Shown here: positions 1-64,000 of the stretch, one piece after another | Position numbering within the stretch: position 1 is the first letter of the stretch | Layout of the letters: each line of letters starts with the position of its first letter | Source of the DNA: Gammaproteobacteria bacterium | GTDB lineage: Bacteria > Pseudomonadota > Gammaproteobacteria > SZUA-229 | Assembly (NCBI GenBank): GCA_024636785.1 | Contig: JAGXGK010000025.1 | Location: forward strand, 83,476 to 147,475 | DNA: 64,000 bases | Direction of reading: 5' to 3' | Translations under genes and position numbers: made by a program | The notes under the pieces: model-generated | Database searches by the model: none | What the model was told of the DNA's origin: nothing | What the model saw: only the letters and a program-made list of their open reading frames with translations

Positions 1-207
1 TTCATTTTCATGCCACAGAATTGCATGATCATTATTGCCCGCCACTGCGATGACATCGATACGGGGTTTTAGTTTTTCCAGAATATGCGCGCCGCAGATG
101 TCACCGGCATGAACAGCAAAGTCACAATCGGCAATGACATTAACGACACGCTCATCAATATGACCGTGCGTATCGGAGAGAATCCCAACTTTTACGGCAA
201 GGCTCAT
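1..207 (-). CDS. metallophosphoesterase (YfcE/MJ0936-like), N-terminal part; the gene runs off the left edge
   Basis: Own translation of the minus strand from the ATG at 207-205: MSLAVKVGILSDTHGHIDERVV..HAGDICG..VAGNNDH. This shows the DxH, GD and GNxDH metallophosphatase motifs. It is absent from the ORF track because there is no stop inside the window. Confidence 0.7.
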   Translation of the reverse strand, partial: MSLAVKVGILSDTHGHIDERVVNVIADCDFAVHAGDICGAHILEKLKPRIDVIAVAGNNDHAILWHENE

Positions 208-211
208 AGGC

Positions 212-1138
212 TTAGATTTCCGCTTTGTCGGTGCCGGAATCAATGGCGGCTTTGCGTGCTTCTTCCTGTTTACTCATATGCTCTTCAATTTCGATCTTTT
301 TGCGATACTCGAGAATCTCACGACGTTCTTCGGCGCGCTTGTCCCAGGCGCCTTCGCGTTCTTTAATGGATAATTCGCCAAAGAGCACCTGTCTCATTAG
401 CGTGAAGCCAAACTTCATCAGCTCAACATCATCTTTTTCCAGCTTTTCGTACTGCTCATCAGTGATGTCATAAATTTTTATAAAGTTTTCGCTCATCACA
501 AAACGACGGAAACGATCGACATCATAGCTGGCCATAAAAAACAGTTGCAGGCTCATGTTCGAAGGGGCGCCAATAGTGGGGCCGGTCGATTTTTTCTTCA
601 GAATGATGCGGTAATAATCACGATTTAACTCATCATAGCCATCAACACCCTGTTCCTTGCGGTAGTCACCAATGGTAATAACATTGTCTTCTTCGTGACC
701 TTTGCAGTGCTCTTCCTTAATCAACAGAAAATGCTGTTCATCGTCCGGTTTGCCCAGTGCGCGCATGGACAGCAGACCCGAGGGGTAATAACGACAGGCA
801 GTAGGGCGGTTTTCATAGACCGAGCAGCCATCTTCGGTCATAAACAGGCAGGCACCTGAATCATCAGTGCGCAGTTTGATGCCGGGTATGCCGTGGGCGT
901 CAATTTCAAAAGGGACTGAATATTTAGCCAGAAACTCGGTTGAATCGATACCCAGATGTGTTTTTAAACGGATGATGTCATAAGGGGCGAGCGTAACATC
1001 CGCTCTCGCGCAGCATTCGTTCCAGCATGAAACGCCGCGATGACAGCGGAATTTTATCTCATCATCAAGCTCCAGCCGCGTGGGCTGAACCGGGCTATGG
1101 TGCGGAAGGTCGAATTTTTGCTCACTCATGGGTGTCAT
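212..1138 (-). CDS. YkgJ-family cysteine-cluster (CxxCxxCC-type) putative Fe-S/zinc protein with a charged C-terminal tail
   Basis: 308-aa ORF. N-terminal Cys cluster FRCHRGVSCWNECC plus later Cys residues (GACLF, DGCSVY, PTACRYYP), typical of the UPF0153/YkgJ family. Confidence 0.6.
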   Translation of the reverse strand: MTPMSEQKFDLPHHSPVQPTRLELDDEIKFRCHRGVSCWNECCARADVTLAPYDIIRLKTHLGIDSTEFLAKYSVPFEIDAHGIPGIKLRTDDSGACLFMTEDGCSVYENRPTACRYYPSGLLSMRALGKPDDEQHFLLIKEEHCKGHEEDNVITIGDYRKEQGVDGYDELNRDYYRIILKKKSTGPTIGAPSNMSLQLFFMASYDVDRFRRFVMSENFIKIYDITDEQYEKLEKDDVELMKFGFTLMRQVLFGELSIKEREGAWDKRAEERREILEYRKKIEIEEHMSKQEEARKAAIDSGTDKAEI

Positions 1139-1505
1139 CGAAACGGTTTGCTCAATCTGGTTTTGTAAAATTCTGTCTTAATTATGGATCGGAATCACAT
1201 TTACAGGATTTCAGGAGGCGAATTATACACTAAATACAGGCATTCTAAAGATCGATATTCGATTACCTATACTATAAAAATCAATTACTTACGTTTGTCT
1301 GACGAATGGTTTATAAGAATGTTTCTGTTTTATTACAACCTGTCCATTTCTGTCCCCGTATGATGTTATGTTATCTGACAGTAATTCCATAAACCCGCAA
1401 ACAGGTGTGCTCGCAGGCTGTTAAATGATGAGCTGATAAAATCAAAAACCATCGTTATTGGAGAGAAAGTCCTTATTCACTCTCTACAAATTAGTTGTTT
1501 GTAGA

Positions 1506-1534
1506 TTGACATAAACGGAAAACAGGCCTATATA
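1506..1534 (+). promoter_or_regulatory. putative sigma70 promoter of the signalling operon (TTGACA-17 nt-TATATA)
   Basis: TTGACA at 1506-1511, a 17-nt spacer, TATATA at 1529-1534, about 60 nt upstream of the ATG at 1596. An 8-bp inverted repeat TCTACAAA/TTTGTAGA (1483-1505) abuts the -35 box. Confidence 0.4.
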
Positions 1535-1595
1535 TATCTGAAATACCGGAAAATCCGGAATAAATACATAAAAATAAAAAACCATTGGACTTAAT

Positions 1596-2195
1596 ATGTC
1601 GCAAGTAATTGAAACTAAAAAAGAAACATGTACAACCAAAGAGGCCGCCGCGTTTCTGTCGGTGACCACGAGAACCATTCAGCTGTGGGCTGATGCAGAT
1701 ATTTTACCGGCATGGAAAACCCCGGGCGGTCACCGCCGCTTCCAGGTATCGGATATCGAAGCGCTACAGAAAAAGCTGTTGGGTGATGAAATAAATCAGC
1801 CCAGATTGAAATTACTGGTGATAGAAGACGAGCCTGATTTATTAACCCTGTATCGATTCCATGTAGAAGGCTGGACGATTCCTGTTGAATTGCAAACAGC
1901 CAGTGACGGTTACGAAGGGTTGCTAAAAATAGGTGCCTGGCAACCGGATATGATTGTTACGGATTTACAAATGCCGAACATGGATGGTTTTTATCTGCTC
2001 CAGGTGTTGAACCGACAAGCTGAGCTACAGACTACCGAAATTATTGTGGTTTCGGCTTTATCCAAAGAGGATATTAAGGAGAAAGGAGGAGTGCCTGAGG
2101 GAATAGAAGTTTACCAGAAGCCGATACCTTTTGATCTTATTGAGCAACATGCAAAAGTGCGTCTGGATAATTTAAACAGTCGGCGCCCGGAGTAA
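1596..2195 (+). CDS. response regulator with N-terminal excisionase/MerR-type HTH and C-terminal receiver domain
   Basis: The N-terminus TTKEAAAFLSVTTRTIQLWAD..PGGHRRF is an excisionase-family HTH. The REC domain reads LKLLVIEDEPD...IVTDLQMPNMDG. Confidence 0.8.
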   Translation: MSQVIETKKETCTTKEAAAFLSVTTRTIQLWADADILPAWKTPGGHRRFQVSDIEALQKKLLGDEINQPRLKLLVIEDEPDLLTLYRFHVEGWTIPVELQTASDGYEGLLKIGAWQPDMIVTDLQMPNMDGFYLLQVLNRQAELQTTEIIVVSALSKEDIKEKGGVPEGIEVYQKPIPFDLIEQHAKVRLDNLNSRRPE

Positions 2196-2354
2196 ATCTA
2201 CGATCTTAGTCACATGGTTCGAGATGAACCAAAAATACGTAAGTATCTTAATAATCTAATGTGATTGCCGCATTATTATCATTAAGATTTATATTCTGAT
2301 GCACATGATGTCGCTGAAGTTACACGCTCAAGTCTTAAATAGGGGTTTTATTGC

Positions 2355-5300
2355 GTGAGTGTGAGTAAAAAAATCTGCCAGATAAAATCGCTTAATGGCG
2401 AATGGAAAACCTGCCTGTTCTATAGTACAAGCCTGCTGGTTATCGCATTGCTGGTCGTGGGTGCTGTTTTCACCGAGCAGTTTTTTGAAAAGCGCATACG
2501 CGGCGAAAAGCGTGCAATGTTAACCGCCCTGATCGGGCAGGCAGAAAGGTCGCTGATCGAATGGCACAGCCATCACGAGCAGATGGTCACTTCCTGGGCA
2601 CAGACATCGCTGCTTCGTGAGATGACAGCATCATTGCTTAAATATCCTGTAGACGAAGTGTTGCTCAAAACTGCCCATGAGCAAAAAGCTCTGCGTGAGT
2701 TACTGTCACCGCTGGTTGCTTCGGATAAGCACCACCTTGATTACTTTATTATTTCGACAGAAAAAATAAATCTTGCCTCTCATTCGGGTGGTGATCTGGG
2801 GGCGGTCAGCAATATTCCCGAGCACATTCTGGATAAAGCCATAGCCGGTCATACTGTACACAGTCTGCCGCAAAAGGCGAATATCCCTCTAGCCGATTCG
2901 AATAACAATCCGGTATCTGATCAGCCCACCATGTTTACCGTAGCACCTGTTAAGAACTTAAGTGGTGAAGTTATTGCGCTACTCGCCTTAAAAATGAGCC
3001 CGGTAAAAGATCTTGCTGCAATTTTACAGCAGGGTCAGCTGGGTGAATTTGATGAGATTTATATCTTCAATCAGGCCGGGCAGTTACTGAGTGAAAGCAG
3101 ATTTACTGAAACGCTTTGGGGAATGGGGCTGCTGGAATTCGGCCAGTCCAGCATTTTCAACCTGCAACTGCGTGATCCCGGCGGCAATATGATGACAGGT
3201 TACCACCCTGAAATGCTACGCTCGCAACAGCCCCTGACGTTGATGGCGGAGCGCGCGGTAAATGGGGAAGATGGACTGAATCTGGACGGCTATAACGATT
3301 ACAGAGGTGTGCCGGTGATTGGTATATGGCGCTGGAATGATGCTCTGGACATAGGCATTGCGGCAGAAATGGATGCTCAGGAAGCTTATGCAACACACCT
3401 GCTGTTGCGCAAGGTGATGGCTTTCGGCGTCACCTTTAGTATTTTAATTGTCGTAGTGTTCAATCTGATTTTTACATTTGCCCGTAACAGTGTGACCAAA
3501 AGCAAAATGAGTCTGGTGAATGCCCAGCGCATGGCGCATCTGGGAAGCTGGGATTGGGACATTGTTCGTAATCGACTGGTGTGGTCGGCTGAAACTTACT
3601 GCATTTTCAGGCAGCCGCCGGAGCAGTTTGAAGTCAGTTATGATACTTTTTTAGAGTGTGTTCATCCGGATGATCGTAACAGGGTCAAGGCTGAATTAGA
3701 AAACACGCTGAATAATGGTCAACCTTATGAAACCGAGATGAGGATCATTCGTCCCGATGGTGCCGAGCGGATTGTGGTTGCCAAAGCAGAGCTTGAGCGC
3801 AATGCCAGAGGCGAACCGACTCGTATGTACGGCAGTGTGCTTGATATTACCGAGAGGAAAAAAGCGGAACAGGAGCTTAGATTATTCAAAACCACTTCAG
3901 ATATGATCGAGGACGGCGTGTTCATGCTTAGCCCCGGTTCGCTGAAATTCTTTTATGTTAATCAGGCTGCCGTGCGGCAACTGGGCTTCACCCGGGCAGA
4001 GTTATTCGATATGAGGTTGACAGATATTACTCCTGATTTTGATGAGGAAGCATTCCGTGCATTTATAACCCCGATGCTGCTGCAGGGAGCCGCGCACACC
4101 CTGCTGTTTCAGACCGAATTTCAGCGAAAAGACCGCACACTGGCACCGGTTGATGTTGTTTTGCAGTATCTGGCGCCAAAAGACGAAAGCCCGCGTTTTG
4201 TCGCTATCGTCAGAGATTTTTCCGCACGTCAGCGCATCGAAGATCAGCTCAAAGCCGAAAAAGAAAAGGCGGAGCAGGCCACACGATCCAAATCTGAATT
4301 TCTGGCCAATATGAGCCACGAAATCAGAACCCCCATGAACGGTGTACTGGGAATGCTGGAACTGCTGAGCATTACCCCGCTCACTGAAAAACAAACCGGT
4401 TATCTGCACACCGCCGAGAGTTCAGCAAAATCACTGCTCACTGTAATCAACGATATTCTGGATTTCTCCAAAATTGAAGCCGGGAAAATGCAGTTGGAGA
4501 ATGCAGTCTTTAACCTGCATGAAGTCGTTGAGGATAGCGTTAGATCAATGTCAAAGCAGGCTTATGCTAAACAGCTCGATCTCAATTGCTATATTTCAGC
4601 AGATGTGCCGCTGCAGGTTAGCGGAGACCCGGTAAGGCTTCGCCAGATTATTACCAATCTGATCAATAATGCGATTAAATTTACTGTGACCGGAGAAGTC
4701 GACTTGCGGCTCTGTAAAATATCAGAGAGTGATAATCTGGTAATCTTCTGTTTTGAAGTCGAGGATACTGGAATAGGAATTAAAAAAGACCAGCTTGAAA
4801 AATTGTTCGATGCCTTTACTCAGGCAGACGGAACAACCACGCGCAAATATGGTGGTTCAGGACTCGGTCTTTCAATATGTAAGCAACTGGTTGACATGAT
4901 GCGCGGTGAGATAAGTGTGAACAGTGAATTGGGGGAAGGTTCTATTTTCTCGTTTTACGTTATTTTATCAAAAGTAGAACAAAGAGTGGAACGTAGAGAA
5001 AAAGGCTTGCTGCAAGATATCAGGGTGCTGGTGGTTGATCACAATGATACAAACCGTAAGATTCTGGGCAGGTATCTGTCCAGCTGGAAGGTTCAAAGTG
5101 CAGATGTTGGTGACAGTCATGCCGTGTTGCCGATGTTGCGCGATGCCATAAGCAATGATAAACCCTATCAGATAATGTTGCTTGATTTACAGATGCCGAA
5201 GGTTGACGGCTTAAAGTTGGCGCAGAAGATAAAGGCGGATCCGGACCTGCAATACATTCATATAATAACGTTGGGTTCTTTAACCGAAGAGACGGGCATT

Positions 5301-6254
5301 ATTGAGGACAACTCCCATATTGACTGTCAGCTTACCCGGCCAGTCCGGCAGTCATCACTTTTTGATGCGCTGCTTAAGGTTACCGGCCAGGAAGAAAAGC
5401 AACGCAGAGAAGAAGATATCTATAAGCAACAGGATATTATTTTCAGCGGCGTCAGAGTACTGCTGGTTGATGATGCCGCGACTAATCAGGCGGTGGAGCA
5501 GGAAATGCTCAATACATTAGGTATCGAGGTTGTTCTGGCCAATAATGGCCGTGTTGCGCTCAGAGAAATAAACAAATCAAATTTTGATCTCGTCCTTATG
5601 GATTGTCAAATGCCGATTATGGACGGTTATACTGCAACCGGTATTATTCGGGCACAGGAAAAGGCGGTAGGCTCGGAACATTTAATCATTATTGCGCTCA
5701 CCGCCAATGCAATGAAAGGTGATAAGGAAGTATGCATTGCTGCAGGCATGGATGATTATCTGGCCAAGCCGGTTAGCCTGGATAAGCTTCGCAGAATACT
5801 GAGCCGATGGTTGCCGGAAGACAAGCAGTATCAAATTTCGAGAGATGTGATTACAGTTGATCATGCAGAATTGGAAGTACCGGACCCTGAGAACAATATA
5901 AGCAAGAGCGCAGCGGCTGGTGATGATGCGCTTGATAAGAAGAGTGTTGAAGACTTAAGACAGTTGGCGAACGAACGTTTTGGTTTGTTGGTAAATAGTT
6001 TTGAGCGGGATGTGGAAAAACATCTACTGGCATTGCACAATGCTATAAAACAAAATCAATTGGAAGATATGGTTCAGGCCGCCCATGCCATGAAAGGTGT
6101 CGGCATGAGCATGGGGGCGATCGCGTTTTCTAAATGTTGTGAAAAACTGGAAATACAGGCGCTTGATAATAATATTGTAGATGTTCATAACCAGCTAAAA
6201 AATATTGAAGCTGAACATCAAAGGGCTATGCAGGCATTCAGGCTATTGAATTAG
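2355..6254 (+). CDS. hybrid sensor histidine kinase (TM-periplasmic Cache-like-TM, 2 PAS, HisKA, HATPase, 2 REC, HPt)
   Basis: 1299 aa with a GTG start. H-box [10 protein letters not shown]; N/G boxes [25 protein letters not shown]; receivers [11 protein letters not shown] and [12 protein letters not shown]; C-terminal HPt AAHAMKGVG. Confidence 0.9.
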
Positions 6255-6342
6255 GTTGTGTTTTTATGTTTATGTTCTAATATAAAAATGATTCTTTATG
6301 CCAATATAAAAAATAATGCATTCGTGATCTTTTAGTGTATCT

Positions 6343-7548
6343 GTGATAATGGAGTTGTACGTGAATAAGAAAATATTAAGCAAAAAAACCGTGCTCATTG
6401 TCGACGATGAAGAGTTTATGCGTGATTTTCTCAGCACGGTGATTAAACAGGTAGGTATTGAAGATGTCCTTAGCGTCAGCGGCGGACAGCAGGCGCTTGA
6501 TATTATCCTGTCGCGTAGCGAGCCGTTTGATTATGTGTTCTGTGATCTGCAAATGCCTGAAATGGACGGTATAGAAGTCATTCGACACCTGGCTGCGATT
6601 GACTACAGCGGTGGAATTGTTCTGTTCAGTGGTGAGGATCAGCGTATCCTTGAAACAGCGCACAGCATTGCAGAAGCACGCGGGCTTAATCTTATGGGCA
6701 GTCTGACCAAGCCGGTATCATTGGAATCGTTATACCAACTGTTGGCTAATCATCAAGTGGCTGAAAAAAAATCCTTCTGGTCGGCACCTGAAGTCAGCGC
6801 TGAAGAGCTGCGGGCCGCTCTGCAGGCGGGCGATATTACTGTCTATTACCAGCCCCAGATAGATATAAAATCAGCAGCTGTTAAAGGTGTGGAAGCGCTG
6901 GCGCGCTGGCATCACGCGGAAAAGGGCATGATTCCTCCTGATATATTTATCGATTTGGCTGAACAACATCAGCTCATCGATGCTGTCACAGAATCCGTGA
7001 TCGAGCAGGCCTGCCGGCAGGGTGCCATCTGGTCTGCACAAGGCCGGAATTTCAAGGTTTCAATTAATCTCTCTATGGATAACCTGCATAGCCTGGATTT
7101 TCCTGATCGACTGGCGGCATCAGTAAAAACAACGGGTATGGATATAAAAAATCTCATCTTTGAAATTACCGAAAGTCGACTGGTGAAAGACTTTAGCACC
7201 TGCCTGGACATTCTGACGCGCCTGAGGTTGAAGGGACCTGAACTATCCATTGATGATTTTGGTACCGGTTATGCCTCCTTGGAGCACATTAAACGCATGC
7301 CTTTTAGTGAGCTCAAGATTGACCGTGCATTCGTTAATGGTGCACATAGCAATGGCACTGCGCGTGCCATACTGGAGAGCAGTATTCATCTGGGTAAACA
7401 ACTGGACATGACGATAGTGGCCGAAGGCGTGGAAACCCAAAAAGACTGGGATCTGGTCGCGGCACTGGGTTGTGATCTGGTTCAGGGGTATTACGTTGCC
7501 CGGCCGATGGATGCCGAGCATTTTAATGTCTGGCTGGAACAGCGTTGA
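6343..7548 (+). CDS. REC-EAL protein (c-di-GMP phosphodiesterase-type response regulator)
   Basis: REC motif VFCDLQMPEMDG. EAL-domain motifs VEALARW, FEITES, DDFGTGYASL, KIDRAF, VAEGVET. The start is uncertain: ATG 6349, or GTG 6361, which has a GGAG 6 nt upstream. Confidence 0.85.
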   Translation: MIMELYVNKKILSKKTVLIVDDEEFMRDFLSTVIKQVGIEDVLSVSGGQQALDIILSRSEPFDYVFCDLQMPEMDGIEVIRHLAAIDYSGGIVLFSGEDQRILETAHSIAEARGLNLMGSLTKPVSLESLYQLLANHQVAEKKSFWSAPEVSAEELRAALQAGDITVYYQPQIDIKSAAVKGVEALARWHHAEKGMIPPDIFIDLAEQHQLIDAVTESVIEQACRQGAIWSAQGRNFKVSINLSMDNLHSLDFPDRLAASVKTTGMDIKNLIFEITESRLVKDFSTCLDILTRLRLKGPELSIDDFGTGYASLEHIKRMPFSELKIDRAFVNGAHSNGTARAILESSIHLGKQLDMTIVAEGVETQKDWDLVAALGCDLVQGYYVARPMDAEHFNVWLEQR

Positions 7549-10500
7549 TACATAGCCTGCGCGCCCGATTTATTGCTTTTCTGTTGCTGGTGTCATTGAC
7601 ACCTGTCGTACTGTTTTATTTTTACAGTCAGCATTTAAATGAAGATGCCAGGGAAGAAAGTATCGGGGAATTGCTCGATGTTGCCTATCTGGTTAACCGC
7701 GGCATAAATGGGTTTCTTTCAGATCAGATCAAGCTTCTTGAGGTAACCGCCGGCAATCTGGCCGGCAAAGACGGCACCGATTCCGGTTCATGGAATTTGC
7801 CTGTGGCAAAGTCTGTAGCCGTTGCCGAACATCTGTTAGACGTATTCGACAGTTACAGTTTAGTGCTGCAACTCGATCGTCACGGTCGATTGCTCGCGGC
7901 GGCAGCTAGTACCGATGCGGGTGAGCGCATTGATGTGAGCGGGCTTTATGAAAAAGAGAGCTCTACCGAAGACGGGCTGCTAGCTTCGATCTTCGAGGCG
8001 GAGATTATCTTAAGTGATATAGCTGCACCGCTCATTTTGAAACCCGTCAACGCAGAGCGGGTGCCGGGTATCAGCGGGCAGACCGGTTATGTATTGCCCA
8101 TTATCGTGCCGGTACCGAATCCCGGTAATGCTTCTTCCGGTCACGTTGTGGCCTTCATGCGCATGCAGGCCATTGAGCGTTTTTTGCAGCAGGGGGCGGA
8201 TGCATTGCTGAGAATGGATGTGCAGCAGTCATATTTTCATCTGCTGGCCAGGGACGGTTCTGTTCACGCTGAATATTCACAGGCACAGCAGCATCACAGT
8301 AGCGACGGGGTTGAATTTTCGCATGAGGCGATCATCGAGAACATCAGCAGGAGTCTGGCTGTTCAGGCGGAGCAGGCTGATGTGGAAGTTTCACGCGGAC
8401 TGTACTACAAACCCGCAATTGCCGGGGGTGAACAGCTGGTTGTTTATGATAAGCGCCCGTCTGCGGGCGATGTCAGCGGGCACGGCTGGACGGTTATAAT
8501 TCATCTGCCCGCCAGCCAGACTTCTCTGTTTGCACAGCATTCCAGCCGTAATTATGCGCTGGCTGCACTGGCGTCTATAGTTCTGGTGCTTGGTTTTGGT
8601 TTCTGGGCCGGCTCTGTTCTGACAAAACCGATTAAATCCATTACCCGGGCCATGTCCCGTCTTAAAGAGGGTTCCCGGATGGAGGCGGTGGTCGGCCTGG
8701 GTCGCAAGGATGAAATAGGCGAGCTGGCCAATGCCTTTGTCTCGTTCCAGTATTTTCTCAGTGATCGCGACCATCTGTTGCGTAAGCAGGTAAAACAGTT
8801 GCAGGAATTGATGCGGGCGCGCAAGCAAGTCGATGCCTTGATGAGTAGTTCCACTGAGCCAATGCTGGTGGTGAACACAGCCGGCGTCATTGAACGGGCT
8901 AATGTCGCTGCGGAAAAGCTATTCGGCTATGAAGAGGGCGAACTGACCGGTTCATCGGTAGCCGTACTTATTCCAGCAAGATTCAAAAATCACAGTGAAA
9001 TGGTCCAGACATACATGGCTCAGCCGGAATATCGCTCTATGAGCGAGAACTCACATATTTTCGGCTTGCATAAAGCGGGTGGTGAAATTCCGGTTAAGAT
9101 TTCACTGTCGCCCTTAGAATCTATAAACGGTGTAAAAGCACTCACCGTTATCCATGATCTGACCCAGGAGAAATATTATCAGGATGAGCTGCGCAAGCTG
9201 GCGATGGTCGTTGAAAGTACCGACAATCTGGTCATAGTGACCGATAAGGAGTGCAAAATTGAGTGGGTGAATAAGGCGTTTGAAGTAGTAACCGGTTACA
9301 GCAGTGACGAAGTCATAGGTCAGCGCCCCGGCGCGCTGTTGCAGGGTAAGGAGACCGATCCGAAAACAATAGCGACCATGGCTCGTGCTATTCAGGCGGG
9401 CGAAGCGGTGCGGGTCGAAACCATTAATTATCGTAAGGATGGCCAGCCGTTCTGGATCGATATTGATATACACCCTGTTTTTGATGGTCAGGATATCGTT
9501 CGCTTTGTTTCCATTGCTACCGATGTGAGCCAGCGGCATTTTATGGAAGACGAGTTACGCAGAGCCAGAGATGTGCTGGAGATGCAGGTCGAGGAACGCA
9601 CCCGCGAACTGACGCTGGCTCTGGAGAAAGCGGATGCAGCGGCGCGCGCAAAATCCGCTTTTCTGGCGATGATGAGTCACGAGATTCGCACGCCCATCAA
9701 TGGTATCGTCGGCATGGTAGAGCTATTGCGCAGCAGCTCCATGAGACCGAAACAGATTAATATGCTCAATGTAATCAGAGATTCGTCACTATCTCTACAG
9801 CGCATTATCGATGATATTCTGGACTATTCAAAGATTGAGGCCAACAAACTCAGCCTTGAGCTGGTGCCCCTCAATCTGGAACATCTGGTCATGAGTGTCT
9901 GTAAGACGCTGGCACCATCCGCTGATGCCCGGTCGATATCTCTTGCCGTTCATCTGGATGATCGATTGCCGGAAAAAATCCAGAGCGATCCGGTGCGCAT
10001 CAGGCAGGTCCTTTACAATCTTGTCGGTAACGCCATCAAGTTTTCCGAGCCATCCGGCATTGTTAACCTCAATCTTGAGGTCAGAGACGTCAGTGCTGAA
10101 GGTGTGGCCATCGATCTGATTGTGAAGGATGCCGGTATCGGCATGAGCGCAGATGCTGTTGAGCAGTTATTCACGCCCTTTAACCAGGCGGATGCCTCCA
10201 CCACGCGTCGATATGGTGGAACCGGGTTGGGGCTGTCGATTTGCCAGCGGCTGGTTAAACTGATGGGCGGTAGCATCGAGGTGGAAAGTCATCCGGGCGC
10301 AGGCAGCACGTTCAGGGTCAGGCTGCACTTCCTACCAGAGCCGGCGCCTTCTGTACAGGTACCCGATCTGAGCGGGGTGCAGGCGTTAGTGGTCTGTGCA
10401 TCGACAACACAGGGAGCAGGTATGATCGACCTGCTGCACGGCTATATCACTGAAGCGGGTACTATAGTTGATGACTTGTCTGCTGATGACCCGCATGAAG

Positions 10501-11642
10501 CCGCTAAAGTTGTTGTGCAGGCAGTGCATGAGATGGCGCAATCCGGGAAACCGTATGATGTGGTGCTGCTCTGTCAGTGGCCCGACGCGGAGCATTATTA
10601 TGGAATCTATCATGCCCTGTCGGCCATGCCTGAGATTGAGCGACCGAAAATGGTGCTGCTGGTGCCGCAAAACGATGATAACACCTATGCGGATGATGCC
10701 GTGGTGGATGCAAACCCGCTCAATATCAATGACTTGTTGCGATGCATGGCCGTGCAGGCAGGCAGGATGAGTGCGGATGTTACTTCCTGTTGCCGAAGAG
10801 GGGAAGAGACCGGAACTGAACTGGAGACAGCCGGCTTATCTTCGCCACAGGCGGAGGCCGGCGCCGTTGCAGCCAGGACAGGGTTGATTCTGGTGGTCGA
10901 GGATAACGAAATTAACCAGCAGGTGATCACGATGCAGTTAGCCGCGCTGGGCTACGAAGTCATGCTCGCTGCCGATGGTCGCAAGGCACTAAAATTATGG
11001 AAAACCCATGCCTTTGATCTGGTGCTTACCGATTGTCATATGCCCGTAATGGATGGTTTTGAAATGGCGAAACAAATCCGCCAGGCGGAAACAGCCACTG
11101 GCTCGCGTATCCCCGTTGTTGCATTAACGGCAAATGCCATGTCAGAGGATCGCGATAGATGCATAGACAGCGGCATGGATGATTGTTTAACCAAGCCCAT
11201 TGAGATGGATGATCTAGGCCGGGCGATCCAGAAATGGTTGTCTCTTCCCGCCTTGCCGTCGTCGGAGACCCACGCCGGCGAGACTGGAAAATCAGGCAGC
11301 GAGGAAAATCATGCCCCGGTGAATCCGCAGGTGCTGGCAACTTTAATTGGGTCTGATATTGAACAATGCAGACCATTGCTGCTGAAATTCATAGTGGCAT
11401 CGATACCCATCATTAACGAGTTAGTTGACGCAGCGGAAGCCGCCAGATTTGATGAAATCTCTGCTCTGGCGCACAAACTTAAGTCATCAGCTAAAGCAGT
11501 CGGTGCGGAACGTCTGGCTGAATTGTGTCTTAATATGGAACAGGCGAACAAAAATGGAATGGCTGAAACCCTGCAGCTGTTGCTGGCTTTGCAGCTCAAA
11601 GATGAGTTCGGTCGGGTTGAACGCTTCATTGAACAGATGTAA
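7545..11642 (+). CDS. hybrid sensor histidine kinase (TM-periplasmic-TM, HAMP, 2 PAS, HisKA, HATPase, pseudo-receiver, REC, HPt)
   Basis: 1365 aa. The TTG start overlaps the upstream stop (TTGA). H-box [11 protein letters not shown]; GGTGLGLSI; a receiver-like segment lacking the acceptor Asp (VVLLCQWPD); a true [16 protein letters not shown]; HPt [14 protein letters not shown]. Confidence 0.9.
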
Positions 11643-11647
11643 CGGTC

Positions 11648-11811
11648 AGGAGGCTGTCGGGTTCAGGATAAATTGGCTGCGGTAGCGGGAGAGCGGCCCA
11701 AATTCCCCCGATTTTTCGTTGCGTAGAATAACTATGCGCCTCAAAATCGGGAATAGTGCGCTCACTCTCCCGTTCCCTCGCTTCAATTCCCCCAAACCCG
11801 ATAGCCTCCTG
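11648..11811 (-). mobile_element. 164-bp palindromic MITE-like element, copy 1
   Basis: Terminal inverted repeats AGGAGGCTGTCGGGTT ... AACCCGATAGCCTCCT. It is the reverse complement of the copy at 47681-47844. It starts 6 nt after the kinase stop codon. Confidence 0.8.
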
Positions 11812-12251
11812 CGACATCTTGAAAGACAGCCCTGAAAGACACCGGAGACCGGAAAAGGAGAGACCGGATAACCATCACATGCTGCATGTAATTCTGTGAC
11901 AGCAAGGGCGCTTTTCTCTGTCAAACACACTCCCCATAGTTCGCATCCTTCCGCCTGAGCTTTTGTAAGCTCTCCCGAGCTTAAAACGCCTTCCAGGCAT
12001 GCCGTTATAAGGCCTCATTATCTAATTCCTCTGGGCAGGCGCACCCATTCATCCGGTAATTGAACCCGTCTATCGCCTCTTAAGCCTTTGCAGTAGTGAT
12101 TTAACTGCGTAAGTTGTTGAAGTAATTGAGTAAATTTATAAAAAGTGTAATGCAGAAATAACGGAAATCAATTGACAAACAGCCCCGATCGGTCTATCTT
12201 TAATCCAGAAGAAACGGAAAAGAAAGAAAAATCAGAACAGAGGGCAAGGCG

Positions 12252-12713
12252 ATGGATTTCAAATCAGTTAGACAAATATTAATGATGACGGCACTGAGTG
12301 CTCTGCCATTTGGCGTACAAGCAGCAAGTGTCACCGCTCAGGTCAGTGCAAACATTGTTCCCATTAGCTCATTTTCTATCTCAGGAGCTGCGCTCTTTAG
12401 TGGTTCACGCAATGAAGGCACCGGCGAGAGCACCGTTCATTTGAGTGCCTCAGGCACAGGTGATGCGGCAACATTAAAAATTCATAATGATAGTGGACAT
12501 GCTTATGATGTTTCCGTATCGCTACCCACCAATTCAGACGATGAATTTTATAGTGAGCTGAAAATTGTCGATTCACAGTTAACACTTAATCAGGCAAGCC
12601 AAAGTGAAAAAGGAGAGCAGCAATTAGAATTTGGAGGTGCTATCGAGATGGAGAATATTCCAGAAGAACAATCGCACACCGGATACGTTTACATTACAAC
12701 GAATTTTTATTAG
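12252..12713 (+). CDS. small secreted protein, DUF4402-like (tentative)
   Basis: Signal peptide MMTALSALPFGVQAAS. About 150 aa, beta-rich, and ends ..GYVYITTNFY, which resembles the DUF4402 family from memory. Confidence 0.45.
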   Translation: MDFKSVRQILMMTALSALPFGVQAASVTAQVSANIVPISSFSISGAALFSGSRNEGTGESTVHLSASGTGDAATLKIHNDSGHAYDVSVSLPTNSDDEFYSELKIVDSQLTLNQASQSEKGEQQLEFGGAIEMENIPEEQSHTGYVYITTNFY

Positions 12714-12785
12714 ACACGACGGCTCGATTTATTATGGTTGTTGATTAATCCCGATTAATGATCCAGTTCGATATGAGGATGAGAC

Positions 12786-13196
12786 ATGTTAACTGAAGAA
12801 TTAAAAATTTTTGAATCGATGAGTGAAGGTATTGTTTTGTTTAATGAAGATGGTACTTTTGACTATACCAACGAGGCGGGTGCTAACTGGTTGTGGGGCT
12901 TTAGAGATGATGATGCTCTGTACGGAAAGCTCGTTACGGTAATCGGTAAAATCGTGGCTCATCCACAGCGCCATCCGGTGATGTTTAAGTTGAAAAATGT
13001 ACCGGAAATAGGTGAAATACATTGCGCAATATTCAGGGTTAATTGTCATATTCTCGTTGTGCTGGATAAGCACCTTGATAATAAGTCGCCGGGTTTTGGT
13101 GTTGTCAGTCCTCTGGCAGGGATTAGAGAGAGGCTACAGCTAATGAGCACGGTCTATGTGGGTGGTAGACCTATGCTGTCTTCCTGTCGCCGTTGA
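12786..13196 (+). CDS. single-domain PAS-like protein (hypothetical)
   Basis: GAGGA RBS 8 nt upstream. SEGIVLFNEDGTFDYTNEAG looks like the start of a PAS fold. Confidence 0.4.
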   Translation: MLTEELKIFESMSEGIVLFNEDGTFDYTNEAGANWLWGFRDDDALYGKLVTVIGKIVAHPQRHPVMFKLKNVPEIGEIHCAIFRVNCHILVVLDKHLDNKSPGFGVVSPLAGIRERLQLMSTVYVGGRPMLSSCRR

Positions 13197-13330
13197 GCCC
13201 TGCCATAAACCAGGTAAGTCGACGCCAGCTGCTGCTATGTCGCTGTGGCCAATGAAGAGTCGCAATATTTCGAAATCATACACTGCAAGGTCAGCAATAT
13301 CTCACCATAATCATATATAAAAAATACTGA

Positions 13331-13404
13331 TGCGGCTATCGGGTTCAGGATGAATTGGCCGCTCTTCCACTCTCTCGCTTTAATCCCCCTGAATACGACA
13401 GCCT
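13331..13404 (-). mobile_element. internally deleted derivative (about 74 bp) of the 164-bp MITE-like element
   Basis: Both ends are retained (GGCTATCGGGTTCAGGATGAATTGGC ... CTCGCTTTAATCCCCCTGAATACGACAGCC) and the central part is missing. Same orientation as copy 1. Confidence 0.6.
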
Positions 13405-13446
13405 TCTAAGCGCTAGGAAGGTTAATAATCGTGGACTTTTTAGACG

Positions 13447-14535
13447 ATGGGTTTTATTCTGGTTACCCATTTAATAGATTCATGCGCCGCTATGCAGACC
13501 GTTACTTTTGAAGCCATATCTGATCTCAGTCCTGATGGAATTATTTTCATTAACAACAAGGGGGAAATTGAATATGTTAATTCAGCTTTCTCTGATGTTG
13601 CCGGTTGTTCATCTATGGATCTAATCGGTATTGATGAAAATGCATTAAATAGCCGCCTGGTTGATTTGTGCGAAACAGGCGAGAACCAGGTGCTTGAAAA
13701 AGGCGTGACGGCAGAGGGTGTTGTCATACAGTTAGCTCGCCCTCAACGTCGATTAATCAGCGCGACAGCACGGGTTATTCATAACGAGGAAGGTTTGGCT
13801 CAGGGAAAGGTTCTCTATTTTCATGATATAACCCACGAACAGGAAGCCGATGAGCGCATCAAGAGTGAGTTACTGTCTGCAGCGGCGCATAAATTACGCA
13901 CACCGCTGGTAGGTATACTGGGTTTTAGTGAGTTACTGTCAAAACGCGAATTCGATACGGCTAAGCAGAAAGAGATTGCTGTCACTATTCATCGTCAGGC
14001 GACCAGTTTTAAAAATATGTTTGATGATTTTCTGGATATTGAAGGACTGGATGTAAGGAAAGGCAGAAATTTCAATTTTGAGAAAAGGACGCTGGAAAAA
14101 CTATTGAAGGAAGTGCTTGCCAGTGCAAAAGATATCTCAGATCAGGTAAAAATTAGTTTTGAGCAGCCCGATGTCTGGCCGGAAGTGAGCTATGATTTTG
14201 ATAAGATAAAACAGGTCTTCTCCAATATTATTAGTAATGCCGTGAAGTATTCAGTCGATGGCGGCAATGTAGATGTCACTACTGTAAGTCGCAGTATCAA
14301 TGGTTATGACGAGTTTGGCGTGCGTATCAGTGATCAGGGCATTGGCATTGCACCGAGCGACCTGCTTCGTGTCGGTGAGCGCTTTTATCGGGTGGGTGAG
14401 CTGCCATCTGTCCCGGGCAGTGGCCTGGGCATTGCCATCGCCAGATCAATTACGGCCATCCATGGAGGCCGGCTTGAGTTAACGAGCACAAAAGGCCAGG
14501 GCACGACGGTGACAGTGTGGTTGCCGGTTGTTTAA
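13447..14535 (+). CDS. cytoplasmic PAS sensor histidine kinase
   Basis: PAS motif SPDGIIFINNKGEIEYVNSAF; H-box AAAHKLRTPL; SNIISNAVKY, DQGIGI, GSGLGIAIA. The start may instead be ATG 13492. Confidence 0.85.
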   Translation: MGFILVTHLIDSCAAMQTVTFEAISDLSPDGIIFINNKGEIEYVNSAFSDVAGCSSMDLIGIDENALNSRLVDLCETGENQVLEKGVTAEGVVIQLARPQRRLISATARVIHNEEGLAQGKVLYFHDITHEQEADERIKSELLSAAAHKLRTPLVGILGFSELLSKREFDTAKQKEIAVTIHRQATSFKNMFDDFLDIEGLDVRKGRNFNFEKRTLEKLLKEVLASAKDISDQVKISFEQPDVWPEVSYDFDKIKQVFSNIISNAVKYSVDGGNVDVTTVSRSINGYDEFGVRISDQGIGIAPSDLLRVGERFYRVGELPSVPGSGLGIAIARSITAIHGGRLELTSTKGQGTTVTVWLPVV

Positions 14536-15116
14536 CTGCTCTGAGTAATCCCCCTTGCCCGGTCTCTGGTAATTCTGTTGTCGGTACTGCCGCGCCAGCG
14601 TCTTTAAATATTCCTCAGAAGCACTATTAATAAATTATCAAGGATGAAGCTCTCCTTCGGGTTCCCCTGTCAAATTTGTATCCAGTCCTGAAACAGTCTG
14701 CCATGAAGTGGAGATTGTCCTTTTTAACGCAGTAAGCACCCGCTAAGAAAATATAACCCATTGATAATTAAGGTTAAAACATGTGTTGAAAGGCAATGCT
14801 TGACTTCACGTGGGGAAGTCGTATCATTGAGTTAAATCAGAAAAAACAGAAATATCAGAATTACCGGTAATTCAGGCTCTGAAAGATTGCATAAATCCTG
14901 ATCAGGCAGCTGAGCTGTTAATTAGGTTGGGGGGTTGAAAAATTTAAGGTGCAATCATGTTAGTTCAGTCAGTAAGTTTCTTTTGCTAATTTCCCACTCG
15001 CTTTTACCGGCAGGTGATTAGAGAAATCTCAGATAAAACATTCGGAATATGAGTTTTAGACCTGGGATAGGAATAAAAGTAATTCGTTTTATAACCAGTA
15101 GTAGCGGTGCAGATAG

Positions 15117-15920
15117 ATGAAAAAGCTAACGATAACACAGATTATCCTGCGCATAGTCAGCATTATTATTCTCGCTGAAATTGGCATTATGATGGCTTTA
15201 ATGTTCAGGAGTTTTGAGCTGGGGCCCTATGAAATAGCCGCTCTGGATGCGGCCATGCTGGTAATGCTGATTGCACCGGCGATTTATCTCTGGATAATCA
15301 AGCCTTATGTCATTGCGCATGAAGCTGCTCTTCATCAGGATAATGTTCGGGTGCACCGTGACTCATTGACCGAATTACCCAATCCCCGTTTGCTGGTAGA
15401 GTTTCTTGAAAAGCTACTGCCCGTTTTTGTCAGGAAAAAATTACATAAATTATACGGAGCGCTGCTGTTTATAGATTTAGATGGTATTAAGGACATAAAT
15501 GATGAACGTGGACACAATGCCGGAGACGCCGTACTGGTTGAGGTCGCCGGACGTTTAAAGTCTTTACTGAGGACTGAAGATATTGTTAGTCGTATTGGTG
15601 CGGATGAATTTGTTATTGTACTGGAGCAGCTTGATATTGAAGAACACGCTGCAAGGAGTAAAGCCTTAGCGATAACCAGAAGAATTCAGCGAGAGCTGGT
15701 TAAAGTAATCGGTTTAAAAGCAATGATATTGCAGATTGATTCCAGCATCAGTTTGCGTTTTTTGACATCCGATTTAACAGGCGTTGATGCGGTGCTTAAA
15801 GATGCCGACACTGCTATCTATCGTGCCAGGAAGGCGGGTAAGGGGTGTATTGTTGTTTCCGGAATCGACGACCCTGTCGATAATGTGATTCGAAGGTGGC
15901 CTGTTCAAGCCGGGCTTTGA
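15117..15920 (+). CDS. membrane-anchored GGDEF-domain protein with a GADEF variant active site
   Basis: Two N-terminal TM helices. FIDLDGIKDINDERGHNAGD and RTEDIVSRIGADEF: an RxxD I-site five residues before the GADEF motif. Confidence 0.8.
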   Translation: MKKLTITQIILRIVSIIILAEIGIMMALMFRSFELGPYEIAALDAAMLVMLIAPAIYLWIIKPYVIAHEAALHQDNVRVHRDSLTELPNPRLLVEFLEKLLPVFVRKKLHKLYGALLFIDLDGIKDINDERGHNAGDAVLVEVAGRLKSLLRTEDIVSRIGADEFVIVLEQLDIEEHAARSKALAITRRIQRELVKVIGLKAMILQIDSSISLRFLTSDLTGVDAVLKDADTAIYRARKAGKGCIVVSGIDDPVDNVIRRWPVQAGL

Positions 15921-15987
15921 GTTATTGCTGATTGCTAACGGGTCAGTCGTAGGCGAATGTCTTATTCGAAAACCCGGGACACATAAT

Positions 15988-16026
15988 AAAAAAATCCGGG
16001 CACCTCACGGCGCCCGGATTTTTTAG
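15988..16026 (-). terminator. rho-independent terminator downstream of aprA
   Basis: AAAAAAATCCGGGC..GCCCGGATTTTTT hairpin flanked by A and T runs, directly after the aprA stop. Confidence 0.6.
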
Positions 16027-16043
16027 TACTTACCATTCAAGAT

Positions 16044-18029
16044 TTATTTGAACAGTTTGGACTTGTCGACCAGATCAACGTGTGCACGTTTGAAACAGGT
16101 CCACTGTTTGGTTTCTTTGTCGTAAATTGAATTAACGAAGCAATGCCAGTTTTCTTCATCAATGAAGTTCTTGTCAGTGCGGTAATAGAAACCGGGGTAA
16201 CGAGATTCCTGACGGAACTCGATGTGTTTCAGATGAGCTTCAGCTGTCAGGATGCGGTGATAGTTTTCCCAGGCACGAAGTAATTCGTGAAGGTCTTTAG
16301 CACGCATTTTTTCAGCATCTTCCTTCAGCATGTCCAGTTTTTCACCGGCTACTTTCATCATTTCGGCGTTTGTGTTGTAGTAAGTAGCAACACCCCCTAC
16401 ATATTCATCCATAATTTTTTGCAGACGGAACTGCAACATTTTTGGAGTGATGTAGTAAGGATTAATGTCGATAGCAGTGGTGTAGTCTTTATGCTCAAAA
16501 TAAGTTCTAACGGGTTTGTAGATATCAGAAACCAGCTCTTCTACTGGAGTGTCCAGCTCTGGTTTGAAATCTGCATTATCCAGGCAGTACTTGACCATAG
16601 ACTTGGCACACATACGACCTTCAGCATGAGAGCCAGAAGAGAATTTGTGACCGGAAGCACCAACACCGTCGCCAGCTGTAAACAGACCGCTAACAGTGGT
16701 CATGCCACGGTAGCCCCAGTTCCAGCCTTGTGGCAGGTGAGAAGGTACACCTTCTTCAGTTTCTATAGTTGGCGCGCCAACATCAGTAGGGCCTGAAGTC
16801 CAGATACCACAACAACCTGAGTGTGAACCCAACAGGTATGGTTCGGTAGGCATCAGCTCAGAGTTTTTCTTCTCGGGCTCAATGTTCTCACCAACCCAGA
16901 TACCACATTGACTGACACACATGTCAAGGAAGTCTTCCCAGGCTTCAGCTTCCAGATGCTTAACTTCACGCGGTGACAGAGTCTCATGCAGGTTAGCTAG
17001 AGCTGTAACAGTATCCATCCAGATAGGACCGTTGCCGTCTTTCAGTTCTTTCAGCATTAAGTGGTTGCGCAGACAGGATGCAGGAGTCGAAGCCGCTCCG
17101 TATGGAGGATAGTCATCCAGCATAGCCCTGTTCTTGGCCATGTAATCTTCACCGTAGGCGTTAGTCGCTTTAGACTTGAACAACAGGAACCATGCGCCAA
17201 CAGGACCGTAACCGTCTTTGAAACGGGTAGGTACGAAGCGATTTTCCATCAGAGTCAACTCAGCGCCTGCTTCAGCGGCCATTGAGTAGGTAGAACCGGC
17301 ATTCCATACCGGGTACCAGGCACGACCTATACCTTCACCCACTGAACGTGGACGGAAGATGTTTACACAACCACCAGCGGCCAACAGAATGGCTTTAGCG
17401 CGGTATACGTGGACGGTGTTGTCACGAGTAGAGAAGCCAACAGCACCAGCGATGCGGCTGGGGTCATTCTTGTCGTTAACCAGTTTAACGATGAATACAC
17501 GCTCACTGATGTTTTCGACGCCCAGTGCTTTTTTAGCCGCTTCGGCGACGATCCATTTGTAGGATTCACCGTTGATCATGATCTGCCATCTACCGGAACG
17601 TACCGGCTTGCCACCATCTTTCAAAGGTGTCATGCCTTTAGAACCGTCAAAACGCTCACCGTTTTCATCAGTTTTCCAGATGGGCAGGCCCCATTCTTCG
17701 AACAAATGCACAGACTCGTCAACATGACGACCTAAGTCGTATACCAGATCGTCACGGGTAATGCCCATAAGGTCGTTAGAGACCATACGTGTGTAGTCAG
17801 CAGGGTCCTGATCAGGACCAATGTAAGTATTGATTGCAGACAGACCCTGTGCAACCGCACCAGAGCGATCCATAGCGGCTTTATCAACCAGTCTTACTTT
17901 CAGGTTAGCACCTGATGCTTCGATCCAGCGTGGAATTTCAAATGCTGTGCCACAACAGGCCATACCACCACCGATAAGAAGGATGTCTACATCCTCTTCG
18001 ATGACTTCAGGTTTTCCAAATTCTGCCAT
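16044..18029 (-). CDS. aprA: adenylylsulfate (APS) reductase alpha subunit
   Basis: 661 aa. FAD-binding N-terminus DILLIGGGMACCG. The overall sequence is characteristic of AprA, and it lies 17 nt downstream of aprB. Confidence 0.95.
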   Translation of the reverse strand: MAEFGKPEVIEEDVDILLIGGGMACCGTAFEIPRWIEASGANLKVRLVDKAAMDRSGAVAQGLSAINTYIGPDQDPADYTRMVSNDLMGITRDDLVYDLGRHVDESVHLFEEWGLPIWKTDENGERFDGSKGMTPLKDGGKPVRSGRWQIMINGESYKWIVAEAAKKALGVENISERVFIVKLVNDKNDPSRIAGAVGFSTRDNTVHVYRAKAILLAAGGCVNIFRPRSVGEGIGRAWYPVWNAGSTYSMAAEAGAELTLMENRFVPTRFKDGYGPVGAWFLLFKSKATNAYGEDYMAKNRAMLDDYPPYGAASTPASCLRNHLMLKELKDGNGPIWMDTVTALANLHETLSPREVKHLEAEAWEDFLDMCVSQCGIWVGENIEPEKKNSELMPTEPYLLGSHSGCCGIWTSGPTDVGAPTIETEEGVPSHLPQGWNWGYRGMTTVSGLFTAGDGVGASGHKFSSGSHAEGRMCAKSMVKYCLDNADFKPELDTPVEELVSDIYKPVRTYFEHKDYTTAIDINPYYITPKMLQFRLQKIMDEYVGGVATYYNTNAEMMKVAGEKLDMLKEDAEKMRAKDLHELLRAWENYHRILTAEAHLKHIEFRQESRYPGFYYRTDKNFIDEENWHCFVNSIYDKETKQWTCFKRAHVDLVDKSKLFK

Positions 18030-18046
18030 TTTTTAAACCTCTTTAA

Positions 18047-18520
18047 TTAAAGTTTGATCAGTTCACTACGATCACCGGCGCGGTAACCTTTCTGTTCCAT
18101 GTGATTGAAGAAACCGTTGTCTTCGATCTTGGCTATGTCAGCTTCGGGTTTGCCTGCATAAGGCTCGATAGAGCCTTCAGCGGTGGTGCGGAAGGGGAAT
18201 TTGAAACGTTTCATAGTTCCGTTACGGAATTTGATTGTCCACATGATTGAATCAGCACCGCGCAGAGGCTGTACGGAACCACCCAAAGGTACAACGTCAG
18301 CATAATGACGGCATTCAACAGCGTTCTGAGGGCAGATCTTAACGCAGGCATAACATTCCCAGCACTGCTCAGGTTCCTGGTTGTAAGCCATCATGGCGTG
18401 TCCGGTTTCTGAACCGTCCTTGTCCAACTTCATCAAATCGTGAGGGCAGATGTACATGCAAGCTGTACGATCCTGGTCTTTACAGCCATCACATTTTTCT
18501 GTACGTACGAAAGTAGGCAT
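18047..18520 (-). CDS. aprB: adenylylsulfate reductase beta subunit (2x[4Fe-4S])
   Basis: MPTFVRTEKCDGCKDQDRTACMYICP ... CWECYACVKICP. I chose the ATG at 18520, which has an AGGAG RBS; the ORF track begins 11 codons earlier. Confidence 0.92.
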   Translation of the reverse strand: MPTFVRTEKCDGCKDQDRTACMYICPHDLMKLDKDGSETGHAMMAYNQEPEQCWECYACVKICPQNAVECRHYADVVPLGGSVQPLRGADSIMWTIKFRNGTMKRFKFPFRTTAEGSIEPYAGKPEADIAKIEDNGFFNHMEQKGYRAGDRSELIKL

Positions 18521-19041
18521 TATTATTAACTCCTGGAGTTTTATTTTTTGCAATTACAGCAGATCACAACGTAATGTCCGAACAGAGCGGTGGAGCTACA
18601 TTAATCTCTACCTTTTCCTCATCTTTCAGGTTTACGAAGGAGCCAGTCGCCGGTTATTCAGCTGTCTGTAGCGACCCGTAACTGTAGTCATCTTACCAGC
18701 TGGAAATAGTGTTAGCACCTGAAAGAGATCCCAGGTACGAATAAAAAAGGGCGGGGTTCGCATTTTAGGCGCAATGCCGGTAAAAAAGCAAAGAAATCAG
18801 GTCGTTTCGGGTGCGAACCATAGTGCCTTAAGGTATAAACACCATATAAACTTACTACTGTAGTGATAAATTTTACTTATGAAGGAACCCATTTGTATTT
18901 TTGTATAAAAATCAGTGAGATATGATTTTCTGGCTATCGGTAAATTGAGAGTTATTATCCTTAAGATGTTTGGCTATAACTGGCATGTATTACAGGTAGA
19001 ATGGCGCGTTACTTGATCTGTAAAGAAATCAAATTATTACC

Positions 19042-19677
19042 ATGTCAGAAAAAGAAAACAGTATTACCCCCACCGAAATCAGTCTGCATCAGAAATCCCG
19101 CTTACTGGAACTCGCATTTTCAGATGGCTTCCGTTTCAAGTACCCCTGTGAGTATCTGCGGGTGTTTTCCACCTCCGCCGAAGTTAAAGCCATGACACAG
19201 CCCGTCCACGGCAAAGAGATGGTGAATATCTCCAGTCTGGAACCTCAGGGTGGTTACGCCTTAAAAATTAATTTTGATGATGGCCATAATACCGGCATTT
19301 TCTCATGGTCCAGCCTGCACGAACTGGGTGTGAATTATGAACAGAACTGGGCGGATTATTTAAAAAAACTCGCCGCACATAATTTACAGCGTGGAGAAGG
19401 AAGGCTAATTGGTGACGATGGCAAGGTTCACATCAAGCTGGTCTATTTTATCGAACTGGCAAAACTGTCCGGTAAGAATGAAGAGGAGGTCGTCATTCCC
19501 GACTCAGTCACCAACGTGGCAACGCTGCTGGCGTGGATGCGCAAACGCGGCGAGAGCTGGAAAGAGCGGTATGCCGATGACCGGGTTCAGGTCACGGTGA
19601 ACAAGCAGTTTTCCGAACCCTATACGCTGATTGAACACGGTGATGAAGTCGCGTTTGTGCCGAGGCCGAAGTTTTAA
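19042..19677 (+). CDS. fusion protein: N-terminal DUF971 domain plus C-terminal MoaD/ThiS-like beta-grasp domain lacking the terminal Gly-Gly
   Basis: DUF971 pattern LELAFSDGFRFKYPCEYLRV...GGYALKINFDDGHNTGIFSWSSLHEL. The C-terminal half HIKLVYFIELAKLSG...HGDEVAFVPRPKF parallels MoaD (..GDEVAFFPPVTGG) but ends in KF. Confidence 0.65.
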   Translation: MSEKENSITPTEISLHQKSRLLELAFSDGFRFKYPCEYLRVFSTSAEVKAMTQPVHGKEMVNISSLEPQGGYALKINFDDGHNTGIFSWSSLHELGVNYEQNWADYLKKLAAHNLQRGEGRLIGDDGKVHIKLVYFIELAKLSGKNEEEVVIPDSVTNVATLLAWMRKRGESWKERYADDRVQVTVNKQFSEPYTLIEHGDEVAFVPRPKF

Positions 19678-19687
19678 ATAAAAAAGT

Positions 19688-19722
19688 TTTCACCGCAGAG
19701 AGCGCAAAGAACGCAGAGAAAA
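19688..19722 (+). repeat. solo CACCGCAGAG-type repeat unit, followed by a REP-like hairpin
   Basis: TTCACCGCAGAGAGCGCAAAGAACGCAGAGAAAAG is the same unit as at 56811, 58694, 59937, 60418 and 60689. The hairpin TTGTAGGTT..AACCTACAA follows. Confidence 0.7.
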
Positions 19723-19929
19723 GCTTTTGTAGGTTCGAATGAATTCAAACCTACAAATAATTTAAATTTTTTCTTTTTGCAAACCTGTTGTGGTAACTCA
19801 TGACTTTGGTTGATGGGTGCGAGAACCCGCTACCACTGAAATATCAAAATATAAAAAACTGGATTCCGGCCAAAGTCACGCCGGAATGACGGATTATTGA
19901 TGAATATATTGTGATGACAAAAGGAAAAA

Positions 19930-20208
19930 CTATTCCTCAACCAGTCCATTCTTCTGCAAAATCGTATAAACCTTCTTACAGGTTTTGCTCATACGATTAA
20001 TATCGCCAAAATTTGGCTGCACACCATCCTGTAATTTCTGTTCCCAATCTTCCAGTTCCGTTTCCAGAAAGCCTAACAGCTTCAACGAACAACCCTGACA
20101 GAAATCTGAGCATAATTTCGCTTCGCCTGCATCGAAAGGCATGACTTCGCGTACCTCGTCGATGATGTTCTGCATGGCAGTAGATGTATCTGGTTTCATA
20201 CTGACCAT
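19930..20208 (-). CDS. small acidic protein with a CxxxCxxC motif (hypothetical)
   Basis: I started it at MVSMKPDT (20208) because the longer track ORF would run through the upstream terminator and into the PEP-CTERM gene. It contains LCSDFCQGCSLKLLGFLE. Confidence 0.45.
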   Translation of the reverse strand: MVSMKPDTSTAMQNIIDEVREVMPFDAGEAKLCSDFCQGCSLKLLGFLETELEDWEQKLQDGVQPNFGDINRMSKTCKKVYTILQKNGLVEE

Positions 20209-20234
20209 TTTACTGCGGAGAATAAGTGAAAGCC

Positions 20235-20271
20235 AAAAAAACGGCGCGATCTTTCGATCAGCGCCGTTTTT
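20235..20271 (-). terminator. rho-independent terminator after the PEP-CTERM-type gene
   Basis: A7-ACGGCGCGATC TTTC GATCAGCGCCGT-T5. The hairpin is nearly identical to the one at 21265-21303 but in inverted orientation. Confidence 0.65.
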
Positions 20272-20291
20272 ATTTTTATCTTTAAAAGTAA

Positions 20292-21029
20292 CTAAGCAGT
20301 TTTGCGTCTTGCTACTCCAATTAAGCCCAAAAGACCAGAGCCAAACAACCATGCTGCAGCGGGAACAGGTACGGCAGATACTGAAGTCACGTGCAGGCTA
20401 TTTCCGCTACCAATGTCTAAAAATCCTTGAACACCTATGAATGGGCCGTCTATAAAACCAGGGCTAGCTGCGGTGCCTGCCATGGGGGTGGCACCTTGCA
20501 TATCAGCGGCTAATTGAAGCGTATCTGAATAAGGGGTTGCTACGCTTCCTACGTCTGCCAGATATGTGTCACCAGCAGTAAAGGTTCCAGATGCATCATT
20601 ATCGTGATAGAGGTCTGTACCACTCAGTACATCTCCCGCCTGTAGACCGTAATCAATGGCGTTAAAAAGACCTGTGGCATCCCATTGGACAAATAGTTCC
20701 ATGTTTAAGTTACTGTTCCAATCAACCAGAACTGTACCATCAATTAAGTTAGTGCCAGCCTGACGTGTCATAGTAATGTCGTGGAATGTAGCCGGTGCAC
20801 CAAGGTAAAAATCATTCATTTCAATCGACATAGCGCTGTTACCAATGCCTGATGCCGTGTCGTATTCTAGTGAAGCGGCTATCGGTGTGTATGCCGGGCC
20901 AACAATACTCCCACCACTAACGACAACAAGTCGTCCGGTAAAGTCAAAGTTAATAATACTTGCCTGAGATACGACTGGCAGCAGGCAGAGGCACAGTGTG
21001 CAGATAAGTTTTTTATTGATTATGTTCAT
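20292..21029 (-). CDS. secreted protein with a PEP-CTERM-type (VPxPA variant) C-terminal sorting signal
   Basis: Signal peptide LCLCLLPVVSQAS. The C-terminus VPVPAAAWLFGSGLLGLIGVARRKTA has the motif, a TM helix and a basic tail. Confidence 0.75.
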   Translation of the reverse strand: MNIINKKLICTLCLCLLPVVSQASIINFDFTGRLVVVSGGSIVGPAYTPIAASLEYDTASGIGNSAMSIEMNDFYLGAPATFHDITMTRQAGTNLIDGTVLVDWNSNLNMELFVQWDATGLFNAIDYGLQAGDVLSGTDLYHDNDASGTFTAGDTYLADVGSVATPYSDTLQLAADMQGATPMAGTAASPGFIDGPFIGVQGFLDIGSGNSLHVTSVSAVPVPAAAWLFGSGLLGLIGVARRKTA

Positions 21030-21264
21030 ATTTTAATCCCTTGTTCCTTGTTTTTTTATTTAGTCGTTATTGTTATACAGCTCTGAATAGAAATAAAGCA
21101 AAATTTATGCCTTAAACATAAAACTCATTACTTTCAATGGCTTGTTTAAATATTAGCATTGCATCGAATACTAATATGTAAGCAAGATTTACAAGAAATT
21201 GAATTTAGCTCTGGAACGAGTTGGGATTCTTTACAGTTGTTTAAAGGAGAATAAAAATTAATGA

Positions 21265-21303
21265 TAAAAAAACGGCGCTGATCGAAAGATCAGCGCCGTT
21301 TTT
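21265..21303 (-). terminator. rho-independent terminator after sat
   Basis: A7-ACGGCGCTGATC GAAA GATCAGCGCCGT-T5, a perfect 12-bp stem. Confidence 0.7.
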
Positions 21304-21325
21304 CGTCACAACTTAAGTGTAAAAC

Positions 21326-22516
21326 TTAGTCGTTCAGGCTTTTGTAGTAGTCCATCAAGATCTGAGCTACTTCAGGACGTGAGAACTCTTTTGGTGGAGC
21401 AATGCCGTTACCCAGCATTTCACGTACTTTAGTGCCTGACAGAAGAACGAAGTCTTCTTTCTGGTGGTCAGGTGCTTCACACATCATAACAACCTTGTCT
21501 AATTTCTTGGAGTAGGCAGTGTGGTCGGCCTTGAAGATTTCGATTTGCAGCGCGCCGGCAGGCACTTCTTCGAAAATAGTCTGGGCATCAAAGGCACCGT
21601 AGTGATCGCCAACACCGGCGTGGTCACGACCAACGATGAAGTGGGTGGCACCCATGTTCTGACGGAAGACGGCATGCAGTACAGCTTCACGGGGACCGGC
21701 GTAGAGCATGTCGAAACCGTAGCCGGTAACCATGGCGCTGTTTTCCGGGAAGTACAGCTCAACCATCTTGCGAATCGCGGCGTCACGCACCGGGGCAGGG
21801 ATATCGCCTTTCTTCAGTTTGCCCAGCAGCATGTGAATAACCAGGCCGTCACAGCCTAAGCGTTCCATGGCCATGTGGCAGAGCTCTTCGTGAGCCAGAT
21901 GCATGGGGTTACGAGTCTGGAAGGCAACGACTTTTTTCCAGCCGCGCTCAGCGATTTCGTTACGAATTTCAACTGCTGTACGGAAGGTGTCCGGGAATTC
22001 GCTCAGGAAGTAGGAGAAGTTCAATACCTGAATCGGGCCGGAAAGCAGGACTTTGCCTTGCTCCATGAAAGCGTCAACACCGGGGTGTGCTTCGTCAGGG
22101 CTGGGGTTGTAAACTTTTTTGGAGATCAGTGCGATTTCGTCATCGCTGAATTCTTCGACGGCTTCAACATCCATAATGGCGATAACAGGATGGCCTTCAA
22201 CGTTCGGATCTTTCAGGGCAATGCGATCACCGGCTTTGACGCCTGCTGCGTCTTTCAGCAGATTCAGTACCGGAGTAGGCCAGAACAGACCGGAAGTGGT
22301 TTTCATGTCGTTAGCTACAGACAGTGCATCGGCCTTGTTCATGTAGCCGGTGAGCGGGTTGAAGTAACCGGCACCCAGCATAACGGCATTGCCGGCAGCG
22401 GCCGAGCTAACCATGATGGATTGCAGACCTTCAGCCTCGACCTGCAAAGCTTCGTTTTTAGTTGTGTCGTATACGAACAGTGGATTCAGTTCGTCAGAAC
22501 CATGGGGTTTAATCAT
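21326..22516 (-). CDS. sat: sulfate adenylyltransferase (ATP sulfurylase)
   Basis: 396 aa, with the QTRNPMHLAHE and VGRDHAGVG motifs. Confidence 0.93.
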   Translation of the reverse strand: MIKPHGSDELNPLFVYDTTKNEALQVEAEGLQSIMVSSAAAGNAVMLGAGYFNPLTGYMNKADALSVANDMKTTSGLFWPTPVLNLLKDAAGVKAGDRIALKDPNVEGHPVIAIMDVEAVEEFSDDEIALISKKVYNPSPDEAHPGVDAFMEQGKVLLSGPIQVLNFSYFLSEFPDTFRTAVEIRNEIAERGWKKVVAFQTRNPMHLAHEELCHMAMERLGCDGLVIHMLLGKLKKGDIPAPVRDAAIRKMVELYFPENSAMVTGYGFDMLYAGPREAVLHAVFRQNMGATHFIVGRDHAGVGDHYGAFDAQTIFEEVPAGALQIEIFKADHTAYSKKLDKVVMMCEAPDHQKEDFVLLSGTKVREMLGNGIAPPKEFSRPEVAQILMDYYKSLND

Positions 22517-22680
22517 GTAATGTCTCCTGGAGGGCTTTTTACGCCGGCAGTTGGGCCGGCACTTTTAATAAAATCAGTAAAATTTGTGGCGCAATTCTAC
22601 AGTAAAGTGACTCGTTTTCGTAGTCGTCTGATGTAGTGCATTTGGGGTAGAGGCTGTTGCAGTAATATTAACGCGGATGA

Positions 22681-23268
22681 TTATCGTTTCTCGCCCCAGA
22701 GCTGTTCAAGTCGCTGATCCCGGCCACAGCGGTAGCGGTAATATTTATAGCGGATGGGGTTCTTCAGGTAGTAGTTCTGATGATAAGCCTCGGCAGGATA
22801 GAAGGTGGTGGCGTTATCCAGCTCGGTGACGATGGCGGCTTCGAATGGCTTGTTTTGCTGTAGTGCTTCCAGAGAGGCTTCAGCGGCGGCTCGCTGGGCT
22901 TCGTTGTGGAAATAGATGCCACTGCGGTACTGACTGCCGTGGTCACAAAATTGGCGGTCGCGGGTTGTGGGGTCGATATTTTTCCAGAACACCTCAAGCA
23001 GCTGCATATAGCTTACTTTTGTTGGATCATATTCAATTTGTATGGCTTCGGTGTGTCCCGTGCCACCGGCAGAGACCTCCTCATATGTCGGGTTTTTCCT
23101 GTGACCATCGGTATAACCCGAGGTGGTGGAGAGCACCCCGTCGAGTTTGTCGAAGGGCGGTTCCATGCACCAGAAGCAGCCGCCGGCAAACGTGGCGATG
23201 GCCCTGTCGTCGGCCGCTAGCGCGGTCAGGGAATATAAAAGCGAGCTAATAAGCAGAAGATATCGCAT
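22681..23268 (-). CDS. msrA: peptide-methionine (S)-S-oxide reductase, with signal peptide
   Basis: Signal peptide followed by the GGCFWCMEPPF active-site motif. Confidence 0.9.
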   Translation of the reverse strand: MRYLLLISSLLYSLTALAADDRAIATFAGGCFWCMEPPFDKLDGVLSTTSGYTDGHRKNPTYEEVSAGGTGHTEAIQIEYDPTKVSYMQLLEVFWKNIDPTTRDRQFCDHGSQYRSGIYFHNEAQRAAAEASLEALQQNKPFEAAIVTELDNATTFYPAEAYHQNYYLKNPIRYKYYRYRCGRDQRLEQLWGEKR

Positions 23269-23486
23269 GGCGGTTGCTCTGAATGATTTAAAAATGTGAC
23301 AAGACCCGGCTATTTTAGTTTCCGGCGATAACCCGTCAGGAAAAAGCCGGAAAGATCCGGCTTATAAACATTGTCAGGAAAAGTTATTTTTTTGGTGTGG
23401 ACTATCAGGCTGCGGCCACATAGTCATCGCTATTAGAACCTTAATGTTAGATTTACGGACAGGTTAGTAGTTTCACCATTGCAGTG

Positions 23487-23825
23487 TTAATGGGGGGATT
23501 TTTCAGCGCAGCACAGGCACAGTTCAGCATAGGGTACTGCCTGTAAGCGTTCATGCGGGATCGGCTCGCCACAGGCCTTGCAGATACCGTAGGCACCCAG
23601 AGCAATCCGGTTGAGCGCGTTATCGATCTGCATGACCATGTACTGAGCCTCATCATCCAGAGCCGCCAGAACATCGTCATTTTCGCTCTGCGTGGCCTGT
23701 TCGGCGAAGTCTTTTTCCACGGGCTCTTCCTTGTGATGGGTGTCTTTCTCAATGGCCTTGATTCTTCCGGTATATTCTTCGCGTAGAGCCAGCAGCTGAT
23801 TTTTAAATGTGTCGAAAGATTCCAT
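23487..23825 (-). CDS. DksA/TraR-family C4-type zinc-finger protein
   Basis: CKACGEPIPHERL....CLCC zinc finger preceded by a coiled-coil region. Confidence 0.8.
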   Translation of the reverse strand: MESFDTFKNQLLALREEYTGRIKAIEKDTHHKEEPVEKDFAEQATQSENDDVLAALDDEAQYMVMQIDNALNRIALGAYGICKACGEPIPHERLQAVPYAELCLCCAEKSPH

Positions 23826-23862
23826 GATTTTTTCCCGTGTTAAGTGATAGTGGTTAAAATTA

Positions 23863-24099
23863 TTATTGAGCTAGTATTTCAAAAATCTGATCTTTTAGAT
23901 GTAAGCGATCTTTTTTCAGCTCAGCCAGATAATCATCGTTGGCGCTTTCCAGACCCTGTTCTGCACGGACGATGGATTTATCAATGCCTTCGTATTCGTG
24001 GGTAAGACGTCGAAAATGAGCATCATTTAACTTTAATGCATGAAGCTGATCTTTGTGTTCCGGAAACTCTTCGATCAGTGGATGATGTGTTATTGACAT
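23863..24099 (-). CDS. YdcH/DUF465-family small protein
   Basis: 78 aa. HPLIEEFPEHKDQLHALKLNDAHFRRLTHEYEGIDKSI is the typical DUF465 pattern. Confidence 0.7.
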   Translation of the reverse strand: MSITHHPLIEEFPEHKDQLHALKLNDAHFRRLTHEYEGIDKSIVRAEQGLESANDDYLAELKKDRLHLKDQIFEILAQ

Positions 24100-24188
24100 T
24101 GCATAGCCTCAATTGTTATTTGGTTTCAGTATCATTATAAATTATTTATTTAACAGGCTATTGATTGGAATCAATCTTAATTAAACCC

Positions 24189-24218
24189 GTGAATCCATGG
24201 TTAAGCCACGGATTCAGG
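24189..24218. repeat. hairpin repeat (GAATCC[AG]TGG..CCACGGATTC), copy 1
   Basis: GTGAATCCATGGTTAAGCCACGGATTCAGG. A closely related hairpin is at 27279-27309. Confidence 0.6.
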
Positions 24219-24232
24219 TAAAAGTTACAGAT

Positions 24233-24266
24233 AAAAAAAGCGAAGCCTGAGCTTCGCTTTTTTTTG
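24233..24266 (-). terminator. rho-independent terminator after hppA
   Basis: A-run, AAGCGAAGC CTGA GCTTCGCTT, then a T8 run. Confidence 0.7.
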
Positions 24267-24286
24267 TACTCGCTGCGGTGATAAAA

Positions 24287-26308
24287 CTACAGCAGTGGCA
24301 CCATCATCAAAGCCACGATGTTGATGATTTTAATCAACGGATTGATGGCAGGGCCGGCGGTGTCCTTGTACGGGTCGCCAACGGTATCACCGGTGACGGC
24401 GGCTTTATGGGCATCAGAACCCTTGCCACCGAAGTGACCGTCTTCGATGTACTTCTTGGCGTTGTCCCATGCACCACCACCGGTGGTCATGGAGATGGCC
24501 ACAAACAGACCGGTGACGATGGTGCCGATCAGCATGCCACCGAGTGCCTGTGCGCCGAGGAAGTAACCAACGGCGATAGGGGCGGCGATAGGCAGTAATG
24601 ACGGAATCATCATTTCCTTAATGGCGGAACGGGTCAGCATGTCCACAGCGCGTGAATAATCAGGCTTCTGCGATTTATCCATGATACCGGGCATTTCTTT
24701 GAACTGGCGACGAACTTCGTTGACGATGCCACCGGCGGCACGACCCACCGCTTCCATCGCCATCGCACCAAACAGGTAAGGCACCAGACCACCAATGAAC
24801 AGGCCGATGATTACCATGTGATTGGATAAATCGAAGCTGGTCACTTTACCCGCCGTTTCCAGTGTATGGGTGTAATCAGCAAACAGCACCAGTGTGGCCA
24901 GACCGGCGGAGCCGATAGCGTAGCCTTTGGTGACCGCTTTCGTGGTGTTGCCGACCGCATCCAGTGCATCTGTGGTAGCGCGTACATCTTCCGGCAACTC
25001 AGCCATTTCAGCGATACCACCGGCGTTATCAGTGATAGGGCCATAGGCGTCCAGGGCCACGATGATGCCGGTCATGGAGAGCATGGCGGTGGCAGCGATG
25101 GCGATACCGTACAGGCCGGCAAGCTCATGAGCGCCCCAGATGGAAGCGCACACCGCTAGAACAGGCATAGCGGTGGATTTCATGGAAATGCCCAGACCCG
25201 CAATAACGTTAGTGCCATCACCTGTGGTTGAAGCTTCAGCGATACGTTTAACCGGACCAAACTCGGTCGCAGTGTAGTATTCGGTGATCACAATCATGGC
25301 GACCGTCAGAGCAAGACCAATCAGTGCTGAGTAGAACAATGAACTGGCGGTGTAACCATCAATGCCGCTCATCATTTTGTTGGTGATAAAATAGAAAGCG
25401 ATCGCTGAAATTACCGCAGAGACAACGGTGCCCCGGTAAAGGGCGTTCATGATCTTGCCGCCATCGGAAGTTTTTACGAAGAATGTACCGATGATTGAAG
25501 CGATGATAGATGCACCGCCCAGTACCAGCGGATATGTCATCGCCAGATCACCTGCCATTTCACCCAGCAACATGTTGCCCAGCAGCATGGTCGCGATCAG
25601 CGTTACCGCGTAAGTTTCAAACAAATCGGCCGCCATACCCGCGCAGTCACCAACATTGTCGCCCACGTTATCAGCGATAACCGCCGGGTTGCGAATATCA
25701 TCTTCCGGAATGCCCGCTTCAACTTTGCCGACGATGTCAGCACCGACATCGGCGCCTTTGGTGAAGATGCCACCACCTAAACGCGCAAAGATCGAAATCA
25801 GTGAACCGCCGAAGGCAAGACCAACCAGTGCGTGCAATGCATCCGCAGAGTTCATGCCTGTTGCAGTGAGTACCGCATAATAGCCGGCAACACCCAGCAG
25901 AGCCAGGCCGACTACCAGCATACCGGTGATCGCGCCGCCTTTGAATGCCACCTGCAAGGCAGGGTTGATACCATCTCTGGCTGCTTCAGCGGTACGCGAA
26001 TTAGAGCGTACCGAGACATGCATACCGATGAAACCGGCAAGGCCGGACAGCACTGCGCCAATGGCAAAGCCGATGGCGGTGGCCGTACCCAGTGCATACA
26101 TGATGACGGCGAAAATAACCACACCCACTATCGCAATAGCGGTGTACTGTCTTTTCAGATAGGCGATGGCGCCTTCCTGAATGGCGCTTTGAATACGAAC
26201 CATTTCTTCGTTACCCATCGGTTTTGACAGGATACTGAAAATGGAGATGACGCCATAGGCAATGCCGGCTAAGGCACAGACAAGGGCAATTATGATTTCG
26301 GGGGACAT
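24287..26308 (-). CDS. hppA: membrane H+-translocating pyrophosphatase (K+-independent type inferred)
   Basis: 673 aa, multi-[23 protein letters not shown], and [16 protein letters not shown]. The Lys in GNTTKA is the variant linked to K+ independence. Confidence 0.92.
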
Positions 26309-26429
26309 GCTTCAACTCCTGATTATTATTTGAGGTTTGCTTTTTATATTATATTGATGGTCTAACAGCTGATCTTGATCAAGATTATTAACAATAGCCC
26401 AAAATTATCATAATTAAGGGCTATTTCTC

Positions 26430-27095
<666 letters not shown>

Positions 27096-27278
27096 TTATT
27101 GATTAAGTATTATTAATGCCGGTGCGGATTTTTATGTATCGTGCTATTCGCATCGGTTATTTTTTAAAAGGGGTGTCGTAATATTCGCCCCTCTCTCTCA
27201 TATCCCGTCTTTCCTCGAGATCGTAATCTCGAATCAGATGATCAACGGTTGCCTGACCAAAGTCACGCATGACTTTAA

Positions 27279-27309
27279 CCTGAATCCGTGGTTTAACCAC
27301 GGATTCAGG
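27279..27309. repeat. hairpin repeat, copy 2 (perfect 13-bp stem)
   Basis: CCTGAATCCGTGG TTTAA CCACGGATTCAGG, in the pfp-adk spacer. Confidence 0.65.
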
Positions 27310-27446
27310 TTTACCTAAAATCATACGTGTCGCATTCGGTTATAATCACTGCCAAAATTGACATGCATGGCAATTAACTCTCGAGCTTTTTCTATGGTCA
27401 TCACAACTCGCTAATCTGCCTGGAAATTACTTCATCTTTGCAGATT

Positions 27447-28709
27447 TTATACTTCAAACGGGCCGCATTTTTTCGCAACCATTACTTTCTTCAAAGTAAC
27501 GTACTTAGGCAGGCCGTTCTTGTTGTATGCCGGGTAGTCTTCACCTTTGATTAGAGGCTCCAGATATTCACGGCATTTTTTGGTGATACCAAAACCATCT
27601 TTGGAGATAAAGTTCTTGGGCATCATCTTTTCAACATTGGCCACTTTCTTCAGCGGTGCCATTTCGATCTTCCAGCGGTAAGGCTTGTTGCTGGTGCGAA
27701 TGATGGCAGGCATGACAGAGTTATGACCCTTGACCGCATATTCAACGGCGGCTTTACCGGTAGCATAAGCCTGCTCAACGTCCGATTTTGATGCAATGTG
27801 ACGCGCTGCACGTTGCAGGTAATCGGCCACGGCCCAGTGATATTTGTAACCGAGTTCTTTCTGGATCATGCCGGCAACAACCGGAGCGGCGCCGCCTAGC
27901 TGGCTGTGACCAAACGCATCTTTCAGGCCGGTTTCCGCCAGGAATTTACCGTCCGGCCAGGCTACGCCCTCGGAGACAACGACTGAACAGTAACCGAACT
28001 GTTTAACCTTGTCATCGACCGTTTTCAGGAATTTGGCCTGATCGAACTTAACTTCAGGGAATAGAATCACAACTGGAATTTCATGCTCTTCGGTTGACGC
28101 CATGGCACCGGCTGCGGCGATCCAGCCGGCGTGACGACCCATTACTTCCAGCACGAAGACTTTGGTTGAAGTTTTGCACATGGAGGCGACATCGAAACTG
28201 GCTTCCATGGTTGAAATCGCGATGTATTTGGCAACCGAACCAAAACCGGGGCAGTTATCCGTAATCGGCAGATCGTTGTCGACTGTTTTGGGAACGTGCA
28301 CGGCTGTGATGGGGTAGCCCATTTTTTTACCGATCTGAGAAATTTTCAGGCAGGTGTCAGCGGAATCGCCGCCGCCGTTGTAGAAAAAGTAGCCGATGTT
28401 GTGGGCTTTGAAAACTTCGATCAGACGCTCGTATTCAGCTTTGTTGTCTTCCAGACTTTTCAGTTTGAAGCGGCAGGAACCAAAGGCGCCGGAAGGGGTA
28501 CTACGCAGACCGGCGATGGTGCTTTTGGTCTCTTTGCTGGTATCGATCAGCTCTTCGGCTAAGGCACCGATAATGCCGTTGTTACCGGCATAAACTTTGC
28601 CGATTTTGTCTTTGTGGGCACGGGCGGTTTCGATGACGCCGCAGGCTGAAGCATTGATCACCGCAGTCACGCCGCCGGATTGTGCATAAAAAGCATTCAT
28701 TTTGCTCAT
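27447..28709 (-). CDS. pfp: 6-phosphofructokinase, PPi-dependent type (inferred)
   Basis: 420 aa. PFK-family motifs GGGDS, PKTVDNDLP, MGRHAGW. PPi dependence is inferred from the roughly 420-aa architecture and the linkage to hppA. Confidence 0.8.
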   Translation of the reverse strand: MSKMNAFYAQSGGVTAVINASACGVIETARAHKDKIGKVYAGNNGIIGALAEELIDTSKETKSTIAGLRSTPSGAFGSCRFKLKSLEDNKAEYERLIEVFKAHNIGYFFYNGGGDSADTCLKISQIGKKMGYPITAVHVPKTVDNDLPITDNCPGFGSVAKYIAISTMEASFDVASMCKTSTKVFVLEVMGRHAGWIAAAGAMASTEEHEIPVVILFPEVKFDQAKFLKTVDDKVKQFGYCSVVVSEGVAWPDGKFLAETGLKDAFGHSQLGGAAPVVAGMIQKELGYKYHWAVADYLQRAARHIASKSDVEQAYATGKAAVEYAVKGHNSVMPAIIRTSNKPYRWKIEMAPLKKVANVEKMMPKNFISKDGFGITKKCREYLEPLIKGEDYPAYNKNGLPKYVTLKKVMVAKKCGPFEV

Positions 28710-28745
28710 AGATTTTCCTCAGTTGAGTAAGTTAGTATTATTAAT

Positions 28746-29099
28746 TCAGGATGTTTGTTCTTCTTTTCTTACTGTTTCTCTGTCTGCGTGAACCTGAAGC
28801 ATGGTCACCAGACAGTCGGCGATATCGTCAAAATCTTTACCGCCACTACCGTATTGCTGATACCCCCGGTAATAGAACTGGCAGCGATAGACGCGCCCGG
28901 CAACCTTGATGATAACAAAACTGGCCTCATCGACCTGCCAGAACAGGGCGGGGCACTTGCTGAGCTCGCGGTCTTCCGGGTACATGCGTATTTCGACATC
29001 GGCCGGCTGCAATTCAATGTCCAGATTCGGCCAGCGCTCTTTCAGCGTGGTTGAGACGACCCACTGTTCGGTCTCGGTGATATCGGGTATGGATGACAT
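28746..29099 (-). CDS. hypothetical protein
   Basis: 117-aa ORF in the co-oriented block. I recognise no motif. Confidence 0.45.
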   Translation of the reverse strand: MSSIPDITETEQWVVSTTLKERWPNLDIELQPADVEIRMYPEDRELSKCPALFWQVDEASFVIIKVAGRVYRCQFYYRGYQQYGSGGKDFDDIADCLVTMLQVHADRETVRKEEQTS

Positions 29100-29220
29100 T
29101 AAATTCTGGCTCTGAACGATAAATCAGGACTGCGAGGATACCTTAATCCGCTTTATTTTTCAGCAAAAAGACTTTTATAGCTTGATAAACATACATGTTA
29201 CAGATAAAGCTTTTTATGGT

Positions 29221-29700
29221 TTAGTGTAGCGAAGGTGCGGTTTCCACCCCATTGGTCAGTTCTTCGATCGTGGCATCGCGAACTTTAACGAGATTGATGT
29301 TGAAGCTAATCTCCTTGCCCGCCAGAGGATGGTTACCATCGACGGTGAGCTTGCCGTCGGTGATGCTGACGACGCGAAAGTTTTTGCTTTCGCCCTGTTC
29401 GTTTTGAAATTCCATCTCGGCGCCAATGTGCTGAAATTCCTCAGGGACATCTTTCAGGTCGTAGGTAAAAGTGAGTTCCGGCTGGTGCGGACCAAAGCCC
29501 TCTTCAGGCGAAATTTTCACACTGATGGCATCACCCTGTTTATGCCCCAGCAGGGCAGTTTCAATTTTTTCCATCAGCTGGCTGTTGTGACCATAGATAA
29601 GTCGCACCGGTAGATCAATGCGCTCGACAACTTCATTATTTTCGTCAGTGATTGTATAGGTGAGTGCAACGAACTTATTTTTTTCGATAGTGTCAACCAT
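29221..29700 (-). CDS. FKBP-type peptidyl-prolyl isomerase, SlyD-like
   Basis: Started at MVDTIEKNKFVALTYT (29700). Contains LIYGHNSQLMEKIETALLGHKQGD and NHPLAGKEISFNINLVKV. Confidence 0.8.
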   Translation of the reverse strand: MVDTIEKNKFVALTYTITDENNEVVERIDLPVRLIYGHNSQLMEKIETALLGHKQGDAISVKISPEEGFGPHQPELTFTYDLKDVPEEFQHIGAEMEFQNEQGESKNFRVVSITDGKLTVDGNHPLAGKEISFNINLVKVRDATIEELTNGVETAPSLH

Positions 29701-29846
29701 GAAGGCCCCAAAGGTATTTGATCTGCTTGAATGGCCTGGCATTTTACACAAAATCACTCGCGGGTGCATACAGGGCTCTGGCCGATGAATCGGCCAGAGT
29801 GTATAATTAAAACCAGTAAATCAACAGGTTATGAAGGGCTTTATTT

Positions 29847-30170
29847 ATGTCTACAAGCGGGTCAGGCGGTTGCAGTGAAAGTGAACCTTACGCATTACGC
29901 GTACTGGGCGACAGCATGCTGCCGGAATTTAAAGAGGGTGCGGTGATTGTCATCGACCCCGCAGGTGCCATGAGAGACGGCAGTTACGTGGTGGCGATGC
30001 ACAACGATGAGCTGATTTTCAGGCAGCTCAGAATTCATGACGATAAATATTTCCTTCAGCCGCTGAATGATCTCTACGATACCGTTGAAATTCCGGGATT
30101 GAACGCGGTTACCGGCGTGATTTCTCAGCAGGCGGGTCGTCGACGTAAGGATCGAAAACGCTACGACTGA
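29847..30170 (+). CDS. stand-alone S24 (LexA/UmuD-like) peptidase domain protein
   Basis: LRVLGDSMLPEFKEGAVIVID...DELIFRQL aligns with UmuD (GDSM ... FTVKKL). There is no N-terminal DNA-binding domain. Confidence 0.65.
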   Translation: MSTSGSGGCSESEPYALRVLGDSMLPEFKEGAVIVIDPAGAMRDGSYVVAMHNDELIFRQLRIHDDKYFLQPLNDLYDTVEIPGLNAVTGVISQQAGRRRKDRKRYD

Positions 30171-30223
30171 TTTTTCGCGATGTGTAATTTAGGGGCCAGG
30201 AACATACTAATGTACCTGGTCCC

Positions 30224-30706
30224 TTAGTCGATGATGGTGCGGCGATCCGGATGCATGAGCTGCGAACAGAAGCCTGCATTGAGCATCTCCTCGACTTCAT
30301 CGGGATCAACAATTTGCTGCTGTGCATTTCTCAGCGGCAGTTCATAGTCATTCCAGCCGCGCAGACCGGTTTGCATCGATTTTACATTGCGGTAACCCAT
30401 GATCTGCATGGTCTGAGCCGCCAGCAGGCTGCGGTTGCCCGAACGACAGATTAAAATGATTTCGCGCTCGCGGGCGGCAATCAGTTCGGGCACTGCGTCT
30501 TCGTACTCTTCTTCGCAGGCGGTCTCAAGAATGCCACGCGGAACCAGCATGGAATGGGCGACGTGGTAAGCGGAAAATTCACACTCCTCACGAATATCCA
30601 GAAGCAGAACATTCTCATCTGCCTGCATACGTTCATCAACGTGCCAGGGGAATAATTCATCGACTTGTTGGCGTGCTTCGGCGACCAGATCTGCAAATTT
30701 TTTCAT
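30224..30706 (-). CDS. rhodanese-domain sulfurtransferase
   Basis: 160 aa with the active-site loop ICRSGNRS. Confidence 0.8.
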   Translation of the reverse strand: MKKFADLVAEARQQVDELFPWHVDERMQADENVLLLDIREECEFSAYHVAHSMLVPRGILETACEEEYEDAVPELIAAREREIILICRSGNRSLLAAQTMQIMGYRNVKSMQTGLRGWNDYELPLRNAQQQIVDPDEVEEMLNAGFCSQLMHPDRRTIID

Positions 30707-30711
30707 AATCT

Positions 30712-31365
30712 TTACTGGTTTTGTTTGGAGTTGCGCAGGCCCTGTTCGACTGCGATTACGGCGGCTTCCACCCGCGAATGGATGCCCAGTTTACGAAGAA
30801 TGGCTTTGACATGGAGTTTGACCGTGCCGTCAGAAATGCCGAGATTGCGGGCGATCAGTTTGTTGCTTTGACCCTCTGCGAGTAGGCATAATATTTCATG
30901 TTCGCGCGGAGTGAGGGTGGAGAAGGGGCCATCGGTATCCTTGATATTGGTCTCGCCCTGAACCATTCGGGCGAGCGCGTCGGTGAGATCGTGAGCGACC
31001 ACATTCTTGCCTTTTTTGATATCGCGCAATGCTCCTACCAGTTCGTCGGGTTCCATGTCTTTTAACAGATAACCCTGAGCGCCGGTGCGCAGTGATTTGA
31101 TCAGATCGGCTTCATCGTTGCTGGTGGTCAGCATCACCACGGGGGTTAAGGGATGTTTGCTACGCAGTATCGGCAGCACTTCCAGCCCGCCCATTTCCGG
31201 CATGCGCAGGTCGAGCAGAATAATGTCCGGCTTAAGCTGTTCCGCCAGTTCGATGCCCTCGGCACCGTGTGCGGCAGCGCCGACCACTTCAATGTTTCGC
31301 TGTTCCAGCAGGCCTTTCAGGCCGACGCGGAACAGGGCATGATCATCAATAATTAAAACGCGCAT
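30712..31365 (-). CDS. NarL/FixJ-family response regulator (REC + LuxR-type HTH)
   Basis: MRVLIIDDH..IILLDLRMPEMGG, and the HTH LTPREHEILCLLAEGQSNKLIARNLGISDGTVKLHV. Confidence 0.9.
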   Translation of the reverse strand: MRVLIIDDHALFRVGLKGLLEQRNIEVVGAAAHGAEGIELAEQLKPDIILLDLRMPEMGGLEVLPILRSKHPLTPVVMLTTSNDEADLIKSLRTGAQGYLLKDMEPDELVGALRDIKKGKNVVAHDLTDALARMVQGETNIKDTDGPFSTLTPREHEILCLLAEGQSNKLIARNLGISDGTVKLHVKAILRKLGIHSRVEAAVIAVEQGLRNSKQNQ

Positions 31366-31419
31366 AATCTGATAATTAAGTCTATGGGTTGAAGTTTAAA
31401 TAGCAGAGCGAGTTCGAAT

Positions 31420-32571
31420 TTATTCGGCCTGTTCTCTGAGATAACGGAATTTTAATTCTATGCGGGTGCCTTCTTCCGGCTCGCTTTCAATTCTTAACTG
31501 GCCACCCAGATGGCGGGCGCGTTCCTGCATAATTGTGAGCCCAAGGTGCTGGCCGTCTTTGCTTTTTATCGCCTTCTTATCAAAACCCCTGCCGTCGTTT
31601 TCTACCAGTATGCGGAAACGGCCGTGGTTATCACAGTTCAGCAGCACTCGAACGATATGCGCATTAGAGTGTTTTTTTATATTAGTCAGTGCTTCCTGCA
31701 CAATACGGTAGATATTCATTTCCATATTTGCCGGCATATCAGGGTCCTGACATTCGCATTGTAGCAGGATATGAATGCCGGTTTCTTCCCTGAATTTCGA
31801 GACGACGCGTTCAATGGAGGGGATCAGGCCCTGTTGCTCGATAGAGCCACGGCAGTGCGCGATGAGTTCGCGTAAATCGGTATAGGCTTCTTCCAGGCCG
31901 TGCTCAACCTGTTCCAGGCTGGTAATGGCCATGTAATCACTGGTGGGCTGTAAGGACTGGTCGAGCACGCGTACCTGAAAACGCAATGAGGCCAGTGTTT
32001 GCGCCAGAGAGTCATGCAGCTCATTGGCGATCATGTTGCGCTCTTCCTGAATCAGTTTTTGCCGGGCGACGTTATCCAGACGGTGCTTTTCGATGGCGAG
32101 GCCGAAATGCTGACCGACAGCCAGCAGCATCAATGCCGTTTCTTCATCAAGATGCAGCTGACCGGCAGGCACAAATATATTGAGTACGCCCAGAGTGTGG
32201 CCACGATGGCGCACCGGGACTGAAATCATTTCAGCGTTTTTATCGTCGATTAAAGTGCCGGCCGGGCTGCGTCGAACCTCTTTGATAGACTGGTTCTCAT
32301 AAACGAACAGGGAGCGCTCAATCGGCGTATGTTGAAGATCCGAAATCTGTTCCTTGCTCATGCCGTAATCAGCGTAGAGATCCATCCAGCCTTCTTCGGA
32401 CATCAGGCGGATGATCGCGGCTGAGCCGGACAGCTTTCGGGTGATATATTTGAGTGAACCCGCACAGGGCGGACTATTGATGTCAGCGGCATTAATGATG
32501 GAGCTGAGTTCATAGAGAGTGGTGAGTGTCGGCAGGGACCATTCGCGGCTGCCGGCAACTGAGTCAGTCAT
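31420..32571 (-). CDS. cytoplasmic GAF-domain sensor histidine kinase (HisKA_3/NarX-type)
   Basis: No TM segment. GAF-like N-terminal half, H-box ANELHDSLAQTL, and HATPase motifs ENDGRGFD and GLTIMQERA. Confidence 0.85.
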   Translation of the reverse strand: MTDSVAGSREWSLPTLTTLYELSSIINAADINSPPCAGSLKYITRKLSGSAAIIRLMSEEGWMDLYADYGMSKEQISDLQHTPIERSLFVYENQSIKEVRRSPAGTLIDDKNAEMISVPVRHRGHTLGVLNIFVPAGQLHLDEETALMLLAVGQHFGLAIEKHRLDNVARQKLIQEERNMIANELHDSLAQTLASLRFQVRVLDQSLQPTSDYMAITSLEQVEHGLEEAYTDLRELIAHCRGSIEQQGLIPSIERVVSKFREETGIHILLQCECQDPDMPANMEMNIYRIVQEALTNIKKHSNAHIVRVLLNCDNHGRFRILVENDGRGFDKKAIKSKDGQHLGLTIMQERARHLGGQLRIESEPEEGTRIELKFRYLREQAE

Positions 32572-32616
32572 GCGTCAGCTCCCGCTTAGTTCGATAAGCT
32601 ATTTTGATCATCTATC

Positions 32617-32931
32617 TCAGTCAGCAGCGGGTGGCGTATAACTCGGGTCGTTAGGGTTCATGAAAATAAATTGCCGTTTACCGGACTCAAGTTCAACAAA
32701 GTCCAGAGTGGTGCCCTGAAGCAGCACGCCGCTCAGCGGGGAGACGATGATTTTAACGCCTTCTGAGGTAACCGCGATATCGTCTTCCTTGTTGTCATCA
32801 AAACCAAGGCCGTAATGAAGGCTGCCATCTTCATTTTTGGTTGCGGCGATACGCAACGGCAGGTCTTTTGCATTACCCTGCTGTGCGGAGAGTCGAATTT
32901 GTTTGGCAGCTTCGGGGGTTATTGTAATCAT
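32617..32931 (-). CDS. dsrR: IscA/HesB-like protein without cysteines (DsrR)
   Basis: Started at MITITPEAAKQI. A-type-carrier-like fold pattern with zero Cys, positioned directly after dsrN as in the Allochromatium vinosum dsr operon. Confidence 0.75.
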   Translation of the reverse strand: MITITPEAAKQIRLSAQQGNAKDLPLRIAATKNEDGSLHYGLGFDDNKEDDIAVTSEGVKIIVSPLSGVLLQGTTLDFVELESGKRQFIFMNPNDPSYTPPAAD

Positions 32932-32944
32932 AAATATAAGGGCT

Positions 32945-34342
32945 TCATGTTGATGGGGTTGCTGTTTTCTGCTGGCGGATAAAATCGACAAAGCGTTTGG
33001 TCCAGCGATTTTTGCTGCTGGTGCGCTGGTGTGTGTAACAGGCTAGCAGGTTTTTATATACATAGCCGTCGTTTTTACCGTTGATGCCGGTTCCGCGTAC
33101 AACTTCAAAGGCAAATCTAGCATTATTATCGAGATTTTCAAAACGCGAATAATGAAATTCATGCGCCGCGATGATCTCATCGGATTTTGATGACCATAAG
33201 CCCCCGGCTGTTTCCTGGAGACGGACATAACCGCGACCCTGTGGTTTTGTCTCCATAACGATGTCGCCGGGGATGATGCCGACCATGTTGCTTTTCTGAT
33301 CCTGCCAACGAATTGAACGTGCCAGATACATCAGACCACCGCATTCAGCGTACACTGGAAGGCCGTTTTCAATGGCCTCATGGATGGCCTGTCGCATCGG
33401 CTGATTGGCTTCGAGCGCCTGTAGATGGGTTTCGGGGAAACCGCCGCCGATAAACAGGCCGTCAATCTCAGGCAGCTCGGTATCAATAATATTATCTATA
33501 TTAACCAGTTCAGCCCCAGCCAGTTCCAGCGCGATGAGATCATCGGGATAGTAGAAACAGAAGGCGGTATTGCGGATGATGCCAATGCGAATATCCCGGG
33601 TGGCAGGTGGTACCGGCATGGGCGGAAGAGGGCGCTGCAGGGGTGGCGCATGGTTAGCGATTTCGATGACACTGTCGATATCAACCTGATCGATAATGGC
33701 CTGTTTTAACAGATCAATTTTATGCTCGGAGTGGGGATCTTCATGACTGGGCAAAAGGCCAAGGTGGCGCTCATCGATATCAAAACGGGCATCTTTATGG
33801 ATAGCGCCGACCACCTGCACGTCGGTGTAGTGTTCGATGACGCGGCGCAGTTTCTCTTCATGACGGGAGCCGCCCAGCTGATTGAGAATCACTCCCCTGA
33901 TGTTGATGTCGCGATCAAAGGCCTGATAACCCAGAATCAGCGGGGCGATGCCGCGGGTCACGCCGCGCGCGTCAAGCACCAGAATAACCGGCGTTTGTGT
34001 TAGTTTCGCCAGCGCAGCATTGCTGTTACTGCCATCAAGGTCCAGACCGTCGTAAAGGCCTTTGTTGCCCTCAATCAGGCTGATATCCGCATCAGCAGAG
34101 TGCAGGGCAATGGTGTCCAGAATCTCATCCGGCGTCATGGTGTAGAAATCAAGATTAAAACAGTGCCGGGGAGCCGCATGATAGCTGCTGGCTCGGGCCA
34201 GCCATTGCGGGTCAATGTAATCGGGACCTTTTTTGAAAGGCTGGACGATTTTCCCTGTCTGACTCAATGCCGCGCACAGGCCAATGCTGACCGTGGTTTT
34301 ACCGGATGACTTATGCGCTGCAGAAATGAATAAACGACTCAC
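32945..34342 (-). CDS. dsrN: cobyrinate a,c-diamide synthase-like amidase (siroheme amidation, DsrN)
   Basis: P-loop AAHKSSGKTTVSIGL and the glutamine amidotransferase motif YAECGGLMYL. Confidence 0.85.
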   Translation of the reverse strand: MSRLFISAAHKSSGKTTVSIGLCAALSQTGKIVQPFKKGPDYIDPQWLARASSYHAAPRHCFNLDFYTMTPDEILDTIALHSADADISLIEGNKGLYDGLDLDGSNSNAALAKLTQTPVILVLDARGVTRGIAPLILGYQAFDRDINIRGVILNQLGGSRHEEKLRRVIEHYTDVQVVGAIHKDARFDIDERHLGLLPSHEDPHSEHKIDLLKQAIIDQVDIDSVIEIANHAPPLQRPLPPMPVPPATRDIRIGIIRNTAFCFYYPDDLIALELAGAELVNIDNIIDTELPEIDGLFIGGGFPETHLQALEANQPMRQAIHEAIENGLPVYAECGGLMYLARSIRWQDQKSNMVGIIPGDIVMETKPQGRGYVRLQETAGGLWSSKSDEIIAAHEFHYSRFENLDNNARFAFEVVRGTGINGKNDGYVYKNLLACYTHQRTSSKNRWTKRFVDFIRQQKTATPST

Positions 34343-34407
34343 CTGTTACCCCTGGTCGTTCGAGAGCCATTGGCTCTGATATCGATCAGAGCCAATGGTC
34401 GTGGAAT

Positions 34408-35613
34408 TTATTTGCTGGCGTGGGGATCAGCAAAAGAGTCTGAGAGAGAAACCGGCAGGAATCTTAAGACTTTGATAGCGAAGATCAGTAGTAACAGTGA
34501 CACTGCTACACCGCTCAGGCCCAGCATAATTTCGGGCAGAGAGGGCGAGTACTGGCTGACTGCACCAAAGTATGTATTGCTGACTTCGTAACCCGGGAAG
34601 ATCTCCATCGGATAGGCCTGACCGCCGATAATGATGACATATAGCTGGCACAGGCCACCAATAATAATCAGCGCACTGGCTACGCCCAGCGTATTGCGGC
34701 TGGTTTTAAGGGAAGGGGCGTAGATCAGCGCCAGAGGCAGAAGACCGCCCAGAAAAACCTGCCCAATCCAGAACAGGTTGGTGTAAATGCCGCCGTTAGC
34801 AAGAATGAACGCCTCTACACCATGGTGTTGAGAGATATACAGATTAGTCAGGTGGTAGATGGCAGTGAGGAAAAGCGTTGCCGCCACAAATACACCCAGC
34901 AGTGACCTCAGGCGGGCGACAACAGCATCACCCAGTTCACGGCCGGTCCAGTTGTAGGACGCCATCAGCACCAGAAGGAAGATCGCCAGACCAAAAGCGA
35001 ACGACATGATGATGAACATGGGAGCCATAATAGCCGCGTCATAAGCGGAACGCGCCACCAGGAAACCGAAGATGGAGCCGGTACCGGTGGTGAGCACGAG
35101 GCGCCATACAAATGCAGCCAGGCCGACTTTTTTCTTAAACTTGTACATGTTGTGATCCATCATCATCCAGATGTAGGCGCCCACAATGGCGAAGAAACCG
35201 GTGTACAGAATAATGTTCCAGGCAAAGATCGATTTGAAATTGTAGGTCGTAATCGCCACAATCAGGCGGTCAGGGCGGCCCAGATCGAGCAATAATACTA
35301 CCAGGCCACCGGCCAGCAGGGCTATCGCCAGTAAGGCCGACAGACGCGACAATGGGTCATAGATTTTTTTGCCGAACACCGAGGCGATCGAGGCGACGTT
35401 GAGGGCACCTGAAGCGGCCACAATCAGGAAAACAGCGAATACATGGGGCATGCCCCAGACGATATGATTGGTCATGCCGGTAACATAATGACCGTTATGC
35501 TCCATGTACCAGGTAGCAATCAGTCCCAGCAGTATCATGAAGCCAAGGCCTGCCAGCAGGCCGTAGTAGGCAATACTTTGACCTTTTATTTTTGTGTATT
35601 CGATCTTTTTCAT
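34408..35613 (-). CDS. dsrP: NrfD/PsrC-like integral membrane protein DsrP
   Basis: 401 aa with about 10 TM helices, positioned after dsrO. Confidence 0.87.
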   Translation of the reverse strand: MKKIEYTKIKGQSIAYYGLLAGLGFMILLGLIATWYMEHNGHYVTGMTNHIVWGMPHVFAVFLIVAASGALNVASIASVFGKKIYDPLSRLSALLAIALLAGGLVVLLLDLGRPDRLIVAITTYNFKSIFAWNIILYTGFFAIVGAYIWMMMDHNMYKFKKKVGLAAFVWRLVLTTGTGSIFGFLVARSAYDAAIMAPMFIIMSFAFGLAIFLLVLMASYNWTGRELGDAVVARLRSLLGVFVAATLFLTAIYHLTNLYISQHHGVEAFILANGGIYTNLFWIGQVFLGGLLPLALIYAPSLKTSRNTLGVASALIIIGGLCQLYVIIIGGQAYPMEIFPGYEVSNTYFGAVSQYSPSLPEIMLGLSGVAVSLLLLIFAIKVLRFLPVSLSDSFADPHASK

Positions 35614-35652
35614 CTGTTTATTGACTCAGTTGATGATTTAAAGGCGATGGAC

Positions 35653-36399
35653 TCAAAGTCCCTGGTAACGAACGCCGGTATTGAGGTTCAGGTCTGCACG
35701 AATCTGTTTGCCACCGTGTTTCTTCATCTCTCTGGAAATCTCACTATCGGGGTCATTGAGATCACCAAAAAACATGGCATTGTGATTGTCTGCGGTGCAG
35801 GCTTCCACGCAAGCGGGAATGTCACCATTATCAACACGGTGCACACACATAGTGCACGACTCAACAGTGCCCTTACCACGAGGCGCACTCAAAGTCTGAT
35901 TTTCGATGGCTTCATGCACAAAAGAACGTGCCTTGTAAGGGCAGGCCATCATGCAATAACGGCAGCCGATGCAGATATGCTTGTCCACCAGCACAATGCC
36001 ATCAACACGTTTGAAGGATGCGCCGGTCGGGCAGACATCCACACAGGGTGGACTTTCGCAATGCTGACACAGCATAGGCAGAGAGGTTTCATGTTTGGTC
36101 TGCTTTTCGACCAGTGTAACCTTGCGGATATATTGAGTCTTCTGTGCCTCAGAAGATTTTGGCATACTGCCGATTAAATCAAACTCCTCATTACAGGCAT
36201 CAACACAACCGGTACAGCTTTTGGCGCATTTGTTGGTGTCGATCAGCATACCCCAGCGGGTGTCGCTGCTGACAGCCTGGTCATCGGGTTTAGCGTGAGC
36301 TGTCTGATGCAGCAGCACACCCGGTGCCAGCGTAATGCTGCCGGCAATGGCCGCTTTAGACAGGAAATTACGTCTTGAATCGTTAATTTGGTCAGACAT
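35653..36399 (-). CDS. dsrO: periplasmic 4x[4Fe-4S] ferredoxin-like protein DsrO (Tat signal)
   Basis: SRRNFLSKAAIAG twin-arginine motif and several CxxCxxCxxxCP clusters. Its start overlaps the dsrJ stop by 1 nt (TAATG). Confidence 0.9.
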   Translation of the reverse strand: MSDQINDSRRNFLSKAAIAGSITLAPGVLLHQTAHAKPDDQAVSSDTRWGMLIDTNKCAKSCTGCVDACNEEFDLIGSMPKSSEAQKTQYIRKVTLVEKQTKHETSLPMLCQHCESPPCVDVCPTGASFKRVDGIVLVDKHICIGCRYCMMACPYKARSFVHEAIENQTLSAPRGKGTVESCTMCVHRVDNGDIPACVEACTADNHNAMFFGDLNDPDSEISREMKKHGGKQIRADLNLNTGVRYQGL

Positions 36400-36872
36400 T
36401 AGTGTGCCCCCATCTCTTTAGCCATGAGCACTTCATTGAGCTGTTGCTGAAGTGCATGCGGCTGAGAATTACGTTTAATGAACTTTTGCGGGCGATCTGC
36501 ATGGCATCCAAAGCAGTCGATCTGAACAGCCGCATATTCATGGCAGGCGTTGCAGAAGTGCTCCTTATCATCATGAGCAGGCACGACACCCTGTTCGTTG
36601 GGCTGTACATGACAATCTATACAGTTGGCTAAGCTATGCTTTTCGGTTCGAATACCTTCATACACCGTTTTATCACGCTGATGCAGAAGGTAGTTCATGT
36701 GGTTACGGCGGATGTCATCCACCGGTTCAACGCATTTAACCCCTTCACCTTCAGGAAGAGAAATTGAAGGGAGGGGGGTATCCGCCATTCCCTGTAAAGG
36801 GAATAGCAGAATCAATCCGGTGAGGATCAGTGATATACGCAGAAAACGCTTAGTCATAGTATCAGCCATCAT
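36399..36872 (-). CDS. dsrJ: periplasmic triheme cytochrome c DsrJ
   Basis: Signal/anchor sequence MTKRFLRISLILTGLILLF and three CxxCH sites (CIDCH, CNACH, CFGCH). The start is trimmed so it does not overlap dsrL; ATG 36857 is also possible. Confidence 0.85.
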   Translation of the reverse strand: MMADTMTKRFLRISLILTGLILLFPLQGMADTPLPSISLPEGEGVKCVEPVDDIRRNHMNYLLHQRDKTVYEGIRTEKHSLANCIDCHVQPNEQGVVPAHDDKEHFCNACHEYAAVQIDCFGCHADRPQKFIKRNSQPHALQQQLNEVLMAKEMGAH

Positions 36873-36895
36873 ACTTCTTGTTATTGATCGAGCAA

Positions 36896-38869
36896 TTAAC
36901 CTTCGCCCAGAGCCATGTCGATGTAACCCGTGGGGCAGACATCGGAACAGATGTGGCAGCCGATACATTTATTGTAGTCTGTGTCAACATAGCGACCGGT
37001 TGTATGCTGGTCTTTATTCACCTTGAAGACAGCATCCTGAGGGCAGTAAATCACGCAGTTATCACATTCGAAACACATGCCACAGCTCATGCAGCGACCG
37101 GCTTCAGCTACAACTGCGTCGTCACTCAGACCAGCCTGACGCTCAACAAAGTGATTCAGCACTTCATCAGAGGAGGGCACATCAGTAGAACGCAAGTTGC
37201 GGGGTGTGTAGCTGAAATGGCCCAGGAACATGTGCTCAGTGGAAATGATTTCCTGATTAGAGCGATCTTCATAGTTGTGAATCGCGTAAGCCTGAGTGTC
37301 GGTGCCGCGCTGTGCATCGTCTTTGTACTGAGCAACGTCATAGGCATCAGTTTGCAGACCGGCTTCTTTCATCTTTTCAGTCAAGCTGAAGTGATGAACG
37401 TCAACTTTGGGTCGTTTGTCGACTTTTTTCTGATTCAAGTAAGCTTCAATGGTGTCGGCCACAATCGAGGCCTGACCAATGGCCGTCGTCAGCAGGTGTG
37501 GACGAACAATATCGCCACATACAAAGTGATTGTCCTTGCCGGGCACGCGGTAGAAATTGTCAGCGTCGATCAGGCCACGGCCGTTATCAAAATCTTCCAG
37601 GCCGCTAAGGTCACCGGTTTGGCCAATGGCCGCAACAATCAGATCTGCTTCAACAATGTACTCTTTGCCGCCTTCGACAGCGACCGGTGCATTATTTACA
37701 AACTGGCTATCGACCAGTTTCAGTGCAGTAGCGCGACCGTTGGCATCTTTAATGATTTCAACCGGCATTACCTCATTCATGATGGTAACGCCTTCGATCA
37801 GTGCGTCCTGGACTTCGTGTTCAGATGCGGTCATGTCTTCCTGCTTGAACAATGCAGTCAGTACCACACTCTCACAGGCCTTCTTCGCTGAAGCATCAAT
37901 GTCGCCATGAGCGCTGGCACCTGTGACAACATCTTCAGGTTTTTCATTGTAATCTTTCAGTGTGCCGATACGGCGGGTAACCGATACCACGTCGATAGAG
38001 GTATCACCACCACCCACACAGATAATCTTGTTGGCGGTGTATTTCATGTCGCCTTTATTGAACTGCTCGAGGAAATCAATCGCAGAAACACAGTTAGGTG
38101 TTTCGTTCCAGCCTTCTACAAACAGACCGCGACCGGATTTACAACCCAGTGCCCATAAAACACCGTCGAACTCTTTTTCCACATCGGCGAGACTGACGTC
38201 TTTGCCTACACGTGTGTTCAGGCGGGTCTCAATGTGACCCATGTCAATAATGCGCTGGCATTCGTTGTCGAGGTAATCACGTGGAGTACGGTAGCCGGGG
38301 ATGCCGTAGCGCATCATGCCGCCGAGTTCGGAATGGTCGTCAAAAATGGTTGAGGCAATGCCTTTACGACGCAGCTGATAGGCAGCCGCCATACCGGCAG
38401 GGCCACCGCCGATGATGGCGATTTTCTTGCCGGTCATTTCAGCGCTGTTGTCGAATTTAAAGCCGCCGGCAAAAGCCGAATCACCAATGTATTGTTCAAC
38501 AGAGTTAATGCCGACAAATTCTTCAACATCGTTACGGTTGCAGCCGGTCTCACAGGGAGCAGGGCAGACACGCCCCATCATCGAAGGGAACGGGTTGGCG
38601 TCTGTCGAACGACGGAAGGCATATTCCTGCATGGAAATGCCTTCTGGCGGAGTTTCGATACCACGAACGATATCCAGATAGCCGCGAATGTCTTCACCGG
38701 AAGGACAGCTACTCTGACAGGGTGGTGTACGGTGAACATATGTAGGGCATTTATGTGATGTATCTTCTTTGAAGATCATGTCAGTAAATGAATCCCAATT
38801 ATTCTTACCTTCTTTAAACATTCTGAAGGTGAAATCTTCTTTTTGCATGTCTTCTTTGGAAGTGGCCAT
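36896..38869 (-). CDS. dsrL: GltD-like NAD(P)H:acceptor oxidoreductase DsrL
   Basis: Nucleotide-binding motifs IAIIGGGPAGMAAA and ICVGGGDTSID. C-terminal clusters CMSCGMCFECDNCVIYCP and CIGCHICSDVCP. Confidence 0.9.
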   Translation of the reverse strand: MATSKEDMQKEDFTFRMFKEGKNNWDSFTDMIFKEDTSHKCPTYVHRTPPCQSSCPSGEDIRGYLDIVRGIETPPEGISMQEYAFRRSTDANPFPSMMGRVCPAPCETGCNRNDVEEFVGINSVEQYIGDSAFAGGFKFDNSAEMTGKKIAIIGGGPAGMAAAYQLRRKGIASTIFDDHSELGGMMRYGIPGYRTPRDYLDNECQRIIDMGHIETRLNTRVGKDVSLADVEKEFDGVLWALGCKSGRGLFVEGWNETPNCVSAIDFLEQFNKGDMKYTANKIICVGGGDTSIDVVSVTRRIGTLKDYNEKPEDVVTGASAHGDIDASAKKACESVVLTALFKQEDMTASEHEVQDALIEGVTIMNEVMPVEIIKDANGRATALKLVDSQFVNNAPVAVEGGKEYIVEADLIVAAIGQTGDLSGLEDFDNGRGLIDADNFYRVPGKDNHFVCGDIVRPHLLTTAIGQASIVADTIEAYLNQKKVDKRPKVDVHHFSLTEKMKEAGLQTDAYDVAQYKDDAQRGTDTQAYAIHNYEDRSNQEIISTEHMFLGHFSYTPRNLRSTDVPSSDEVLNHFVERQAGLSDDAVVAEAGRCMSCGMCFECDNCVIYCPQDAVFKVNKDQHTTGRYVDTDYNKCIGCHICSDVCPTGYIDMALGEG

Positions 38870-38924
38870 GCCAGTTCTCCTATCGCTTCAACCGTTGCCG
38901 GGATTAATTAAATATAAAAGTTGT

Positions 38925-40484
38925 TTATGCAGATTCTTCTGCTTCTTCAGGTTCTTCCGCTTCCTCGCCTTGACCATCGAGAACGATGGCACTGCTAACC
39001 AGCTGATGAACACTGACGATTTGATCCATTGTCATGCCGTAGTAGGGCAAAACTTTGGTAAATTGTGATTTGCAGATGGCACAGATGGCGGCCATATGCG
39101 TTACGCCGTTGTCGGCGATGACGTTTTTCAATGCTTCCATTCTGGGTAGCGCGCCCTTGACGCGTAATTCCATCAGGTCGTCGGTTAATAGACCACCGCC
39201 ACCACCACAACAGAAAGTCTCGTCATGAATAGTGTTGGCAGACATATCATAAAAATTGTTACACACCGCTTTAATTACAGCGCGTGGAGTAGTGAACTGA
39301 CTGCCCACTTCCTCACCGATACGCGAGGCACGGGCAATGTTACAGGAGTCATGAAAAGTCAGTGTCATGTGGTCATTTTCAGACTTATCAATATTCAGTA
39401 TGCCACGATCCAGGCAGTCCTTGGTGAATTCAAGAATGTGCTGGGGAACAGGGTAGTTCTGATCGAGAAAATCCCACGGACCGGCCAGCGTATTCAGATG
39501 GTTGTAGGCGACACGCCAGGCATGACCGCATTCACCAAAAATAATACGTTTCACACCCAGCCTTTTCGCTTCATCGCGAATGCGCAGTGCAATATTACGC
39601 ATAGATTCATAGTTGCCGATGAACAGCCCAAAGTTAGCTGCTTCGGAAGCCTGTGAGCTCAGTGTCCAGCTCACGCCTGCGGCATGAAAGACTTTGGCGT
39701 AACCGATCAGACCATCAACGTGAGGTTCGGCAAAGAAGTCGGCGGAAGGGGTCACCAGCAGAATGTCAGCGCCTTTTTCATCCAGCGGGAAGCGGACTTT
39801 TACGCCGATATCATCTTCCACTTCCTCTTCCAGGCCTTCCAGTGTATCGGCCAGCGCGGCTTCGGGCAGTCCGAGGTTATTGCCGATTTTGTGAACCTTG
39901 GGAATGATCTGATTTGAATATTTCTGACCCATGCCGATGTTGGCCAGAATATCGCGTGCTGCCATAGTGACTTCAGCGGTATCAATACCAAAAGGGCAGA
40001 ACACTGCGCAACGACGGCACTCTGAACACTGGTGGTAATAGCTGTACATTTCTCTGACCGCTTCTTCGGTTAGTTCGGCCGCGCCGACGAAGCCGGGGAA
40101 GCCCAATTTGCCGAAAATTTTTCCGGGAAGCGTAAAGTAACGACGATAAATCTGGCGAATGAGATCCTGACGGGCAACCGGCATATTTTTGGGATCAGCC
40201 GTACCCAGAAAGTAGTGGCATTTGTCGGTGCAGGCGCCGCATTTGACGCAGGTATCCATAAATACCAGCATGGAGCGATATTTACCGAGCTTCTCTTCCA
40301 GTAACTCCAGAAATTTTTCTTTCCAGCCATCAATCAGCTGACCGGGTTCTGCCGGGCTGGGAAAGCCCATGGCTTCCTGAAACTCTACATTGGCTACATA
40401 GGGTGAGCTGTGCGCCATCGCGCCTTCCATAATGGATGGAATGACGGGGAATTCATGCGTTTCTGGTATCTCGTAATCAGCCAT
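38925..40484 (-). CDS. dsrK: HdrD-like Fe-S protein DsrK
   Basis: CVKCGACTDKCH, CSECRRCAVFCP and the CCG-domain motif FCCGGGGG. Confidence 0.92.
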   Translation of the reverse strand: MADYEIPETHEFPVIPSIMEGAMAHSSPYVANVEFQEAMGFPSPAEPGQLIDGWKEKFLELLEEKLGKYRSMLVFMDTCVKCGACTDKCHYFLGTADPKNMPVARQDLIRQIYRRYFTLPGKIFGKLGFPGFVGAAELTEEAVREMYSYYHQCSECRRCAVFCPFGIDTAEVTMAARDILANIGMGQKYSNQIIPKVHKIGNNLGLPEAALADTLEGLEEEVEDDIGVKVRFPLDEKGADILLVTPSADFFAEPHVDGLIGYAKVFHAAGVSWTLSSQASEAANFGLFIGNYESMRNIALRIRDEAKRLGVKRIIFGECGHAWRVAYNHLNTLAGPWDFLDQNYPVPQHILEFTKDCLDRGILNIDKSENDHMTLTFHDSCNIARASRIGEEVGSQFTTPRAVIKAVCNNFYDMSANTIHDETFCCGGGGGLLTDDLMELRVKGALPRMEALKNVIADNGVTHMAAICAICKSQFTKVLPYYGMTMDQIVSVHQLVSSAIVLDGQGEEAEEPEEAEESA

Positions 40485-40556
40485 TCTTGTTTCTCAGCTT
40501 TTTATAGTTGCAGTTACTTCTGTTTAAACTTACTAATAATCGCAGTAATAAATCAA

Positions 40557-41318
40557 TTAAGTATTACGACCATCTTTGGCTTCAAGCTCAGCTCCCCAGG
40601 GTGACAGATGACGTTTTTCACGGGGGTTATCAATCTGATTGCGTGTCGGTGCAAAAAACAGGCCCGGTGCATGCAGCAGCTTGCTGACAGGAAATATGAT
40701 CATCAGGAACAGCACTAACGTCAGGTGTGTCAGCAAAATGAAATCGCCGGGCAGGTTCTGCCAGTCCAAAAAGAACAAACCCAGAATAAAGGCTTTCAAC
40801 TGGATGATGTCAGTGTTTGTGACAAAGCTCATCAACAGGCCGCTGCCGGCGATCAGCGCAATCAAAACCAGCATCAGATAGTCAGACGCAGATGATATGT
40901 AGCGCACACGATCAACGAAGATTCTGCGGCCAAACAGCCCGATCAGTCCGATAACCATGGTGAAGCCGGCATACTTGCCAAAGCTCTGAACCACTTCAAG
41001 GTTAACCAGGGGCCAGAGGAAAGAATCCGGGCTAATCGCATAACGCAGATGGCGGAAGAAAGCGAGTAGCAGGGAAAGGTGGAACATCCAGCCAAAAATC
41101 CAGGTCCATTTGCTGGCGCGGAAAAGGCTGTTGAAAAAAACAACCTCATTGAATAGTCGGTAGACAACGCCGCCGGATGTTAGGGGCGCAGGAGTTACCG
41201 GTATTTTCAGTGGTGCAGGCACACGTTTATATAGCATTATCTTATTGACGATACCGCCAACCAGAATGATCATGGCTACATAGAAAAGCACGACATATAT
41301 AATACTTAAAACAGTCAT
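40557..41318 (-). CDS. dsrM: NarI-like dihaem cytochrome b membrane protein DsrM
   Basis: 253 aa with 5-6 TM helices, positioned before dsrK. Confidence 0.87.
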   Translation of the reverse strand: MTVLSIIYVVLFYVAMIILVGGIVNKIMLYKRVPAPLKIPVTPAPLTSGGVVYRLFNEVVFFNSLFRASKWTWIFGWMFHLSLLLAFFRHLRYAISPDSFLWPLVNLEVVQSFGKYAGFTMVIGLIGLFGRRIFVDRVRYISSASDYLMLVLIALIAGSGLLMSFVTNTDIIQLKAFILGLFFLDWQNLPGDFILLTHLTLVLFLMIIFPVSKLLHAPGLFFAPTRNQIDNPREKRHLSPWGAELEAKDGRNT

Positions 41319-41362
41319 GGTTATTGTGTCTCGCCCTAGTGTTACTGAAAATTAAGAAATCA

Positions 41363-41400
41363 TAAAAAAGCAGGGGGGTAGAAATTTCTGACCCCCTGTT
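41363..41400 (-). terminator. intra-operon terminator/attenuator between dsrC and dsrM
   Basis: The minus strand reads AACAGGGGGTCAGAAATTTCTACCCCCCTGCTTTTTTAT: a GC stem followed by T6, 14 nt after the dsrC stop. Confidence 0.5.
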
Positions 41401-41413
41401 CTCAGGTCAGTGC

Positions 41414-41746
41414 TTATACACAGCCTGTTGGTTTAGGCAGGCCGGCATATTTACACGCCTGTTTGCCTGGACCATAAGGAAACAGTTCGTACAGATACTT
41501 GCTGTTGCCTTTTTCTTTACCCAGACGTTTGCCAACTGCTTTAGTTAGTACACGTACCGCAGGGGCAATCTGGTATTCTTCGTAATATTCACGCAGGAAG
41601 TTGATGATGTCCCAGTGTTCCTGAGTCAGTTCACAATCTTCAGCAGCAGCCATTGCTGTTGCTACTTCTGGTTCCCAATCATTCAAATTAGACAGGTAAC
41701 CTTCTTCATCTGTTTCGTATGTTTTACCGTTTGCTTCAATAGCCAT
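41414..41746 (-). CDS. dsrC: DsrC sulfur-carrier protein (canonical, two C-terminal cysteines)
   Basis: 110 aa, ending ..GKQACKYAGLPKPTGCV. Confidence 0.95.
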   Translation of the reverse strand: MAIEANGKTYETDEEGYLSNLNDWEPEVATAMAAAEDCELTQEHWDIINFLREYYEEYQIAPAVRVLTKAVGKRLGKEKGNSKYLYELFPYGPGKQACKYAGLPKPTGCV

Positions 41747-41789
41747 GATGTTGCTCTCCTCGTTGAGAACGAAAATTAAAAATTAAAAA

Positions 41790-42092
41790 TTACAGCCAAG
41801 CTTGCACAGTGTCGTGCTCGGCAACCAAATCAACAAAGCCCTCGTAATCAACTACCTTGATACCTTCGGCCAGTTTTGCTTCAATTCCACGTGCCTGTGC
41901 GTCAGCACCCAGCACGCAGAAGTTGATGTCACTCGTGTTTTTGATTTTGTCAGCGACACTGTTGCCAGTGGTCGCAGCGTAAACACCGTCTTCAATCAGT
42001 AGTATTGTTGAGCCGCTTTTGGCCAGGCCTAAGCAAGTGTCAAAAGCTTTTGATTCAAACGGAGATTTATTTACTGTGTGTAACATTGTCAT
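41790..42092 (-). CDS. dsrH: DsrH (TusB-like)
   Basis: 100 aa, GGAG RBS, positioned after dsrF. Confidence 0.85.
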   Translation of the reverse strand: MTMLHTVNKSPFESKAFDTCLGLAKSGSTILLIEDGVYAATTGNSVADKIKNTSDINFCVLGADAQARGIEAKLAEGIKVVDYEGFVDLVAEHDTVQAWL

Positions 42093-42103
42093 ATTTATAT
42101 CTC

Positions 42104-42505
42104 CTAGAAGCTCAGTACTACGTCTTGATCATCAAGAACATCGGACAATTCAGATCTGCTTACAAGACGAATTGAATCTTTTTCAGCATAATCTTCATCT
42201 TCGTCTTCCCATACCAGATGCTGAAGATCATCAAGAGTGAGACCACGTTCTTCAAGGGATTCTTTTTCGACATAGATTTTATTTACGTCGTAGTCACCCA
42301 GAGCCATGTAAACAGGAGAAAAGCTCTTCTGTCCAATGCCTTTGGTATTTTGCCCCTTGGTTAACTGGTAAACACCGTCGCCGATGAAGGCGAGGCTTAC
42401 GTCCTGATCAAAAGCAGCACCAATCAGTACTACTTCCAACGATTCCAGAGCGTAAATAGTGCCATACGGTGCTTTACGGTTGATATACATGAATTTTTTA
42501 GCCAT
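42104..42505 (-). CDS. dsrF: DsrF (TusC-like)
   Basis: 133 aa, DsrE/F-fold pattern, correct position in the operon. Confidence 0.87.
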   Translation of the reverse strand: MAKKFMYINRKAPYGTIYALESLEVVLIGAAFDQDVSLAFIGDGVYQLTKGQNTKGIGQKSFSPVYMALGDYDVNKIYVEKESLEERGLTLDDLQHLVWEDEDEDYAEKDSIRLVSRSELSDVLDDQDVVLSF

Positions 42506-42516
42506 TGTATTTCCCC

Positions 42517-42909
42517 TTATGCACCGAATACGATCAGACGGTCAGCTTCGATTCCGGCTTCGATCAACTGACCCAAGCCGGATATACGAAAACCTTCCGC
42601 AATGTTGTTAGCATCTTTGCCCTGACGTTTCATTTCGTCTTCGTCAATCATACCGCGGCGTTGTGCTGCGGCGATACATACAACCAGATCAAGATTATGT
42701 TCTTTTTGTAACTTGCTCCACTTTTCGTAGAGGTTACGGTCATCCTGTGGCGGAATTGCGAGACGAGTCGCATTATTCACGCCATCATGATAGAAGAACA
42801 CTCGGTAAATTTCGTGACCCCTGGCCAGCGCAGCTTTAGTGAACTGAATTGCACTATCGGCTGCCTGATGCTGGTATGGGCCTTCATTAATTTGAAGCGC
42901 TATTTTCAC
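42517..42909 (-). CDS. dsrE: DsrE (TusD-like sulfurtransferase)
   Basis: 130 aa with the conserved Cys in LVVCIAAAQRRG. Confidence 0.9.
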   Translation of the reverse strand: MKIALQINEGPYQHQAADSAIQFTKAALARGHEIYRVFFYHDGVNNATRLAIPPQDDRNLYEKWSKLQKEHNLDLVVCIAAAQRRGMIDEDEMKRQGKDANNIAEGFRISGLGQLIEAGIEADRLIVFGA

Positions 42910-42918
42910 AGAAACTCC

Positions 42919-43995
42919 TTAGAAACGAATATGGGTTGATGCGTTCAAGCTGTTACGGGCACCACGCCAGTTATCGATGTGGTACTTGGTGAACGGCAGA
43001 CCTGTTTTTTCGAAGAAACGGGGCCAGCCAATACGCTCAATCCAGTCGTTCATGCGTTCCCAGTCTTTGGCATCCGCCTTGTAAGCTTTAAGAATCTGCT
43101 TAACAACAGCAGTTGCTTCAGGCCAGCGCGGCGGGTTGTTAGGAATGCCGGCAGCAACCAGTTTCTGGAAAGTAGGTTTGCTACGTGCATTGGAGTGATT
43201 ACCACCTACCCATACCGCTAATTTAGAATGCTCTGCATCGTTGATCTGCATGGGAGGACAAGGAGGGAAACAGGCACCACAACAGATGCATTTCTTCTCA
43301 TCAACTTCCAGGGTAGGTTTGCCGTTAACCATAGCAGGACGAATCGCTGCAACCGGGCAACGTGCAACAACGGTTGGACGTTCACAAACATTAGACACGA
43401 GGTCATGATTGATTTTAGGTGGCTTGGTGTGCTGGATGTTAATCGCAATATCACCCTGGCCGCCGCAGTTAATCTGACAGCAGGAAGTCGTGATGTGCAC
43501 GCGGTTAGGCATGTCAGCATTACGGAACTCGTCGATCAGCTCATCCATCATTGACTTCACAACACCGGAAGCATCTGTACCGGGGATGTCGCAATGCAAC
43601 CAGCCCTGAGTATGAGACATCATGGCGACTGAGTTCTGCGTACCACCAACGATGAAGCCCGCATCAGTAATGGCTTTGATCAGAGGCTCAACTTTAGACG
43701 CATCTGAAACCATATATTCGACGTTACTACGGATAGTAAAGTGAATGTAGCCATCAGCGAATTCATCGCCAATGTCACAAATTTTGCGTAAAGAGAAGAC
43801 ATCCAGAATACGCTGTGTACCTACACGTACAGTCCAGATTTCGTCGCCACTGTAAGCTACGTGACGTAGTACGCCTGGCTTGGGGTGCTCATGATATTTC
43901 CATGCGCCATAGTTTTTGCGCATAACAGGGTGCATGTACTGAAACGCGTCAGGACAGCCGGATTCAATCGGTGAACGAGGTTTATCACTACTCAT
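42919..43995 (-). CDS. dsrB: dissimilatory sulfite reductase beta subunit (reverse/oxidative type by context)
   Basis: 358 aa. Siroheme/[4Fe-4S] cysteine motifs, ferredoxin-like insert CICCGACFPPCP, GAGGAAG RBS. Confidence 0.95.
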   Translation of the reverse strand: MSSDKPRSPIESGCPDAFQYMHPVMRKNYGAWKYHEHPKPGVLRHVAYSGDEIWTVRVGTQRILDVFSLRKICDIGDEFADGYIHFTIRSNVEYMVSDASKVEPLIKAITDAGFIVGGTQNSVAMMSHTQGWLHCDIPGTDASGVVKSMMDELIDEFRNADMPNRVHITTSCCQINCGGQGDIAINIQHTKPPKINHDLVSNVCERPTVVARCPVAAIRPAMVNGKPTLEVDEKKCICCGACFPPCPPMQINDAEHSKLAVWVGGNHSNARSKPTFQKLVAAGIPNNPPRWPEATAVVKQILKAYKADAKDWERMNDWIERIGWPRFFEKTGLPFTKYHIDNWRGARNSLNASTHIRF

Positions 43996-44034
43996 GGTTC
44001 TTCCTCAAATATTTTCTAATATGTTATTTAAGAA

Positions 44035-44051
44035 GGGGGGATTAACCCCCC
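44035..44051 (-). other. G6-ATTAA-C6 stem-loop in the dsrA-dsrB spacer
   Basis: GGGGGGATTAACCCCCC. No following T-tract, so probably an mRNA structure rather than a terminator. Confidence 0.4.
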
Positions 44052-44075
44052 TCCGCGTTATTTTTTCCGCTTAAA

Positions 44076-45338
44076 TTAAGCGTTGGCAGCTTCTTGCTTA
44101 CGCTCAAACCATTTGATCGCTTCATCATCCCAGCCATCCATACGAACATATGAACTTTGACGTGGATTGCTGACCATGTTGGGATCAACTTCCAGATCGA
44201 AGTCAACGCCTTCAAGGAAGTTAACCAGACCGATACGCTCGATCATTTCACCGCAACGTTCATGTTCAAGACCGTTTTCAGCCCAGAAGTCGATGATTTC
44301 TTCAGCCATTTCGATCAGGCTTTCGTAATCTTCTTCTGTCTCCAGCTTCTTGAATGGAACCACAACGGTGCCCATCATGTCGCCGATCTTCAGAGTACGT
44401 TTACCACCAATCAGAATGGTCACACCCTTGTCATCACCGGGGTGCAATGCTTTAGGTAAAACGTTCAGGCAATGCATGCAACGAACACAGTTATGATTGT
44501 CAACAGTCAGAGTGTCGTCGTCGTTCAGAACCAGTGCATTAGTCGGGCAACGGGTAATAACATTGTCGTTAATGTACTGGCGGCCTTTGGTGCCTACATA
44601 AGCTTTAATCGCTTCCTGATCGACTTTCATTTCGTCGCGCCAGGTGCCGATAATGGCCATGTCGGAACGTTCAATCGCATTCTGGCAGTCGTTAGGGCAA
44701 CCTGAAACCTTAAATTTGAATTTGTATGGCAGCGCGGGGCGATGCACGTCATCTGTGAAGTTATTGACCAGGTGACGGTGAATGCCGTGTTCGTTGCAGT
44801 TGGACATCTCGCAACGTGCAGCACCCACACAGGACATCGCAGTACGTACACAGGGACCCGCACCACCCAGATCCCAGCCATATTCATTGATATCGTCAAA
44901 GAATGCCTGAGTGCCGACAGTATCGGTACCGATAAACATAATGTTGCCGGTCTGACCGTGGAAAGTTTGCAGGCCTGAACCGTATTTTTCCCAGCTGTCG
45001 CCCAATTGACGCAGCATGGCAGTGGTGTAGTGGTTGCCGGCAGGGGGCTGAACACGAATGGTGTGGAACTCTTTAGATTCAGGGAATGCGGAAGCTACTT
45101 CTGAGAAGCGGGGAATAATACCGCCGCCATAACCATATACTGAGACAGTGCCGCCTTTCCAGTAACCCTTACGTGTTTCATAAGAGTGCTCAAGCTGGCC
45201 GAGCAGGCTGCTGGTTACATTCTGGATGCGCTCATCGGGATGCTCATCACGAAGTCTCTTGATACCAGAAATAAAACTGGGCCATGGTCCTTCTTCAAGG
45301 ACGTCCAGCATCGGTGTTTCGTATATCTTTTTGGCCAT
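44076..45338 (-). CDS. dsrA: dissimilatory sulfite reductase alpha subunit
   Basis: Started at MAKKIYETPMLDVLEEGPWPSF (AGGAGA RBS); the ORF track starts 30 codons earlier. Ferredoxin-like segment CPTNAL...CVRCMHCLNV. Confidence 0.95.
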   Translation of the reverse strand: MAKKIYETPMLDVLEEGPWPSFISGIKRLRDEHPDERIQNVTSSLLGQLEHSYETRKGYWKGGTVSVYGYGGGIIPRFSEVASAFPESKEFHTIRVQPPAGNHYTTAMLRQLGDSWEKYGSGLQTFHGQTGNIMFIGTDTVGTQAFFDDINEYGWDLGGAGPCVRTAMSCVGAARCEMSNCNEHGIHRHLVNNFTDDVHRPALPYKFKFKVSGCPNDCQNAIERSDMAIIGTWRDEMKVDQEAIKAYVGTKGRQYINDNVITRCPTNALVLNDDDTLTVDNHNCVRCMHCLNVLPKALHPGDDKGVTILIGGKRTLKIGDMMGTVVVPFKKLETEEDYESLIEMAEEIIDFWAENGLEHERCGEMIERIGLVNFLEGVDFDLEVDPNMVSNPRQSSYVRMDGWDDEAIKWFERKQEAANA

Positions 45339-45415
45339 GGATTGTCTCCTGTTGTACCGTCGTTGTCGCGATCTTATGATCGAAACATTGTATTTTGGTT
45401 GAAATCGGGAAGCTG

Positions 45416-45444
45416 ATTGTATTCCCAAATCAAAATGTTCTCAA
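45416..45444 (-). promoter_or_regulatory. candidate sigma70 promoter for dsrA (TTGAGA-17 nt-TACAAT on the minus strand)
   Basis: Read on the minus strand: TTGAGA ACATTTTGATTTGGGAA TACAAT, about 75 nt upstream of the dsrA ATG. Confidence 0.3.
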
Positions 45445-45825
45445 CATCCCAAAGGGACTATGTCTTGCAACAATAATCCTGAGAGGAAATCTGTGAACAA
45501 ATTCTAGAGTGAGCAGGGTCTGTGGAGAACCCTACCCTTGGGGGGGGAGGGGTATCCGGTTTTACCCCAAAAGAGATACAGCTTTATCTTTTTACAGCCT
45601 GGTATGGGCTCTGGTTAAAATCGAAGTGCACTGTTTTTTTTCAGCCGGTTTTTATCGCGCCTGTGCGCTTGCCAGTAAAAGAGGTGGTATATCTATGGCC
45701 TCTATATTAATGTGTTAATTGCATGGAGCAAGGTCTTTGCCTGGCAGCTTCTCCTTAAGTGATATTGTTTTTTTGAACCAATGCCCCCATCCTAAGTCAT
45801 TAATTTCCTGAAATCTATGTAGCGT

Positions 45826-46761
45826 ATGCTCAATTTCAATAGCCACTACTTTCCCGCTCATCATCAGGATCGCACCCGCGTGTTCGATCTCTCGCGCAGT
45901 CGTGACTATGAGCTATGGCGCAATGCAAAGCTGGCCCTGCTGCCTGTTGATGTCGAAGCATTGAAAGTCAAGATAATGAACCCATATACACTGCATGAAA
46001 ATGAGATAATGGCAATCACACAACGTTGCGCTGCCTATGGTGTGGTCATTTATCAACTGCATGAGCCGCCGCATAACGACAAAAGCTGGCTGCCTGAGTT
46101 TGGGCGACAGCTGGGACTGGTGTCGCTGGATGATAATTTGCGCTCTGATGAAGACAGCGTCAGCAGCCTGCAGGTGCAATCGCAACAGGGGAATCAGTAT
46201 ATTCCCTACACCAACAGACCGCTGAGCTGGCATACTGACGGCTATTACAATGCGCCGGAGAAACAGATTCGAACTATCGTCATGCACTGTGCCAGCCCGG
46301 CGGCGAGCGGTGGCGTGAATAGTCTGCTGGATCATGAACAGCTGTATATCGCCCTGCGCGATCGCAATCCGGCCTGGATCGAAGCCCTGATGCACCCTCA
46401 GGCGATGACCATTCCTGCCAATGTCGAAGCCGGTGTTGAAATTCGGGAAGCCAGAACCGGTCCGGTGTTTTCCGTCGATAAAGCCTCGGGAAATCTGCAC
46501 ATGCGCTATTCGGCGCGCAAACGAAATATTGAATGGCGCGATGACGTCCCGACCCGTGAAGCGGTCGAATTCATCAGCGAAAAACTGGCCGATGAAGCCA
46601 TCGCGCTTAAATACCGGCTGGACGCCGGGCAGGGCATTATCTGCAACAACATACTGCACAATCGCAGTGGTTTTGAAGACAGTGACCGGCAGCAGCGCCT
46701 GATGTATCGGGCAAGGTATTATGAACAGCTTGTCGGGCTGAACCCCGCGCAAAACGCATAA
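45826..46761 (+). CDS. TauD/TfdA-family Fe(II)/2-oxoglutarate dioxygenase-like protein
   Basis: 311 aa. SWHTDGYY (HxD), a distal His in ILHNRSG, and an Arg-rich C-terminal part. Confidence 0.75.
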   Translation: MLNFNSHYFPAHHQDRTRVFDLSRSRDYELWRNAKLALLPVDVEALKVKIMNPYTLHENEIMAITQRCAAYGVVIYQLHEPPHNDKSWLPEFGRQLGLVSLDDNLRSDEDSVSSLQVQSQQGNQYIPYTNRPLSWHTDGYYNAPEKQIRTIVMHCASPAASGGVNSLLDHEQLYIALRDRNPAWIEALMHPQAMTIPANVEAGVEIREARTGPVFSVDKASGNLHMRYSARKRNIEWRDDVPTREAVEFISEKLADEAIALKYRLDAGQGIICNNILHNRSGFEDSDRQQRLMYRARYYEQLVGLNPAQNA

Positions 46762-46779
46762 AAATGAGGAGTATATAGA

Positions 46780-46971
46780 ATGCTTTGGTTAAGTGAAGTG
46801 ATGTTACAGGGGCAGGAGCTGGCGAGCTTCGAAGACCTGAAAAAAGAGCTGGGCAAAAGAGCCAAACAGGGCGAACTGTTTTTTCAAATGGACGTGAAAC
46901 CCCCGTACCCCGACACCCCCAACGACTGGCAGGACAAGCTGGAAGCGGCTTTTACCGCCCGGCAGGAGTAG
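46780..46971 (+). CDS. 63-aa hypothetical protein
   Basis: GAGGAG RBS 8 nt upstream. Sits between its two neighbours with gaps of 18 and 9 nt. Confidence 0.5.
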   Translation: MLWLSEVMLQGQELASFEDLKKELGKRAKQGELFFQMDVKPPYPDTPNDWQDKLEAAFTARQE

Positions 46972-46980
46972 AATTTAATC

Positions 46981-47682
46981 ATGCTGTGGGAAGACGAAAA
47001 CAAAGTAACCGAATTTGTACCGCCGGAGAACGTGATTGATCTGTCATTCAAAATCAATTGCAAACAGCTGCCGACCATGCACGCCTGGGAACTATCTCAG
47101 GCGTTGTACGAAATATTGCCCTGGTTAGCCGAAGAGCCGGAGGCCGGTATTCATCAGATACACGGTGCCACCACTGGTAACGGCTGGGAGCGCCCCTCGG
47201 ATGATGAATTCATGTACCTCTCGCGACGCACCCGGATGAATCTGAGAGTGCCAAAAACCCGGGTCGAAGCAACGCTCTCGCTGGTAGGAAAAAAAATAGA
47301 CATTGCCGGGCACGAGCTACAAATCGGCGAAGCCATTGAAAAGCCCCTGAACCCTCTGGGCACGTTATTCTCGCGTTACGTTGTTGTGCCTGACGGTCTG
47401 GATGAAGAGGGATTTCTGCAATGGGTGATCGAAGCGATGGCACAACGCGACATCCATCTGCGAAAAATGCTGTGCGGCATCAGTCACGCCATCCATACCC
47501 CCGATAACGCACTCGAAACCCGCAGCCTGATGATCGCCGACCTCGACAAACAGACCTCCATCGCCTTGCAGGAGCAGGGCATAGGCGAACACCGCCACCT
47601 CGGCTGCGGCATTTTAATGCCGCACAAAGGCATCAAAGCCGTGGGTGAAAGCGAAGAAAAGACACATTTTTCAGGAACCTAG
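46981..47682 (+). CDS. Cas6/Cmx6-like RAMP-superfamily protein (orphan, no CRISPR context)
   Basis: 233 aa. The C-terminal glycine-rich loop GIGEHRHLGCG matches G-h-G-x5-G-h-G exactly. Size and pattern resemble the Cas6/Cmx6 (I-MYXAN) family from memory. Confidence 0.65.
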   Translation: MLWEDENKVTEFVPPENVIDLSFKINCKQLPTMHAWELSQALYEILPWLAEEPEAGIHQIHGATTGNGWERPSDDEFMYLSRRTRMNLRVPKTRVEATLSLVGKKIDIAGHELQIGEAIEKPLNPLGTLFSRYVVVPDGLDEEGFLQWVIEAMAQRDIHLRKMLCGISHAIHTPDNALETRSLMIADLDKQTSIALQEQGIGEHRHLGCGILMPHKGIKAVGESEEKTHFSGT

Positions 47683-47844
47683 GAGGCTGTCGGGTTTAGG
47701 GGGGATTGAAGCGAGGGAGTGGGAGAGTGAGCACACTATTCCCGATTTTGAGGCGCATAGTTATTCTACGCAACGAAAAATTGGGGAGATTTGGGCCGCT
47801 CTCCCACTTCCGCAGCCAATTCATCCTAAATCCGACAGCCTCCT
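47681..47844 (+). mobile_element. 164-bp palindromic MITE-like element, copy 2
   Basis: AGGAGGCTGTCGGGTT...AATCCGACAGCCTCCT. Reverse-complement homologue of 11648-11811. Its first bases overlap the TAG stop of the Cas6-like gene. Confidence 0.8.
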
Positions 47845-47963
47845 AGAGCAATTAAATTGGCTAATATCCCTTTTGAGTAGGTGGAAACCCTGATTCATCT
47901 GATTTAATATTCGGCCACAAATTTTACAACTTCATTAAAAGCAAGATAAAAGGTGAGAAAACT

Positions 47964-48284
47964 ATGGCACTTGAATCAATTGAAAGGACGGAAAATGGCT
48001 ATTTGGTCAATAGCAACGACTGGAATGAAGAAATCGCGGCGGAAATCTTCGCTGAAGAAGGCATTGAACCTACCCAGGATCAATGGGATGTTATTCACTA
48101 TGTACGTGAAGAAACATTGTCCGGTAATGAGCCTAATGAGCGTGGTATCATGAAAGCGATGGGTAAAAAATGGGGTCGTAAGCTTTCTTCCAAAGAAATG
48201 TACGAAATGTTCCCCGGTATGCCTTCAAAACAGGGCCTGAAAATCGGCGGCTGTCCACAGAGCACACGTAAAGGCGGTTATTAA
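47964..48284 (+). CDS. TusE/DsrC-family protein with a non-canonical C-terminus
   Basis: 106 aa. DsrC-like core NGYLVNSNDWNEEIA..DQWDVIHYVRE..., but it ends ..SKQGLKIGGCPQSTRKGGY. Confidence 0.85.
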   Translation: MALESIERTENGYLVNSNDWNEEIAAEIFAEEGIEPTQDQWDVIHYVREETLSGNEPNERGIMKAMGKKWGRKLSSKEMYEMFPGMPSKQGLKIGGCPQSTRKGGY

Positions 48285-48394
48285 TCCATCTTACCCTTAT
48301 GGGGTATAGGGGTCGTTTTCTGGTCAATGCTAGAATCTGACACCTGATTTTAAGAAGACGGGCATCAGCCGGTCATCAACAAAGGTATAAAACT

Positions 48395-48598
48395 ATGAGC
48401 GCGAAAACAGACAAAATCAAAGAAATGCTGGAAATGCAGAAGAAATTTACGGCAAAAGAGCATGCTTCCGGTGTTACCCAGGAAGAATACTACACCCCTG
48501 AAGCCGGTTCTGAACTGGACGGCTACCGTCAAAAATACCGCGATCTGGCCATGGAAGTGATTGATCTTGCTCATAAAGAAGCAGGTTCAGAACGCTAG
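48395..48598 (+). CDS. 67-aa hypothetical protein
   Basis: ORF followed by a strong terminator; the RBS is weak. Confidence 0.4.
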   Translation: MSAKTDKIKEMLEMQKKFTAKEHASGVTQEEYYTPEAGSELDGYRQKYRDLAMEVIDLAHKEAGSER

Positions 48599-48638
48599 AT
48601 GTTGGAGCTGAAGCTCCGCTTCAGCACCGGCTAAAACG

Positions 48639-48678
48639 AAAAAACCGTACCCGGTTTGAAACCGGGTACGGTTTTTTT
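48639..48678. terminator. bidirectional rho-independent terminator
   Basis: A6-CCGTACCCGGT TTGAA ACCGGGTACGG-T7, between convergent genes. Confidence 0.75.
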
Positions 48679-48740
48679 GTGCCTGCGAAAGTCAAATCGT
48701 TGGCTTTTTTGGCGTTTTTCGCGGACAAGTATTTGTTCTT

Positions 48741-48774
48741 TCATCTACGTTTATCCGCGTTTATCTGTGGACTA
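48741..48774. repeat. 34-nt CGTTTATC..GTTTATCTG.GGACT repeat, copy 1
   Basis: TCATCTACGTTTATCCGCGTTTATCTGTGGACTA matches 54555-54588 at 28 of 34 positions (hand count). Confidence 0.6.
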
Positions 48775-48787
48775 AAGCCCTTAACCC

Positions 48788-49462
48788 CTAAGTCTCCGAC
48801 CACATCCGCACCAGATTGACATAACTGTTACTCACCTGTTCGGTGGCGCTGGTGCCGGGCTGGTTTTTGAGTAGTTCTTCACGGGCCTGATGCAGGTTAT
48901 AAAGCAGCTCGCGTCTGGCCGGGTCGCGCACCATGCTTTGCAGCCAGGTGACGGCAACAACGCGTTCGCCGCGGGTCACTTCCGCTACCCGGTGTGTACT
49001 GGAAGAGGGGTACATCACTGCATCACCAGCTTTGAGCTTCACCGCCTGATCGCCAAACGAAGTCTGGATGGTGAGTTCGCCGCCTTCGTAATCCTGCGGT
49101 TCGTTGAGAAACACCGTAATCGACAGATCAGAGCGATAGCGCTGGCCCACTGGCCCCATCACCGGATCATCGACATGGTTGCCGTAGGCCATGCCCTTGC
49201 CGTATTTGGCGTAATAGGGCGCAGCGATTTTCAGCGGCAGCGCCGCCGCCAGATAAACCGGATGATTGATCAACCGCCCCATCAACAGATTGTTCAGCGG
49301 TACCATAAGCTCGTCATTGGCACTCAGCTCCTGATTATGTTTTATGCGCACCGCTTCGTTACCCGCACTCAGTTTGCCATCGACAAACCGGCCGCGTGCC
49401 AGCAGATCGTGCACCACTGCCAGCTCTTCCCGGCTCAAAACATTCGTTAAAGTCAGCAGCAT
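48788..49462 (-). CDS. PKHD-type Fe(II)/2OG hydroxylase (PiuC/YbiX-like)
   Basis: 224 aa. The N-terminus MLLTLTNVLSREEL..FVDGKLSAG is typical of YbiX, with GNHVDDP and SSSTHRV. Confidence 0.82.
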   Translation of the reverse strand: MLLTLTNVLSREELAVVHDLLARGRFVDGKLSAGNEAVRIKHNQELSANDELMVPLNNLLMGRLINHPVYLAAALPLKIAAPYYAKYGKGMAYGNHVDDPVMGPVGQRYRSDLSITVFLNEPQDYEGGELTIQTSFGDQAVKLKAGDAVMYPSSSTHRVAEVTRGERVVAVTWLQSMVRDPARRELLYNLHQAREELLKNQPGTSATEQVSNSYVNLVRMWSET

Positions 49463-49527
49463 TTAATCGCCCCAATTAAAGTATAATTTGGCACCATGTT
49501 AGCAGGAATTACCCAGGATTTAGCCGT

Positions 49528-49884
49528 ATGAAACTCAATATCATTGTCGAAGGCCGCAGCAGCGCCTTTGAAGTACCCGATCAGATTTTATTCGAAGCCT
49601 CGGATTTTTTTGACCAGATGAACGCCGACATGGACAAAGGCTGGCAGATGAGCCGCGACTGGGTGGATAACCCCAACGCTGAACAACGCTGTCAGATTGC
49701 CGCCGAAAAAATGCTCACCGCGATCGAAAATGAAAACGAAAAATTGCTGATGTTGATGGCCGCCTACATCCTGAAAACCATGCCCGGCGTGCGCGGTGTG
49801 AATATCGATATAACCGGTGATATGAACGAAACCGATATCATCATGGAAGCTGAAAGCAATGTGCCTCTGGGGCCGATTTTTTAA
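49528..49884 (+). CDS. hypothetical protein
   Basis: 118-aa ORF divergent from the hydroxylase gene. No motif recognised. Confidence 0.4.
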   Translation: MKLNIIVEGRSSAFEVPDQILFEASDFFDQMNADMDKGWQMSRDWVDNPNAEQRCQIAAEKMLTAIENENEKLLMLMAAYILKTMPGVRGVNIDITGDMNETDIIMEAESNVPLGPIF

Positions 49885-50062
49885 CTGACTTGCAGTTAAT
49901 AAAAGGCGTGCAGAAGATGAATCAAGTCCGAGCATTACCTGATTCTAGCGTGTCATCGTAGCACCACGCAGTCGCGTATATTGTTCATCAATCAGACGGC
50001 AACAACCATCCATTTCCATCAATACTGGCAGGGTGACTGTGCGCGTACATGCTTGGGTATGT

Positions 50063-51139
50063 TTATGTGCCGTAGATTGAAACGGCTTTTATTTGCATGA
50101 ATATCCGCTGGCCAATATCAAGCCCAAGTTGGTGATGTGATTTTTTCGTAATCCGTGCCAGAAAGATATCGTTACGGCTGTTAATCTGCAATAGAGCGTG
50201 TGATCCGGTCTTCTCTATAATCGCAGAAATGGTGCCTTCAATAATATTTAGAATACTGCTGTCGGAAATGGCTCTTTTACACAGGCTGACGTTGTTGGCA
50301 TGAATATGTATGCGTACTTGCTGACCGGGGTTGGCGACACCAGGTACAATAATATTGTTGCCATTGCTGGTTTGTATGGTTGAGAGTTGAAATTCTTTTT
50401 CCTGTTTTATAACGGTTCCGTCTAAAACAGCGGCGGCATTGCTTGCTTTTGCCAGCGGTGATTCGGGTGCAACCAAAGCCTCGTGTAAGCGCCCTTCGAA
50501 CTGTATGTGACCCTGTTCTATCACCAGTATGTAATCACACAGGCGCGTGACCTCTTCAATGCTGTGGCTGACATAGAGCATGGGAATATTGAATTCCCTG
50601 TGCAGGCGATCCAGGAAAGGCAGGATTTCCTGTTTGCGCCTTTCATCAAGCGAAGCCAATGGTTCATCCAGCAACATGATTTGCGGATTTTTCAGCAGCG
50701 CGCGAGCAATGGCGACACGCTGCTTTTCACCGCCGGAAAGCTGGTGCGGTTTGCGCTCGAGCAGGTGGCAGATGTTGAACAGTTTAAAGAGGTGATCACG
50801 ATCCAGCGAGGTGGTATTTTGCGTGCTGCAGCGTTTGACACCGTAATCAAGATTGGCCTGCACGCTTAGATGCGGAAACAGTCGTCCCTCCTGAAAGATA
50901 TAACCGATGTTTCTATCCTGACTGGACAGATTTTGGCTGTCGCTGAGCCAGGTCTGGCCGTTAATTTCGATATGGCCCTGTACCTCTTTTTCCAGCCCCG
51001 CGAGACACCTTAGCAGCGTGGTTTTTCCCGAGCCGGAGTGCCCGAAGATGCCGGTTACACCCTGTGCAGGGAGAGCAAACTCGGCTTCAACGGTGAAGTC
51101 TTCGCGTTGCAGTTTAATCCGGCAGTGATTCGCTTTCAT
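50063..51139 (-). CDS. modC: molybdate ABC transporter ATP-binding protein
   Basis: Walker A GHSGSGKTT, signature LSGGEKQRV, C-terminal TOBE-like domain. Overlaps modB by 4 nt. Confidence 0.9.
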   Translation of the reverse strand: MKANHCRIKLQREDFTVEAEFALPAQGVTGIFGHSGSGKTTLLRCLAGLEKEVQGHIEINGQTWLSDSQNLSSQDRNIGYIFQEGRLFPHLSVQANLDYGVKRCSTQNTTSLDRDHLFKLFNICHLLERKPHQLSGGEKQRVAIARALLKNPQIMLLDEPLASLDERRKQEILPFLDRLHREFNIPMLYVSHSIEEVTRLCDYILVIEQGHIQFEGRLHEALVAPESPLAKASNAAAVLDGTVIKQEKEFQLSTIQTSNGNNIIVPGVANPGQQVRIHIHANNVSLCKRAISDSSILNIIEGTISAIIEKTGSHALLQINSRNDIFLARITKKSHHQLGLDIGQRIFMQIKAVSIYGT

Positions 51140-51813
51140 CGCCGGTGTCCCTGCCTGTGATTAACCGTGTACATCAGCAATATCGCCAGAAAGGCAAAAA
51201 CGAGTAGAATAATTGAGAGTATGTGCGCTTTATCGTATTCAAGCATTTCTACATGATCATAAATGGCGATAGAGACGACGCGCGTTTCATCCGGTATATT
51301 TCCACCCACCATCAGAACCACACCGAATTCACCCAGAGTATGCGCAAAACCCAGTACGCCAGCGGTAAGAAAGCCCCGTTTAGCAAGTGGCACGGCGATG
51401 CTGAAAAACGCATCCAGCGGTTTGGCGCCCAGTGTATACGCCGCTTCCATTAGATCGTGACTGATGCCCTCAAAGGAGCTTTGCAGTGGCTGCACCACAA
51501 AGGGGAAGCTGTACAGCACAGAGGCGATGACAAGACCGGAAAAGCTGAAGGTGAGTGTCTCGCCCGTCAGCTCTAACCACCAGCTACCGACGACACCCTG
51601 TGGGCTTAATAAAATCAGCAGATAAAAGCCCATGACGGTGGGCGGTAGTACGATAGGCAATGCCACGATGGTTTCGATTAATGGCTTGAATCTTGCCCGG
51701 GTCGTACTCAGCCACCAGGCCAGAGGAGTGCCGATAATAAGCAGAATAAGCGTAGTGAGCGCGGCGAGTTTTACGCTAAGAAGCAGGGGGCCAAAGCCGG
51801 GAAAGAGTTCCAT
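51136..51813 (-). CDS. modB: molybdate ABC transporter permease
   Basis: 225 aa, 5-6 TM helices, CysTW/ModB-type permease pattern. Confidence 0.88.
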   Translation of the reverse strand: MELFPGFGPLLLSVKLAALTTLILLIIGTPLAWWLSTTRARFKPLIETIVALPIVLPPTVMGFYLLILLSPQGVVGSWWLELTGETLTFSFSGLVIASVLYSFPFVVQPLQSSFEGISHDLMEAAYTLGAKPLDAFFSIAVPLAKRGFLTAGVLGFAHTLGEFGVVLMVGGNIPDETRVVSIAIYDHVEMLEYDKAHILSIILLVFAFLAILLMYTVNHRQGHRR

Positions 51814-51846
51814 GAGTTATGTTTGTTATCCAGTGCGCTGCATCAT

Positions 51847-52599
51847 TTAAGGCGCATCATAGCCGCTGTTTTTTATGATGGTTTTGGCAGCGTCTGTCTG
51901 CATGTAATGCCAGAAGGCGATAACGGCAGGTTTATTCGATGCCTTCGTTAATACTAGCATTTTTTGTTTGATGGGTTCATGTCTGTCCGCAGGGACTTCC
52001 CATTTACAGGCAAGATTGATTTCAGTACCTTGTTGCAACATGGACTGGGCAATAAAACCAGCGCCGGCATTGCCTGTTGCAACAAACTGTAGTGCTTGTG
52101 CAATATTTTCACCCATAACTAATTTAGGCTTGAGTGTCTGCCAACGCTGAAGTTTTTCAAGTGTTTGCTGCGTGGCCAGGCCATAAGGTGCGGTTTTTGG
52201 ATTGGCAATGGCGAGTCTTTTTAGTGCAGGGCTGTCGAGCACATCCTGACAGGTTTTTTTCGCTTTGATATTCGAAATTAAAACCAGTCTGCCAATGGCA
52301 TAGACGCGCGCTAGCGCTGCACTGGCTTTGCCTTCGGCGATGAGTCGGTCGGGCCTGTCTTCGTCGGCAGCCATGAATATATCAAACGGTGCGCCATGGT
52401 TGATCTGAGTATAAAGCTTGCCGGTAGACGCACTGCTGACACGGAGCTGATGGCCGGTTTTTGCTTTAAAATCGCCGGCCAGCATTTGTAGCGTAGGTGA
52501 AAAGTTGCTGGCAACAGCGACGTTTATATTGTCGGCGTGTGTGGGCGTAGCGACCATCAATAGTAAAAATAATGCGAAGAGCAGCTTAAGTTTTGTCAT
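51847..52599 (-). CDS. modA: molybdate-binding periplasmic protein
   Basis: Signal peptide, 250 aa, ModA-like sequence, positioned upstream of modBC. Confidence 0.87.
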   Translation of the reverse strand: MTKLKLLFALFLLLMVATPTHADNINVAVASNFSPTLQMLAGDFKAKTGHQLRVSSASTGKLYTQINHGAPFDIFMAADEDRPDRLIAEGKASAALARVYAIGRLVLISNIKAKKTCQDVLDSPALKRLAIANPKTAPYGLATQQTLEKLQRWQTLKPKLVMGENIAQALQFVATGNAGAGFIAQSMLQQGTEINLACKWEVPADRHEPIKQKMLVLTKASNKPAVIAFWHYMQTDAAKTIIKNSGYDAP

Positions 52600-52724
52600 T
52601 ATGTTCTTTTTTACATTGTTACTGTCTGGCTTTTGCTCCCAGCGTTTCGTGATGTGGCAACAGTTTTCAAATAACTTTTCTGTTTCGGGCTATTTAATTG
52701 TTATGTGCATAAAGGCAAGGGGTC

Positions 52725-53768
52725 TTAAAGGTGGTTGATGTTGACGAGTGCTTCGATGTGCGAGCTGCATTTTTCCTGATGCTGATTGTGCAGGTACAGC
52801 ATTTGAGTTGCAATGTTTAGCCAGTGCTTTTCGCTGTCGTTCACAGCCTTTTTTAATGGCGCGATGTCGTTGGTGCTCTGCCAGTGCTGGTAGGCGCTCT
52901 GCAAGGCGGGGAAAATATGTTTGCGCATGCTGGTGAGATTGCCGAAATAAAAATGCAGTGAGGCCTGCTGGTTTCGCTCGATGAGTGCGGGCAGGGTGGA
53001 GAGGGCGTCGGCGAGATGGTCGCGCACTGCGCGGGCCATGATTTCAGCCTGGGTAAAGCTGATGTCGAGCATCATTTTACTCCAGCCCTGTAGCTGTTCT
53101 CCGGCTTTTATCTCGCCGATTTCGTGCAGGATGGCCGATTCCAGTTCGTTGTCGGTCATGGCCTGTAGCGAGGCTTCCAGTTCATTGTCAAAGTCGTAGC
53201 AGCGCATGGCCCGCGCCATGGCATTTTCGGGTTTGTTCCAGCGCCACTCCTCGGTTTTTTCCCAGAGCATGCGCTGGAACGATTCGCGCCGGATAAAGAT
53301 GGTTTTGCCCTGGCTCATGGCCGGCGGTGAGGTCAGATCGCGGGCGTATTCCTTGCCCGAAACCAGAATCTGATAGCCATTGTGCTTTTCTTCCCGCTCC
53401 AGCTGCGCGAGGAAGAAATGGGGCTTGTTCTTCTGGCCGATGCCACCGCTGTAGACCAGGCCGTGAGGCAGCAGCTTTGCATTGATGGCCTGCGCGTCGA
53501 AGGGGTCGTAGTGTGCGTTATCGAGGTCGAGGCGGGCATAATCTTCCTGTTCGATCTCATCCCACAGACTTTCGCGCTGCGTCAGCCAGCGGCCGACCTC
53601 GTCGGTGGTGAGCGTCTGCCGGTAGGCCAGATTCTTTTCCCAGCGGTAATATTCACGCATTTTCAGTAGATAGATGCACAGCGTATAATTGCTTGCATAG
53701 CGGGCATCCGAAACATGGCAGTTACGCTGTACGCGTTGTTCGAGCTGTTTGTATTTGGAATTCATCAT
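52725..53768 (-). CDS. conserved hypothetical protein (347 aa)
   Basis: Long ORF with normal-looking composition. I recognise no domain. Confidence 0.55.
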   Translation of the reverse strand: MMNSKYKQLEQRVQRNCHVSDARYASNYTLCIYLLKMREYYRWEKNLAYRQTLTTDEVGRWLTQRESLWDEIEQEDYARLDLDNAHYDPFDAQAINAKLLPHGLVYSGGIGQKNKPHFFLAQLEREEKHNGYQILVSGKEYARDLTSPPAMSQGKTIFIRRESFQRMLWEKTEEWRWNKPENAMARAMRCYDFDNELEASLQAMTDNELESAILHEIGEIKAGEQLQGWSKMMLDISFTQAEIMARAVRDHLADALSTLPALIERNQQASLHFYFGNLTSMRKHIFPALQSAYQHWQSTNDIAPLKKAVNDSEKHWLNIATQMLYLHNQHQEKCSSHIEALVNINHL

Positions 53769-53956
53769 CTATTTTCTAATTGACCCGTAATCGGGCAGTT
53801 AATTCCTCAGTAAATTAGTATACTATTCGACACAGAGGCTTACACCCGTAATTTGCAGGTATTAGCGATGGCGGGTGAAACCCGTTTCACCGTTCGTCAC
53901 CTGAGCCGGGGACGATGAGGCCGCCATTATGAGGCCGTTACCATGAGAGGATTGTT

Positions 53957-54511
53957 GTGAAAATCAGAGTTAAAAGCACCTGGAATGATAAAACGCGCGA
54001 GCGCAGCCCCGATGAGGTTGGCAGTGCGCTGGGTTTTAATCTGTGGCGCATTGCCGGTGCGAACGTGCTGCATCTGGAAAACGAAGGCTTCCAGACCGAT
54101 ACCTATAACCAGCGCCTGGATGTAATTGCCGAGTTGCTGGGCTTTTTTGTGCATGTGGTCGATCGTATGGCCGCTGAGAAGGAATATTCGGAACAGGAGC
54201 GCAAGGACCTGATCACCGCGCTGGCGTTGAATTTGGCCAAAACCATGCACGATAACCGCTCCGACGTGAATGAGGAGAAGCAGGATTTCAAGGCGCAGTT
54301 TATTCAGGTGCTGAACGAGCGCATGGCTGAATATGCCGATTTCGCCTACGACGAGGCTGAACCCGGCTTTCAGATGAAAAGGCGGGTAGGTGAGCACGTC
54401 ACCGCCGTGATGGGCGACAGAGATAAAAAGTGGGTGACCGATCAGATTATGGAAATTGAAATCCCCGATGCGCTCAAAACCTTTAAAAAGGTGGCGAGGA
54501 ATTTGATTTAG
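53957..54511 (+). CDS. hypothetical protein (184 aa)
   Basis: GTG start with a GAGAGGA RBS 6 nt upstream. Confidence 0.5.
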   Translation: MKIRVKSTWNDKTRERSPDEVGSALGFNLWRIAGANVLHLENEGFQTDTYNQRLDVIAELLGFFVHVVDRMAAEKEYSEQERKDLITALALNLAKTMHDNRSDVNEEKQDFKAQFIQVLNERMAEYADFAYDEAEPGFQMKRRVGEHVTAVMGDRDKKWVTDQIMEIEIPDALKTFKKVARNLI

Positions 54512-54554
54512 GTATTAGCGGTTTGTTAATTTGTATTGACGAAATATAAATATT

Positions 54555-54588
54555 GATCTGCGTTTATCGGTGTTTATCTGCGGACTGC
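54555..54588. repeat. 34-nt CGTTTATC..GTTTATCTG.GGACT repeat, copy 2
   Basis: TGATCTGCGTTTATCGGTGTTTATCTGCGGACTG; see 48741-48774. Confidence 0.6.
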
Positions 54589-54609
54589 TGTTTTTAAATC
54601 AGCGCACAC

Positions 54610-54642
54610 AAAAAAGCCGGTGTCAGAAACACCGGCTTTTTT
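54610..54642. terminator. bidirectional rho-independent terminator
   Basis: A6-GCCGGTGT CAGAA ACACCGGC-T6, between convergent genes. Confidence 0.75.
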
Positions 54643-54667
54643 GTACTGAAAAGTTTAGCAGTCTGGC

Positions 54668-54862
54668 TTATTTAGCCCAGGCACTGAAGTTGTCAGCGTT
54701 CTTTTCTTTGCCGTCATCGTAACCCGCTTCATAAGCGTCATTCACGCGTTGTTCTTCGCGTGGTGGGTTTAGCACGTAACCGCCTTCCCATCCGCAGATG
54801 TATTCTGGGTCAACGCCCGCTTCTTCCATCTTGGTAATAGCATTGTAGTAATCTTGATTCAT
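54668..54862 (-). CDS. 64-aa hypothetical acidic protein
   Basis: AGAGGG RBS 8 nt upstream, and a terminator downstream. Confidence 0.45.
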   Translation of the reverse strand: MNQDYYNAITKMEEAGVDPEYICGWEGGYVLNPPREEQRVNDAYEAGYDDGKEKNADNFSAWAK

Positions 54863-55104
54863 TGATAAACCCTCTGTTAATTATCGTATTCATCGACTAA
54901 GCGATGACTCGCGTACAATTGAAGCTGCATTCGCTTAGCCACCAATAATGGAGGCAGATTATAACGTATTACGACGCCATGGTAAAAGTTCTGGTTATAT
55001 CCCTTTGGGGAGAGTTGCAGCGGCATATAAGCAATACTCCCAGTGAGAGGTATTCTCATTAAGGCTTGTATTTTGTAGTATGAGCCCTATATTATGTATT
55101 ACTT

Positions 55105-55584
55105 ATGAAAGAATTTCGAACGGGGAAAACAATGTCCAGTGACACAGATAATGAAATGAACGAAGCCAGCATGGCTTTTTCCAGCGGGATCGCCGCTTTT
55201 GAGGCCAAGAATTTTGCTCAGGCGATGGTATTTCTGCGCCAAGTTGCAGATACCGGTGACGCTGAGGCCCAGCATCGGTGCGCCATTATGTTCCAGAATG
55301 GTCTGGGTACGGTGGCCAATGAAGGCAAGGCTTTTGAATATATGAAAGCGGCTGCCGAGCAGGGCCACGCCGTCGCCCAGCATGGCCTGGGTTTTATGTA
55401 TATGGAAGGCGAGTGTGTCGAGCAGAGCGGTGCAGATGCCGTCAAGTGGTTTGAGAAAGCCGCCGGGCAGGGCCTGATGGGTTCCCTGACCACGCTGGCA
55501 ATGATGTACGAAGAGGGCAAGGGTGTGGATAAAAACCCCGAGGAAGCCAAACGCCTGTACAAACTCGCCGGTTTCGATCAGTAA
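55105..55584 (+). CDS. Sel1-repeat (TPR-like) protein
   Basis: Three Sel1 repeats (AEAQHRCAIMFQNGLG, AVAQHGLGFMYMEGEC, SLTTLAMMYEEGKG). The start may be ATG 55132. Confidence 0.8.
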   Translation: MKEFRTGKTMSSDTDNEMNEASMAFSSGIAAFEAKNFAQAMVFLRQVADTGDAEAQHRCAIMFQNGLGTVANEGKAFEYMKAAAEQGHAVAQHGLGFMYMEGECVEQSGADAVKWFEKAAGQGLMGSLTTLAMMYEEGKGVDKNPEEAKRLYKLAGFDQ

Positions 55585-55596
55585 TATTTTCAACCC

Positions 55597-55664
55597 AGGA
55601 GCCTGTCTGACTTAAAGAATCGAAGCGACAAGCAGCCGATTTTCTTCAAGTCAGACAGGCTCCT
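55597..55664. repeat. 68-bp hairpin with termini related to the MITE-like element
   Basis: AGGAGCCTGTCTGACTTAAAGAA (22-nt loop) TTCTTCAAGTCAGACAGGCTCCT. The ends resemble AGGAGGCTGTCGGG. Confidence 0.6.
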
Positions 55665-55681
55665 AGCTATGAGTAGTTTCT

Positions 55682-56722
55682 ATGCGTCCAGCTCATCTAT
55701 TAACCGTTATTGAAAAAGAATTTTCCAGCGCCGACACCGGCCACCACACGCCAGTGATGCTGTGGGGTGCGCCCGGGGTGGGTAAATCGCAGATGGTGGC
55801 GCAGATTGCGGAGAACCATAATGTGCCCCTGATTGATATCCGGCTGTCACAGATGGAGCCCAGCGATTTGCGCGGCATTCCCTTCCGGGTGGGCGATCTC
55901 GTGGAATGGGCGGTGCCGGCCATGTTGCCCAACGCGCAACGTCACGGTGAGCGCGGCATTCTGTTTCTCGACGAAATCACCTCGGCACCCCCGAGCGTCT
56001 CCGCCGCCGCCTATCAGCTGATTCTCGACCGCAAACTGGGCGAATATGAAGTGCCCGAAGGCTGGGCGATTATCGCGGCGGGCAATCGTCAGGGCGATCG
56101 CGGCGTGACCTACAGCATGCCCGCACCGCTGGCAAACCGGTTCTCGCATTACGAAGTTGAAGTCAATCTGGATGACTGGGTCGCCTGGGCTTACCTTCAT
56201 GGTATCGACGAGCGCATCATTGCCTTTTTGCGCTTCCGTCAGGATCTGTTATTCGAGTTCGATGCCGCGCAAAATCCGGTCGCTTTCCCCTCGCCACGTT
56301 CCTGGGAGTTTGCCCACCGCGCGCTGCAAAAATTCGACAACTCCAATAATTTATTACTGGGCGCATTGCAGGCCTGTGTCGGCAAAGCTGCCGGCATCGA
56401 AGTCAAAGCCTTTGTCGACAGCCTCGATCAAATGCCCGACCTGGATGCTATCGTCAGAGGCGAAGACCTCGCTGCACCGAAAGAAATTGATCTGCAATAC
56501 GCCGTCGCCACAGCACTGGTTGGACGCGCCATCCGCGCCAAAGAAACCGCCGATGCCATGACCGTACACGGCAATATATTGAACTACGCCAGCCGCTTCC
56601 CGCAACGCGAAATGGGCGTGATGATGGTGTCAGACATGCACCGTGCAGTGGGGCAGGAACTATTTGCCGTCCCGGAGTTCGCGGCCTGGGCGGATAAGAT
56701 TGCGGATATAATGTTGTACTGA
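55682..56722 (+). CDS. MoxR/AAA_5-type AAA+ ATPase
   Basis: Walker A GAPGVGKS, Walker B ILFLDEI, and AAGNRQGDRGV..PLANRF. Confidence 0.88.
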   Translation: MRPAHLLTVIEKEFSSADTGHHTPVMLWGAPGVGKSQMVAQIAENHNVPLIDIRLSQMEPSDLRGIPFRVGDLVEWAVPAMLPNAQRHGERGILFLDEITSAPPSVSAAAYQLILDRKLGEYEVPEGWAIIAAGNRQGDRGVTYSMPAPLANRFSHYEVEVNLDDWVAWAYLHGIDERIIAFLRFRQDLLFEFDAAQNPVAFPSPRSWEFAHRALQKFDNSNNLLLGALQACVGKAAGIEVKAFVDSLDQMPDLDAIVRGEDLAAPKEIDLQYAVATALVGRAIRAKETADAMTVHGNILNYASRFPQREMGVMMVSDMHRAVGQELFAVPEFAAWADKIADIMLY

Positions 56723-56730
56723 TAAGAAAT

Positions 56731-56848
56731 TTCACCGCAGAGGTGATAAGTAGTTTAAGGTCGAAAGCTTTTCACCGCAGAGGCGATAAATAGTTAAGGT
56801 CAAAAGCTTTTTACCGCAGAGGTCGCAGAGAACGCAGAGGAAAAAAAG
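56731..56848 (+). repeat. tandem array of about 40-bp units built on TTCACCGCAGAGG, ending in a full CACCGCAGAG-type unit
   Basis: The units start at 56731, 56771 and 56811. The last one reads TTACCGCAGAGGTCGCAGAGAACGCAGAGGAAAAA. A degenerate unit lies at 56903-56925. Confidence 0.75.
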
Positions 56849-56930
56849 TTTTTAATAGATGCAACCACTATAGAGAATATAAATAGTTTGAATCAAAATC
56901 TTTTATCGCAGAGATGCGGAGGGAAATAAT

Positions 56931-57305
56931 ATGGATGTTAATGAGATTTCTAAGAATGTAATTGGTGCTGCAATTGATGTGCACAGGGTTTTGGGGCCGG
57001 GGTTATTGGAGTCGGCGTATGAAGCCTGTTTGTGTTATGAGTTAGAATTGCGAAATATTAGATTTGCTCGGCAAGCTGATGTTCCAGTGAAATATAAAGG
57101 TGTGAATCTGGAATGCGGTTATCGAATAGATTTGCTGGTTGAGGATAAAATCGTAGAATTGAAATCGGTTGAAAAACTTATGCCAATACACGATGCGCAA
57201 TTACTTTCATATTTGAAATTGACCGGCTGTACAGTCGGCTTACTCATAAATTTTAATGTTTTGGTACTGAAACAGGGTATAAGTAGAAAAGTACTAAACC
57301 ACTAA
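56931..57305 (+). CDS. GxxExxY-family protein (PD-(D/E)xK nuclease superfamily)
   Basis: 124 aa. [24 protein letters not shown] contains the GxxExxY motif, followed by [14 protein letters not shown]. Confidence 0.85.
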
Positions 57306-57377
57306 ACCACTAAACCACGCAAATTGATTTCTTACACGACAATCTGAAAAATGTACTTAACCCACTCATTGATTTTG

Positions 57378-57412
57378 TTTTTCTCCGCGTTCTCTGCGAC
57401 CTCTGCGGTGAA
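57378..57412 (-). repeat. CACCGCAGAG-type unit in inverted orientation (right flank of the GxxExxY cassette)
   Basis: TTTTCTCCGCGTTCTCTGCGACCTCTGCGGTGAA is the reverse complement of the unit at 56811-56848. Confidence 0.75.
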
Positions 57413-57430
57413 CGAACTTAGCTTTTAAAT

Positions 57431-58681
57431 ATGAATAATTACCCTGACGTCGAAATAAAACTCGCTACCGCCAGAACGCGTTTGATTCTGGATAAGCCCT
57501 TTCTGGGCGCGCTGGTGTTGCGTCTGCCGATGGTGCCTGCCGATTCGTCCTGGTGTGAAACTACATTCAGTGACGGCAAAACATTTTTTTACAATAACGA
57601 TTACATTGATGCACTCGATGCGGAGCAAACTCAGTTTGCTTTGTCACACGAAGCCTTGCATTGTGCCTTGTCGCATTTTCATCGTAAGGGCCATCGCGTG
57701 AAGCACCGCTGGGAGTTGGCGTGTGATTATGCGGTTAACCCCATGCTGATCAATGATGGTCTGAAACCCACGCCGGATGCCATGCATCTGCGCGAATATG
57801 AAGGCATGACCGCTGAGGAAATTTACCCCTGTCTGGAAGATAACGACAACGGTGGTGAGCGTGATCTTGAGCAGAACCGCGATGACAGTTCTGAAGATGG
57901 TGACAATGAAACCCCGGAAAATGATGATGGCGGTGGTGACAACGAACGCAAGAAAAACGACAAGCAGGACGGCAAGGGCAATAAAAATGATTCATCAGCG
58001 GAAGGCGGGCAAACCGGCTCCAATCCGCCGCCGGAAATGTCACCGCAGGAGCTGGACGATTTAAGCGTGCAGTGGCAGCAACGCATGGCGGGAGCGGCGC
58101 AGCAGGCGCTACAGTCCGGCAAGCTGGAAGGGGATATGGCGCGTCTGGTTGATCATCTGCTGCAACCTAAATTGCCCTGGCGTATGCTGCTGGCGCGTTA
58201 CATGTCGGCCACCGCCAGAGACGATTACAGTTATGCGCGGCCGTCGAGTCGTCGCGGTGACCCGGCGGTCTATCCCAGCCTGCGCAGCAGCGAAACCAAT
58301 ATCCTGGTTGCCATCGACACCAGTGGTTCGATTTCAGCCGAAGAGATACAGGAATTTATTTCAGAAGTTAATGCCATCAAAAGTCAGGTGCGCGCCAGCA
58401 TCACCCTGCTCACCTGTGATTCCGATTTGAACTATGGCTGCCCGTGGAGATTTGAACCCTGGGATGAATTTAAATTCGATGTAGAAATGCGCGGCGGTGG
58501 CGGCACCAATTTCAAGCCGGTCTTTGCCTGGGCGGAAGCGCAGGACAGAGCACCCGATATGCTGATTTATTTCACCGACGCCGACGGCGTGTTCCCCGAT
58601 GTAGAACCGGCTTTCCCTGTCACCTGGCTGGTCAAAGGCAAGGTTAAAGTACCATTCGGACAGCGGATACAGTTGAACTAA
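57431..58681 (+). CDS. putative metallopeptidase-VWA protein (DUF2201-like partner of the AAA+ ATPase)
   Basis: The N-terminal domain has HEALH (HExxH). An acidic low-complexity linker follows, then a C-terminal VWA domain with MIDAS VAIDTSGS. Confidence 0.85.
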   Translation: MNNYPDVEIKLATARTRLILDKPFLGALVLRLPMVPADSSWCETTFSDGKTFFYNNDYIDALDAEQTQFALSHEALHCALSHFHRKGHRVKHRWELACDYAVNPMLINDGLKPTPDAMHLREYEGMTAEEIYPCLEDNDNGGERDLEQNRDDSSEDGDNETPENDDGGGDNERKKNDKQDGKGNKNDSSAEGGQTGSNPPPEMSPQELDDLSVQWQQRMAGAAQQALQSGKLEGDMARLVDHLLQPKLPWRMLLARYMSATARDDYSYARPSSRRGDPAVYPSLRSSETNILVAIDTSGSISAEEIQEFISEVNAIKSQVRASITLLTCDSDLNYGCPWRFEPWDEFKFDVEMRGGGGTNFKPVFAWAEAQDRAPDMLIYFTDADGVFPDVEPAFPVTWLVKGKVKVPFGQRIQLN

Positions 58682-58693
58682 AAACTTAAAACT

Positions 58694-58792
58694 TTCACCG
58701 CAGAGAGCGCAGAGAAGATCCAAGGTAAAAATTATGTATGAATATAAAACAAAAGAAGTTTTTCTCTGCGACCTCTGCGCCTCTGCGGTGAA
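58694..58792. repeat. inverted pair of CACCGCAGAG-type units without cargo
   Basis: Forward TTCACCGCAGAGAGCGCAGAGAAG (58694-58717) and reverse TTCTCTGCGACCTCTGCGCCTCTGCGGTGAA (58762-58792). Confidence 0.75.
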
Positions 58793-58802
58793 CGAGGTTT
58801 AA

Positions 58803-59921
58803 ATGGAGCTCTCAGCCGAAGACAATCTACGCCTCAATGTTCTGCTTGCGCAAAAGTTGCAGGCGGTGCGTATTGATGAATCGAAAATGATTGTGTATGC
58901 GCTCACCGACAAAGGCGAGGCGAAGGTGGTGCTGAATCCGAACTGCAAGGATGAAAAATATCTGAAAGAGATCAAGGCACTGTTCTCCACGCATGTCATG
59001 GGTTCACCCGGTGGTTATCCGGTGTTTTTGAAACGCTGGACGCGGATGGGGCAGGCTCGGGACGAGAGTTTGCAGCAACTGCTGTTGCTGGGTGAAGAGG
59101 AGGCGGTAGTGGCAGCTGTTTATGCGCAGGGTTTGACCGATGAGCTGGCGGCGCGCGCCTGGTGGATTATGCCGACAGCGGATAATGCACGGCGCATGCT
59201 GGAGAAGCAGGCCGTGGTGCAGGGTAGAACCGGGCCGGTGCTGGCTGATTTTTTAATCGAATTCCTGCCCTTTGAAGAAGACCCGTTTATTATGATCGAG
59301 TCGGTGCGTCTGATCCTGCAGCCGGGTTTGATCAGCGAAGAAGAAAAACAGAAGTTGTGGGCGAAGGCAAAAACCAAACGCAATCTTTACGTCGGTTTCA
59401 TGCACGCACTGCCGGATGACCTTCCTGCCGATGTGGCCGCGAATACAGCTTACGATGCAGTTGCCGATCGACTGCAAACCCAGATTGATAATCACAATCC
59501 CTACGCCTTGATGCTGCGCCGGATTCTGAGTGACCGCGGCCAGGCTTTTGTGCAGACCGCTGAAGTCGCCCTGAAAAAACCCGGTGATCAGCAGGTGGTG
59601 GAGTCCCTGTTTAACGCCATCGCCATCTACTTTCATACAATACGACCCGAAGCTTTTACTCCGTATGATATTGCAGCGATATGCAGCGAAACCGGCTGTC
59701 TCTGTGAAACACTCGATGCTGAAGCGCTGCAAGCCGTGCTGGATGCGGTTCCCGAGATGAAAGACAAAATTCAGGCGATGCTGATACTGTCATGCCTGAG
59801 CGTATGCCTGCTCAACCCGGTTTTCTCACAGACCGACGCCATCGGCACCATGATGCGCAAGAAAATTCAACATATCACTGACCCGATTGTGGAACAGTTG
59901 CGTGTGTTGAGAAGTGAGTAA
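58803..59921 (+). CDS. hypothetical soluble 372-aa protein (possible DsrS-like, unverified)
   Basis: GAGG RBS. No TM segment and no motif recognised. See findings for the DsrS hypothesis. Confidence 0.55.
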   Translation: MELSAEDNLRLNVLLAQKLQAVRIDESKMIVYALTDKGEAKVVLNPNCKDEKYLKEIKALFSTHVMGSPGGYPVFLKRWTRMGQARDESLQQLLLLGEEEAVVAAVYAQGLTDELAARAWWIMPTADNARRMLEKQAVVQGRTGPVLADFLIEFLPFEEDPFIMIESVRLILQPGLISEEEKQKLWAKAKTKRNLYVGFMHALPDDLPADVAANTAYDAVADRLQTQIDNHNPYALMLRRILSDRGQAFVQTAEVALKKPGDQQVVESLFNAIAIYFHTIRPEAFTPYDIAAICSETGCLCETLDAEALQAVLDAVPEMKDKIQAMLILSCLSVCLLNPVFSQTDAIGTMMRKKIQHITDPIVEQLRVLRSE

Positions 59922-59936
59922 AACTTTTTAAAAGCG

Positions 59937-60040
59937 TTCACCGCAGAGGCGCAGAGGGCGCAGAGGGCGCAGAGAAAAACTTTTTTTCTTTAACCAAATT
60001 TTTTTGACCTTCTCTGCGCTCTCTGCGCCTCTGCGGTGAA
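59937..60040. repeat. inverted pair of CACCGCAGAG-type units without cargo
   Basis: Forward TTCACCGCAGAGGCGCAGAGGGCGCAGAGGGCGCAGAGAAAAAC and reverse CCTTCTCTGCGCTCTCTGCGCCTCTGCGGTGAA. The pair fills a convergent intergenic gap. Confidence 0.75.
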
Positions 60041-60045
60041 AGCAG

Positions 60046-60399
60046 TTATCTTTGTTTTTTTAACATTTCCTTATATGCTGCTTCATCGAAACCAGCCAAT
60101 ATAGTTTCACCGGCTTCCAGCACGGGGCGTTTTATGATGCTGGGGTTTTCCAGCATCACCTTAATCGCTGAGGCTTTGTCGATGTTGTTTTTGATGCTGT
60201 CATCCAGCTTGCGCCAGGTGGTGCCGCGTCGGTTTAGCAGAATGTCCCAACCGAGTTTTTTGACCCACTGATGGAGTTCTTTTTCCGGTACGCCGGATTT
60301 TTTGTAGTCGTGAAATTCATAATCGACGCCATTGGCTTCAAGCCACTTACGGGCTTTTTTCATGGTGTCGCAGTTGGGGATACCGTATATTTTTAACAT
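60046..60399 (-). CDS. ArsC/Spx-family protein (YffB-like)
   Basis: MLKIYGIPNCDTMKKARKWLE..., 117 aa. Confidence 0.85.
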   Translation of the reverse strand: MLKIYGIPNCDTMKKARKWLEANGVDYEFHDYKKSGVPEKELHQWVKKLGWDILLNRRGTTWRKLDDSIKNNIDKASAIKVMLENPSIIKRPVLEAGETILAGFDEAAYKEMLKKQR

Positions 60400-60417
60400 T
60401 TTAAAACCTTTAGTGCT

Positions 60418-60494
60418 TTCACCGCAGAGGCGCAGAGAACGCAGAGAAAACCTTTATTGTTTTATCTATGCGCCTTCTGTGTCTCCGCAGTGAA
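60418..60494. repeat. inverted pair of CACCGCAGAG-type units (right unit degenerate)
   Basis: TTCACCGCAGAGGCGCAGAGAACGCAGAGAAAA ... TGCGCCTTCTGTGTCTCCGCAGTGAA. Confidence 0.65.
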
Positions 60495-60522
60495 TGATTT
60501 TATCTTTTTATTAATCGATAAA

Positions 60523-60681
60523 CTGTCATCCCGAACGCAGAGAGGAATCTTCAACTGTTTGATGTACGGATGAACTCATGTACAAGATTTACTGCGGGCA
60601 TCCTTGCCCTGCACCCTTCGGGCCAGCTTCGCTGTTCAAATCGCTCCATGCGATTTAGTCTCCCTATGGTCGAAATGACAG
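60523..60681. mobile_element. 159-bp MITE-like element with imperfect CTGTCAT(Y)(Y)CGA termini
   Basis: The left end is CTGTCATCCCGAACGCAGAGAGGAATC. The right end is ...GTCTCCCTATGGTCGAAATGACAG, whose reverse complement is CTGTCATTTCGACCATAGGGAGAC. Confidence 0.5.
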
Positions 60682-60688
60682 GAGTATT

Positions 60689-60754
60689 TTCACCGCAGAG
60701 ACGCGGAGAAAACAAAATATTTATTGTTTTTACCTCTGCGCTCTCTGCGGTGAA
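60689..60754. repeat. inverted pair of CACCGCAGAG-type units
   Basis: TTCACCGCAGAGACGCGGAGAAAAC ... TACCTCTGCGCTCTCTGCGGTGAA. Confidence 0.7.
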
Positions 60755-60772
60755 CAATTTTTTATCTTTTAA

Positions 60773-61597
60773 TCAATCAATATCTCTAAGCAGTTCGTTC
60801 AGGCCGACTTTGCCGCGGGTTTTTGCGTCGACCTGTTTTACGATGACGGCGCAGTACAGGCTGTAGCTGCCGTCTTTGGAGGGCAGGTTACCGGAGACGA
60901 CGACTGAGCCGGCAGGGATGCGGCCATAGGTGACTTCACCGGTCATGCGGTTGAAGATTTTGGTGCTCTGGCCGATGTAGACGCCCATGGAGATGACTGA
61001 GCCTTCTTCGACGATGACGCCTTCGACCACTTCGGAGCGCGCGCCGATGAAGCAGTTGTCTTCGATGATGGTGGGCGCGGCCTGCAAAGGTTCGAGTACG
61101 CCGCCGATGCCGACTCCGCCGGAGAGGTGTACGTTTTTACCGATCTGCGCGCATGAGCCGACGGTGGCCCAGGTGTCGACCATGGTGCCGGTGTCGACGT
61201 AGGCGCCGATGTTGACGTAAGAGGGCATCAGCACCACGCTGGGCGCGATGTAGGAGCCGATGCGAGCGGTGGCCGGGGGCACGACGCGCACGCCGGATTC
61301 ACGAAAATCGCGGATGTTGTGATTAGCGAATTTGGAATCCACTTTGTCGTAGTAGTTGGTGAAGCCGCCCTTGATGAATTCGTTATCGTTGATGCGGAAG
61401 GAAAGCAGCACAGCTTTTTTCAGCCATTCATTCACCACCCAGTCACCGTCTTTCTTTTCGGCAACGCGCGCCTTGCCGGAGTCGAGCAGGGCGATGCATT
61501 CGTTGACCGCGTCGGTGACATGGGTTTCGGCATTGCGCGGGGTGATTTCGGCTCTGCGTTCAAAAGCTTCTTCAATAATGTTTTTCAATTCGTTCAT
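60773..61597 (-). CDS. dapD: 2,3,4,5-tetrahydropyridine-2,6-dicarboxylate N-succinyltransferase
   Basis: 274 aa, hexapeptide-repeat region, DapD-like along its full length. Confidence 0.92.
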
Positions 61598-61612
61598 CGG
61601 GTTCTCCAGAAA

Positions 61613-62806
61613 TTATAGTGTTTCGATAAATTGTTTAATCCGGTTGGCGGCATCAATGCACTCGTCGAACGGCGCGACCAGTGCCATGCGGATGTGCTGA
61701 CTGCCGGGATTTTGAGCATCGACCGTGCGAGATAAATAACTGCCGGGCAATACGGTGACATTCTTCTGATCAAACAGTCGCCGGGCAAAATCAGCATCGT
61801 CCATGTCGATGTACAGCCAGAGGTAAAAACCGGCCTCGGGTTTTTGCACGGCGCAAACCGGGCTGAGTATGGCCAGCACGGCGTCAAATTTCTGCTGATA
61901 AAGCCGGCGGTTTTCCACCACGTGCGCTTCATCATTCCACGCGGCGATGCTGGCCATTTGCGTCATCGGCGGCATGGCGCAGCCGTGATAGGTGCGATAG
62001 AGCAGAAAAGCTTTCATCACTTCGGCATCGCCGGCGACAAAACCCGAGCGCATGCCGGGCAGGTTGGAGCGCTTCGATAAACTATGAAACACTACGCAGT
62101 TTTTGAAATCACCGTGGCCGCTGTTTACCGCCGCCTGCAACAGGCCCGGTGGTCTGGAGCCATCAAAATAAATTTCGGAATAACATTCGTCAGAGGCGAT
62201 GATGAAATCGTGTTTTTTTGCTTTTTCGATCAGCTTGACCAGCTCGGCTTCGGTAATGATCGCGCCGGTCGGATTACCCGGCGTGCAGACATAAATCAGC
62301 TGGCAGCGCTGCCAGATCTCTTCAGGAATGGCATCAAAATCGGGTTGATAGCTGTGCTCGCGGGTGGTGCCGTAAAAATAGGGCGTGGCACCCGCCAGCA
62401 GGGCAGCGCCTTCGTAAATCTGGTAGAACGGGTTGGGCATCAGCACCAGCGCCTCATCACCTCGGGCAACCACGGTCTGGGCGAAAGCGAACAACGCCTC
62501 GCGAGTGCCGTTCACCGGCAGGATGTGCTGCTCGGCATCAATCGCACCCGCAGGCAGGTCAAAACGCTGATGCAGCCAGCGGGCAATCGCCTGTCGTAAT
62601 TCGGGCATGCCTTTGGTGAGCGGATAGTTGTTGCTCAGGGCCAGGCATTCGCGTAGGGGCTTCAAGGCAACTTCAGGCGAAGGGTGTTTGGGTTCGCCGA
62701 TGGAGAGTGCTATGTGGGATAAATCCTGAGGGGGGTTGCAACCGGCCTTCAACGCGGCCAGCTTCTCGAAGGGGTAGGGCTGTAGCTTGGAAAGGTCAGG
62801 ATTCAT
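61613..62806 (-). CDS. dapC: succinyldiaminopimelate aminotransferase (class I aminotransferase)
   Basis: Started at MNPDLSKLQPYPFEKL (397 aa); the ORF track starts 59 codons earlier. Contains SLSKRSN (PLP-binding Lys) and lies adjacent to dapD. Confidence 0.82.
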   Translation of the reverse strand: MNPDLSKLQPYPFEKLAALKAGCNPPQDLSHIALSIGEPKHPSPEVALKPLRECLALSNNYPLTKGMPELRQAIARWLHQRFDLPAGAIDAEQHILPVNGTREALFAFAQTVVARGDEALVLMPNPFYQIYEGAALLAGATPYFYGTTREHSYQPDFDAIPEEIWQRCQLIYVCTPGNPTGAIITEAELVKLIEKAKKHDFIIASDECYSEIYFDGSRPPGLLQAAVNSGHGDFKNCVVFHSLSKRSNLPGMRSGFVAGDAEVMKAFLLYRTYHGCAMPPMTQMASIAAWNDEAHVVENRRLYQQKFDAVLAILSPVCAVQKPEAGFYLWLYIDMDDADFARRLFDQKNVTVLPGSYLSRTVDAQNPGSQHIRMALVAPFDECIDAANRIKQFIETL

Positions 62807-62933
62807 AGAGGCGTGTTTATTGTAATTATGATGCGATGACGTTGTAATTAGGTGGCTATAACCGAGTAAAATCTGTGCTTCGAGCGGCGCATAGTATAAC
62901 CTAAAGCGCATCATCAAGCAGGAGAACCGCGTC

Positions 62934-63317
62934 TTGAGCGAAAATCTGATCACCGCCATCCACCACGCTAGCTTCATCGTCAAGAATACCGAACGCGCGC
63001 TGACATTTTATTGCGGTCTGTTGGGGCTGGAGCAGGATCACAACCGCCCCGATCTGGATTATCTCGGCGCGTGGTTGCAGGTCGGCGATGGCCAGATTCA
63101 TCTGCTCGAGCTGCCCAATCCCGATCCTGTCGACAATCGACCCGCGCATGGCGGACGTGATCGCCATCTGGCCATGACCGTCACCAATCTGGCTCAAATC
63201 CAGAGCCTGCTCGAACAGGCCGGTATCGATTTCACCCTGAGCAAATCGGGCCGACGTGCGCTGTTCTGCCGCGATTATGACGGCAATGGCATTGAGCTGA
63301 TTGAAAGTGTGGCCTGA
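62934..63317 (+). CDS. VOC/glyoxalase-family protein
   Basis: 127 aa. IHHASFIVKNTERALTFYCGLLGL. TTG start as given in the track. Confidence 0.78.
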   Translation: MSENLITAIHHASFIVKNTERALTFYCGLLGLEQDHNRPDLDYLGAWLQVGDGQIHLLELPNPDPVDNRPAHGGRDRHLAMTVTNLAQIQSLLEQAGIDFTLSKSGRRALFCRDYDGNGIELIESVA

Positions 63318-63417
63318 GTGTGGAGCGCTGAAGTTAAAAAATGTGTTTACACAAATGTACTTGCCAACATGCGACTGCCCCTATGCGATTTTATGCTCCT
63401 TCCTCTGAGATAATTTT

Positions 63418-64000
63418 ATGAGCTTTGCTTCTCTGGGCCTGTCCGCCCCCATTGTCGAAGTTGTCGCCGCGCAGGGCTACAAAACGCCCACGCCCGTGCA
63501 GATTCAGGCCATCCCGGCCATCATCAAGGGCCGCGATGTGATGGCGGCGGCACAGACCGGCACCGGCAAAACCGCGGGCTTCACCCTGCCCATATTGGAG
63601 ACGCTGTGCAAAGGCCGGAGTGCTCAGGCCAATCAGGTGCGCGTGCTTATCCTGACGCCAACCCGTGAGCTGGCCGCGCAGGTCGGTGACAGTGTCGCCA
63701 CCTACGGCAAAAACCTGCCGCTGTGTTCCGCCGTGGTTTATGGTGGGGTGAAAATAAATCCGCAGATGATGAAATTGCGCCGCGGCGTTGATGTGCTGGT
63801 GGCGACGCCGGGGCGTCTGCTGGATCTGCACAGCCAGAACGCGGTGAAGTTTGACCAGATGGAAGTGCTGGTGCTGGACGAAGCCGACCGCATGCTGGAC
63901 ATGGGGTTTAGCGACGAGCTCAAAAAAATTCTGGCGCTGCTGCCGCGCCAGCGTCAGAACCTGATGTTCTCCGCCACCTTTTCCGACGAGATTCGAAAGC
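63418..64000 (+). CDS. rhlE: DEAD-box ATP-dependent RNA helicase (RhlE-like), N-terminal part; runs off the right edge
   Basis: Own translation: [60 protein letters not shown]. This shows the Q motif, motif I and DEAD. It is absent from the ORF track because there is no stop inside the window. Confidence 0.9.

Follow-up and report, generated by a model that had tools for sequence, protein, structure and literature searches.

A Cas6-family protein in the dsr locus of sulfur-oxidising Gammaproteobacteria, without a neighbouring CRISPR array

Genes beside dsrAB and their conservation

The window, i.e. the whole 64-kb stretch of DNA that was analysed, harbours an oxidative dsrABEFHCMKLJOPNR cluster opened by dsrA and dsrB, in which the DsrL, DsrP, DsrN and DsrR domains were found. 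Divergently from dsrA lies an operon of three genes, followed by several conserved neighbours:

42919-43995, minus strand: dsrB (ORF, phmmer synteny, Pfam annotation of orthologous loci)
44076-45338, minus strand: dsrA (ORF, phmmer synteny, Pfam annotation of orthologous loci)
45826-46761, plus strand: TauD/TfdA-family Fe(II)/2-oxoglutarate (2OG) dioxygenase, 311 aa, first gene of the operon (PF02668)
46780-46971, plus strand: s63, an acidic 63-aa protein (synteny, 22 invariant residues)
46981-47682, plus strand: Cas6-family two-RRM RAMP protein, 233 aa, from a dsr-linked non-CRISPR clade (PF09559, TIGR02807, AF2, Foldseek)
47964-48284, plus strand: DsrC/TusE-family paralogue (PF04358, TIGR03342)
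48395-48598, plus strand: s67, a conserved 67-aa protein after the DsrC-like gene (synteny; no family in the Pfam/model search)
48788-49462, minus strand: PKHD/YbiX-type Fe(II)/2OG hydroxylase, a conserved neighbour (NF003975, 243 bits; synteny)
49528-49884, plus strand: conserved acidic 118-aa protein (synteny; no family in the Pfam/model search)

The first three plus-strand ORFs are separated by gaps of 18 and 9 nt, and a GAGGAG site lies upstream of position 46780, just as the initial annotation had described. Across loci, the median gaps are 2 nt between the TauD-like gene and s63 and 10 nt between s63 and the Cas6-like gene, and these last two are probably coupled translationally. The Cas6-like gene is near-constantly divergent from dsrA, with DsrA encoded upstream in 80 of 90 loci (about 89% of the loci with enough flank). 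It is preceded by s63 in 140 of 152 loci, and adjoined by the DsrC-like gene in 117 of 128. The TauD-like gene is present in 99 of 117 loci (85%) and missing from about 15%, including that of a close relative (L007), while Beggiatoaceae-like loci retain s63 and the Cas6-like gene only. The linkage of the trio first noticed in the window is thus conserved far past close relatives, but its core is smaller than proposed: the obligatory unit consists of the 63-aa and Cas6-like proteins, usually with the DsrC-like one, whereas TauD is frequent but dispensable.

With regard to the individual partners, the assignment of the first product to the TauD family is supported by its match to PF02668 (1.6e-16, 61.5 bits versus a cut-off of 27). 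It carries the SWHTDGYY and ILHNRSG segments, and WHTDGYYN and NN.LHNR are invariant in 99 homologues, so that the HxD...H iron ligands are accounted for. Against TmpA, BBOX and TMLH, its nearest characterised relatives, it scores only 37-46 bits, below the cut-offs of 268-415. The s63 protein, with 22 invariant residues among 31 homologues, has no family in Pfam, NCBIfam or PADLOC, and its AF2 model (three helices, pLDDT 83) finds no fold match in the PDB.

The variant dsrC paralogue reported downstream was also recovered (PF04358, 5e-24, 85 bits; TIGR03342, 71.2 bits versus a cut-off of 53.5). It resembles DsrC/TusE in length and overall pattern, but DsrC ends in TGCV and carries cysteines, whereas the paralogue ends in GGCPQSTRKGGY in the window and in GLPESRRKGGY in L031. 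The terminal RKGGY is invariant in an alignment of the C-terminus of 118 sequences, and neither position of the canonical C-terminal-arm cysteines is conserved. Since both arm cysteines are missing, the paralogue cannot carry a persulfide or trisulfide in the known way.

These neighbours allow a reading in which the TauD-like and PKHD oxygenases hydroxylate the RKGGY arm of the DsrC-like protein, s63, s67 or RNA, in a modification or O2-sensing pathway where the Cas6-like protein would be a substrate scaffold. The conservation nearby of two intact Fe(II)/2OG oxygenases, the invariance of the RKGGY end and the extreme conservation of the small proteins are in its favour. However, TauD is lost from a sizeable minority of loci, and the Beggiatoaceae-like arrangement implies that the oxygenases are not obligatory partners, and we regard this pathway as improbable.

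A Cas6 family member outside CRISPR-Cas

The 233-aa product had been identified as Cas6/Cmx6, and profile searches bear this out. It matches PF09559 with 205.4 bits (1e-60; cut-off 26.7) and TIGR02807 (cas6_cmx6) with 130.6 bits, above the trusted cut-off of 98.85; the PADLOC Cas6 models likewise match, and NCBI names the protein type I-MYXAN Cas6/Cmx6. For its AF2 model (pLDDT 89.6), the best Foldseek matches are 8fcj_B and 8fcu_B (E 3e-15, TM 0.75-0.82), all of the top 38 matches are Cas6/Cse3 chains, and 8fcj_B is also the closest PDB sequence match (1.7e-18). By model and structural comparison, the protein possesses two ferredoxin-like (RRM) domains and a C-terminal glycine-rich loop, found at residues 200-210 (G200-x-G202-x5-G208-x-G210). 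This segment, QGIGEHRHLGCG, is the exact G-h-G-x5-G-h-G motif initially pointed out, although it was then placed at the very C-terminus, and 17 residues in fact follow it. The protein truly belongs to the Cas6 family (PF09559/cas6_cmx6).

No CRISPR array was detected in the 64-kb window, nor in 171 related loci (1.65 Mb; 165 distinct loci, assembled from two collection scans and contig look-ups), a survey that covers loci only and not whole genomes; the single array call, in L063, comes from a 92-nt tandem repeat. The window ORFs include no relative of the I-MYXAN cas3, cmx8, cas7, cas5, cas4/1 or cas2, and a Pfam scan of about 30 of the roughly 63 ORFs gave no Cas family apart from the Cas6-like protein, the remaining ORFs lying outside this general scan. 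Within that scope, the earlier statement that the window has neither an array nor another cas gene holds. Over the 171 loci, phmmer with the Synechocystis PCC 6714 I-MYXAN set retrieved Cas6-like ORFs only (other cas subtypes were outside the search), and in L001-L006 and L088-L092 precomputed Pfam data assigned no gene to a Cas family save Cas6 itself. An Rfam search gave no match.

Relatives of the protein occur in at least 574 of 185,579 species genomes, and 156 clusters were obtained at 50% identity with E<=1e-30. Carriers at 33-76% identity, all with the same dsr context, comprise Thiothrix, Thiohalobacter, Thiogranum, Acidiferrobacterales, Ectothiorhodospiraceae and others; they are sulfur-oxidising Gammaproteobacteria, a few records being named beta- or unclassified proteobacteria. 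Thiohalobacter sp. IOR34 and the MAG chromosomes OZ241890, OZ244849 and OY759361 are among the carriers. The profile search sampled central members of the clade only, and the metagenome scan was broad but lacked relatives of the deepest representatives. The CRISPR-linked comparators reside on cyanobacterial plasmids, where at least H1 and H3 adjoin cas3 and the H3 locus holds a full cas operon. All 144 clade representatives carry an eight-residue S-G-N-G-W insertion (residues 64-71), which neither of the two CRISPR-linked comparators has. The charge differs as well: the window protein has a pI of 5.36 and a net charge of -12, and the median pI of the clade is 5.9 (384 members) versus 9.2-9.4 in two CRISPR-linked members, a shift of about 17-19 charge units. 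The protein therefore lacks a basic, RNA-binding character, as judged from bulk charge only and not from a local basic groove.

Compared with type I-MYXAN, I-B and I-D Cas6 (PF09559, TIGR02807; e.g. the type I-B CAST Cas6, PDB 8fcj), the dsr-clade protein shares the family, above curated cut-offs, the two-RRM fold, the glycine-rich loop and the D-H, R89 and R132 positions. It differs in being only 23-29% identical, in its extra loop and acidic charge, and in its location in a dsr locus with a 63-aa partner and, at any locus, neither an array nor an I-MYXAN cas gene adjoining.

The gene is well maintained. Conservation in the clade is 86-99% at D33-H34, R89, R132 and the glycines of the G-loop, which also occur in one CRISPR-linked member; the candidate residues His34 and His58 are 88-90% conserved, and R205, the basic residue within the G-loop, persists in no more than 89 of 145 clade members. 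Endoribonuclease activity itself is inference only, and in a Cas6 subfamily without mapped catalytic residues its retention cannot be argued from sequence. Longer family members that resembled fusions of the Cas6-like protein with s63 or the DsrC-like protein proved to be mis-called starts or frameshifts. Nothing but the lack of a known role would suggest a decaying relic without function, a view that can practically be dismissed: about 30 positions are at least 85% conserved across 145 clade representatives, almost all of the 165 loci have an unbroken ORF (that of L165 appears split), and dN/dS is 0.086 (43 synonymous versus 15 non-synonymous differences). Selection on the gene is strongly purifying.

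The initial annotation had named, as a finding that would overturn its proposal, an ordinary cas6 displaced from a CRISPR-Cas system elsewhere in the genome. Such a protein would be expected to pass the TIGR02807 equivalog cut-off and to bear the NCBI label, as this one does, and our evidence is limited to loci and does not extend to complete genomes. Against it stand the constancy of the dsr context across a distinct clade (about 89% dsr-linked, and 23-29% identical to CRISPR-linked Cas6), whose members diverge to 33% identity, the insertion and charge peculiar to this clade, and the absence of any array or I-MYXAN cas gene from the 1.65 Mb surveyed, which leave this explanation hardly tenable. 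We consider instead, with a probability of roughly 0.9, that the protein is a domesticated, non-immune Cas6 linked to the dsr locus, of a lineage that left CRISPR immunity and became a fixed accessory of oxidative dsr loci in sulfur-oxidising Gammaproteobacteria.

Derived and exapted CRISPR-Cas variants have been reviewed by Koonin and Makarova, and include Tn7-CAST, type IV, Streptomyces I-E associated with STAND, and HRAMP (PMC6452270, PMC8730458). The present case is alike in that a Cas component is retained though the adaptation and interference functions are gone. However, multiple effector subunits (cas5/7/8, with cas6 or without it) survive in those variants, most of which (CASTs, type IV) still depend on guide RNA, and their setting is a mobile element or a defence context, whereas here a single Cas6 homologue is lodged in a locus of core energy metabolism. 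It goes unmentioned in both reviews, and a full-text literature search returned no paper tying dsr or TauD to Cas6, Cmx6 or PF09559, the matches that were checked being ordinary CRISPR loci. No earlier description of the re-use of this immune-system component beside dsr was found.

Control region and candidate RNA ligands

The following non-coding features were delineated around the operon:

44032-44054, minus strand: GC-rich intercistronic hairpin between dsrA and dsrB, without a U-tract, a speculative candidate RNA ligand
45339-45825, no strand: divergent dsrA/tauD control region, with blocks conserved across relatives
45416-45444, minus strand: sigma-70-type dsrA promoter TTGAGA-17-TACAAT, the best promoter-like site (10/12), conserved in the alignment
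45563-45578, no strand: 16-bp palindrome TAYCYC-N4-GRGRTA (TACCCCAAAAGAGATA in the window), candidate operator
47679-47846, no strand: MITE-like palindromic insertion, outside the system (other copy at 11648-11799)
47866-47881, plus strand: degenerate operator copy TATCCCTTTTGAGTAG upstream of the DsrC-like gene, recurring in the Cas6/DsrC-like spacer of many loci, including Thiothrix

With the true dsrA ATG at 45338, the divergent spacer measures the 487 bp originally given. Its palindrome is matched at 9 or more of 12 positions in 91 of 97 distinct dsrA/tauD spacers, and the strict pattern occurs 62 times in 1.07 Mb, only eight of these matches falling outside that spacer. Changes in the half-sites are G.U-compatible in 36 cases on the plus strand and 40 on the minus strand, and few are compensatory; being strand-symmetric, they indicate that the element behaves as DNA and not as an RNA hairpin. 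As a Cas6 RNA hairpin, the palindrome was ruled out on these grounds and by its position upstream of both inferred promoters. Judged from sequence conservation, it points to shared transcriptional control, in which one regulator bound there would switch on the module together with dsr. A NarL-type response regulator encoded at 30712-31365 and the DsrC-like protein are conceivable candidates for binding this site.

The 164-nt palindromic element adjacent to the Cas6-like gene had been put forward as a candidate hairpin RNA. This suggestion must be abandoned, because the element is a dispersed MITE-like insertion: a second copy (91%) lies 36 kb away, a partial one is found at 13330, and it is missing from all relatives. 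More generally, no conserved repeat-like hairpin was found next to the Cas6-like gene, and RNAalifold predicted no pairs, hence no conserved RNA structure, in the tauD leader, the tauD-proximal half of the control region.

The remaining candidate, the dsrA-dsrB hairpin, has nine pairs, four of which show compensatory changes. It is strong in 60 of 78 distinct spacers, with U-rich tails in three only, and missing in 18 of the 78 loci, which still carry the Cas6-like gene. The possibility that its repeats form a mini-array was discarded, as there is a single site per locus.

RNA factor or accessory of the Dsr enzymes

The initial annotation inferred a domesticated RNA-binding or RNA-processing RAMP protein. 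Its domestication, in a non-CRISPR dsr-linked clade, is supported by the data above, but the RNA role stays an inference, and one made somewhat weaker by the acidic charge of the clade. According to this inference, for which there are no binding data, the Cas6-like protein, probably complexed with the 63-aa protein, would be a specific binder of structured RNA, possibly a single-turnover endoribonuclease, and may tune how dsr-regulon transcripts are processed or translated, or how stable they are. We give an RNA mechanism, inferred and untested, slightly less than an even chance, and the whole explanation, i.e. a domesticated dsr-linked Cas6 acting through RNA, also falls just short of even. 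The narrower proposal that the exapted Cas6 is a housekeeping factor that processes or clamps RNA of the rDsr regulon at specific sites, the dsrA-dsrB hairpin being a possible one, is quite doubtful.

A close rival places the function at the protein level: the RAMP fold would be kept and RNA binding lost, and the acidic Cas6-like and 63-aa proteins would bind rDsrAB, DsrC or the DsrC-like protein as activator, chaperone or adaptor. A precedent is DsrD of sulfate reducers, which has a DNA-binding winged-helix fold, yet is an allosteric activator of DsrAB (PMC8794893). Like the Cas6-like protein, DsrD is a small protein with a nucleic-acid-binding fold encoded at a dsr locus, and its adjacency to dsrAB suggested regulation; however, it belongs to organisms of the reductive type, whereas the RAMP protein accompanies oxidative-type dsr (dsrEFH and dsrL present). 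The charge shift, the small and acidic nature of all the partners, the tight coupling with the 63-aa protein and the DsrC paralogue, and the failure to find a cognate hairpin (palindrome, tauD leader and dsrA-dsrB copies having been checked) all fit such an accessory. Yet the high conservation of D33-H34, R89, R132 and the G-loop would have no obvious upkeep if RNA contact were lost, and neither a fusion nor other direct evidence of protein contact was found. We consider this role rather unlikely, and the favoured reading remains dsr-linked RNA binding or processing.

How the rDsr pathway is regulated, and which accessory factors serve it, is still poorly understood. At least three conserved, unstudied genes, coding for s63, the Cas6-like protein and the cysteine-less DsrC-like protein, travel with oxidative dsrAB, and culturable carriers (Thiothrix lacustris DSM 21227, T. 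fructosivorans ATCC 49748, Thiohalobacter) make direct testing possible. The label "type I-MYXAN CRISPR-associated Cas6/Cmx6", given by annotation pipelines to at least 574 species genomes, will inflate CRISPR-Cas counts in sulfur oxidisers and needs correction. The locus would offer a clean case of one Cas protein moved from immunity into a chromosomal metabolic locus, unlike the multi-subunit derivatives of mobile elements. If the RNA-factor reading is true, this would be the first domestication of a Cas protein for core energy metabolism, and s63, the Cas6-like protein and the cysteine-less DsrC paralogue would constitute a subsystem, so far unrecognised, that is accessory to the Dsr pathway.

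The Cas6-like protein and its family

The three ORFs outlined in the initial annotation, separated by gaps of 18 and 9 nt, were recovered at the same coordinates, and are followed by a gene of the DsrC/TusE family:

45826-46761, TauD-like ORF, 311 aa (PF02668, 1.6e-16)
46780-46971, s63 ORF, 63 aa, with a GAGGAG site 5' of the start
46981-47682, Cas6-like ORF, 233 aa (PF09559, 1e-60, and TIGR02807)
47964-48284, DsrC-like, a DsrC/TusE-family protein, next gene after the Cas6-like gene

The Pfam matches agree with the TauD and Cas6/Cmx6 assignments predicted for the first and third ORFs. The 233-residue product also exceeds the trusted cut-off of the NCBIfam model TIGR02807 "type I-MYXAN Cas6/Cmx6" (130.6 bits vs 98.85), is matched by PADLOC Cas6 models (best 1.8e-59), and carries, as had been noticed, an exact G-h-G-x5-G-h-G loop (G200-I-G-EHRHL-G-C-G210). 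A comparison with Cas6 structures, which the initial annotation had proposed, was equally favourable. From 36 diverse homologues AlphaFold2 produced a confident model (pLDDT 89.6, pTM 0.83), whose best PDB matches are 8fcj_B and 8fcu_B (E 3e-15, TM 0.75-0.82), the Cas6 subunit of type I-B CAST Cascade, followed by Pyrococcus Cas6, Thermus Cse3 and E. coli Cas6e; Cas6-family chains account for 38 of the 38 top hits. A profile search of PDB sequences again placed the type I-B CAST Cas6 first (1.7e-18). Since these matches are all Cas6, the protein is a real Cas6-family RAMP.

It is not a stray cas6, but a member of a much larger separate set, its relatives forming 937 clusters (50% identity) at E<=0.001 and 156 at E<=1e-30. 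Family members linked to CRISPR, on cyanobacterial plasmids, share only 23-29% identity with it, and in Synechocystis PCC 6714 the gene stands first in a complete operon (cas6-cas3-cmx8-cas5-cas4/1-cas2, plus one further gene annotated as Cas8). An eight-residue insertion with the consensus S-G-N-G-W is present in 144/144 full-length representatives of the dsr-linked clade and missing from 2/2 CRISPR-linked comparators. The window protein is acidic (pI 5.36, net charge -12); the median pI is 5.9 over 384 clade members, compared with 9.2-9.4 in two CRISPR-linked members. Of the differences between the gene and that of a 94%-identical relative, 43 are synonymous and 15 non-synonymous (dN/dS 0.086). 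A displaced or dead cas6, despite the public name "type I-MYXAN CRISPR-associated protein Cas6/Cmx6", is very unlikely on the evidence of the clade and its loci, whole genomes lying outside the scan.

With regard to CRISPR-Cas, no array was found in the 64-kb window, as the initial annotation had stated, and no Rfam family was matched there. Its broader claim that no other cas gene is present holds for I-MYXAN cas3, cmx8, cas7, cas5, cas4/1 and cas2, of which the window contains no relatives, and for the ~30 of ~63 window ORFs scanned with Pfam, which yielded no Cas family; the remainder was not covered. Related loci (the loci only, not whole genomes) contain neither CRISPR arrays nor homologues of the I-MYXAN cas genes, the only set covered. 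The lone automatic array hit among them is a 92-nt tandem repeat.

A conserved neighbourhood beside dsr

When a single genome was searched for each species, at least 574 genomes proved to carry a Cas6-like relative, with 44-76% identity among the best 80. These 80 are nearly all gammaproteobacterial, and wherever a genus or order is named, it is a lineage of sulfur oxidisers (Thiothrix, Thiohalobacter, Thiogranum, Acidiferrobacterales, Sulfuricaulis, Ectothiorhodospiraceae, Thiomargarita, Cocleimonas, Arenicellales, Ca. Poriferihabitaceae). An independent scan of metagenome contigs gave another 80 loci, with 32-43% identity to a distant query. Neighbours were marked in 165 distinct loci by phmmer with the window's own proteins, the denominators being loci with enough flank; as single queries were used, the percentages are lower bounds:

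s63 gene just upstream of the Cas6-like gene, 140/152 loci
TauD-like gene near the Cas6-like gene, 99/117 loci
dsrA divergent, within 7.5 kb of the Cas6-like gene, 80/90 loci
DsrC-like gene downstream of the Cas6-like gene (or inverted nearby), 117/128 loci

The proposed linkage with s63, dsrA and the DsrC-like gene is thus conserved in relatives. The usual order is dsrKMCHFEBA <- -> tauD, s63, cas6-like, dsrC-like, s67, <- PKHD hydroxylase, p119 ->, <- DUF6866, and the median gaps, 2 nt between tauD and s63 and 10 nt between s63 and cas6-like, point to an operon. In one lineage (L001 / L009, 5800-8750), genes for a rubrerythrin/ferritin-like protein, a CCG-domain protein and a DUF3501 protein lie between dsrA and tauD, so that the spacer reaches 3.2 kb. 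In L003 (6082-8226), on an ENA contig of 2.5 Mb, dsrA and dsrB are each broken into two ORFs, which could reflect long-read frameshift errors or pseudogenisation, while tauD-s63-cas6-like is intact.

The trio stands only in part. TauD is missing from ~15% of loci, including L007, which is closely related to the window organism and has s63 directly after the divergent spacer, and in loci apparently of large sulfur bacteria only s63 and the Cas6-like gene remain, away from dsr. The constant pair is therefore s63 and Cas6-like. A modification pathway centred on the oxygenase, a gene so often adjacent and yet dispensable, appears improbable. In Acidiferrobacterales, Sulfuricaulis and similar loci, ~0.6-1 kb separates s63 from the Cas6-like gene (also in L024, L054, L069, L071, L072, L074, L077, L108, L112, L124, L151, L152 and L168); in L031 this gap is occupied by an ORF of 234 aa without known family, and downstream of the DsrC-like gene comes a two-domain rhodanese (listed coordinates 7294-7998 and 9168-10016).

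The s63 protein is extremely conserved (22 invariant positions, n=31) and is predicted to form three helices (pLDDT 83), without any match in Pfam, NCBIfam or PADLOC, or any PDB fold match. Its NCBI name, "sulfur relay protein DsrC", is unsupported by any Pfam/NCBIfam model, as is "phosphosulfolactate synthase (ComA)", given by one source to the 67-aa s67 (48395-48598). The DsrC-like protein is indeed a variant paralogue: whereas DsrC has two arm cysteines, it has neither, and ends in an invariant RKGGY. Directly 3' of its gene lies a terminator-like hairpin (48293-48313, ACCCTTATGGGGTATAGGGGT + CGTTTTC), which may act as an attenuator, with s67 80 nt further on; this spacer is kept in close relatives. 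A MITE-like element (~168 nt, terminal inverted repeats of 30 nt) occurs at 47679-47846, where it is inserted precisely at the TAG stop codon ending the Cas6-like gene, at 11648-11799, overlapping a spurious 94-aa ORF, and in part at 13330-13362.

The shared control region and a candidate regulator

The window carries the oxidative cluster dsrABEFHCMKLJOPNR, aprBA and sat (called by eye from ORF translations, without a model scan), a two-component system and housekeeping genes. The 487-bp divergent spacer described initially holds with the dsrA ATG at 45338. The elements concerned are:

45444-45416, conserved sigma-70-type dsrA promoter (TTGAGA-17-TACAAT)
45563-45578, 16-bp palindrome TAYCYC-N4-GRGRTA, upstream of the dsrA promoter
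32945-34342, - strand, dsrN
32617-32991, - strand, dsrR
31420-32571, - strand, GAF-HisKA_3 histidine kinase, end of the dsr cluster
30712-31365, - strand, NarL/LuxR-type response regulator, end of the dsr cluster

The palindrome is present at >=9/12 positions in 91/97 distinct dsrA/tauD spacers, and among 62 matches to the strict pattern in related DNA (1.07 Mb), 8 fall outside this spacer. Variation in the half-sites is independent and symmetric between the two strands, which fits a dimeric DNA-binding protein; an RNA hairpin was rejected for the same reason. A degenerate copy, TATCCCTTTTGAG (47866-47881), lies 5' of the DsrC-like gene, as in many loci, and another near-match (54998-55013) is found near the DUF6866/MoxR-VWA genes. 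The motif resembles the "7-2-7" layout of TACYYMT heptamers of NarL; it looks like such an operator, judged from sequence alone, and may define a dsr regulon. The kinase and NarL/LuxR regulator, accompanied by a single-domain rhodanese (region 30224-32571, - strand), are an obvious candidate for a dsr regulator, regulation itself being inferred.

Elsewhere in the window, close to aprBA and sat, 19042-19677 encodes an unusual, small, sulfur-carrier-like protein in which a GBBH-like N-terminal domain (PF06155/DUF971) is fused to a ThiS/MoaD-like domain. Short dispersed repeats of REP-type look, TTCACCGCAGAG then (CGCAGAG)n in both orientations (56700-60770 and 19671-19722), flank MoxR-AAA, PDDEXK_3 and DUF2201 genes.

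Possible function and meaning

The reading of the Cas6-like protein as a domesticated Cas6 homologue, member of the dsr regulon and unconnected to immunity, is strongly supported, with loci rather than whole genomes checked for CRISPR-Cas. Whatever is said here on function, as distinct from family, fold, context and selection, is inferred. We favour, with a probability of only 0.4-0.45, a role in which the protein would bind or process RNA of the dsr regulon. D33-H34, R89, R132, Q197, the four loop glycines and F212, the positions common to CRISPR-linked Cas6, are kept at 86-99% in the clade. Furthermore, a stable hairpin without U-tract is found in 60/78 distinct dsrA-dsrB spacers; in the window it is GC-rich (44032-44054, - strand) and followed by CUUAAAUAACA, the counterpart being a conserved CUAACAA in most relatives, and among the window's relatives 4/9 of the hairpin's pairs show compensatory changes. 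However, the bulk charge of the protein is flipped, the basic residue of the G-loop is poorly kept, no cognate hairpin accompanying the gene was found, and 18 loci keep the gene without the dsrA-dsrB hairpin. An accessory role at the protein level is a close, somewhat less likely rival, and DsrD provides a warning: its winged-helix fold suggested DNA binding, but its action turned out to be allosteric activation of DsrAB (PMC8794893).

Full-text searches of an incomplete literature collection tied neither Cas6 nor Cmx6 nor PF09559 to dsr or TauD, an earlier notice in a subscription journal not being excluded. The clade is absent from two reviews of exapted CRISPR derivatives, which cover CASTs, type IV, Streptomyces I-E + STAND and HRAMP (PMC6452270, PMC8730458). 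Fold and family are known; what is new is their conserved setting outside immunity.

Follow-up and report, generated by a model that had tools for sequence, protein, structure and literature searches.

We analyzed a window of DNA, that is, the whole stretch of 64,000 nucleotides, in which a small GxxExxY-family gene lies between inverted arms in the spacer of two host genes. We consider it probable that the gene and its arms constitute an element composed of a nuclease and its cognate arms, which has REPIN-like gene-less partners and has long occupied this site. Since the gene, the arms and the gene-less copies recur around the family in many phyla, the unit seems to be a nuclease-based equivalent of the REP/RAYT systems that has not been described before. 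In the searchable literature we found no account that links PF13366, TIGR04256 or GxxExxY to repeats, RAYT/REPIN or MITEs. The arm sequences, used as text strings, retrieved unrelated primer matches alone.

The nuclease gene and its inverted arms

The upstream host gene is an ORF for a MoxR-type AAA+ ATPase (55682..56722, + strand; PF07728 AAA_5, E 9e-11). The downstream host gene encodes its metallopeptidase-VWA partner, identified as an ORF with matches to DUF2201_N and DUF2201 (57431..58681, + strand). Domain matches confirmed the pair of an AAA+ ATPase gene and the gene of its VWA-domain partner. The original prediction had placed a GxxExxY gene of 124 aa with inverted flanks in a 708-bp spacer between these two genes, and all these parts were found. 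The spacer in the window measures 708 nt and contains a single ORF of 124 aa, which is the putative GxxExxY / PDDEXK_3 nuclease gene (56931..57305, + strand). Its product matched the profiles PF13366 PDDEXK_3 (E 2.4e-42, 144.4 bits, cut-off 22, residues 5-119) and TIGR04256 GxxExxY (E 3.7e-43, 146.6 bits, cut-off 35). We did not find any sigma-70-like promoter upstream of the gene on the + strand. The genes on either side of the element are co-directional, and transcription probably runs through it together with the host operon.

The left arm (56810..56848, + strand; inverted repeat I1) is built of TTTACC, three CGCAGAG units with a period of 9 and an A-run, and it agrees with the arm consensus of the whole family. 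The right arm (57375..57412, - strand; inverted repeats I1, I4 and I6) is the reverse complement of the left one and has the terminus GGTGAA; six relatives have right arms that align with it. The inverted-repeat search paired the two arms over 38 nt with 89% complementarity. Two outer partial arm copies lie on the + strand in front of the left arm. The first (56731..56769; direct-repeat families D1-D3, spacing 40) consists of TTCACCGCAGAGG followed by approximately 27 nt, and among the relatives only L083 has its counterpart; TTCACCGCAGAGG is a perfect match to the right end as well. The second (56771..56808) was detected by repeat search and by alignment with relatives. The tandem units on the left, which had been described as approximately 40 bp long, are spaced by 40 and 39 nt (families D2/D3). 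We observed an additional, fourth copy, the degenerate proximal arm copy (TTTTATCGCAGAGATGCGGAGGGAAATAAT; 56901..56930, + strand, direct-repeat family D3), which touches the start codon and corresponds in the alignment to the one left arm that the relatives L002, L083, L084, L081, L022 and L165 have. The pattern ACCGCAGAGG, with at most one mismatch, was present 19 times in the window compared with 3.0 expected (0 of 100 shuffles had as many), and the two-unit pattern CGCAGAGNNCGCAGAG was present 13 times compared with 0.39 expected.

The window protein retains G24-L-L-E27-S-A-Y30, D67, E76-L-K78 and Q90...Y94. Residues G24, E27, Y30, E76, K78, Q90 and Y94 were invariant in alignments A1 and A2, while D67 was invariant in A1 and present in at least 90% of A2. 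E27, E76, K78, Q90 and Y94 were invariant among 47 diverse members, with D67 in at least 90% of them. We take this order, E...D...ExK...QxxxY, to be the motif of the Cas4 / lambda-exonuclease type. An AlphaFold model calculated from a mixed-subfamily alignment reached pLDDT 95. It replaced a first model obtained from a shallow alignment (pLDDT 72.6), for which the Foldseek matches were meaningless. The best structural neighbours indicated by Foldseek were 4ic1, 6m9k, 3sm4 and 3h4r (probability up to 0.94), i.e. domains of Cas4, lambda exonuclease and RecE, and the matches were weak, with E values of 0.013 or higher and TM scores of 0.5 or lower. These weak matches suggest a compact, Cas4 / lambda-exonuclease-like PD-(D/E)xK nuclease as the predicted product. 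Many two-domain fusions of 250-295 aa exist, in which one catalytic site is degenerate, and they give a hint of a dimer. A sequence search of the PDB returned no relative of the window protein. Since PADLOC and PHROGs gave no match for the nuclease either, we abandoned a known defence or phage function. The function of the GxxExxY family is listed as unknown (PMC3424549), and a gene with this domain was called cas4 by a CRISPR tool (PMC8934634).

In comparison with its relatives, the window protein lacks one residue before E76 and is shorter at the C-terminus. The one-residue deletion is absent from the L083 and L022 orthologues. A tandem repeat of 3 x 8 nt (AAACCACT register; 57288..57318, + strand; direct-repeat family D4, alignment of relatives) extends across the stop codon, and its 16 extra nt place the stop codon earlier than in relatives. 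The window copy therefore has intact catalytic residues in a remodelled structure.

Arms and gene-less hairpins across the family

The original prediction had asked whether other GxxExxY genes are flanked by inverted arms, and the answer was strongly positive. Of 78 unrelated metagenomic loci, whose proteins share 58-69% identity with that of the window, 53 had flanking inverted arms with a score of at least 14, and z reached 32. As a control, we scored 1189 ORFs of 90-250 aa from the same DNA, and the high bracket scorers were almost all GxxExxY genes. The position matrix of the arms reads ttTTCACC[G/A]CAGAGAC.C.GAGG on both sides, i.e. three tandem 7-nt units (C-R-C-N-G-A-G, period 8-9) behind a short TTCACC terminus. 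The same arms were present in finished genomes of isolates, namely Sphingomonas (where the gene lies between fabD and fabG), Bernardetia, Bacteroides finegoldii and Gemmatirosa. In other phyla the gene is inserted in unrelated operons. The neighbours were co-directional in approximately 80% of cases, and both neighbours were co-directional in 27 of 39 loci. Gene callers often extend the ORFs into the arms, which yields protein ends of the kind HKDTKDTK (N-terminal) and SASPR or NPVNPEKSC (C-terminal).

Subfamily B (GFLEKVYENAL, approximately 42% identity; L066 and L179-L183) was always flanked by AATGG/TAG-ACAGGATT repeats. Arms of this type were confined to loci with the B-type gene, except for one isolated single match in L023, and in L182 they clustered around the gene, as the arms do in the window. 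Within the canonical subfamily the effect of the unit variant on protein identity was negligible (60.3% vs 59.2%). Divergent members from Fusobacteria and Prevotella had direct, not inverted, flanking repeats, and no flanking repeats were visible around the Persicobacter gene. The PF13366 / TIGR04256 family comprises 39,848 clusters at 50% identity (E <= 1e-3). The gene was found in 8 of 72,556 plasmid records and at one locus in viral contigs. This near-absence means that no vector accounts for the spread across phyla.

It had been claimed that the same units occur without cargo at five other sites in the window. Four of these are complete hairpins, one of them degenerate, and the fifth turned out to be a solo or degenerate left-type arm (19689..19723, + strand) with a candidate, very degenerate right partner approximately 70 nt downstream. 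The hairpin at 58694..58792, between the VWA gene and the next ORF, has the same arm type (-23 kcal/mol, z -5.7), and L003 and L019 carry hairpins in the equivalent spacer. The hairpin at 59937..60040, between convergent genes, has 4 and 3 units (-45.4 kcal/mol, z -10). The degenerate hairpin (60418..60494, z -4.0) lies upstream of the ArsC-family gene, and at the equivalent place L006 carries a GxxExxY pseudogene. The last one (60689..60754) has 2 units per arm (-25.6 kcal/mol, z -9.0). Folded as single-stranded DNA, the four hairpins gave z-scores from -4 to -10. Arms were present in 5 of 5 window spacers at 56-61 kb and in 1 of 42 elsewhere (Fisher p = 4e-6).

Pairs of facing arms showed a bimodal distance distribution, with 57 empty pairs at 60-200 nt and 61 pairs with a gene at 400-600 nt. 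In 20 of 22 loci, the arms next to the gene and the other arms of the locus shared the same unit variant (CGC or CAC). Further, extra arms were 3-4 times denser in gene-bearing orthologous loci than in gene-less ones, and in L124 near-identical gene-less copies, including the loop, adjoined the gene. We searched the loops (100-400 nt) of 36 gene-less hairpins and did not observe any gene remnants at E <= 1. Therefore the hairpins are probably not simply recent deletion derivatives. The only intermediate between the loaded and the gene-less form was L012, with an internally deleted gene. Other hairpin families with tandem units occupy the same spacers in some relatives and contain no gene; heptamer units TAACTAT, TATTCAG and AATGTTG were found in the ATPase-VWA spacer and in neighbouring spacers. 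HicB/HicA of L124 was considered as cargo and rejected, as it is flanked by a complete hairpin and a solo arm and lacks a clean bracket.

History of the site and rival explanations

The ATPase orthologue set comprised 80 loci. As had been assumed for MoxR ATPase and VWA genes, the two are normally adjacent: the spacer had a median of 27 nt in 57 outgroup loci and was at most 60 nt in 37 of them. The empty site that was to be looked for in related genomes was thus found in outgroups and also in the closest relative, L001, where the spacer is 0 nt, the gene is absent and nearly all arms are absent across 13 kb. In the host clade the site was intact, broken, internally deleted, hairpin-only or empty. 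Copies with a stop or frameshift were present in L006, L009, L011 and L014, which together with L012 gives five broken copies. The spacers of L001 and L017 were apparently empty, and L017 retains one unit of another repeat family. The homologues most similar to the window protein (78-86% identity) were all located between ATPase and VWA genes of related organisms.

Intact copies are under purifying selection (dN/dS 0.05-0.08; 0.064 for the window and L083), and synonymous sites were saturated. The identities of ATPase and GxxExxY proteins were not correlated (Spearman 0.17); for example, they were 95% and 60% for L014 and L019, and 95% and 68% for L002 and L083. Among the loci compared there were no usable near-identical pairs which differ by one insertion. 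These results show that the unit entered the ATPase-VWA spacer in an ancestor of the Thiotrichaceae-like clade of the host, and that it has since been retained, swapped for other alleles, broken or lost, depending on the lineage. The proposal of a mobile cassette that landed in an operon holds in so far as the unit of gene and flanks is absent from the ancestral junction. The landing was not recent, since homologues of 78-86% identity occupy the same position and synonymous sites are saturated.

Terminal inverted repeats, as in an IS, are present. We examined 68 arm pairs for target-site duplications (offsets 0-5, lengths 2-8 nt), which had been suggested as a check, and the result was at chance level. 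No transposase (DDE, DEDD, HUH, serine or tyrosine recombinase) was found between the window arms, where the PD-(D/E)xK protein is the sole ORF. In particular, the associated gene does not encode an HUH Y1 or IS200/IS605 transposase, as its Pfam and NCBIfam matches were to PDDEXK_3 / GxxExxY alone. The suggested relation of cargo-carrying and cargo-less copies, like that of IS and MITE, agrees with the shared unit variant and the clustering of the gene-less copies, but not with the missing target-site duplications and the loops free of gene remnants. Since target-site duplications and an RNA-pairing signature were both missing, classical IS/MITE transposition is unsupported. Integron attC sites were rejected because the arms are inverted, while attC sites of cassette arrays are directly oriented.

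One might suppose that REP-like repeats fill all local spacers and that the gene merely lies between two of them. Arms do occur in all five spacers at 56.7-60.8 kb, and the ArsC-family gene is likewise flanked by hairpins on both sides. However, each flank of the nuclease gene is one arm and not a complete hairpin, and the arms face each other; most of the sampled family members, from unrelated genomes, show this bracket again, whereas other ORFs hardly ever do, and subfamily B comes with arms of a type of its own. Coincidence is already contradicted by the recurrence of the bracket and by the arms of subfamily B, and we give it practically no credence. It is also very improbable, in our estimation, that the arms act as RNA, i.e. 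that a stem in the operon transcript excises or regulates the GxxExxY message, in analogy to an RNase III processing site or to the stems of rRNA intervening sequences, with the gene-less hairpins as terminators or mRNA stabilisers. Such a role would agree with the position inside operons, co-directional with the neighbours, with the missing sigma-70-like promoter on the + strand and with the thermodynamic strength of the hairpins. Nevertheless, G.U-compatible mismatches were not in excess on the sense strand (101 sense vs 94 antisense, p = 0.67), and partner arms were just 81% alike (73% for non-partner arms) and often out of register. In an Rfam scan of positions 56600-60900 at E <= 10, no family reached its gathering threshold; the sole hits reflected a generic hairpin likeness to miRNA precursors (at most 34.6 bits, gathering threshold at least 70). 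Intrinsic terminators were rejected, as the stems are followed by no T-run and continue into GGTGAA and mixed sequence. A terminator scan reported neither the arm pair nor the four gene-less hairpins; it gave one 5-bp mini-stem on the minus strand (56732-56746), within the outer partial arm copy. A mere stem would not need a unit sequence conserved across phyla either. Judged by their sequence, the arms look like DNA motifs rather than an RNA stem.

The remaining rivals concern the relation of gene and hairpins. The hairpins may be an independent REP-like family of the host, with GxxExxY as a free-standing homing-endonuclease gene which targets the hairpin loop; we regard this as unlikely. Gene-less hairpins would then be targets (empty alleles), into which the gene is copied by repair through the arm homology of approximately 35 bp. 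This would suit a gene located always exactly between the arms, with 5-40 nt to spare, as well as the gene-less loops free of remnants, the missing target-site duplications, the other tandem-unit hairpin families that stand in the same spacers with no gene, and the GxxExxY copy of L006 at a place where the window has an empty hairpin. Further, the intact, broken, lost and replaced states match the cycle of invasion, degeneration, loss and reinvasion of homing-endonuclease genes. On the other hand, homing would not explain the spread of the hairpins themselves, their clustering around the gene or the match of their unit variant to the arms of the resident gene. It also counts against homing that 35 bp of arm sequence is barely enough for homologous recombination, and no recent gain of the gene into an otherwise identical hairpin was found. 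Still less probable, in our view, is domestication, with GxxExxY as a host gene of vertical inheritance that maintains or exploits the hairpins, e.g. in DNA repair, replication or transcript handling at them; neither partner would be selfish now. RAYTs are thought to be domesticated and vertically inherited host genes. That every sampled close homologue from the host clade occupies one site also fits a stable gene retained by the host, and so do the same position in many related organisms, the strong purifying selection with saturated dS, the near-absence from plasmids and phages and the persistence of hairpins at orthologous spacers throughout the clade. Domestication is difficult to reconcile with the frequent inactivation and loss (five broken copies and two apparently empty spacers), with alleles incongruent with the host gene, with the closest relative L001, which has neither the gene nor nearly all of the arms, and with insertions inside unrelated operons of other phyla.

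Our preferred reading is therefore the element of nuclease and cognate arms, in which the gene-less hairpins would be non-autonomous partners, in the role that REPINs have for RAYT genes. The protein would be dimeric, with one arm's array of units read by each subunit, and the dimer might cut DNA at or near the paired arms. Another copy would then serve as the template for recombinational repair, and copying or replacement would take this route instead of cut-and-paste of the DDE type, which would account for the missing target-site duplications. Our more specific proposal, that GxxExxY and its arms are a new, nuclease-only class of mobile elements, with a dimeric 125-residue enzyme that cuts at the arms and with break-induced, recombination-dependent copying, is tentative and may well prove wrong.

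If that proposal were true, there would be two solutions to the REPIN/RAYT lifestyle with independent mechanisms, and the second would occur in tens of thousands of clusters throughout bacterial phyla, with an arm sequence specific for each subfamily. Through the link of the family to its arms, a second enzyme class would join the short list of proteins that are associated with REP-like interspersed repeats. The link would account for the tandem-unit hairpin repeats of sulfur-oxidising Gammaproteobacteria and of many soil and sediment bacteria, as well as frequent small insertions in housekeeping operons, such as the one between fabD and fabG of Sphingomonas. The link of PF13366 / TIGR04256 to a cognate DNA motif offers a directly testable function, since a protein and the site that it presumably binds are both in hand, and the two subfamilies with different sites (CRCNGAG vs ACAGGATT units) provide a natural specificity swap. 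For annotation, ORF calls that extend into arms become recognisable. A nuclease of 125 residues that reads sequence may also be of interest as a tool.

Comparison with known systems

The unit resembles REP/REPIN-RAYT systems in that a small enzyme gene lies between inverted copies of a repeat which is dispersed in intergenic regions as hairpin doublets, and the repeat sequence is genome-specific. Long residence at a single locus, purifying selection and the missing target-site duplication are also shared. The REPIN/RAYT properties are in part taken from the literature (PMC8266576, PMC8049555). The GxxExxY gene is syntenic across the clade, but its alleles are incongruent with the ATPase. The enzyme differs, as it is a 124-aa PD-(D/E)xK protein and not an HUH/Y1 single-strand transposase, and so do the arms, with three tandem 7-nt units and a fixed terminus instead of an imperfect palindrome with a GTAG-type head. 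In contrast to RAYT genes, the gene described here is often broken, lost or replaced by divergent alleles, and the elements lie inside operons.

The likeness to IS and MITE consists of terminal inverted repeats on both sides of a protein gene, short copies in which just the two ends are present and bimodal end distances. The differences are that there is no transposase of a known class and no target-site duplication, that gene-less copies hold no internal gene remnant, and that the gene occupies a fixed site in apparently low copy number.

Free-standing homing-endonuclease genes include seg and mob of phage T4, and I-Ssp6803I is a homing enzyme of the PD-(D/E)xK type. As with these genes, we observed a small nuclease gene between conserved genes, none of which is disrupted, with polymorphic presence and absence at one site and degenerate copies. 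Decay and loss, alleles incongruent with the host and the lack of target duplication are also common to both. To our knowledge, homing-endonuclease genes have neither inverted terminal arms nor dispersed gene-less partners, which are present here. The GxxExxY family is also chromosomal, in cellular genomes, rather than located in phages or introns. Cas4, lambda exonuclease and RecE are structural neighbours with the same E...D...ExK...QxxxY order, but the GxxExxY protein is half their size and no CRISPR or recombination genes lie near its gene. Cas4 nucleases have a four-cysteine Fe-S cluster, and no such cysteine cluster was evident in the GxxExxY alignments.

Direct repeats of the heptamer TAACTGA were described in intergenic regions of Beggiatoaceae, cyanobacteria and Bacteroidetes (PMC4679880). 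They are similar in their 7-nt tandem units, in their occurrence in intergenic spacers of related sulfur bacteria and in their position, often directly upstream of start codons and inside operons. Those repeats form direct arrays (with one inverted case) and have no associated protein, whereas here the arrays are inverted and accompanied by a cognate putative nuclease gene.

In summary, the observation behind the original prediction was confirmed and its interpretation was partly supported. Since long residence and purifying selection are combined with decay, loss and allele replacement, the behaviour of the unit fits a REPIN/RAYT-like or homing-endonuclease-like system better than IS/MITE.

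The unit at the ATPase|VWA site

We located the ATPase ORF (AAA_5) at 55682-56722 and the metallopeptidase-VWA ORF (DUF2201_N and DUF2201) at 57431-58681. The sole ORF in the 708-nt gap between them (56931-57305) encodes a GxxExxY protein of 124 aa, whose entire length matched Pfam PDDEXK_3 (E 2.4e-42) and NCBIfam TIGR04256 'GxxExxY protein' (E 3.7e-43). Inverted-repeat search returned a pair of 38-nt arms, 89% complementary (56810-56847 and 57375-57412), and repeat search gave spacings of 40 and 39 nt for the direct repeats left of the gene. The arms consist of a TT(C/T)ACC terminus, three CGCAGAG units (period 9) and an inner A-run. The arm motif occurs 19 times in the window (3.0 expected) and the two-unit pattern 13 times (0.39 expected). 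Four pairs of facing arms without a gene, at 58694-58792, 59937-60040, 60418-60494 and 60689-60754, enclose short AT-rich loops and form strong hairpins when folded as DNA (z -4 to -10). A solo arm lies at 19689-19723. The original prediction had therefore described the ORF, its inverted arms and the other arm sites accurately.

Alignment with relatives revealed that the window's unit, that is the gene with its two arms, is larger than theirs and has two additional partial arm copies outside it. The well-preserved left arm stands 83 nt before the ATG, with a degenerate arm in the ancestral position at the end of this stretch, and approximately 65 additional nt lie in front of the right arm. 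In its final codons (57288-57318) the gene has an 8-nt unit (AAACCACT register) in three tandem copies, compared with one in relatives. This 16-nt (2 x 8) tandem duplication moves the stop three codons earlier (124 aa versus 127 aa). One residue is missing before E76 in the alignment, and the catalytic residues are intact.

Arms facing each other within an operon might be selected as an RNA stem in its transcript. This is unlikely, as G.U-compatible mismatches between partner arms were not in excess on the sense strand (101 versus 94 antisense) and partners were only 81% alike, compared with 73% for non-partners. The arms therefore look, as judged from their sequences, like conserved DNA motifs. 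No T-run followed the stems. The terminator scan reported neither the arm pair nor the gene-less hairpins, its sole hit being a 5-bp mini-stem in an outer partial arm copy, and no Rfam family matched the arms or hairpins.

Several other features of the window were recorded. A perfect 11-bp stem-loop (GTAGGTTCGAATGAATTCAAACCTAC, 19729-19756) directly follows the solo arm between convergent genes. Between two gene-less hairpins, a stretch of approximately 170 nt (60505-60690) has inverted ends, CTGTCAT...ATGACAG, with no second copy in the window and no Rfam match. The ORFs at 58803-59921 (372 aa) and 53957-54511 (184 aa) had no match in Pfam, NCBIfam or PADLOC; orthologues of each flank the ATPase-VWA pair in roughly half of the 80 orthologous loci, and both may be part of a common functional cluster.

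The gene-arm bracket in the GxxExxY family

We then scored the best ungapped inverted match between 150 nt upstream and 150 nt downstream of a gene, with a cut-off of 14. The family alignment, queried against public metagenomes, provided 80 loci (58-69% identity to the window protein) from soil, sediment and water samples; of the 78 whose flanks were long enough, 53 reached the cut-off (z up to 32). The matching sequence was almost always TTCACC-[C(G/A)CNGAG-N1-2]x3. Among 1189 ORFs of 90-250 aa from all fetched DNA, the statistic selected almost only GxxExxY genes, and the few other high scorers were genes with complete hairpins on both sides. Anchored position matrices gave one consensus for both sides, ttTTCACC(G/A)CAGAGAC.C.GAGG, and the outer arm end lay, in the median, 39 nt upstream of the start codon and 40 nt downstream of the stop. 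In several metagenomic loci (L098, L139 and L143) the arms are accompanied by another small conserved hairpin (TTTGCCGGGAGATACCGACAAA-like), lying between an arm and the gene and also beyond the gene.

Bracketed genes were also present in finished genomes of cultured bacteria, which excludes an artefact of MAG assembly: radA|GxxExxY|FAD protein in Bacteroides finegoldii, ade|GxxExxY|manC-like in Bernardetia, and fabD|GxxExxY|fabG, within the fatty-acid synthesis operon, in Sphingomonas parapaucimobilis (NZ_CP155749.1, L172 1495-1923; CGCGAAG units, 25-nt arms, 92% complementary). The annotated CDS of the last (142 aa) runs through the right arm and stops 2 nt before fabG. In Gemmatirosa the gene is flanked by two complete hairpins. 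Other GxxExxY genes thus bear such flanks, and the bracket belongs to the protein family, not to the window locus alone.

Arms and protein subfamily go together, each subfamily having an arm type of its own. In the Sulfuriflexus outgroup locus L066 the protein between the ATPase and VWA genes is 45% identical to that of the window, and its arms (27 nt, 93% complementary) are built of ACAGGAT units. A search with this protein led to a second large subfamily (B, motif GFLEKVYENAL), bracketed by (A)ATGG/TAG-ACAGGATT-N-ACAGGATT arms in four independent contexts: ATPase|x|VWA in two lineages, metG|x|nth, and short-chain dehydrogenase|x|sulfatase on a 4-Mb contig. This pattern was confined to loci with a subfamily-B gene, except for one isolated single match (L023); none was found in 160-odd other loci or in the window. 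Locus L182 has three gene-less B-type hairpins in spacers adjoining the B gene. Divergent members (34-44% identity) have inverted flanking repeats in Treponema and direct ones in Fusobacteria and Prevotella; in Persicobacter none were seen. Among members of the canonical subfamily, the CGC and CAC unit variants were nearly independent of protein identity, so the recognised motif is probably a degenerate CRCNGAG.

Profile search of 1.84 billion cluster representatives returned 39,848 family members (E of 1e-3 or better). No solved structure was found in the family. An AlphaFold model from an alignment mixing both subfamilies reached pLDDT 95, and its best PDB neighbours were weak (E at least 0.013, TM at most 0.5): Cas4 SSO0001, lambda exonuclease, RecE-type exonucleases and tRNA-splicing endonuclease. 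The Cas4, lambda exonuclease and RecE-type neighbours agree with the conserved motif order E...D...ExK...QxxxY. Many members are two-domain fusions of 250-295 aa with one half devoid of the catalytic residues D/ExK/QxxxY (P0241, P0242 and P0248 among the top profile matches, where they are common). The same pattern accompanies the conversion of a homodimeric nuclease into a single-chain pseudo-dimer, and a GxxExxY dimer would suit two inverted arms. The family occurred in only 8 of 72,556 plasmid records and at one locus in viral contigs, and was absent from PADLOC and PHROGs. Approximately 80% of neighbour genes are co-directional with the GxxExxY gene and no promoter-like site was found upstream of the window's copy. 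Its expression probably depends on read-through transcription of the host operon.

Gene-less copies and turnover at fixed sites

The outer-to-outer distance from a left-type arm to the next right-type arm was bimodal in 1.13 Mb of fetched DNA, with 57 pairs at 60-200 nt and 61 pairs at 400-600 nt with a gene. Gene and arms form one unit, and empty pairs of arms are present alongside the gene, matched to it and clustered around it. The unit variant beside the gene was that found elsewhere in the locus in 20 of 22 loci (Spearman 0.74). As this variant is not tied to the protein, the agreement points to a common within-genome origin of loaded and empty copies. Additional arms were 3-4 times denser where orthologous loci have the gene; in the window, arms occupied 5/5 spacers between 56.7 and 60.8 kb versus 1/42 elsewhere (p = 4e-6). 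At L124 three to four gene-less copies adjoining the gene are near-identical, loops included (three approximately 95% identical), and thus the empty unit was amplified as such. No gene remnant was detected in 36 loops of empty units, and L012 was the only internally deleted intermediate. The same L124 (61-305, 350-800, 826-858, 2175-3356) carries a HicB/HicA-like pair bounded by a complete hairpin on one side and a solo right arm on the other and, separately, four gene-less units around GxxExxY.

For the history of the site we compared 80 orthologous ATPase loci, all from Gammaproteobacteria and mostly from Thiotrichaceae-like MAGs. The median ATPase|VWA spacer was 27 nt in outgroups (ATPase identity 81% or less). 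In the host clade (82% or more) the site was intact and loaded, held an apparent pseudogene (L009, L011 and L014 have stop codons or frameshifts, and L012 is internally deleted) or a gene-less hairpin, of the window's arm type or of other repeat families, or was near-empty. The two near-empty junctions are L001 and L017; in L001, the closest relative, the stop TAA abuts the ATG, and spacers are compact at all four places where the window bears arms. In a 5.8-billion-protein collection all placeable closest homologues (96-78% identity) were at the ATPase|VWA site, so the unit is old there. A recent landing of the cassette was not borne out, given this shared site and dS saturated even for the closest GxxExxY pairs.

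Identities of ATPase and GxxExxY were uncorrelated (95% and 60% for L014-L019, 95% and 68% for L002-L083, 93% and 61% for L003-L015; in contrast, 94% and 85% for L003-L093), which indicates allele replacement at a fixed site. A second site, upstream of an ArsC-family gene, behaves likewise: L006 has a broken GxxExxY copy and the window an empty, degenerate hairpin. Intact copies are under strong constraint (dN/dS 0.05-0.08). In summary, gain, decay, loss and replacement of the unit all take place at one fixed site, and intact genes remain constrained.

Other hairpins occupy the same spacers of relatives. One family with tandem-unit arms (TCCGCAAATGAACGCAAATGA, period 10) was found in ATPase|VWA and other spacers (L007 7056-7136, L008 3016-3098, L018 6913-7124, L020, L015 1692-1771, L029 4617-4706), with no associated gene seen in these relatives. 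Others have arms of tandem heptamers (TAACTAT, TATTCAG, AATGTTG, TAAGTCA; L004 1851-1967, L013 2307-2400, L029 5878-5938, L042 2676-2755 and 5802-5872, L063 7047-7148). TAACTGA repeats are described in Beggiatoaceae (PMC4679880); these are also heptamers, but direct, whereas the hairpins of relatives are inverted pairs. In the Sel1|ATPase spacer of two Thiohalophilus MAGs (L029 5868-6000, L031 3101-3325) the hairpin families differ although the flanks are approximately 94% identical, which points to fast hairpin turnover at fixed spacers. Just the last unit of the other hairpin type remains in L029.

Comparison with known systems

The function of GxxExxY / PDDEXK_3 was given as unknown in a 2012 superfamily survey (PMC3424549). 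In the open literature searched, GxxExxY was mentioned in three papers and PDDEXK_3/PF13366 in two, never in connection with repeats, and nothing relevant was found on PDDEXK with inverted repeats, MITE, REPIN or RAYT. We propose that the predicted nuclease, as a dimer, would read the arm unit arrays and cut at paired arms, that spread would proceed via break-induced recombinational copying, and that empty hairpins may depend on the nuclease. The unit and its gene-less copies are not an IS/MITE pair, because the defining features of one were missing: there was no HUH or other transposase, and no target-site duplication of 2-8 nt at any offset, which also argues against DDE-type transposition. 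The closest analogy to the gene and its arms is the REPIN/RAYT partnership, although the enzyme class here differs, and the dynamics at the ATPase|VWA site are like those of free-standing homing-endonuclease genes over their life cycle; the unit is a member of neither family.
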